A DNA stretch of 32,000 nucleotides from Candidatus Harpocratesius repetitus (GTDB lineage: Archaea > Asgardarchaeota > Lokiarchaeia > Sigyniarchaeales > Promethearchaeaceae), in assembly GCA_021498095.1 (NCBI GenBank), contig JAIZWK010000001.1, positions 1,410,001 to 1,442,000 of the forward strand, in the 5' to 3' direction. Shown here piece after piece: positions 1-32,000 of the stretch. The notes beneath the pieces are model-generated. The model saw only the letters and a list, made by a program, of their open reading frames with translations, did not search any database and was not told where the DNA came from. Each line of letters opens with the position of its first letter. The stretch's first letter is position 1. The position numbers and the translations under genes are program-made.

Positions 1-117
1 GGAAAAGTACAGAAATATAAACTGCGTGCCACACTTAAGAAAATGAAAGAAGAAGGAACATTGGGACCAAAATTAGTTCCAACTGCTGTAAAAGAGAAAA
101 AGAAGAAGAACCAATAA
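1..117 (+). CDS. 3' end of an AMP-binding acyl-CoA synthetase/ligase (truncated by window edge)
   Basis: Frame 1 reads GKVQKYKLRATLKKMKEEG...KKKKNQ*; GK(V/I)QK(Y/F)KLR is the C-terminal A10 lysine motif of ANL-family acyl-CoA ligases. Only 38 codons are visible. Confidence 0.65.
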   Translation, partial: GKVQKYKLRATLKKMKEEGTLGPKLVPTAVKEKKKKNQ

Positions 118-177
118 TGAATTTTTCTTTTCTATTAGTTTTTTTTGTTATTTTCCTGTTTATGCGATTATTTTTTC

Positions 178-195
178 CTGATCAACTTTGATCAG
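178..195. promoter_or_regulatory. Perfect inverted repeat CTGATCAA-ct-TTGATCAG upstream of enolase (candidate operator)
   Basis: 8-bp arms at 178-185 and 188-195, about 75 nt upstream of the eno ATG; function inferred only. Confidence 0.35.
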
Positions 196-256
196 TTTTT
201 GATTACATATTCTGTTAAATCTTTATGGAAGCAACCACTACTATATTATCGAAATT

Positions 257-263
257 GAGGTGA
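257..263 (+). promoter_or_regulatory. Shine-Dalgarno site of eno
   Basis: GAGGTGA 7 nt before ATG at 271; complementary to the usual archaeal 16S 3' end. Confidence 0.7.
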
Positions 264-270
264 GCTAATA

Positions 271-1587
271 ATGAATTTCGAAATTAAAAAAATTCACGCC
301 CGATGGATTATTGATTCACGAGGTAATCCAACGGTTGAATGTGATATGTGGGCGGGCGACAATGTTTTTGTGCGCGCTGCAGTTCCTTCAGGGGCATCTA
401 CTGGTGAGGCAGAAGCTGTTGAATTACGCGACAACGATCCCTCTAAATTCGGCGGCAAAGGTGTGTTAAAAGCAGTCGAAAATATAAATTCAAAAATAAG
501 CAAAATTGTGATTGGAATGGATTGTTCCAATCAAAAAGCCATCGATCAAGCAATGATCAATGCTGATGGTACACCAAATAAAGGAAACTTTGGAGCAAAT
601 GCAATTTTAGCAGTATCCATGTGTGCTATGAAAGCAGCAGCTAAGATTCAAAATAAACCGCTTTACCAGTATGTTTATGAATTAGCTCATGAAGGTAGAA
701 CTGCTGAAAGATATCTTATGCCAATTCCATCTTCAAACGTACTTAACGGAGGGAAACATGCAGGTGGAGATTTAGCACCTCAAGAATTTATGATTCAAGC
801 TATTGGTGCGCCTAATTTCCGTGAAGCAATACGAATGACTGCGGAAGTCTATCATACAATGAAGAAAGTAATTAAAGAACAATACGGTGCAACTTCTGTA
901 AATGTTGGTGATGAAGGTGGTTTTGCACCTGCATTAACCACTACTCGTGAGGCATTAGATATCATTATGGAATCAATAAAGAAGGCAGGTTATAATCCTG
1001 GTAGCGATATTGTTTTAGCAATGGATCCAGCCGCTTCAGAATTCTTTGATAAAGAAAAACAAGTCTACTATATTGATGGTAAAACCCTTAAACCCAGTGA
1101 ATTAGTCGATTATTGGGTAAAAATTATTGATGAATATCCAATTAAATCAATGGAAGATCCATTTGATGAAGAAGGATGGACTGAATTTGCTGCACTTAAA
1201 GCAAAGATTGGAGATAGATGTCAAATTATTGGTGATGATTTAACAGTAACAAATGTACAGCGATTACAAAAAGCTATTGATATGAATGCGATATCTTCAC
1301 TTCTTCTTAAAATTAATCAAATAGGAACAATAACAGAAGCAATTGATGCAGCCAAGTTAACCTTTAAGAATGGCTATACTGTCATGGTATCTCATAGATC
1401 GGGTGAAACTTGTGATAATACAATAGCAGATATTGTGGTTGGTCTGTGCACAGGCCAAATTAAATCAGGTGCACCATGTCGTGCAGATCGACTTTCTAAA
1501 TACAATCAATTAATCCGTATTGAAGAAGAATTGGGTGAAAAAGCCTTTTATCCTAAAGAATATGCAGAATTTAAAGAATTTCAATAA
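271..1587 (+). CDS. eno: Enolase (phosphopyruvate hydratase)
   Basis: DSRGNPTVE, VPSGASTG, NVGDEGGFAP, LLKINQIGT, SHRSGET and QIKSGAP motifs; 438 aa. Confidence 0.99.
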   Translation: MNFEIKKIHARWIIDSRGNPTVECDMWAGDNVFVRAAVPSGASTGEAEAVELRDNDPSKFGGKGVLKAVENINSKISKIVIGMDCSNQKAIDQAMINADGTPNKGNFGANAILAVSMCAMKAAAKIQNKPLYQYVYELAHEGRTAERYLMPIPSSNVLNGGKHAGGDLAPQEFMIQAIGAPNFREAIRMTAEVYHTMKKVIKEQYGATSVNVGDEGGFAPALTTTREALDIIMESIKKAGYNPGSDIVLAMDPAASEFFDKEKQVYYIDGKTLKPSELVDYWVKIIDEYPIKSMEDPFDEEGWTEFAALKAKIGDRCQIIGDDLTVTNVQRLQKAIDMNAISSLLLKINQIGTITEAIDAAKLTFKNGYTVMVSHRSGETCDNTIADIVVGLCTGQIKSGAPCRADRLSKYNQLIRIEEELGEKAFYPKEYAEFKEFQ

Positions 1588-1599
1588 ATTATAAATTAG

Positions 1600-1636
1600 A
1601 TTTCATCCTTATAAAATTTTTAAGATGAAATTTTTT
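1600..1636 (+). terminator. Hairpin plus T-tract after eno
   Basis: ATTTCAT(C)CTTA...TAAG-ATGAAAT stem followed by TTTTTT, 13 nt after the stop codon. Confidence 0.45.
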
Positions 1637-1748
1637 ATTGTTTCCTTTTTTATTTCATTCAAATTCATTCATTTTCTTTATTACGCCAATAATTCCATTA
1701 GAAATATTTTTATCTCTAAAAAATCAACAACATAGCAATCTTTGAGGA

Positions 1749-2573
1749 ATGTTTATGTATCTTAATATTAAAGGGGTAGATATTTATTACGAAATTCATG
1801 GAAACGGTATTCCTATTCTAAACCTACATGGATTTCCATTAGATCATAGGATTATGTTGGGTTGCATGGAGCCAATATTTGATGAAAATTTGAATACAAA
1901 ATATAAAAGAATATATTTTGATTTTCCGGGTATGGGAAAATCTACTTCTGCATCATGGATTAAATCTACAGATGATATTCTCCAATTAACTCTTGATTTT
2001 ATTTCAGAAATCATTCATAGTGAATCATTTATTGTTGTGGGGGAAAGTTATGGAGGTTATATTGCTGGTGGTGTTGTTTCCAGACTTCGAAATCGCATTT
2101 TAGGATTATTACTTATTTGTCCGATGATTATTGCCGATTTTTCAAAACGTCATCTTCCCAAACGCACAGTATTGGAGCGAGATTTTGATTTCTACTCAAA
2201 GTTTCCACCAAAGTTGCAAGAAGAATATGATTCAATCCTAGTTATAGAAAATGAGAGAATTTGTACCCGTTATCAACAAGAGATTCCAGATGCAATGGCT
2301 TGTGCAAATATGGAATTACTGAATCAAATCCAACAAAAAGCTTATGGATTTTCTTGGAATATACTTGATATATCTGATCCTTTTTCTTTTCCTACCTTAT
2401 TTATATTAGGATGCCAAGATGATATCGTCGGATATCAAGACGCTCTTGAATTTTCGGCCAATTTTTCTCGAGCATCTGTAGCAATATTAGATAAAGCAGG
2501 TCACTATGCACAGGTTGAACAGCAAGAAATCTTTGAAAAGTTAGTAATAGAATGGCTAAATAGAATAAAATAA
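1749..2573 (+). CDS. Alpha/beta-fold hydrolase
   Basis: LHGF oxyanion motif, GESYGG nucleophile elbow, QDD acid, AGHYAQ catalytic His. Confidence 0.92.
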   Translation: MFMYLNIKGVDIYYEIHGNGIPILNLHGFPLDHRIMLGCMEPIFDENLNTKYKRIYFDFPGMGKSTSASWIKSTDDILQLTLDFISEIIHSESFIVVGESYGGYIAGGVVSRLRNRILGLLLICPMIIADFSKRHLPKRTVLERDFDFYSKFPPKLQEEYDSILVIENERICTRYQQEIPDAMACANMELLNQIQQKAYGFSWNILDISDPFSFPTLFILGCQDDIVGYQDALEFSANFSRASVAILDKAGHYAQVEQQEIFEKLVIEWLNRIK

Positions 2574-2593
2574 TACAGAAAAAATGATTTATT

Positions 2594-3316
2594 TTACTTT
2601 ATAAGGAAGTATGTTAGTAAAATGCTGAGCGTGTTGTTTAATATATGCATAATGATGGGAATCATTAGATTCTCGCTTTTTTCATAAAAAACAGCTAAGA
2701 ATATTGCCAAAATAAATGCTAAAATTCCTTGGATGATATTTAAATGCGAGACTGCAAATAACAAAGAACTAAGAATAATTGCCCATTGCGGTGCAAGAAT
2801 TTTCCGTAATGCTTTAAATATTAATCCTCTATAGAAAAATTCTTCAACTACAGGCCCAATAATTGCAACAAGAAAAAAAATCAACCAGAAAAACTTATCA
2901 TCTTTTAGAAGTTGGAGAATTCGATTATTTGGAGTTGATTGAAGAAAAAGACTCAAAATCCAACCAATAAAAATTCTAACAAAAAATAACACAATTGTTG
3001 TGAAAATTATCCAAAAAAATATAATGAGTTGTGATTTTTTCACAGGTTGGAAAAAAGATTCCCATGAAAAACGCTTTGATTTTACTCCAAGAAGCCAAAA
3101 AAGGCCGAAATTTACTAAAATACTTAAAAATCCTGTTAATAATATTATTAATACAGGATTTTCTGTTATATAAAAATAGGAAAAGAGTAAAAATCCAGAA
3201 CCTTGATAAAGAATAAGGTTCAAAATCCACCATCCTGTTATTTTTCCCCATTCTAATAGTTTATTTTTCATATTTTCTGAAATCTGGGGGTAAATTTCTT
3301 GTTCTTCTGCGTTCAT
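2594..3316 (-). CDS. CPBP (Abi/Rce1-like, CAAX protease family) intramembrane glutamic endopeptidase
   Basis: Multiple TM segments; PVVEEFFYRG, FAVSH and HILNN motifs. Confidence 0.92.
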   Translation of the reverse strand: MNAEEQEIYPQISENMKNKLLEWGKITGWWILNLILYQGSGFLLFSYFYITENPVLIILLTGFLSILVNFGLFWLLGVKSKRFSWESFFQPVKKSQLIIFFWIIFTTIVLFFVRIFIGWILSLFLQSTPNNRILQLLKDDKFFWLIFFLVAIIGPVVEEFFYRGLIFKALRKILAPQWAIILSSLLFAVSHLNIIQGILAFILAIFLAVFYEKSENLMIPIIMHILNNTLSILLTYFLIK

Positions 3317-3341
3317 ATAGATTAACTCTTTTAAATGTTCT

Positions 3342-4037
3342 CTAATGGGAATAAAATCTCTTTTTGCAAGTAGGACATAGTATTCTGTAAAGATCGGCTT
3401 GAATAAATTTCCGTTTCTTTTTATGAAAACTATATGAATGCTTCAGCACAAGCTTTAATGGAAAAATTTGATCAACTGTCCCTCCTAATTGTAAAATCTT
3501 CTTGGATAGAAATTCCTGGTTTTTAGGATGGCTTAGATGAAGTGAATATATAATATCTGCGACAGTTATAGATTTTCTGATAAATGCTAAATCTGAACCC
3601 CGCTTTTTCACACCAAAAGGAGGATTTGACACCACAATAATTGGCCTTAATTGTTCAATTGGTTGTTTTAGATGATTAGAAATTACACATTGTAAATCCA
3701 TAGTATTAATATCACCTTGAATCAGAGTAATTTTCTGTTCTAATTGCAAAGAATGTATATTTTCTCTACAAATTTCTAAAGCTTCTGGATCAATATCAAT
3801 TCCTATAACTTTATGTGCTCCAAGTAGGGCAGCTGCGATTGTCAAATTTCCTCCTCCGCATCCCAAATCTATAACGATCTTATCTTGAAGATCATTCTGT
3901 TCAAAGGCGATGTGAAAGAAGATGTCTGCTGTTGCTATTGCATCTGTAAAATATTGTTCATATTGCAACTTAGGTGATTCAAAAGTCTTTAAACTTTGAA
4001 TAATATTGATCAGTTCAGATTTTTTCAAATGCATCAT
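3342..4037 (-). CDS. METTL5-family N6-adenine RNA methyltransferase
   Basis: N-terminal PKLQYEQYFT, DLGCGGG SAM-binding motif, NPPFG catalytic motif; divergent from csl4 as often seen in archaea. Confidence 0.9.
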   Translation of the reverse strand: MMHLKKSELINIIQSLKTFESPKLQYEQYFTDAIATADIFFHIAFEQNDLQDKIVIDLGCGGGNLTIAAALLGAHKVIGIDIDPEALEICRENIHSLQLEQKITLIQGDINTMDLQCVISNHLKQPIEQLRPIIVVSNPPFGVKKRGSDLAFIRKSITVADIIYSLHLSHPKNQEFLSKKILQLGGTVDQIFPLKLVLKHSYSFHKKKRKFIQADLYRILCPTCKKRFYSH

Positions 4038-4113
4038 ATATTCTGAGAATTCCCGCTAAATTGTAAAGTAAAAAAAGAATCGTTCATTCATTAACTATGC
4101 GATTTAAGAAAAA

Positions 4114-4743
4114 TTGAAAATGTTTAGTGAAGGGCTTATGAATCCACCCAAAAATCAAGAAAATCAGAAGCAATTTGTGTACATTGGCGATGAACTGGGT
4201 TTTACTGAAGAATATTTAGGAGATCCTTCCACCACTTACACCGAAAATGGAAAAATCTACGCTGCAATAGCAGGTTATCTTACAGTTGATAAAAAAAACC
4301 GACAAATATTCATTGAAGGAAGTTATACAGAACGCCAAAAAATTCCCCAACCAGATGATATAGTAACTGGTGTTGTTTACTCTATTCGAAAAAACTCTGT
4401 GGGTACAAAAATAAATACAATTAATAATTTGGTTGTTGTAGATATGGGTCTGATTGGAAATATTCATGTCTCAAATGTTTCAAAATCCTACGTAGATAAA
4501 TTGGACGACATTTTTGATAAAAATGACATTATTCGTGCTAAAATTGTACGACAAGAAGGAAAAGAATTTCAAATTTCAACTGTAGATCCTTCTTTAGGTG
4601 TTATTAAAGCGTTTTGCAAATATTGTGGTCATGAAATGCAAAGAAAAGGAAAAACTCAAGTAATTTGTCCATTTTGCAGTAATGTCCAGAGAAAAATGAT
4701 GGCAAATGATTATGGAGACATTGAAGAGATTTTACATTTCTAA
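4114..4743 (+). CDS. csl4: Exosome complex RNA-binding protein Csl4 (true start may be ATG at 4120 or 4138)
   Basis: N-terminal GDELG..EEY domain, S1 domain (GNIHVSNV), C-terminal PSLGVIKAFCKYCG...CPFC Zn ribbon. Confidence 0.92.
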   Translation: MKMFSEGLMNPPKNQENQKQFVYIGDELGFTEEYLGDPSTTYTENGKIYAAIAGYLTVDKKNRQIFIEGSYTERQKIPQPDDIVTGVVYSIRKNSVGTKINTINNLVVVDMGLIGNIHVSNVSKSYVDKLDDIFDKNDIIRAKIVRQEGKEFQISTVDPSLGVIKAFCKYCGHEMQRKGKTQVICPFCSNVQRKMMANDYGDIEEILHF

Positions 4744-4880
4744 AAAATCAGTAATTTCAGTAATTTTTTCTTTTTCTTTTAAATTAAGCAAACAAAATTC
4801 AGATATAATCTTATAATAAATAGATGGAGTATTGTAAAATAAAAAAGAATTATATTGTATCTTAAAAATAACATTCAGGA

Positions 4881-5123
4881 ATGAACAAAATGGCTCGAAC
4901 AGGAAAGAAAACAATATTATTACAAATTTCTAATATAGATGAATTAGAAGATATTATAAAATATGCACAGAAACGGGCAGATAATGCTGGATTACGTTTA
5001 ACCATTGATTATACTCACGATATTGGTTTAAAATTAATTGTAGCTGGTCCTCGGGATAAGATTCAATTATATGAACATCAAATACGTGATGCATTGCGTG
5101 AAGATGAGGAAGAAATGAATTAA
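4881..5123 (+). CDS. Small hypothetical protein (80 aa) directly after csl4
   Basis: Coding-like composition, co-oriented with csl4; mixed alpha/beta pattern; possible distant resemblance to the archaeal DUF2067 N-terminus (unverified). Confidence 0.65.
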   Translation: MNKMARTGKKTILLQISNIDELEDIIKYAQKRADNAGLRLTIDYTHDIGLKLIVAGPRDKIQLYEHQIRDALREDEEEMN

Positions 5124-5162
5124 GAAATTTAAATCTCCTTTTCTTAATGTTATGCTTTTTTT

Positions 5163-5582
5163 TCATTTTAAAGGAGAATTGCAATTTTTACAAAATTTTG
5201 CACCAATTTGATTGGATTCTCCACAATACGAACAAATTAATTCTATTTTTGAATCAAAATTATCTGATAAATTTATATTTTGGGTAGGATTTTCATTCAA
5301 ATCATCTTCATAAGCAGGATCATATTTAGTTGCTAATTCAATCTTTGAAAAGGAAGAGAACAGCTTAAATTGACCGAATGCTAGAAGTATCATTCCGATT
5401 ACTAATAAAATAAAAGCGAGAATAAAGAAAGGAAATATTAGGAAAACATTATGAGTAAATACAGGAATTAAAACGCTGCTAAAAAACATTAATATTCCTG
5501 TTATAAGCATAATTATTCCCACAATTACTTTAGAAGATAACTTTGCAGTTGAATTTTGATTTGGAAATCGCGAAAATAACAT
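5163..5582 (-). CDS. Two-TM membrane protein with C-terminal zinc ribbon
   Basis: Two hydrophobic helices followed by CSYCG...AKFCKNC. Start codon uncertain. Confidence 0.7.
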   Translation of the reverse strand: MLFSRFPNQNSTAKLSSKVIVGIIMLITGILMFFSSVLIPVFTHNVFLIFPFFILAFILLVIGMILLAFGQFKLFSSFSKIELATKYDPAYEDDLNENPTQNINLSDNFDSKIELICSYCGESNQIGAKFCKNCNSPLK

Positions 5583-5659
5583 GCTATTATAGAATTATTT
5601 TGTATTCAAAAATTTTTTTTGAAATGGTTCCTTTTTTGAATTGTTGGTGTCACAAATTC

Positions 5660-6103
5660 ATGGTAGGAAAAAAAAAGTCGATTGATGAAGAATTAGACGA
5701 AGAATTTTTAGAGGAAGATATTGACTCAGATTTAGATTCAGATATTCCTTCAGAGAAATCCAAAGATGAATTAGCCGAAATGCTCTCATCACAATTGGAA
5801 GAAGAGATTTCCCAACAAGATTACAAATACTTAAAACTTTATATTGAGCAAGAAAGTAAATTTGAATATTATGTCACAGTGGAACATCAATCTCATGGAT
5901 TTATGAACTATTTAGTCTCTAAAGTGCTAAAATGTGCAGGTGTTGAATTTGCTGCATATAAACTAACAAGTTTAGATCCTGCTAAATTATATATTCGGAT
6001 TGATCCTTCACGAGATATTAAAACAATATTAAAAGAAGCATTAGTTAAGATGAAAACTGAATGGAAAGGCATGAAAAATGCCGTTGCTGCCATGAAATTA
6101 TAA
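5660..6103 (+). CDS. rpoL: DNA-directed RNA polymerase subunit Rpo11/RpoL with acidic N-terminal extension
   Basis: V.VEHQSHGFMNYL...V.FAAY...LYI core resembles the RpoL/RPB11 fold; csl4-rpoL-DUF99 context. Start moved to ATG 5660 (MVGKKK) because the ORF-track extension overlaps the opposite-strand gene. Confidence 0.8.
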   Translation: MVGKKKSIDEELDEEFLEEDIDSDLDSDIPSEKSKDELAEMLSSQLEEEISQQDYKYLKLYIEQESKFEYYVTVEHQSHGFMNYLVSKVLKCAGVEFAAYKLTSLDPAKLYIRIDPSRDIKTILKEALVKMKTEWKGMKNAVAAMKL

Positions 6104-6184
6104 GTTTTTTTCATGAAAAAATGCCGTTGCTACCATAAGTTTTTTTCATGAAAAAATGCCGTTGCTACCATAAGTTTTTTTCAT
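6070..6184 (+). repeat. Tandem repeat, 35-bp unit CATGAAAAAATGCCGTTGCTACCATAAGTTTTTTT
   Basis: Exact copies at 6112-6146 and 6147-6181; degenerate 42-bp parent copy at 6070-6111 is the end of rpoL plus its T7 tract. Confidence 0.95.
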
Positions 6185-6191
6185 TAACCTT

Positions 6192-6224
6192 TATTTATTG
6201 TATTTATTGTATTTATTGTATTTA
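6192..6224 (+). repeat. 9-bp tandem repeat (TATTTATTG) x3 plus a partial copy
   Basis: Copies at 6192, 6201 and 6210, partial at 6219-6224, ending 2 nt before ATG 6227. Confidence 0.85.
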
Positions 6225-6226
6225 CA

Positions 6227-6748
6227 ATGCCTGATATAAAGGAAGATATTAATAAAATAAACGAAGAACTAAAAAAAGAAATAAACGAACAATTTTCTCT
6301 CAAAGGGAAATTAGCTGCTTTAATTCATGATATGGGAATAAAAGGTTTCAAAGATATAGGTATAAATAAACAATTAGCAAAATTTGGAGATGCGATTACC
6401 AATACAATTTATTCAATGGCAAAATCTGCTGTAATTCATCAATTTACTCAACGAAAAGTAAACCGAACTGTTTTATCTCATGCATTAAAGAATGCACAAA
6501 TGAAACCCTTTGCAAAAACACGCTCTGATGCTCATGCCATGGCAGATAGTGCAGAAGCATTTATTGGATATGTTTTCTGTGCGGAAGGTTGGAATTTGGA
6601 AAAAATGGCAACTCAACTATATAATTCTCTAAAAAATTATAATCTGTATGAGCAAGTTGAAGAAACTCAGGCAGCTATTGAAGGTTTCACAAAATTGCTC
6701 GAAAATATTAAAGAATACCTTGAATATAAATATAGATGGGAATCTTGA
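6227..6748 (+). CDS. Archaeal ribonuclease III-like (mini-RNase III, Ribonucleas_3_2-type) protein
   Basis: LAKFGDAITN...KVN..VLSHAL...DAHAMADSAEAFIGY matches the archaeal RNase III-like family found next to rpoL. Confidence 0.8.
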   Translation: MPDIKEDINKINEELKKEINEQFSLKGKLAALIHDMGIKGFKDIGINKQLAKFGDAITNTIYSMAKSAVIHQFTQRKVNRTVLSHALKNAQMKPFAKTRSDAHAMADSAEAFIGYVFCAEGWNLEKMATQLYNSLKNYNLYEQVEETQAAIEGFTKLLENIKEYLEYKYRWES

Positions 6749-6754
6749 TTACGT

Positions 6755-7378
6755 GTGAAGCGAAAAAGCTGCATTTTAGCATTTGATGATGGTAAACATG
6801 AAAAATCAGATCTTTTACGCTATCGAAAAAATGAACTAAACCAAAAATCGGTAAAACTCCATAGAACAGATCTGATTGGGGTAGTTACTAAAGGATTGCA
6901 ACTGATGCATGTTTCTAATTCACGAATAACTGTGGATGGAGATGATGCAACCACTCAAATGTTATCCATTTTTAAACAGAATCCCTTTCGAAATGAAATT
7001 CAAATCATTTTAATAGACTCTCCTACAGTTGCTGGTTTTAATATCCCTGATCCATTTAAAATTTATAAAATGATTCAAATCCCTGTTTTATTAATTCCAA
7101 GCAATCCTCCTACTCATATAATCGCTGAAGTATTCGAGAATATATTCCCCGATCGAAAAGAAGATCTTTCGATTCTAAAAAATTTGCCTCCATTAGAAAA
7201 AGTCGAAGTCTCAGTCAATATTTCTCCTACAATCAAGAAAAATGTCTGTTTTCATCCCATTGGTATATCAAAAGAAGAAGTGATAGATCTTTTGAATTTT
7301 CTCACCCATTATTCTGCAGTTCCTGAACCATTAAGATTGGCTCATTTAATTGCATCTAGATCAAGAATGGATATATAA
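6755..7378 (+). CDS. DUF99 family (endonuclease V-like / endonuclease dU) protein
   Basis: ILAFDDG, LIGVV, VDGDDAT, AGFNI and PEPLRLAHLIAS motifs; GTG start. Confidence 0.88.
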   Translation: MKRKSCILAFDDGKHEKSDLLRYRKNELNQKSVKLHRTDLIGVVTKGLQLMHVSNSRITVDGDDATTQMLSIFKQNPFRNEIQIILIDSPTVAGFNIPDPFKIYKMIQIPVLLIPSNPPTHIIAEVFENIFPDRKEDLSILKNLPPLEKVEVSVNISPTIKKNVCFHPIGISKEEVIDLLNFLTHYSAVPEPLRLAHLIASRSRMDI

Positions 7379-7503
7379 TTGAAGAATTGATAGAATTGGA
7401 AAAAGATCCTAGGTTGTTGAATGATTTTGAGCATGATTTAGAAAATAGAAAAATAAAAAATTATTCGCTATTGATTCTTAATTCAATCATTTAGCAATTT
7501 ATA

Positions 7504-7965
7504 TTATTTTAAATGACGTTCTATAATTTGTCGGAGTTTACTCTCGTTCTGTCTATTTATTCCAACCATTCCATATGTAGGAACACCTAATGCAGCCTCA
7601 ATGGCTGTTGGATCCATTCGATCTTCTAAATCTTGTTTATTTGCTATGGCAATGATTTTTGAAGCTCCTTTATTCAAATGTCGCTCAATTAGATCTTTAG
7701 TTAGCATGACATTTCGAGCAGAAGAATCTGTTACTAAAATTGTGAGTTTTGAGCCCCGAATGAACTCGTCCCACAAAAATTGAAATCTCTTCTGTCCTGC
7801 TAAGTCCCATACACACATATTTCCCAGTGCAGTGGGTACTTTCGAAATCTCTACACCTACAGTTGGTTTTCGTTCATCTAAGGGATGTTCACTTTTTAAA
7901 AGTTTCGTTAAGGTTGTCTTTCCGACGTTAGATTCTCCAATCAAAACAGCTTTAAATGCGTTCAT
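7504..7965 (-). CDS. Ras-superfamily (Arf/Rab-like) small GTPase, Asgard eukaryotic-signature protein
   Basis: G1 GESNVGKT, G2 PTVG, G3 WDLAGQ, G4 NKQD; 153 aa. Confidence 0.95.
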   Translation of the reverse strand: MNAFKAVLIGESNVGKTTLTKLLKSEHPLDERKPTVGVEISKVPTALGNMCVWDLAGQKRFQFLWDEFIRGSKLTILVTDSSARNVMLTKDLIERHLNKGASKIIAIANKQDLEDRMDPTAIEAALGVPTYGMVGINRQNESKLRQIIERHLK

Positions 7966-8181
7966 AGTGTTTCACTGGTAGCAATATTTTAGTGTTATGA
8001 AGAAAATGATGAACATCCTTATTCAAACGAGATAACACAAGTTTGATATGTTGATAATATGTCGATGAGATCATGAGTGCTCCTATTTCTGTGCCTCAAT
8101 CAATCGTCATTAATCCTTTTTCTATCTGTGATTAGATTTCAACTAATTTCCAGTAGTTAAAAATAAATTAAAAAAAAAATT

Positions 8182-8979
8182 ATGAAATTTCATATGGAAA
8201 AATTACGAATCATTCAAATTACTAAAGAGAATGAAGATCTATTTTATCATTATGTAAACGGACGAGAAGATGAATTCTTTTTTTATATTCTCGATTTTAA
8301 GCAGTACCCAGAAAAGACGCAATTATTTGTTGCAATTGATCAGCAAAAAATTATTCATGGGATTTATATTATTTGGCGGAATCAAACGATTCAAATACGG
8401 GGATCTTTAGAAGGAGCAATGATATTTCTCAAATTTTTAGATAAGCAATCTATTTCTATAAAGGAAATAACTGGAACTCTTAATCACAAAGCTCTTTTGG
8501 AAGAAAAGTATACACATTATGAAAATAAGTTTCACATGTATCGTATGACTTTAGAAAAAGGAGAAGAAGAGTTATTTGAGCAATATTCGTATGAAATCCT
8601 GCCTGCTGGAAGTGAAGAAATAATAGCGGGATTTTTACGGAAAGTAGATCCAAAATTCTGGGGTACATACCAAGCAACTGATATAATTATGGATAATGCG
8701 CATCTTTATTTAGCAATTAGAAAAAATGAACAGATAATTTCTCTGGCAGGATTATGGATTGATGAAAAAATTGGAATAATAAGTGTTGTTGGCACAGATC
8801 CACAATTTCGAAATCAAGGTTATGCTACTTCCATCGTTTCAAGTGGAGTTAAGTATTTATTAGAAAAAACCAAAAAAATTTTAATTCACGTAAGAGTGAA
8901 GAATACACCAGCTGTAAAAATATATAAAAAAGTTGGATACCGTCCCAAGTACGAGTATCTGGTCATGAAATTAAAATAA
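8182..8979 (+). CDS. GNAT family N-acetyltransferase (FR47-like C-terminal domain)
   Basis: VGTDPQFRNQGYA acetyl-CoA motif A and NTPAVKIYKKVGY motif B. Confidence 0.88.
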   Translation: MKFHMEKLRIIQITKENEDLFYHYVNGREDEFFFYILDFKQYPEKTQLFVAIDQQKIIHGIYIIWRNQTIQIRGSLEGAMIFLKFLDKQSISIKEITGTLNHKALLEEKYTHYENKFHMYRMTLEKGEEELFEQYSYEILPAGSEEIIAGFLRKVDPKFWGTYQATDIIMDNAHLYLAIRKNEQIISLAGLWIDEKIGIISVVGTDPQFRNQGYATSIVSSGVKYLLEKTKKILIHVRVKNTPAVKIYKKVGYRPKYEYLVMKLK

Positions 8980-8992
8980 TGAAATTTTTTTT

Positions 8993-9634
8993 TTAACCAA
9001 TAGAAGGATCTTCAGAAAAGACTACTAAGCTTTCTTTATCATTTCCCTTGATCATTACAGCTCCAGTTAATCGAATCTTTTCTCCAGGAAGATCAGTAAT
9101 ATCTTCATCTTCAAAACCGTTTAATGGTTTTGCATAAATTATCAAACGAAGTGCATTTTCTTCAAGTTGTGGTAAACTGTTGACATTATCATCATCTTCC
9201 GCTGATTGCTTTTCCTCTTGTTCTTTGGATGTTTCAGCCAGATCAATTTGGAAATAGGGTTTTCCTTCTAAATTAGAAGGGGAAATTTCCATTTTTACAA
9301 ACATATATTGAATTTCTTCAATAAAATCATTTTCTTCATCTTCATCACTATCATCTTCTTCATCAATATCATCTTCTTCATCATCTCCTTTAACATAATC
9401 ACTATTTTCTTCATCTTGGTTTCCGAATTCTTCATCTCCCTCTTCACTGGAGACATATTGTAGAATATTCAATCCATATATTGTTTCTGTATCCATACCT
9501 ACAATTAAATCGATTTCAAACTCATCGTCATCATAAAATGCTAACAACAATCCTACTTCTTCATTGAATTTATCTGAGAAATAATTGAAGAAAGCTTCAG
9601 ATTCTTTACGTTCATTTTCAAACATTGTTTTCAC
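8993..9634 (-). CDS. Highly acidic hypothetical protein (start probably ATG 9625)
   Basis: 213-aa ORF, 66 D/E by manual count (about 31%), central poly-D/E tract between beta-rich segments. Confidence 0.8.
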   Translation of the reverse strand: MKTMFENERKESEAFFNYFSDKFNEEVGLLLAFYDDDEFEIDLIVGMDTETIYGLNILQYVSSEEGDEEFGNQDEENSDYVKGDDEEDDIDEEDDSDEDEENDFIEEIQYMFVKMEISPSNLEGKPYFQIDLAETSKEQEEKQSAEDDDNVNSLPQLEENALRLIIYAKPLNGFEDEDITDLPGEKIRLTGAVMIKGNDKESLVVFSEDPSIG

Positions 9635-9779
9635 TTAGCGGAAAAAATTCTCTCTTATCTTTTTCAAATCGGCTCTGAATAAAAAGGATCTGCTTGTTAA
9701 GCTGAAATAGGAATTATTTCATTTTTAATTTCCTAACATTTAATTATAAAATTATATTTCCCGCACTTGCTGCAAAAAA

Positions 9780-11129
9780 ATGTCATTAACACAATTGAAG
9801 CAAAGTAAATCAAGAACAATTTGGAATAATTTGAACTATAACGTTAAAATTATTTTAATATTCACCTTGTGCCAATCAATAGGTAGAGGTATTTGGATGG
9901 GAAACGTGCTATCTAGTTATATTTATATTATTGCAGGGAATTCAAATGAATTACTGGGTTGGACATCAGGTGCAACAGGAATAATGATGACAATTGTCGT
10001 TTTTCCTGCAGGTGCTTTAGCTGATCGGTTCCGGAGAGATTGGATGTTATTCATTGCAGGAGGTATTGGAATTATTGGAATGATAATTTTATTTTTTGCA
10101 GATAATCTACAATTAGTTATCATTGCATTATTATTTTGGGGGCTTTATCAAGGAGTAACAAGACCTGCTTTGGAATCTTTATTTGCAGATTCTGTTCCTT
10201 CGGGAAATCGATCTCGTATATATTCCATCCGCCAATTTATACAACAATTCGGAATGATGGTCGGTCCTATGGTGAACATTATTTTATTTTCTTTCTTTGG
10301 AGATGAATGGCATTTACCTATATTAAAGAAAGTAATGGGTGTAGGGATTATTTTTTCCATAGGTTCTCTTGTTCTGATGTTTTTCTTTAGCGATCACAAA
10401 TCATTGGGTGCAAAAAGCGATGCTATTGTTAATAGAGAAAAAATCGTACAAGATCATTCAGAGAATAAATTAAATGTCTCTAACAATTCGGTTATTCATT
10501 CAAAATCTTCAAATATCAATGCCAATCCCCTATTGAAACGTAAATTTGCCCCAATTCGCATTAAAAAGAAAGCAATTCCTTATATTTTAGTGTCTTCAAA
10601 TATTCTAATAGGTTTAGGAGCAGGTATGACTGTAAAATTCTTCCCTATCTTTTTTATGGAAATTTATGGAATGAAACCTGTTCTTGTACAAGGAATTATG
10701 GGAATAACCTTTTTAACTACGGGAATCTTAGGTTTAATCGCACAGCATTATTCGCGCGCCAAAGGACGTGCCCAAATGATTTTTGCTGTGCAATTCTTAG
10801 CCACACTATGTTTAATTGCAATCGCCTTTTACCCTCCTGAAATATTATTGATAATTATTTTTATTGCTCGAGGTTCGTTAATGAATGCAGCTCAACCACT
10901 AAGTCGATCAATTTTGATGGATATTGTTCCAAAAAAGAAACGCGGCAAGTGGAATTCAGTGGAGGCATTAGCATGGGGTTTATTTTGGAACGCTTCGGCA
11001 GTTGTGGGAGGATATTTAATTGGATCGGGCAATAACTTTCAGCTTAATTTTTTAGTTACCGCAGGAATATACGTTCTCAGTTCATTGCCGCTTTTAACAC
11101 TATTTCATGCTGTAAATAGAGAATTATAG
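9780..11129 (+). CDS. Major facilitator superfamily transporter
   Basis: About 12 TM helices in two halves; GALADRFRR motif-A-like loop. Confidence 0.92.
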   Translation: MSLTQLKQSKSRTIWNNLNYNVKIILIFTLCQSIGRGIWMGNVLSSYIYIIAGNSNELLGWTSGATGIMMTIVVFPAGALADRFRRDWMLFIAGGIGIIGMIILFFADNLQLVIIALLFWGLYQGVTRPALESLFADSVPSGNRSRIYSIRQFIQQFGMMVGPMVNIILFSFFGDEWHLPILKKVMGVGIIFSIGSLVLMFFFSDHKSLGAKSDAIVNREKIVQDHSENKLNVSNNSVIHSKSSNINANPLLKRKFAPIRIKKKAIPYILVSSNILIGLGAGMTVKFFPIFFMEIYGMKPVLVQGIMGITFLTTGILGLIAQHYSRAKGRAQMIFAVQFLATLCLIAIAFYPPEILLIIIFIARGSLMNAAQPLSRSILMDIVPKKKRGKWNSVEALAWGLFWNASAVVGGYLIGSGNNFQLNFLVTAGIYVLSSLPLLTLFHAVNREL

Positions 11130-11211
11130 GGCGCTTTTGAGTATTATAGAGAACTTTAAAAAAAAAATAGAGAACTATATAAAAAATAGAAAAACATGAT
11201 ATTTGCGTTAT

Positions 11212-12009
11212 TTATGAATATCTGGAAGGCCGTGGTTGATAGCGGAAGATGGCAGACAATATCATGAAAAATCCTTCGAAAACTAAGATTATTCCCGACA
11301 ACCAGTAAAAGCTGGCGGTTACACCCAACATTAATTTCAAAACAGCAATCCACATTGGTACTTCAGATACATGATAATGGTTCACTAAATATCGCAAAAT
11401 GAAGAAATCTATTAGTAATGCACCCCAAGCAAGATAATAATATATTAATTCTCCAATTTCTGGGTGTATGTAAGGATTTTCCATTATTAATATTATAAAA
11501 CCTAAACCAGAGGCAAATTTATTTGCAAATGAATGCAAGATTTCCCTAAATGTTTTATTATATCTCCAAGCAAAAACAGCTCGATCAGTTAAAGCAATAA
11601 TCATTACCAATAAACCCTTCACCATTAAATAAAATCCAACAAGATTTCCAAATATTGTTCCTAATAATCCAAAAAACAAAAAGTCGATGCTATAATTTGC
11701 TAAATCTCTTTGCATTATTTTCTTGGATGCATAAAATATATCATATATAACTAAAATTACACCAACAGCCACTGGAATAAGATCTCCAACTAGAACTCTT
11801 GGAAAATCGGTTATTGTATCTTTTTGCGGGAGTAAACGTAACAAAACAACAAGAAGAATAATGAGTGTGTGAATTGTAGCAAGTGTGATGGTTGCCAAAT
11901 TCATACGGGCAAAATATGTGTATTTTTGCCCCAAAAATGGTGGATTTTCTTGTGCTATAAAGCGGGAATTACGTCTGTGCCTAAAAAATGGTGCATTGGG
12001 ATCTGACAT
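11212..12009 (-). CDS. Hypothetical multi-pass membrane protein
   Basis: 265 aa with about 7-8 hydrophobic helices; no family motif recognised. Confidence 0.75.
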   Translation of the reverse strand: MSDPNAPFFRHRRNSRFIAQENPPFLGQKYTYFARMNLATITLATIHTLIILLVVLLRLLPQKDTITDFPRVLVGDLIPVAVGVILVIYDIFYASKKIMQRDLANYSIDFLFFGLLGTIFGNLVGFYLMVKGLLVMIIALTDRAVFAWRYNKTFREILHSFANKFASGLGFIILIMENPYIHPEIGELIYYYLAWGALLIDFFILRYLVNHYHVSEVPMWIAVLKLMLGVTASFYWLSGIILVFEGFFMILSAIFRYQPRPSRYS

Positions 12010-12366
12010 GATTCAAATTTAACCTCAGCACATAATTAGTGGGGTAGATAATAAGGTTCTTTATTTGCATTTTATGTTAATAATTAAGTCAATTTTTAAA
12101 TTTTAAATGAGATATAAGAGCCTTTGTCAACATTTGATAGATTAATAAAAAAATAAAAAGCATGCATAATTTACGCATTTACCAACATTTCATCCAAATT
12201 TGAAATTTGTCGATCAAAAATTTAGAACTTTTTTTATCAAATCCTACTAAAATTTGATTAAAAATAGTCAAAAATCAACCCATAATTATATTTTCTAAGG
12301 TTCATCTTTGCCGACTGAAATAATTCTTGGATAAGTTTGATTATTGTCGGAAAATGAAAGATTAAA

Positions 12367-12984
12367 ATGGAAATTCTGTCAAAAATAAAGAAGTTGCTAG
12401 AACCTCATAAGATTTTACAATTTATGTGTCCAAAATCGGTAATTGTTGTTCCCTACGATCTAAATTGGCCAGAATGGTTTGGAAAGATAAAAAATTATTT
12501 TCTTCCAGCCCTAAGATCATTGACACTCGCTATAGAGCATGTTGGTAGCACTTCTGTAACAGGTTTAGCTGCTAAACCAATTATTGATGTTGATATAGTG
12601 ATTTATAGGGAAAAATTTCTTAAAGTTCGAGAGAAATTAGAACAACTTTGCTTCATTCACGAAGGAGATTTTGGAATTCACGATCGTGAAGCATTTAAGC
12701 CTATTTCAAAAGAAATTGAGTCAAGACTTCCACCATTACATCTTTATGTATGCTCTGAGGATTCAGAAGAACTACATCGCCATATTAATTTTAGAGAATA
12801 TCTAAAAGCTCATCCAAGTATCTGTGCTCGTTATGGAGCAGTTAAAATTGAAAGTGCAAAGAAGTATCCATTTGATATAGATGCTTATATATCTGCAAAA
12901 TCTCCTATAATCCAAGAGATCTATGAGAATATAAAAAAAACGAAAAAAGGAAAAATCAATTCCAAAGTAATTTTAATTAATTGA
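12367..12984 (+). CDS. GrpB/UPF0157 family nucleotidyltransferase-fold protein
   Basis: VVPYD..W, IEHVGSTSV.GLAAKPIIDVD, HLYV, FREYL, Y...K motifs. Confidence 0.92.
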   Translation: MEILSKIKKLLEPHKILQFMCPKSVIVVPYDLNWPEWFGKIKNYFLPALRSLTLAIEHVGSTSVTGLAAKPIIDVDIVIYREKFLKVREKLEQLCFIHEGDFGIHDREAFKPISKEIESRLPPLHLYVCSEDSEELHRHINFREYLKAHPSICARYGAVKIESAKKYPFDIDAYISAKSPIIQEIYENIKKTKKGKINSKVILIN

Positions 12985-12992
12985 ATATATGA

Positions 12993-14288
12993 TTAATTTT
13001 GCTTCTTTTTTGTTTTTTTCCGCCTTAAGACTCTACATTCTTTTGCTACACGAGTTAAGATTTCAACGGCTTCATCGATATCTCTTTGAGTATGTGTTGC
13101 CATTAGACTTGTGCGTAACATTGCTTTAGGACTCGCGGGTGGAACAACTGGATTTGTGTAAACTCCTGCTTCGATTAAGGCTTTATTATATTTCAGCATT
13201 TTCATTGTATCACCAATAATTATAGGAACAATTGGTGTTGGTATTTCTTGTGGGATGGTAGAGAATCCTGCTTCTTCTACTCCTTTACGAAATGCTGCTG
13301 AATTTTTCAAAACTTGTTTACGAAGTCTTTCTTCTTTTAAAAACAGATCTATTGCTTTTGAAGCAGTCGCTACAGACGCTGGTGGGATAGATGCACTATA
13401 GATAAGACTTCGTGCATGATGTGTGATATATTCAATCAAATCTTCACTCCCGACACAGAATCCACCAATACTGGCAAAAGATTTTGAAAATGTTCCAACA
13501 ACTAAATCAACCCGATCCATTAATTTAAAATGTCCAAGTGAACCTTCTCCATGGTCACCAAGATAACCAACTCCATGTGCATCATCAATAATTACTCTGG
13601 CGTCATATTGATCTGCAAGTTCTATAATACGTGGGATTTGAGCTAAATTGCCTTCCATTGAAAATACTCCATCTGAAATAATCCAACGGTTTCCTTCTTC
13701 AGGTAATGATTTTAAAACACGTTCTAAATCTTCCATATTATTATGTTGATATACTTTTGTATTCGCATAGGAAAGTCGGCAGCCATCAATAATACTTGCA
13801 TGATTTTTCTCATCTGATACAACCCAATCCCCTTTTTTTGTTATACCTGAAATTGTTCCCAAATTTGCCTGCATTCCTGTGCTATAACAAATTGCACCAT
13901 CCTTTCCCATAAAATCTGCTAGTTTATTTTCTAATTCTAAGTGTAAATCTAATGTCCCATTTAGGTATCGCGAACCTGTACAACCTGTTCCATACTTTTC
14001 TATTGCAGCAATGGCAGCATTTATCATTTCAGGATGATCTGCAAGTCCTAAATAATTGTTTGAACCTAACATAATTGTTTCTTTACCCCGGAGATGAACT
14101 CTAGGACCTATTCTTCCAGTATTTGGAATGAAATATGGATATAATCCCATTTCTTTTGTAAGGCGTGACATTCTAATTGTTGGTGAGAGAGGAAAACGTT
14201 CAAATTTACCTACTCTTTTTTTAACTTCGGATGATTCTGATGTTTTATATTTAACTTCAGTCAATATAATCACTTCATTTAAAAACAT
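12993..14288 (-). CDS. spt: PLP-dependent alpha-oxoamine synthase (class II aminotransferase), most similar by motif to bacterial serine palmitoyltransferase
   Basis: GLYPYF, GSNNYLGL, GTGCTGSRYLNGTLDLH, NHASI, DGVFSMEG, DDAH, PLP-Lys motif GTFSKS (13479-13496), NPVVPPA and SLMATH. The family call is near certain; serine/acyl-CoA specificity is inferred. Confidence 0.7.
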   Translation of the reverse strand: MFLNEVIILTEVKYKTSESSEVKKRVGKFERFPLSPTIRMSRLTKEMGLYPYFIPNTGRIGPRVHLRGKETIMLGSNNYLGLADHPEMINAAIAAIEKYGTGCTGSRYLNGTLDLHLELENKLADFMGKDGAICYSTGMQANLGTISGITKKGDWVVSDEKNHASIIDGCRLSYANTKVYQHNNMEDLERVLKSLPEEGNRWIISDGVFSMEGNLAQIPRIIELADQYDARVIIDDAHGVGYLGDHGEGSLGHFKLMDRVDLVVGTFSKSFASIGGFCVGSEDLIEYITHHARSLIYSASIPPASVATASKAIDLFLKEERLRKQVLKNSAAFRKGVEEAGFSTIPQEIPTPIVPIIIGDTMKMLKYNKALIEAGVYTNPVVPPASPKAMLRTSLMATHTQRDIDEAVEILTRVAKECRVLRRKKTKKKQN

Positions 14289-14723
14289 TAAATTTGATCA
14301 AACAAATATTTAATTAAATAATAGTAGATAGGAAAGAATTTAAACTTTAAGGCAAAAGTGTTCATGAACTGATCTCAAGTCTATTTAAAACATGTCATTG
14401 CATTTCTAACATAGCTAGATTGTAAAAAGGAACAAATTTGTTTTTTTTAGTATTAAGGAAATTATTTAATTGAAATCTCTACATATTATTATTTTAGTAA
14501 TTTTTAAGATCAAAATACTATTGTTTTAAATAACTCGTTATTTCAACGATAAATTTTTTTGATCTTTTAATATTCACAGAAAAGAAACATCTTTCTTAAA
14601 AAAAGTCATATTCTCTTTACTTTTTTGAGTTTTTTATTACCATTATTATATTTTTAAAATTGGAAATTTTTTATTAGTATAAATTTAAATAAGTTGAACA
14701 ATATGTAGTAATATGTAGAGTTA

Positions 14724-14749
14724 TTTTTGATCAATATATAGATCAAAAA
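14724..14749. promoter_or_regulatory. Perfect inverted repeat TTTTTGATC-N8-GATCAAAAA upstream of the SDR gene (candidate operator)
   Basis: 9-bp arms at 14724-14732 and 14741-14749, 15 nt before ATG 14765; related half-sites recur in the same intergenic region. Confidence 0.45.
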
Positions 14750-14764
14750 AATTGAAAATGATGG

Positions 14765-15871
14765 ATGATCATGCAAATTTTACTTACAGGCGCTTTTGGC
14801 AATGTTGGAATGAGTGTATTGACAGAATTATTAAATAGAGGATACTTTGTCCGTATATTTGAATTACCTACCAAGAGAAATAAGAAAATAGCTTCACAAT
14901 TTATACAAACTCATAATGTCGAAATTATATGGGGAGATCTCCGAAATTATTTAGATATATTAAAAGCAATGGAAAATATTGATTATGTTTTTCATATTGG
15001 AGCAATTATCCCACCAATGGCAGATAAATTACCTAAATTGGCAGAAGCAGTAAATGTTGGAGGTACGCATAATGTGTTAAAAGCAATAAAAGCTCAAAAA
15101 AATCCTCCAAAAATATTGTATACGTCTAGTATTAGTGTTTATGGGGATCGACGTGATAATCCTTGGATTCGGACAACTGATTCGCTTAATCCAAGCCCAA
15201 ATGATAAATATGGTGATCAAAAAATGCGCGCTGAATTAATGGTCCGCAATTCAGGCTTAGAGTGGTGTATATTTCGCTTAACATACATTACTTCAATGAA
15301 TAAACTTGATCTGGATCCATTAATGTTTGAAATGCCATTAGAAACATGCATAGAAATTTGCGACACTAAAGATGTTGGGTTAGCAGTAGTTAATACAATT
15401 GAAAACGATGCTGTATGGGGAAATATATTTAATATTGCAGGAGGAAATGCATGTCGAACAACATTTGGTGAATATTTAATCACTATGTTAAAACTTTTTG
15501 GTCTTGGTGATGATATTTTACCTGCTGATGCATTTTCTCATGAAAAATTCCACTGTGGATGGTTAGATACACAAAAATCTCAAGAAATACTTCACTATCA
15601 GCGTACTACGCTCCAATCATACTATGAAGAAGTAAAATATAAAGCCAGATTTACTCGTATATTTGCAACTTTATTCAGACCTATTGCAAAAGCAATCATT
15701 TTAAGACGTTCCCCATATTTTAAAGCAATTCGAAGATCAAAGAAATCTCACCGTCGAAAACTGCAAACTATTGGAGAGTATCTTAAAAATATTAATAGAA
15801 TTACGTCTCAAATAATGAAAACTGAACCAAAAATTACGAATCTCTCAAAAAAGTCTCAAATTGTTCAGTAA
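14765..15871 (+). CDS. Extended SDR / NAD(P)-dependent epimerase-dehydratase / 3-beta-HSD-like oxidoreductase
   Basis: TGAFGNVG Rossmann motif, WGDL, VNVGGT, TSSISVYG and YGDQK (YxxxK); basic C-terminal tail. Confidence 0.92.
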   Translation: MIMQILLTGAFGNVGMSVLTELLNRGYFVRIFELPTKRNKKIASQFIQTHNVEIIWGDLRNYLDILKAMENIDYVFHIGAIIPPMADKLPKLAEAVNVGGTHNVLKAIKAQKNPPKILYTSSISVYGDRRDNPWIRTTDSLNPSPNDKYGDQKMRAELMVRNSGLEWCIFRLTYITSMNKLDLDPLMFEMPLETCIEICDTKDVGLAVVNTIENDAVWGNIFNIAGGNACRTTFGEYLITMLKLFGLGDDILPADAFSHEKFHCGWLDTQKSQEILHYQRTTLQSYYEEVKYKARFTRIFATLFRPIAKAIILRRSPYFKAIRRSKKSHRRKLQTIGEYLKNINRITSQIMKTEPKITNLSKKSQIVQ

Positions 15872-16087
15872 TTTTTTTGTTTTCCTAGTTTTATATTCTA
15901 ATTTGAATTCCATTCTATTCCTTAATTCTTATGATAATCTCATTTTTCATGAATTGCTATGTTAAAGTAAATAGAATTTGAAAGATCTTTGCCATGATGA
16001 AAAAATTTTATCAAGAGATAACAAAGATAAATAATGTACAATAGAGGAAAAGAGAGAAAAAGAATAAACAAAAGAAGAAAATGAAGA

Positions 16088-16780
16088 TTATTTGGTAATC
16101 AGATGGCCTTCAATTGCTTTGAAACCGCTTTTGGTAATAACGCAGATTTGCATTCCATATCCTGAACCAGCATCACGGTTTTTAGCTGCAGTTAGTGCTT
16201 GTTTTACTAAATCAATACTTTGTTTTTCAGTCATATTTGGTTTATAATTTGCTTCCAATACTCCAAGAGCAAATGTCGATCCAGATCCTAAACTGGCAAA
16301 ATCTTCTTGTTCAGCCATATAACCAATAAAATCTATCGGGAAAATCTTACCTCTTTTTTCTTTAGTATCATATCCTCCAACAATCATAAAAGCATAGAAA
16401 TAACTACGGCCGTTGAATGCAATATTGCGAATAATATTGGCAATATATGAAGTGGTGGGCTCTTTTCCATTATGTTGAATTTCCATTAAGCGACTTATTG
16501 CTTGGGCTTGGCTAACCATGTACTGGCAATCAGCAACTCCACCTGCAATCGTCATTCCGCAATGTTCATTAATTTTATATAATTTCTGTGCTTCTTTAGT
16601 TGCAACAAAAAATCCTGCAGTGGCTTGAGATTCAGTAGCTAAAATCACACCATCTTTAATTACCAATCCAATTGTCGTAGTTCCTGTCTTTAACATTTCT
16701 AAATTTTGAGCATTTGATTGCGATTGGTAATCTGAATTCTGTGAACGAAATTGAGGAGGGATGTTATTCATTGTCATCAA
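16088..16780 (-). CDS. psmB: Proteasome endopeptidase beta subunit
   Basis: KTG|TTTIG autoprocessing site, Glu17 and Lys33 of the mature chain, GSGS motif, RDAGSG. Confidence 0.97.
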   Translation of the reverse strand: MMTMNNIPPQFRSQNSDYQSQSNAQNLEMLKTGTTTIGLVIKDGVILATESQATAGFFVATKEAQKLYKINEHCGMTIAGGVADCQYMVSQAQAISRLMEIQHNGKEPTTSYIANIIRNIAFNGRSYFYAFMIVGGYDTKEKRGKIFPIDFIGYMAEQEDFASLGSGSTFALGVLEANYKPNMTEKQSIDLVKQALTAAKNRDAGSGYGMQICVITKSGFKAIEGHLITK

Positions 16781-16837
16781 TAATAAAATCGTATGAACCG
16801 AATTTTAAATTATTTTGGATTAGCTAAGATAAGATTA

Positions 16838-17812
16838 TTAATTATTATTTTTCATTGCTTTGTGAAAGAAAGAGCAATTGAGAAGAACTTTAGATTTTTC
16901 TATAAAATGATGCGGATGGTATCGCATTTTTGCTGTTCGTAAATTATTTTTTCCTAAATCCTGTTCTCGGTTAATGTACTTTATGTGAGAGGGAAGTTGG
17001 GTGCTAAATTGATTGACGAGTGCTTCGTATATTCCTCTATAAGATGTATCTGCTTTTTCTATATGAATTAACATCGTATCACTTGATATTTCTTCCGCTA
17101 TCGAAAATGCAGCAATTTTATTTTCAATCCATAGAACTCCCCCACTTAGATTAAATTTATTCCATTCATGTAATATCTCATAAATTGCTTGATCTTCATG
17201 AGATAGGCTGGTATCATCTGCACATGCATGTAAATCGCACCAATTAGTTTGAAGGTCGAGGATCTCTTGGTATATTGAGGACGAGATTGGTTCATAACGC
17301 CAAGAGTATTGTGATTTGAATTTATTCATGTTTTTACGAAAATTTGCATATTTTTTTCCTGGTAATTCGCTTAAATCACTCCGTAAATAAATATAATCCC
17401 AATTTGAACGATCTGATTCAATTTTTAGAAAAGAAGTAATATTTGGATATTCTTTAATTATAGTTAATAGAGAATTGGGAACTCTATCGAAAATAACTTC
17501 ATCCTGACTTTCATCACTATGGATATTCCAAGATTTCAGTAATTCAATCACTTTTTTCCATTGTTTTGATTCAGAACAAATAGGAGGAAAAAATATTATT
17601 CGTTCCTTTCCATTTTCAATTTTATTTTTATTTACAGAAATAAGAAAGAATATATCATCTACAAATGCCCAACGGAAGGAGTAATAATTCCTCCACATAT
17701 ATAAATTCGTAAAAGAGTATTCTGAAATTTTATAATTTGAGTCCCAGAGAATTTTTGATAGAATATTTTTATCTTCCAAACGAATTGGAGAAAAAAATGA
17801 AGGTAATTGCAT
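16838..17812 (-). CDS. Stand-alone DUF2156 / aminoacyl-phosphatidylglycerol-synthase catalytic-domain-like protein
   Basis: SEYSFTNLYMW, DRSNWDYIY...L..L.GKKY, IHIEKA...RGIY and YINREQDLG...LRTAKMRYHP motifs; no flippase TM domain. Confidence 0.88.
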   Translation of the reverse strand: MQLPSFFSPIRLEDKNILSKILWDSNYKISEYSFTNLYMWRNYYSFRWAFVDDIFFLISVNKNKIENGKERIIFFPPICSESKQWKKVIELLKSWNIHSDESQDEVIFDRVPNSLLTIIKEYPNITSFLKIESDRSNWDYIYLRSDLSELPGKKYANFRKNMNKFKSQYSWRYEPISSSIYQEILDLQTNWCDLHACADDTSLSHEDQAIYEILHEWNKFNLSGGVLWIENKIAAFSIAEEISSDTMLIHIEKADTSYRGIYEALVNQFSTQLPSHIKYINREQDLGKNNLRTAKMRYHPHHFIEKSKVLLNCSFFHKAMKNNN

Positions 17813-17895
17813 AATGAAAAAAGAGAATTTTTAATATTAAAAATTCTTGTTATAAAGAAGAAGAATTCTGGAATTTTTCTGATAATTTAGAAGAT

Positions 17896-19455
17896 TCAAT
17901 AGGGGATTTTTATTTTTCTTAAAATAAAGGTAATAATTGAAATGAGAATAATTAAATTTAAAACAGGAAATCCTGGTATTTTTAAGTTATTATTATCATT
18001 ATTTGGTTCTGTATTTGTATTGTTGTCCGGTGCATCATTGTCAGATTTGCTTATTTTATGGAGCTCGTTAATATTATTTGCATTTAAATAGTAATTATCA
18101 ACTGTGGTTAAATAATATAATCCTTTATTGATCTTTTCACAATTTGTAATTATTCCATCTTCAGATGGGTTATTTTTGCTCCAAATTCCTTTGGCTGAAT
18201 ATACATTTGTGGTCTCATTATACTCAAGGGATACTGCGCTCCAATTCAAATATACTTCAATATTCATTACAATGGGGGAATAATCATTGTCCCAATACAT
18301 CCAATGAATAAATTGACCCGAACTGGTTGAAGTGTGAGTCTGATCAAAACCAATTATTTCAGAAACATTTCCCACAACATCTTGGTATTTTACAGAATCT
18401 ATTTCACGTTTTGGTGCTGTAAAAACATTAGATGGAGTGAAAATAGTTTCAAGTCCAGAATGTAATGTTACTGCAATCGAAAAATTATGATTTTTAATGA
18501 ATTCAACTAAATGCTTAGTACAATTTTCTGATAGTGATTTATTCCCATGAAAATTTTCCGATCGAGGATCAAAATCTGAATATACCGGGTTTGCAAAATT
18601 ATATGGATAATTACGATTTGGATCTACTCCTCCAGGAACATCTTCTCCGATCTTTCCATCACCATCCAAATCAATTCCTTCAAAGCCAATCATCGTCCAT
18701 TTAATATCATTTTCTTCAATAGCATAAGCGGTAATATAACCATCATTATCAATATCTTGTGGTTCGAAAATTAATCCTGTTTCATTGAATTCATCACTAA
18801 ATCCATCTCCGTCTTCATCAAATGGATGTAGTGTTTTTCTCTGCCAAGAAAATTGGGAGATAATGCTTGCCCCATCAACATTTAATGATGGGATTACATA
18901 TATTTCTTTCTCATTAAGAACTGAAATACCCAAAGAAGATGAAGTAGAATAGTTATATACTATGGAATCTATGAAATAGAGTGCATTTTCAACAGTAATT
19001 TGTTCTCGTGCATGATGTTGAGCAATTACTATAATTTGTATTTTATCATTTGAATTGGATTCATTCGTAATTCGAATAAAAGGGATATTCCGACCATAAT
19101 ATGATTTTCCTATAAATCCAAAATCAATAATTTCAGGAAAACTCTGATTTAATTTGGTTAATTTGTCTATTATTTCAGTATAATTATGAAAAGCACCATA
19201 AGAAGGTCCAAAAAGAAGAATATCATCACCATCGATCCATGAATGGAGATTGTGTTGTTCTTCCCAATAAAAGATATAATTTGAACTTAGGATTCTAGGT
19301 AATTGTATCTCATTATCTTGCTTTTCTGTGTTAACATTACTATTTTCATTAATATTAACTTGAAGAATTAAGGTTGGGGCAAAAGTCAGTAGTGTTAGAG
19401 CAAAGAGAATAATCGCTTTCCTATTTTTTAAGTAAATAATTTTCAAAATAATCAT
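17896..19455 (-). CDS. Secreted M14 zinc carboxypeptidase with C-terminal Loki-CTERM/PGF-CTERM-like sorting signal
   Basis: N-terminal signal peptide; HAREQ (HxxE), PSLNVDG, DPNRNY and LHSG motifs; C-terminal N/D-rich linker, IPGF, TM helix, RKIK. Confidence 0.9.
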   Translation of the reverse strand: MIILKIIYLKNRKAIILFALTLLTFAPTLILQVNINENSNVNTEKQDNEIQLPRILSSNYIFYWEEQHNLHSWIDGDDILLFGPSYGAFHNYTEIIDKLTKLNQSFPEIIDFGFIGKSYYGRNIPFIRITNESNSNDKIQIIVIAQHHAREQITVENALYFIDSIVYNYSTSSSLGISVLNEKEIYVIPSLNVDGASIISQFSWQRKTLHPFDEDGDGFSDEFNETGLIFEPQDIDNDGYITAYAIEENDIKWTMIGFEGIDLDGDGKIGEDVPGGVDPNRNYPYNFANPVYSDFDPRSENFHGNKSLSENCTKHLVEFIKNHNFSIAVTLHSGLETIFTPSNVFTAPKREIDSVKYQDVVGNVSEIIGFDQTHTSTSSGQFIHWMYWDNDYSPIVMNIEVYLNWSAVSLEYNETTNVYSAKGIWSKNNPSEDGIITNCEKINKGLYYLTTVDNYYLNANNINELHKISKSDNDAPDNNTNTEPNNDNNNLKIPGFPVLNLIILISIITFILRKIKIPY

Positions 19456-19613
19456 TAGAAAAAAGTTATAATCATATATAAATGTTAATAAAAATGAATA
19501 GAAAAATAATTTTAGAACATTTCATATATTCGATTTACCCCATTCTAAATTCAATTTAATTTTGTGATCATACAAAAAATATTAATAATTACGAATATTC
19601 ATTTTAATATAAT

Positions 19614-20714
19614 ATGATTCCACAGAACCTTCTAAAAGGATATAAGTTACTCCTTGAATTCTTTGAAAAGGAAGGTTTTTTGAAAGCGAGAAATCCCAAA
19701 ATCACTCAAATTAATGCTCATGTTTTTCTATTTGGTGCAATCTCGCAAAAGAATCTTCAAAAATTAACTTATATCTCTCAAAGCACATTATCAAGAATAC
19801 TAAGTAAATTGGTTCGAAACAATATTCTTTCAATTAGCCCTAAAGAAAATAATAAATCTCTATTTTATTACTTCTCAGAAAGCAGAAATATTATAGGTTT
19901 GAAAAGTAATATTGATTATGCTAGACAAGCAATTAAAGATTCAAAATCTTTAATATCACTAATTTCTGAATTTCCAGAAGACTATTCAAATAATTCTAGT
20001 TATAAAATATTAAAAAATCAAATTATTGAAACTTTAATTCAAATTGGATTGACTCATTACAGATTTTCTCAATTAATTTCATCAAAACAATCTCCTTCAA
20101 ATTCTTCATTTCCTTATTCAATTTTTCATCAATATACCACTAATTGGAAAAATCCTGATATTTATTTCTTGAAAGCATCAAAATTACAAGAGCCATATTT
20201 TGATAAAACCCTAACGGAGATTGAAACCCATTATATTAAAACAACTTACGGTAAAATGCATGAATCAATGGTGAAAAGAAGCGATCTTCTAATAAATGCT
20301 TATTGCACCACTAGAAAAATTATTTCCCAACCTACGTTGCATAAATTAACCGGGTTTTCGATCCCATTAATCTCGAAAATTCTAAAAAAGCATATTCAAC
20401 TCGGACAATTAATAATGATTGATCCACACAAATCCGTTTCAGGTCGAACTTTGTATTATACAAAAGCTCTCCCTTTGATTCAGATGGAAAATGAAATTTT
20501 TTACTTAACCGAATTATTAAAATTTAAACCAAAGTTTCAATCTTTTTTTTCAGAAATTAAGAATTTTTCTCCACACGAACGAATCCATCCTTTATATTAT
20601 AAATTCTTCTGGGTATTTCATGTTTTATTATCAGATATTATTCCAGAATTCGAAAAAAGATTGGATATGGCAACTTCAATTTACAAAAACGGGACATTGC
20701 AATTTGCATTATAA
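19614..20714 (+). CDS. Protein with two winged-HTH (GbsR/MarR-like) modules
   Basis: GAISQKNLQKLTYISQSTLSRILSKL and KIISQPTLHKLTGFSIPLISKILKKH are mutually similar HTH segments. Confidence 0.65.
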   Translation: MIPQNLLKGYKLLLEFFEKEGFLKARNPKITQINAHVFLFGAISQKNLQKLTYISQSTLSRILSKLVRNNILSISPKENNKSLFYYFSESRNIIGLKSNIDYARQAIKDSKSLISLISEFPEDYSNNSSYKILKNQIIETLIQIGLTHYRFSQLISSKQSPSNSSFPYSIFHQYTTNWKNPDIYFLKASKLQEPYFDKTLTEIETHYIKTTYGKMHESMVKRSDLLINAYCTTRKIISQPTLHKLTGFSIPLISKILKKHIQLGQLIMIDPHKSVSGRTLYYTKALPLIQMENEIFYLTELLKFKPKFQSFFSEIKNFSPHERIHPLYYKFFWVFHVLLSDIIPEFEKRLDMATSIYKNGTLQFAL

Positions 20715-21338
20715 TTATTTCTCTTGGTAATTAAGAATATAACGCTCTAAAGGAAGAATTACCATCTCTGCAAAAGCTTCTGCATGAAGTTTTGGTTTAG
20801 GATCATCAAATCCGTTTGGAGTTGAATATATATTTCCATGCACTTCAATTACTTTTTTTTGCTTAATTTCATCAGATGAGTATTGTACTGAAACTTCTCC
20901 TTTAATATAGATTATTTGGTCAATTAGGACAGGTTTACGATATTTTATTGTCATCTCTTTGGTAACTCCATATTTTCCATACCCCCTGTATACAGCGTGT
21001 GCCATTACTTCATCCAACAAAGTTGCTAATATTCCACCATGACTAAATCTTGGAAATCCGCAGTAATCATATTTTACCTTAAATTTCGAGTAAACAGAGA
21101 ATTTTTTTTCTCTAAAATTTCCTTCATCTTGAATTTTTAATTTATTAATCTTGAGATCTTCATTCAATGGAGAAGAAAAAAATTGTAGATGAAGACCAAT
21201 GGGATTAGAAGAAGAACAACCAAAACAATAATGATCAATTCCATCTGGGACATAAACTTCCAATTTTTCTAATCCGGCAGTATAAAATTCTTCATACTGA
21301 TTTTTTTCATCAATGTTTTCTTTATTCATTTTCTTCAT
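20715..21338 (-). CDS. PaaI-family hotdog-fold thioesterase
   Basis: CFGC..SNPIGL.L.F, HGGILATLLDEVM, TIKYRKPV motifs. Confidence 0.9.
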   Translation of the reverse strand: MKKMNKENIDEKNQYEEFYTAGLEKLEVYVPDGIDHYCFGCSSSNPIGLHLQFFSSPLNEDLKINKLKIQDEGNFREKKFSVYSKFKVKYDYCGFPRFSHGGILATLLDEVMAHAVYRGYGKYGVTKEMTIKYRKPVLIDQIIYIKGEVSVQYSSDEIKQKKVIEVHGNIYSTPNGFDDPKPKLHAEAFAEMVILPLERYILNYQEK

Positions 21339-21379
21339 CTTTCTATATTTAATTCATTTCCTTTAATTCAATATTATCT

Positions 21380-23167
21380 TTAATTATTTGTAAAGTAGCC
21401 GTATATTTCATCTTTAGAAATTTGCTTAAGTTTTACATATCCATAACGTTCAAATTGAACGATGTCACCAACCTTTAAATCTTTCAAATATTTGGTTGCA
21501 TATCCGGTTGTAATTATTCCATCTGGTTGTAGTACTTTAGTAAAAATACTTTCATCTGCAGGTACAACTTGAACTTTTCGAGAATTGTGGCTCATTTCTT
21601 GGGAGTGGAAATATACTTTTATAGGATCATTCATTTCTTTGACTTCTACATTGAACATGTCCTTAAATCGTAAAATTTGACCCGCATCTAATTTTGGATA
21701 TAGTAATTTGCCCCTTTTATTTCGATATTCATGTAAATCTGATTCTGCAATGTAAACTCTTGCTTTTCCTTCTTTTATAGGTAATTCTATTTTGCGAGTT
21801 CCTCTTTCTGGAAAATTAGGATGGAGCAGTGGTTCAGCAGTAAATTTATCAAATGGAATCTTCTCGATAAGCACAGAATGTGGATTTTCGACAAACCAAT
21901 AACGATTTGCATGTTCATCGATTAGTTTCGTGTTTTTTGCATATACCCATTTTTTATCAAATTCAATTCCCCTATTTGACATACCCAGATCTAACAAAGC
22001 TTCGCGAACTGCTGATGGCTGGATGCCGCGAGCAGCTAATGATTGCAGGCTCCAAGTGCGAGGATCACTCCAACCTTCATATTCTCCACTGTAAACATTT
22101 TGTCGTGCTAGTGTTTTTGATAATTTGAATTCACCGGAAAATTTCAACCGACCGTAAAGTTGAATTTCAGCGTGCGGCCATCCATAAAGATCCCAAATGA
22201 ATTTTTCAATTTCCCCTTCTTTTCGAAGATCTATTCCTCTAACAATATGAGTAACTCCTAAAAGGTGATCATCTAATCCCCAAGACCATTCTAAAACAGG
22301 CCATAATCTAACTTTAGATCCTATTCTAGGATGAGGTGCATCAGAAATTCGCATTAAAATATGATCTCTTAAAGCAGGATCTTTTTGATTCATTCCTGTT
22401 TTTAAACGAACTACTGCACCTTGTTCTGCGATTGTCCCATCCTTCATTTTTTCATACATATCCATATGATATTCTATTGATTTTCCTCGGCATGGGCAAT
22501 CTTTTCCAGGACGTTTGTATTCTTCTCGAAATGTTTTAGGATCACAAGTACAAACATACGCATGTCCTTGTGCTATTAATTTTTCTGCTTCTTCTTGATA
22601 GATCTGGACACGATCACTTTTATAATAAACTTCATGATATTTGACACCTAACCATTCCAATCCTTCTGGAATTAAATCATAAGCTTCTGGAATTACATAT
22701 TTTGCTTTGGGATCGTCCATTTGAGCAAGTGTTGTTCCGATAGTATCATCGAAGACTAATAATAGTTTTCCTTGATATCGCTTTACGTATTCATCATTGA
22801 GTACAACCATTCGAGCATTGCCAATATGTAGTGCACCTGAAGGATATGGAGCTAGTCGCATAATAACTTTTCCTTTTTCGGCATTGGGTAAGTCTGGAAG
22901 TATTTTTTCTTCCTTTTGTGCTTTTTCTTCTGGATCTAAAGCATGGGAGTCAAGTTGTAATACTTTTTTTGTTTGTTCTTCAATGGTTAATTGATTAATT
23001 TGCTCAACAATTACTTGAACCTTTGGTTTTATTATTTTACCTTGTGAACGCAAATCAGGTCGATCTCTCATTAATTTTCCAATAACTGCTTTATTATTCG
23101 CTTTTCCTTTGAAATGGATTGCATTTTTTAAACCTTCAATCCAAATAATTTTATCAATTTCATCCAT
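21380..23167 (-). CDS. gltX: Glutamate--tRNA ligase (archaeal type)
   Basis: RLAPYPSGALHIGN (HIGH), THIVRGIDL, KLSKT (KMSKS), C-terminal QFERYGY; archaeal N-terminal extension. Confidence 0.97.
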   Translation of the reverse strand: MDEIDKIIWIEGLKNAIHFKGKANNKAVIGKLMRDRPDLRSQGKIIKPKVQVIVEQINQLTIEEQTKKVLQLDSHALDPEEKAQKEEKILPDLPNAEKGKVIMRLAPYPSGALHIGNARMVVLNDEYVKRYQGKLLLVFDDTIGTTLAQMDDPKAKYVIPEAYDLIPEGLEWLGVKYHEVYYKSDRVQIYQEEAEKLIAQGHAYVCTCDPKTFREEYKRPGKDCPCRGKSIEYHMDMYEKMKDGTIAEQGAVVRLKTGMNQKDPALRDHILMRISDAPHPRIGSKVRLWPVLEWSWGLDDHLLGVTHIVRGIDLRKEGEIEKFIWDLYGWPHAEIQLYGRLKFSGEFKLSKTLARQNVYSGEYEGWSDPRTWSLQSLAARGIQPSAVREALLDLGMSNRGIEFDKKWVYAKNTKLIDEHANRYWFVENPHSVLIEKIPFDKFTAEPLLHPNFPERGTRKIELPIKEGKARVYIAESDLHEYRNKRGKLLYPKLDAGQILRFKDMFNVEVKEMNDPIKVYFHSQEMSHNSRKVQVVPADESIFTKVLQPDGIITTGYATKYLKDLKVGDIVQFERYGYVKLKQISKDEIYGYFTNN

Positions 23168-23271
23168 ATATCAATAAATACAAAATGAATATTGAAATTT
23201 TGCTTTAGAAGATGAACATTGAAAAGGAAGCGTTTCTATTTATTTAAATATAATAAATAAGGTCGAATTGC

Positions 23272-24480
23272 ATGAGCCACGATAAAACACCAGAGAACCT
23301 TACAAATTCTTCTACAAATACTGATCAAAATGATATAAATGAAAAAAATAATCCTCAAATCTCTTCAGATATTCTATCTGATACTTTCTATTGTGGAAAT
23401 TGTAATAAAGAGATGCGGTTTATTGATAATCCAAAATTTTGCATTAACTGTGGTATTCCATTCGTATTTGATGTACATGGACAGATCTTATTGGACAAAA
23501 CTAAACATTCATATATTAAACCACAGAATTTACCAACACAATTTGATCAAATTACTCCAAAATCTGATTCTTATTCAAATTATCCTTCACCTAATCAAAT
23601 TTCAAATTTATCTGAAGTTTATCAAACGAATACTACTCCGTATATAAATATTCCATCAAATATGTATTCTGGTAAAAAACGTTGGAGGAAAAGACGAAAT
23701 TGGAATGTATTAGCGGGTATATTTCTTCCTTTACTCACTTATATCGGAATTATGATTATTAGTGTTATTGTTTTAATTCCTGCAATTTTCATTCAAGGTT
23801 TAGAATTTTTATCTAATCGATCTCAATGGTGGGATTTTATTATCAGTGCATTTTCCATTCTCTTTTTTATTGTACCTTATTTTTGGATAAAGCGATATTA
23901 TCCAGGAAAATTAACTAAAAAGCAACGTTTAGCAGAATTGGGATTGGATTTCACAAAATATTCAAAACCTGAATTATATCGTGAAATAATACTTGGAGTA
24001 TTTTTGGGTTTTTTTGGAGTAATTATTGTAATTGGATTACAAATTATTGGTGGATGGTTGGTTAAATGGCTTTTTAACATAAATATGGAAATGTTAAGTC
24101 AATCAGATAGTTTTTCACAATTTACTCCAACAGTTCCTCAATCTCTTGGACAACTCCTTCTTTTTGTTTCTACAATGGTATTTTTTGTTGGGGTTCCAGA
24201 AGAGGTATTGTTTAGAGGATTTGTTCAACGCTCTTTTGAGTCAAAATTAAATAAACCTGCTGCTTTATTGCTTACTGCTCTTTATTTTGCTCTTTATCAT
24301 ATTTATGTATATATATTGATTCCACCTCTATTTTTCTATCTTAGCGTTTCATACTTAGGATTATCAATATATTTAGGTTTAATCCGTAATTGGCGGGGTG
24401 ATATAATAGCAACATCTGTTTTACATATGGTTTATAATTCCACCCAGATGATCATTATTTTTCTCATTTTTGCAAATTAA
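23272..24480 (+). CDS. CPBP intramembrane protease with N-terminal zinc ribbon and low-complexity linker
   Basis: CGNC...KFCINCG at the N-terminus; PEEVLFRG, FALYH and HMVYN motifs in the TM domain. Confidence 0.9.
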   Translation: MSHDKTPENLTNSSTNTDQNDINEKNNPQISSDILSDTFYCGNCNKEMRFIDNPKFCINCGIPFVFDVHGQILLDKTKHSYIKPQNLPTQFDQITPKSDSYSNYPSPNQISNLSEVYQTNTTPYINIPSNMYSGKKRWRKRRNWNVLAGIFLPLLTYIGIMIISVIVLIPAIFIQGLEFLSNRSQWWDFIISAFSILFFIVPYFWIKRYYPGKLTKKQRLAELGLDFTKYSKPELYREIILGVFLGFFGVIIVIGLQIIGGWLVKWLFNINMEMLSQSDSFSQFTPTVPQSLGQLLLFVSTMVFFVGVPEEVLFRGFVQRSFESKLNKPAALLLTALYFALYHIYVYILIPPLFFYLSVSYLGLSIYLGLIRNWRGDIIATSVLHMVYNSTQMIIIFLIFAN

Positions 24481-24500
24481 GATAAACAAGGTTATAAAAA

Positions 24501-25514
24501 ATGAGTGAAAAAAATATGAATTTTTTAGATTATTTTAGTAATCTTGCTTTAGGTTCTTACCAAACGATTCTAATTGGTGTATCATCTTCAAATAACTCAT
24601 TATTTTATCAAAGACTTTTTCCAATTCTTTATACTTATATTTCTCAAAGTGATCTAAAATTTATTCTTGTTGGAGAACATCCTCTAGTCGATTTACAAGA
24701 ATTTCCTGATTTTAAATTGATACTGGAAGAAAGTAGTCAGATTGAGACTGTCTCCAACCAATATCCGGAATTATTTTTAATAAAGTGTCTATTTAAATCA
24801 ACTGAATTTTTTACAGATCAAGGGTATAAAATTTTAGGTCCAAAAGCTGCAATCAGAGGTGCACTTAGTTCTTCCAAATTTCTTTTTGCATTACATAAAT
24901 TTCTTGAAAATATTGAACCACTTGAGAATATTCCCTTTATTCCTAATAATTTAATCTCCCGCTTAGCTTTACTCGAAACTGCACAAGGCAAACAATTCTT
25001 TTTTGCTGGTGTTGGAATTGATGAGGTTAATTCTTTGGAATCAAAGCAAGCAATGATTTTATTATCTAAAAAATTGTTCCAAAAATTGGGATGGAATCTG
25101 CATGTTGGAATTCTCAGTGGTGGAAGATTGTCCGATAGAGGGCGAGATCCTCGGGTTGATCAAACTATAGATGAAGCTCGACAACTTGAAGATATTTTTT
25201 CTTCAAAAAACCAAGAAGAACAAAATAATCTGGAGTTCGAGGTAAATCATTACCAAATTTTGATTGAACAGTCAATTTCTGATAAAGCTAACTTATTAGT
25301 TGCTCCAGATGGAATATCCGGAAATTTAATTTACAGAACACTTGTCCATTTGGGAGAAGGTAAATCATATGGTGCAATATACCTTAATATGCTTTTACAA
25401 TATGGGCGGATAATAATAGATTGCTCCCGCGTTGCACCCATTTTTGAATTAGAAGGTGCTATTTCCTTAGCTGCGGGATTATCAAAGTATTTCCAGTTTA
25501 AATCATATGATTGA
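24501..25514 (+). CDS. mtxX: MtxX / methanogenesis marker protein 4-like (phosphotransacetylase-like fold)
   Basis: AAIRGALSS, RLALLET, GVGIDE, GGRLSDRGR..RVDQTIDEA, APDGISGNLIYRTL and DCSR motifs. Confidence 0.82.
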   Translation: MSEKNMNFLDYFSNLALGSYQTILIGVSSSNNSLFYQRLFPILYTYISQSDLKFILVGEHPLVDLQEFPDFKLILEESSQIETVSNQYPELFLIKCLFKSTEFFTDQGYKILGPKAAIRGALSSSKFLFALHKFLENIEPLENIPFIPNNLISRLALLETAQGKQFFFAGVGIDEVNSLESKQAMILLSKKLFQKLGWNLHVGILSGGRLSDRGRDPRVDQTIDEARQLEDIFSSKNQEEQNNLEFEVNHYQILIEQSISDKANLLVAPDGISGNLIYRTLVHLGEGKSYGAIYLNMLLQYGRIIIDCSRVAPIFELEGAISLAAGLSKYFQFKSYD

Positions 25515-25584
25515 TTTATGATAATTTTTTATTTTAATTAAATACAATATTTTTATGTTTGCTTTCTTTAGGATACTCATTAAA

Positions 25585-25938
25585 ATGCCAACAATTGCGA
25601 AATATCAAATCAAATTATGGGTTAACGATCAACGTATCCCAATGAAACCTTACGTTAGTAATACTTTGGGTAATCTGTGCATTGCTTTTTTGAGTGAACT
25701 CAAAGGGTTTGATCTTGAAAGACTTTCTAAAATTCGAATATTTCCTCAAAATCCACCTGAAAAATTACTTGATTTACAAGTGGGTGAAGATTCTATTGAT
25801 TTGAAAGAATTTGTGCAAGTTCAAATGTGGAAATCACTTTTGGGTTTTATCTCAGTTTTGGATAAAGTTCCTGTTTCTCCAGATGAATTAGATAAAGCTA
25901 TCATAAAAATTGAATTGCTCAAGAGAAAAACAGAATGA
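25585..25938 (+). CDS. Small protein with internally duplicated domain (MobB C-terminal-like); start probably ATG 25585
   Basis: LWVNDQRIPMKPYVSNTLGNLCIAFLSELKG and LQVGEDSIDLKEFVQVQMWKSLLGFISVLDK align; stop overlaps the truA start (ATGA). Confidence 0.65.
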   Translation: MPTIAKYQIKLWVNDQRIPMKPYVSNTLGNLCIAFLSELKGFDLERLSKIRIFPQNPPEKLLDLQVGEDSIDLKEFVQVQMWKSLLGFISVLDKVPVSPDELDKAIIKIELLKRKTE

Positions 25939-26846
25939 ATTCATTATCTGAGAAATCTAATGAAGATTTACTCAAAAAACACAGATATTTAATTATTATT
26001 TGGTATATAGGGACTAATTATCATGGTTCTCAACGTCAACCAGGGAAAAGAACAGTAGAAGATTCACTTATTTGTGCGTTAAAACAAACAAATTATATTA
26101 CTGATTCTGAATCAAGTCAATTTCAAGCAGGTATGAGAACCGATAAAGGAGTCCATGCACGAGAAGCTGCTTATTGTTTTTCTTCTAAGAAGTCCTTAAT
26201 TCCTCGACTAATCGATGCATATCTTCCGAATGATATAGGAATTGTGAAATATGCGGAAGTTCCTCTTGGATTTCATCCTAGATGGTCGTGTTTACAAAAA
26301 GAATACCATTATTATTTACCTCTTTCTCAATCTGAAATTTTGAATCTAAATTTTGAAAAAATTAGATCTGGACTTCAAAAAATTAAAGGAACTCATGATT
26401 TTCGACATTTTTCTAAAACTGATCGTAGTAAACCCAACCAATTCACAAAATTAACTATGATTTCATGTTCAGTGGAAAAAGTTGATAGTGGAATAATATT
26501 CAAGTTTCAATCTCAAGCCTTTCTATGGCAACAGATTCGGAGAACCGTTCATTTTTTAATTAAATTGGGAAATTCACAACGTAATTTAGATGATTTAGAT
26601 GAATTATTAAAAATAAGCAGCAAATCAGAAAAAGTGAAAAAAATTCATCGTGAAAAACCATATCCTGCAAGTGGACTCGTACTCTGGAAGGTCATTTTCC
26701 CTTCAGAGATAAAATTTACACCATACTCAAACGCTTTAATTCAAAAAATAGGTTATTTTCAAAAAAATTATTTAATTCAACAGCAAAATATTCATTGGTT
26801 TCAATTTTTTGGTAATCTTTTACTCGACAAATCGAAAAATCGATAA
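25935..26846 (+). CDS. truA: tRNA pseudouridine(38-40) synthase TruA
   Basis: Y.GT.YHGSQRQP, RTDKGVHA catalytic Asp, FHPR, GTHDFRHFS, FLWQQIR motifs. Confidence 0.95.
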   Translation: MNSLSEKSNEDLLKKHRYLIIIWYIGTNYHGSQRQPGKRTVEDSLICALKQTNYITDSESSQFQAGMRTDKGVHAREAAYCFSSKKSLIPRLIDAYLPNDIGIVKYAEVPLGFHPRWSCLQKEYHYYLPLSQSEILNLNFEKIRSGLQKIKGTHDFRHFSKTDRSKPNQFTKLTMISCSVEKVDSGIIFKFQSQAFLWQQIRRTVHFLIKLGNSQRNLDDLDELLKISSKSEKVKKIHREKPYPASGLVLWKVIFPSEIKFTPYSNALIQKIGYFQKNYLIQQQNIHWFQFFGNLLLDKSKNR

Positions 26847-26884
26847 AAAAAAGATTAGATTGGAAAGAGTTGAATTATCATTAT

Positions 26885-27856
26885 TTATAGATCCATTATT
26901 GCCAATTTTGCCAGCATTGCATTCAGTTGAATTTCTTCTGTAGCACCTTGAGAAAGTCGAAATTCGAATTCTGCCAAAATCTTCAAGATATCAACCTTTG
27001 CTCGCTCTGAAATATCTAAATTAAAAATTTCTTGATGACATTGCTTAATGATATTGCGACCAGAAAGACCATATTGTTTAAAAAGAGTGTCTAATTTACG
27101 CTTTGCAATCATAAATTCTCTCGATAGCGCTGCTTTAAGTAAATGTTGAATTTCTTGTGGGTTGATTTTACCTGTTATTCTATAAACCAGTTCTTCGGTT
27201 ATTTTTTCTCCTAAACTGGCTGCTGCTTGCAAATAATTTACTGCCCGTCGTAAATCTCCATTAACTACATATATTAAAGCTTCAATTGCTTCAGGTTCAA
27301 TTTGTATTTTTTCATTTGAAGCGATGTAGTTAATTCGGCCAACAATTTCTTCTTTTGATAATGGAGAAAAACGGAACATACTGGTACGACTTTGGATTGG
27401 TAAGATAATTTTATTTGAATAATTACAGATGAGAATAAAGCGGCAGTTATGTGTATAATTTTCCATTGTTCTTCGAAGTGCTTGTTGAGCATCAGCTGTA
27501 GTTGAATCTGCTTCATCTAACACTAATATCTTAAAAGGGACACCTTCTGGAGGTTGTGTTTTTGCAAAATCTTTTACATCTGTACGAATAACTCCAATAC
27601 CACGAGCATCACTCGCATTTAATTCTAAATAAGTTGCATTACGTTTCATTTTTGAACCAAACATATCACGAATTAATGCTAATGCACAAGTTGTTTTTCC
27701 TGTTCCAGCCGGTCCTGCAAACATCAAATGCGGCATAGACTTTCCAGATGGTCCAGTAAATACTTGTAATCTTTTTATTATTTCTTTTTGACCAACCACA
27801 TCTTTTAAGTGTCGTGGTCGATATTTTTCCACCCAAGGTTGTTGATTTAGTGACAT
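26885..27856 (-). CDS. rfcS: Replication factor C small subunit
   Basis: PWVEKYRP, GPAGTGKT Walker A, ELNASDARG, LDEAD Walker B, QSR, GDLRRA; 323 aa, no intein. Confidence 0.98.
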   Translation of the reverse strand: MSLNQQPWVEKYRPRHLKDVVGQKEIIKRLQVFTGPSGKSMPHLMFAGPAGTGKTTCALALIRDMFGSKMKRNATYLELNASDARGIGVIRTDVKDFAKTQPPEGVPFKILVLDEADSTTADAQQALRRTMENYTHNCRFILICNYSNKIILPIQSRTSMFRFSPLSKEEIVGRINYIASNEKIQIEPEAIEALIYVVNGDLRRAVNYLQAAASLGEKITEELVYRITGKINPQEIQHLLKAALSREFMIAKRKLDTLFKQYGLSGRNIIKQCHQEIFNLDISERAKVDILKILAEFEFRLSQGATEEIQLNAMLAKLAIMDL

Positions 27857-28165
27857 CTGTTCTTATTTGGGTTTAGAGGCGATTCCATTAAAATTTAAGT
27901 ACTGATGATTTAATAAAAATATTAGTTGGAGCTAATTACCTATAATATATTAATTATTCAATTCTCTTTATAAATTAAATTTTTATTATAGAAGCTAAAA
28001 ACCTCTTTTATTTATTCCATTTTATACGGAATAGTAAATCATTTTTCACAATTCGGCTTATTAAATCTGGTTCTTTGCTGAGAACTATAACAAACTAAAT
28101 AAAGATCGATACATTTATTTAATTGTTCATCTGAATTATATTGTATTGTTACTTATTAAACATAA

Positions 28166-28729
28166 GTGAGTTTAAAATCTATGAGTACCATTAGTAAAAT
28201 CGATGATATTGATAAATCAATAATAAATATGCTTCAAAATAATCCTTATATTACTCATTCTCAAATTGCTAAAGAATTAGATAGAAGTCAACCTGCCATA
28301 GGTGCTCGAATAAAAAAACTTACCGAAAATGGTATATTAGCAACTCAAATCGGTGTGGATTTTTCCAATCCAGAAGTTAATTCTGTTTTGAATCTTGTTA
28401 AAGTAGAATTAACTACTACTCATCCAGAAGATGTATTTAACCTATCTAAAGTATGTCCTTATATAATCAATGCTTTAAAGATAAGTGGAGAATATAATAT
28501 TTTGATGTTTATGGCATGTTCGAGCTTAAAACGCTTGGATACTATTCTTGATCGTCATTTTCGTAATAAAGATTACGTAAAAAAGATAAGAATGGATTTA
28601 GTTACAAGTTATGCCCATTCATTTATTTTGCCTGTCGATTTCATGGCAGAAAACTTCGATAATCCAGATGATCCTTGCAATGTTACAACTTGTCCTCATT
28701 GTGAAACAATTTTAGCAAAACAGAAATAA
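28166..28729 (+). CDS. Lrp/AsnC family transcriptional regulator (paralogue 1)
   Basis: IDDIDKSIINMLQNN...SQIAKEL..SQPAIGARIKKL HTH plus RAM domain (ISGEYNIL). Confidence 0.92.
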   Translation: MSLKSMSTISKIDDIDKSIINMLQNNPYITHSQIAKELDRSQPAIGARIKKLTENGILATQIGVDFSNPEVNSVLNLVKVELTTTHPEDVFNLSKVCPYIINALKISGEYNILMFMACSSLKRLDTILDRHFRNKDYVKKIRMDLVTSYAHSFILPVDFMAENFDNPDDPCNVTTCPHCETILAKQK

Positions 28730-28882
28730 ATCCTTTTTATCTATTTCTTGATCATTTAAAGGTATCAAAGTTCTAAAGGTTATGAAAAATAAAATAATTC
28801 AATAAGAATATAAGTAAATTAAAGGGGCACAAATATATTGTTCTATTGAATGTTATAAATAGTATATCTAAATAAAATTGAA

Positions 28883-29443
28883 ATGATGGGTCTTATGAAA
28901 TACGATGAAATCTTAGAAATTGATGAAACTGATAAGCAAATAATATCAATATTACAAAAAAATCCTGATACTACCCATTCAGTGATAGCAGAAAAAGTTC
29001 ACAAATCACAACCTGCTGTTGGTGCAAGAATTATCAAGTTAAAAAGAAAATTTTTGCTTTCAGAATCTGTTGGAGCAGATTTTAAAGAACTGGATCTAAA
29101 AATGGCTCGAATTGAGATTTCTGCGAAAAATGTTGAAAATCTTTGGACAAGATTTGGGAAATGCCCATATGTTATCAATTGTTTTAAAATGACAGGTGTT
29201 TATAATTTGATGATTGAATTAGTAGCACCAAATGTTCGAACAATTGAAAATTTCGTTGATACATGCTTAAGGAAAGATGCCACAGTAAAAGATGTTAGGG
29301 TTAATTTTGTAATTGATTCATTGCGTAAATATGTTATTCCTCTTAATTTTGAAATTGAACGATATGAAGATCATGGATGCTCATTTGAGTGTGGTGGTCA
29401 ACTTTACAAGAAAGATTTAGCTGAATTACTTAAATCTGCTTAA
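28883..29443 (+). CDS. Lrp/AsnC family transcriptional regulator (paralogue 2)
   Basis: IDETDKQIISILQKN...SQPAVGARIIKL HTH plus RAM domain (MTGVYNLM). Confidence 0.92.
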   Translation: MMGLMKYDEILEIDETDKQIISILQKNPDTTHSVIAEKVHKSQPAVGARIIKLKRKFLLSESVGADFKELDLKMARIEISAKNVENLWTRFGKCPYVINCFKMTGVYNLMIELVAPNVRTIENFVDTCLRKDATVKDVRVNFVIDSLRKYVIPLNFEIERYEDHGCSFECGGQLYKKDLAELLKSA

Positions 29444-29507
29444 TCATTATTATAATTCAAATTTTTTATTTTTACAACATTGTCTTTTTTATTTTATTTC
29501 TTATTAA

Positions 29508-30968
29508 GAGAATTTCTTAATTCCCATGATTCTCAGTTTTGTCTTTTTTCTAATAATCACATAACGGCTACCCCTCCTGTTAATAAACAAGAAATTGATT
29601 TAGATACGGTTTGGAAAGAAATATTCACTTGATCAAGAACCTGATCCAATATTTTTGGTTCATCACGAATAATAAAATAGGAAATCAATAATTCGTTCCA
29701 TATTTCCATTGATCGTCGTCCTCGAAAATCAATAAGTTTTTTAAGCGCACTGAACTCTTTTTCGATAAGGTTGGAGGTTATGTGCATATTTCGAAATTGC
29801 TTGAGGATTATCTTCATTGCGGTGCCCACCACAGTAGAACTTCCACCAAGAGCAGTTATCCAACCTTTTTTTCTGTCATGATTGAAAACATGCACTTTCC
29901 ATCCCTTTTTAGCAGATTTTGCTGGAGGTCGACCACGAGGTTTCCTGTTTTCTGCCTTTTCTTTCTTTTCTGCCGCAATAATATGTTTGGAACGGTTTTT
30001 ACTCCCCTTTTTTCGACCACGCTTTCGATTGCCTAAGCTCTCTTTGGTTGTTTTTACATGTCCTATAAACCATCCAAATGTTGTAGTAATTTCATTCGTT
30101 GTTTTAAAGATTGTTTTAGAAACGTCAAACTCATCATACGAATAGATTTCTACGATAATTCTCCTGTACGGAGGTTTGTGAATATGTCTTACATGTGTGA
30201 GATTTTTGCCTAATTTCCTTGCTACCCCTACATATACTTGAAATCCATCAGATATCAAGAGTTGTAGGCCATATAATAAACGATCTGCACAATTCTTGAC
30301 AATTTCGAATATTATTGCTTTAGTTCGCTTTTTAACTAACTCGACTGCCATAATTTTGTTATTTCCACTCACTACAACAATCAAATACCATGTTTTCCTT
30401 CCGATTTTGAGAAATGTTTCATCGATAAACAAGCAATTACTCCGTCTCCGCTTAGTCTTAAAATATTTCTTGTGTTTAATCGAATTTGAGACTAATTTAA
30501 TAACTTGTAATAGAAGCCTCGAAGTGGTCGATCTTTTTAATTGCAATCTTCTCGATAAAGATTTTACATTTAATCGTCCTCTTTTGAGTGATTGAGAGAT
30601 GATCGTCTTGATATCGGTTTTCAATTCTTTGAAGAAGCGACTAGTATGCGGATAGAAACATCTTCCGCATGTAGTGCAAACAAATTGCTGTGGAGAACCT
30701 TTAACGCTTGTATCTTGGCCATTCTTAGTCAATATATGAACTTCTTCACCGTCTTTTTCATTTGGACAACATATTTTCACATAATCAGTAATGATTTTAG
30801 TCCCAATTGAAATATTTAGTGGAATACATAATCCATCAACCGGAAGTGTATCAATTTCACACGATCTTGACATGATATGGAACGTAACATACAAAACAAT
30901 ATAAATGTTCCAGAATTTTGAAGAAATAATCATTTAATTTTGTCGGTCATGGGAATTGAGAAATTCTC
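29508..30968 (-). mobile_element. Complete insertion sequence, 1461 bp (IS1/IS6/IS1595-like DDE clan; exact family unresolved)
   Basis: 22-bp terminal inverted repeats GAGAATTTCTTAATTCCCATGA (29508-29529) and TCATGGGAATTGAGAAATTCTC (30947-30968), one mismatch; 8-bp direct repeat CTTATTAA at 29500-29507 and 30969-30976. Confidence 0.95.
29557..30933 (-). CDS. DDE transposase (start may be ATG 30873)
   Basis: N-terminal CCP...KNG...QQFVCTTCGRCF Zn ribbon, HTH, IDETF, LISDGFQVY, TSNLIEKEFS catalytic triad; intact ORF. Confidence 0.92.
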   Translation of the reverse strand: MIISSKFWNIYIVLYVTFHIMSRSCEIDTLPVDGLCIPLNISIGTKIITDYVKICCPNEKDGEEVHILTKNGQDTSVKGSPQQFVCTTCGRCFYPHTSRFFKELKTDIKTIISQSLKRGRLNVKSLSRRLQLKRSTTSRLLLQVIKLVSNSIKHKKYFKTKRRRSNCLFIDETFLKIGRKTWYLIVVVSGNNKIMAVELVKKRTKAIIFEIVKNCADRLLYGLQLLISDGFQVYVGVARKLGKNLTHVRHIHKPPYRRIIVEIYSYDEFDVSKTIFKTTNEITTTFGWFIGHVKTTKESLGNRKRGRKKGSKNRSKHIIAAEKKEKAENRKPRGRPPAKSAKKGWKVHVFNHDRKKGWITALGGSSTVVGTAMKIILKQFRNMHITSNLIEKEFSALKKLIDFRGRRSMEIWNELLISYFIIRDEPKILDQVLDQVNISFQTVSKSISCLLTGGVAVM

Positions 30969-31009
30969 CTTATTAAAAAGAAATATTAATTTTCGTCTGT
31001 AAAAAAGAA

Positions 31010-32000
31010 TTAGGAAAATTTTGGAAAAACAAAAATTAAAAATGCGATGTAAATAGCACCTAAAATCACATGAATCAGGGCAAATAAACTTCCTAACTTT
31101 GTTAGCTTTTTGTAATTTACATCTTCTATCCCATAGTATTTGGATAATTCTAATGTCATCATATCTGCAGCAGAACCTTGAGGAAGGAAATTACCACCTA
31201 AATTTATTCCTAAAATAAAAGCAATTAATAAAGGTGTTGATGCGAAACCTGCATCACTAATTAGAATTCGAATAATAGGCAGAAAAATTATCGTTACTGG
31301 GGCATTATCAAGAAATCCTGATAAAATAGATGATATTAGCATTATAAATATTGATATAAAAAAGATATTATGGACAGCTAGTTGTTCTATTGCATTTTCC
31401 AATAACATGACAGTTCCATTATATTCCATTAAGAACACAAGCACAAATAAGCACATAAAGAAATATATGAGTTTGTAATCAACTTTTCTAAGGTATTTTG
31501 ATAAAGAAGGATGAATTTTTCCATTTTTATCTTTTGTAGGATTTAGAAAAACAAAAAGAAGCATTCCCAGTAATCCTGCGACATGAATTTGATGGATGAA
31601 GATAAGGAATAAAAAGAATATGAATAAAGCAATGAGATTCTTGACCAAATTATTTTTTGATGTTTTTATCATTGATAAGCTTGGATCTAAAGCTTTAATT
31701 GATAATAGTGGTGTTAATAATGGTTGTGCTGAAAATTGATGAGATGAATTTTTGGACTTGGATGAATTTTCTTGTAATGAATTAATACTCTTATCTATAA
31801 TATTATTACTGCTTCTTTCCCATTTCTTATTAATTGATTTTCTTAATAATAAAATATCCAGTAATACTAGTGTTAATATTAAAGTAAATACAAAATATAT
31901 TCCAATATTTGAAATAAAGAAGAGAAATGTAAGATTAAATTCATTTGCAATCATCACATTTTCAGCTGAGCCAAATGGTGTTAAAGTTGATGCCAAATTG
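31010..32000 (-). CDS. ArsB/NhaD/SLC13-family (IT superfamily) permease, 5' part outside the window
   Basis: NLASTLTPFGSAEN, SSILSGFLDNAP and GINLGGNFLPQGSAAD motifs; the frame is open to the window edge. Confidence 0.88.
   Translation of the reverse strand, partial: NLASTLTPFGSAENVMIANEFNLTFLFFISNIGIYFVFTLILTLVLLDILLLRKSINKKWERSSNNIIDKSINSLQENSSKSKNSSHQFSAQPLLTPLLSIKALDPSLSMIKTSKNNLVKNLIALFIFFLFLIFIHQIHVAGLLGMLLFVFLNPTKDKNGKIHPSLSKYLRKVDYKLIYFFMCLFVLVFLMEYNGTVMLLENAIEQLAVHNIFFISIFIMLISSILSGFLDNAPVTIIFLPIIRILISDAGFASTPLLIAFILGINLGGNFLPQGSAADMMTLELSKYYGIEDVNYKKLTKLGSLFALIHVILGAIYIAFLIFVFPKFS

Follow-up and report, generated by a model that had tools for sequence, protein, structure and literature searches.

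Sphingolipids are regarded as lipids of eukaryotes and bacteria, and archaea are expected to have isoprenoid ether membranes. The described system most similar to the locus considered here is the serine palmitoyltransferase (SPT) of Sphingobacterium multivorum (PDB 3A2B, 8GUH; NCBIfam NF047600), a soluble enzyme of the single-subunit type. Further points of comparison are the Spt-bCerS-CerR system of Caulobacter (PMC11087976) and the 'Spt-like clade B' of anaerobes (PMC11334938), as well as the reductases of the KdsR/KDSR type (NF049977; Bacteroides BT_0972; eukaryotic TSC10/KDSR). An alpha-oxoamine synthase (AOS) gene divergent from the gene of an extended short-chain dehydrogenase/reductase (SDR) is also the architecture of KBL and the SDR-type threonine dehydrogenase (TDH), which operate on a 2-amino-3-oxo/hydroxy compound. 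A Black Sea survey contained no archaeal MAGs with Spt-like proteins (PMC11334938), and no paper connecting SPT with Asgard archaea was found by full-text searches.

The window, a stretch of 32,000 nucleotides from the Asgard archaeon Candidatus Harpocratesius repetitus, contains the SPT-like AOS gene P0001 (12993..14288, minus strand; 431 aa, PLP lysine K269) and the extended SDR gene P0002 (14765..15871, plus strand; 368 aa, 3-beta-HSD/epimerase type by Pfam and NCBIfam), separated by an AT-rich divergent intergenic region of 476 bp (14289..14764). The original prediction interpreted this pair as a module for sphingoid-base synthesis, and the open reading frames, motifs, and divergent arrangement that it quoted are all present. 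At lower coordinates lie a GrpB-family gene (12367..12984, plus strand; Pfam GrpB, E 4.8e-44), convergent with P0001 at a gap of 8 bp, the gene of the polytopic membrane protein P0243 (11212..12009, minus strand; 265 aa), which has no Pfam or NCBIfam family match, and an MFS transporter gene (9780..11129, plus strand; Pfam MFS_1). The other neighbours are a proteasome beta subunit gene (16088..16780, minus strand; Pfam and NCBIfam), an LPG_synthase_C/DUF2156 gene (16838-17812), and an M14 peptidase gene. Family searches revealed no biotin or threonine-catabolism genes among these window neighbours, in agreement with the original prediction.

Family placement of the SPT-like enzyme

The best NCBIfam match of P0001 is the SPT model NF047600 (SPT-CFB, 469.6 bits), compared with 378-391 bits for BioF/KBL models and 311-378 bits for KBL models, and the BioF model TIGR00858 (379 bits) remains below both its own cutoff of 426 and the SPT score. 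Likewise, the best PDB match is the Sphingobacterium SPT (369 bits, versus 273 for KBL), which aligns over the full length with no large gaps, and the closest characterised relatives are Bacteroidota SPTs. The equivalog cutoff of NF047600 (640 bits) is not reached; five SPT-like genes of bacteria that lie next to sphingolipid genes (493-508 bits) also fall below it, and thus the cutoff marks only close Bacteroidota orthologs and does not discriminate. Some orthologs of P0001 are named 8-amino-7-oxononanoate synthase in databases.

The motifs GLYPYF (residues 48-53), GTGCTGSRYLNGTLDLH (100-116), GTFSKS (266-271, with Lys269), NPVVPPA (379-385), and SLMATH (394-399) were found in P0001; the PVVP-type loop, which presumably occurs in KBL as well, would therefore not be diagnostic for SPT. 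His163, Ser210, Asp235, His238, Thr266, and Ser268 correspond to His138, Ser185, Asp210, His213, Thr241, and Ser243 of the S. multivorum enzyme (SmSPT), and Tyr52, Phe53, Asn77, and Gly105-Ser106 to its Tyr27, Phe28, Asn52, and Gly80-Ser81, while Lys269 and Arg392 are also kept. The catalytic and phosphate-ligand residues, together with Lys269, are invariant in the alignment of 69 Asgard and 57 cluster-linked bacterial sequences, and all SmSPT-defined active-site positions of P0001 (28/28) agree with bacterial SPTs validated by genomic context. Relative to SmSPT, Ala79 is replaced by Thr and Met271 by Ile, both being the residues that prevail among cluster-linked bacterial SPTs, and Phe83 conservatively by Tyr (Tyr108 of P0001). 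In contrast, the KBL/BioF outgroup deviates at acyl-wall and amino-acid-site positions and differs from P0001 at YxYF, GSR, N85, FSKS, and A274; the motif contrast between SPT and BioF/KBL drawn earlier is thus upheld at the F-S-K-S positions. Unlike SmSPT, P0001 is extended at the N terminus by about 40 aa and ends in a basic C-terminal tail, and its host, unlike those of the Bacteroidota SPTs, is an archaeon with no recognisable bCerS.

In phylogenetic trees obtained by quick searches with a three-sequence outgroup, and with eukaryotic, ALAS, and CqsA rows left out, the SPT-like sequences split from E. coli BioF and Kbl and from the genome's own KBL-like paralog with a support of 99. The Asgard sequences form a clade (support 100 in the LG+G4 tree of 60 rows and 94 in the PMSF tree of 86 rows) on a fairly long stem of 0.23-0.35 substitutions per site, nested in both trees among bacterial SPTs with bCerS, CerR, or KdsR gene neighbours. 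The 82 closest bacterial loci include KdsR-like SDRs (30 loci), GNAT bCerS-like genes (28 loci), and CerR-like SDRs (23 loci). Family and PDB scores, phylogeny, active-site residues, the lack of bioB, and the separate KBL-like paralog all agree with the placement of the PLP enzyme in the original prediction: by sequence criteria, P0001 truly belongs to the SPT clade of bacterial type and is not a BioF or KBL. The proposed bearing on the origin of eukaryotic sphingolipids is weakened, as scores against eukaryotic LCB2 are no higher for the Asgard enzymes than for bacterial SPTs. Being of bacterial type, nested in bacterial diversity, and no closer to LCB2, the Asgard enzymes look like acquisitions from bacteria and not like the enzymes from which the eukaryotic one directly arose.

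The neighbouring SDR and its synteny

The identification of the divergent neighbour as an extended SDR is confirmed by the motifs TGAFGNVG and YGDQK and by Pfam matches to Epimerase and 3Beta_HSD; P0002 carries a basic C-terminal extension and is single-copy in the genome. Its assignment as a CerR- or KDSR-type reductase is not supported by profile searches. On a CerR profile built from 23 SPT-adjacent CerR-like proteins, P0002 scores 87.3 bits and ranks ninth in the genome, compared with a median of 411 and a minimum of 104 for the profile members, and all its Asgard homologs score 79-101 bits, the generic level of extended SDRs; unlike the reductase of the Caulobacter system, P0002 is CerR-like only in its generic fold. 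Its score on the profile of KdsR-like neighbours is 6.2 bits, the KdsR model NF049977 is missing from its NCBIfam matches, and it is an extended protein of 368 aa, versus about 270 aa for classical SDRs. A protein-atlas lookup returned only generic 3-beta-HSD/epimerase clusters. A pairing of P0002 with KdsR-like SDRs at other loci was also considered and rejected: 23 of 25 other P0002-family loci contain no KdsR-like ORF, and the remaining two have one distant weak ORF and one truncated weak ORF about 4 kb away, respectively.

Apart from this genome, P0001 and P0002 were seen side by side only in a relative with 95% identity. G089 (86% identity) and G094 (77%), two further species of the genus, have the orthologs of the two genes on separate contigs. 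By tblastn, contig C18 of G089 carries a homolog of the window gene at 8182-8979 followed after 385 bp by the SDR homolog, and thus spans the junction collinearly but lacks the SPT block, whereas contig C40 carries homologs of 8993-9634, the MFS gene, the membrane protein gene at 11212-12009, and the SPT-like gene. The tblastn synteny delimits a displaced block of about 5.3 kb (8993..14288), which comprises the genes of an acidic protein, the MFS transporter, the membrane protein, GrpB, and the SPT-like enzyme, and one of its junctions falls in the divergent intergenic region. No bounding repeats were found at the block boundaries, only short, low-identity ones typical of AT-rich DNA. Within the block, P0243 homologs are genus-level conserved neighbours of the SPT-like gene, and an MFS transporter lies within 5 kb of it in G089, G094, and the 95%-identical relative; GrpB is present in the last of these and had no match in the G089 or G094 loci. 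On the other side, the proteasome beta gene adjoins the SDR homolog in all three genomes, in varying orientation.

The same separation is seen at a larger scale. Five further Asgard SPT loci yielded no P0002 homolog, 20 further Asgard SPT-like loci no ORF with P0002-like CerR-profile scores, and a six-frame search of 25 P0002-family loci, whose contexts are variable and include no AOS gene, no SPT-like gene. Homologs of P0002 occur in 156 of 301 Asgard genomes, including 54/69 genomes of family f2, in which the SPT clade is absent except for one genome, and 0/11 genomes of family f16, which carry SPT. Both the synteny and this family distribution speak against the partnership that had been proposed; as judged from them, P0002 is a recent fortuitous neighbour of the SPT-like gene and no dedicated pathway partner.

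Pathway context in the genome and across Asgard archaea

The original prediction had suggested looking for a bCerS homolog in the genome. bCerS is a GNAT of about 370 aa; a profile of 28 bacterial bCerS-like proteins encoded next to SPT had no match at E<=1e-3 in the closed genome (all ORFs of 70 aa or longer) and none at E<=1e-5 in 27 Asgard SPT-like loci and the window. The LPG_synthase_C/DUF2156 protein of the window was considered for this role and rejected, since its tblastn homologs occur in 0 of 83 bacterial SPT loci, where a different GNAT, of about 379 aa, recurs as the acyltransferase. The TLC/Lag1 ceramide synthase domain (PF03798) had no match, and the control likewise matched nowhere. 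Neither a PAP2-type head-group enzyme nor a close KdsR-type ortholog was found in the genome; with bCerS also missing, a complete sphingolipid pathway is not recognisably encoded.

Two SDRs unlinked to the SPT-like gene were noted in this context. The top match to the KdsR-like profile (G000:3831189-3832049, 218.8 bits) has KdsR as its fourth-ranked NCBIfam model (155 bits) and is 30-35% identical to Asgard SPT-linked SDRs. The second-best PDB match of the other (G000:3115463-3116335) is TSC10 (75.6 bits), and its family is class-wide (6/6 genomes of f1, 41/69 of f2) and does not track SPT; by these matches it is only a candidate reductase. The potential acyl supply is represented by a type-I fatty-acyl megasynthase with the domain order ER-KS-AT-4xACP-KR-DH-PPTase and by ten AMP-binding ligases.

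KdsR-type reductases, the counterpart of which is absent from the window, do adjoin SPT-like genes in other Asgard archaea. In family f7 and nested Syntrophia relatives, a classical SDR with KdsR as its best or second-best NCBIfam model (227-245 bits) is located directly upstream of the SPT-like gene. The same-strand order of a classical KdsR-type SDR followed by SPT was seen in six genomes from a different Asgard genus, and such operons sit in two separate parts of the SPT-like clade. The megasynthase was found in 27/34 genomes with the SPT clade versus 31/267 others, counts that are not independent and to which four families contribute most. In L. ossiferum, an ortholog of P0001 is present next to a Mem_trans transporter gene, and a KS-AT query found no megasynthase. 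Family f1 has no close KdsR-type ortholog, and any long-chain base made there would therefore have to be reduced by another SDR. Synthesis of long-chain bases in some Asgard archaea, the broader idea of the original prediction, gains support from the f7 operons and the co-occurrence with the megasynthase, but not with the adjacent SDR as the partner. We tentatively suggest that several Asgard lineages (f1, f7, f16, f29) may use a bacterial-type SPT to turn fatty-acyl chains into sphingoid long-chain bases or close analogues, the chains being either scavenged or products of the lineages' own type-I megasynthase; the f7 operon would provide a KdsR-type reductase, and in the window lineage an unrelated SDR, possibly P0002, might have taken its place.

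Alternative readings and significance

That P0001 and P0002 form a two-step module with a shared divergent promoter, in which a CerR-like P0002 reduces the 3-ketosphinganine made by SPT, appears unlikely. Such a module would suit the divergent adjacency shared with the 95%-identical relative, the extended SDRs beside 23 of 82 bacterial SPT loci, and the need for some other SDR in f1, and the basic C-terminal tail of P0002 could bind membranes; it is opposed by the broken synteny in G089 and G094, by the mutual absence of the two families from the other Asgard loci searched, by their opposite distribution in f2 and f16, and by the generic rank of P0002 on the CerR profile. Less probable still, and already largely refuted, is a diverged TDH-KBL catabolic pair or a biotin-pathway BioF. 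The genome does contain a KBL-like AOS divergently paired with a TDH-like extended SDR (G000:2353607-2356128), SDR-type L-threonine dehydrogenases are among the weak PDB matches of P0002, and the database name of some P0001 orthologs points to biotin synthesis. However, this pair is separate from ours, P0001 being 40% identical to its AOS and P0002 only 25% identical to its SDR (over 182 residues of the N-terminal half); the KBL and BioF models score about 80-90 bits below SPT for P0001, which branches apart from E. coli Kbl and BioF and from the KBL-like paralog; and BioB has no genome-wide match at E<=1e-5, with only weak generic matches for BioA (26-28% identity).

A somewhat stronger, though still rather improbable, alternative is that P0001 is an SPT-clade enzyme with a changed substrate, producing a non-sphingoid alpha-aminoketone (for instance a short- or medium-chain aminoketone, or a signalling or secondary metabolite) that may be exported by the MFS transporter. 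The long stem of the Asgard clade makes a substrate change possible, and the genus-level linkage to the MFS and P0243 genes would also fit an exported small aminoketone; the Mem_trans transporter in L. ossiferum, the missing bCerS and head-group enzymes, and the known substrate plasticity of AOS enzymes (PMC10196870; PMC11906848) point in the same direction. Against it stand the acyl-wall and amino-acid-site residues, which are those of cluster-validated SPTs, the KdsR-type operons found at two distinct places in this clade, and the co-occurrence with the fatty-acyl megasynthase. We consider it probable that P0001 is a soluble, homodimer-type AOS of the bacterial SPT-like kind, acquired from bacteria, and that P0002 is not its dedicated partner and was placed beside it by rearrangement. 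On this preferred reading, an SPT-like lineage would have passed from bacteria to Asgard archaea and diversified there; this genome retains two paralogs. By analogy with the family, PLP bound to Lys269 would take L-serine (or a different small amino acid), after which an acyl-thioester would dock on the wall formed by Tyr52, Phe53, and Tyr108, and decarboxylative Claisen condensation would yield a 3-keto long-chain base; the megasynthase together with the AMP-binding ligases is a plausible in-house source of the acyl group. The rearrangement would have set the SPT-carrying block beside P0002 in the immediate ancestor of the strain.

The P0001/P0002 pair is a cautionary case of adjacency without conservation. 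At the same time, the Asgard SPT clade, the KdsR-type operons of f7, and the co-occurrence with the megasynthase make fatty-acyl-derived amino lipids in some Asgard archaea a concrete, testable hypothesis, which bears on the 'lipid divide' and on the lipid chemistry that was open to the archaeal ancestor of eukaryotes. If it is true, the sphingoid bases of Asgard archaea would be the first case of sphingolipid-type lipid chemistry among Archaea.

Family assignment and active site of the SPT-like enzyme

Both ORFs of the original prediction, encoding the 431-aa serine palmitoyltransferase (SPT)-like PLP enzyme P0001 (12993-14288, minus strand) and the 368-aa extended SDR P0002 (14765-15871, plus strand), are present together with all motifs quoted for P0001, and the two genes diverge across a 476-bp spacer. 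The window (1,410,001-1,442,000) belongs to a single 4.36-Mb contig, the closed genome of a Loki-type Asgard archaeon with approximately 30% G+C. By its fold, P0001 is a class I/II aminotransferase (Pfam PF00155). Its top curated bacterial/archaeal family is NF047600, the Bacteroidota-type serine palmitoyltransferase (469.6 bits), versus 390.7 bits for a BioF/Kbl-related subfamily, 379.2 for BioF, and 377.7 for KBL. Among solved structures, the best match is the Sphingobacterium multivorum SPT (SmSPT, 369 bits), with lower scores for KBL (273), Sphingomonas-type SPT (265-272), cysteate acyltransferase (212), human SPTLC2 (198), and BioF (approximately 193-207). P0001 lies below the NF047600 equivalog cutoff of 640 bits, which is no argument against membership, since five bacterial SPT-like genes located beside sphingolipid genes (from Paludibacteraceae, Chitinophagales, Bdellovibrio, Bacteroviracaceae-type Bacteriovoracaceae, and Balneolaceae) score only 493-508 bits, with the same margin over KBL and BioF.

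Residues with roles described in SmSPT (PMC10196870) were located in P0001 by HMMER alignment, the P0001 numbering being that of SmSPT plus 25. Tyr27/Phe28 (Y52/F53 in P0001), Asn52 (N77), Tyr54 (Y79), and Gly80-Ser81 (G105-S106) are kept, as are His138 (H163), Ser185 (S210), Asp210 (D235), His213 (H238), Thr241/Ser243/Lys244 (T266/S268/K269), Ala274 (A299), and the C-terminal Arg (R392). Four residues are altered: Ala79 to Thr104, Phe83 to Tyr108, Met271 to Ile296, and Phe114 to Met139; the bacterial majority has Thr at position 79 and Ile at 271. When 28 positions were compared in 69 Asgard, 17 Syntrophia-group, and 57 context-validated bacterial sequences (SPTs with sphingolipid genes as neighbors), the Asgard clade was indistinguishable from the bacterial SPTs at all of them, whereas the KBL/BioF outgroup differed at the YxYF, GSR, Asn85, FSKS, and Ala274 positions. 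As far as sequence can tell, this match supports SPT-like chemistry and leaves the preference for amino acid or chain length unfixed. The predicted assignment to SPT rather than to BioF or KBL agrees with the family and structure scores, the phylogenetic tree, and the active site; P0001 has good support as an SPT-like enzyme, and its product is what we infer from that identity.

The genome encodes three alpha-oxoamine synthase (AOS) paralogs, namely P0001, a second SPT-like protein (2,728,156-2,729,322, 53% identity), and a KBL-like protein (2,355,049-2,356,125, 40% identity). A 336-aa threonine-dehydrogenase-like extended SDR is encoded divergently from the KBL-like gene (G000:C1:2353607-2356128, locus L003), the two probably forming a catabolic pair of SDR-type threonine dehydrogenase and KBL. 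KBL-like genes are common across the phylum. No BioB homolog was found in the genome.

The neighboring SDR and the remainder of the predicted pathway

P0002, which was originally proposed as the pathway partner of the SPT, has two motifs expected of an active extended SDR (TGxxGxxG and YxxxK). Its distribution and surroundings in a sample of 301 genomes of the phylum argue against the proposed partnership. In the two remaining species of the genus, the orthologs of P0001 and P0002 reside on separate contigs (86 and 78% identity, respectively, in G089; 77 and 68% in G094), and the same is true for genomes G165 and G285. In G089, the order of window genes 271-8979 is preserved on one contig (C18), which continues directly into the SDR and proteasome-beta genes; another (C40) carries a block of homologs of 8993-9634, an MFS gene, 11212-12009, and the SPT-like gene. 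The conserved genus-level neighbors of the SPT-like gene are an MFS transporter and a 265-aa membrane protein, and that of the SDR is the proteasome beta gene; the arrangement seen in the window is kept only in one 95%-identical relative. Homologs of P0002 occur in 156/301 genomes, including 54/69 genomes of family f2, a family with an SPT-clade gene in just one genome, and in none of the 11 genomes of family f16, where SPT-clade genes do occur. No AOS gene was found near P0002 homologs in 25 further loci, whose surroundings vary (ABC, MFS, PadR, HEAT-repeat, methyltransferase, and decarboxylase genes). A profile built from the CerR-like reductases encoded next to bacterial SPT genes gives P0002 only 87.3 bits (member median, 411) and places it ninth within its own genome; the KdsR-like reductase profile gives it 6 bits. 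The two genes of the proposed SPT-SDR module became neighbors recently and by chance.

Several other features of these genes were observed. The basic C-terminal extension of P0002 (residues approximately 296-368, window 15650-15871) is found in some homologs of 360-385 aa and is missing from the common form of approximately 330 aa; it is probably amphipathic and may serve as a membrane-association element. The gene at 8993-9634 (minus strand), which moves with the MFS/membrane-protein/SPT block in G089, encodes a highly acidic, Asp/Glu-rich, low-complexity protein of 213 aa with no family match. At 16838-17812 (minus strand), this archaeon encodes a stand-alone LPG_synthase_C/DUF2156 protein, corresponding to the aminoacyl-lipid synthase domain of MprF; in G094 and the 95%-identical relative its gene has stayed close to those of the SDR and proteasome beta, and in G089 it is missing. 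Considered as possible kin of the bacterial SPT-adjacent acyltransferases, it proved unrelated to them.

The search for a ceramide synthase homolog (bCerS) implied by the predicted pathway gave no profile match when every ORF of the closed genome was searched, and neither did the PAP2 profile; a TLC-domain search returned nothing, its control being unusable. Close orthologs of the KdsR-type SDR linked to SPT in other Asgard archaea were not found in any of the seven genomes searched in family f1, to which the window belongs. Two classical SDRs, both unlinked to P0001, are weak candidates for the missing reductase. The one at 3,831,189-3,832,049 scores 218.8 bits on the KdsR-like profile, with KdsR fourth among its NCBIfam matches. 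The one at 3,115,463-3,116,335 has TSC10 as its second-best PDB match and belongs to a family distributed class-wide, independently of SPT. Acyl donors for P0001 could plausibly come from the 10 AMP-binding ligases of the genome or from a 3,795-aa megasynthase (type-I FAS/PKS-like) encoded outside the window (G000:C1:864088-875475; L161:2088-13475), which has the domain order ER-KS-AT-4xACP-KR-DH-PPTase and is flanked by carboxyltransferase and alpha/beta-hydrolase genes. No complete ceramide pathway could be recognized in this genome.

Bacterial relatives and the eukaryotic enzymes

A scan of species-representative genomes yielded 80 bacterial loci from many phyla with 43-52% identity. Clustering of their flanking ORFs without prior labels revealed a classical SDR of approximately 270 aa (30/82 loci; NCBIfam NF049977, 3-ketodihydrosphingosine reductase KdsR), a bCerS-like GNAT protein of approximately 379 aa (28/82), a CerR-like extended SDR of approximately 335 aa (23/82), and a PAP2_3 protein of the PAP2 superfamily of approximately 326 aa (7/82). 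These neighbors agree with the published bacterial pathway (PMC11087976), and the loci also agree with the concept of "Spt-like clade B" (PMC11334938).

Maximum-likelihood trees were rooted with E. coli BioF and Kbl and the KBL-like paralog of the genome. All SPT-like sequences fall into one clade (support 99), apart from E. coli BioF and Kbl, in trees that were based on quick searches with three outgroup sequences and left out eukaryotic, ALAS, and CqsA sequences. In the LG+G4 tree, both SPT-like paralogs lie inside an Asgard-dominated clade (60 rows, support 100), the sister of which is an Aegiribacteria gene with bCerS and CerR neighbors; in a mixture-model tree with more Asgard loci, all Asgard sequences form one clade (86 rows, support 94). 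SPT-like genes of Syntrophaceae/Smithellaceae (P0014-P0034; L025, L028), 61-66% identical to P0001, are nested in the Asgard clade beside the P0001 subclade. Such nesting points to a secondary transfer of the gene back to bacteria, here the typical syntrophic neighbors of Asgard archaea, or to a transfer in the opposite direction.

The original prediction also saw a bearing on the origin of eukaryotic sphingolipids. In pairwise comparisons with the solved chains of human SPTLC2, Arabidopsis LCB2a, and yeast Lcb2, P0001 scored 198, 187, and 158, and the SPT of an Asgard operon from family f7 scored 182, 162, and 166, which is not above the values for SPTs of Myxococcota (192, 194, and 177) and Bdellovibrio (212, 175, and 165). 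Because these scores are no higher and the Asgard sequences nest inside bacterial diversity in a tree free of eukaryotic rows, the sequence comparisons favor acquisition of the Asgard SPT from bacteria over a direct ancestor-descendant tie to the eukaryotic enzyme.

SPT-like genes across Asgard archaea

Genus g40 of family f7 offers a gene pair that is a better candidate than the window pair for a sphingoid-base module in archaea. In six of its genomes (G127, G166, G172, G187, G196, and G202), a conserved two-gene operon carries the gene for a classical SDR of approximately 275 aa and, 107-174 bp downstream in the same orientation, the SPT-like gene (L129:3375-5542, L132:4711-6903, L133:9124-11297, L134:8105-10257, L136:7928-10097, and G166:C117:324-2480). 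In the two of these operon SDRs that were tested, KdsR ranks first or second among the NCBIfam matches (227-245 bits). One genome of family f29 has the pair in divergent orientation, with KdsR as the third-ranked NCBIfam match of its SDR (183 bits), and on the contig of P0018, from the nested bacterial Syntrophia group, the SPT-like gene directly adjoins that of a classical SDR, both in the same orientation. A single f2 genome (G177; L163:6251-10124) showed an AOS of a third kind, approximately 34% identical to the SPT-like and KBL-like paralogs alike; two classical SDRs are 1 kb away, one of them from the TSC10-like family of G000:3115463-3116335.

The KdsR-type SDR is present in 13/34 SPT-clade genomes versus 8/267 others, and the KS-AT region of the megasynthase in 27/34 versus 31/267, the latter counts being non-independent because families f7, f16, and f29 and the window's own genus supply most of the signal. 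L. ossiferum has a P0001 ortholog (67% identity) and a best KdsR-type match of 36% identity; the megasynthase was looked for in this organism and not found. The hypothesis that some Asgard lineages synthesize long-chain bases gains strength from the operons with KdsR-type SDRs and from the co-occurrence with the megasynthase.
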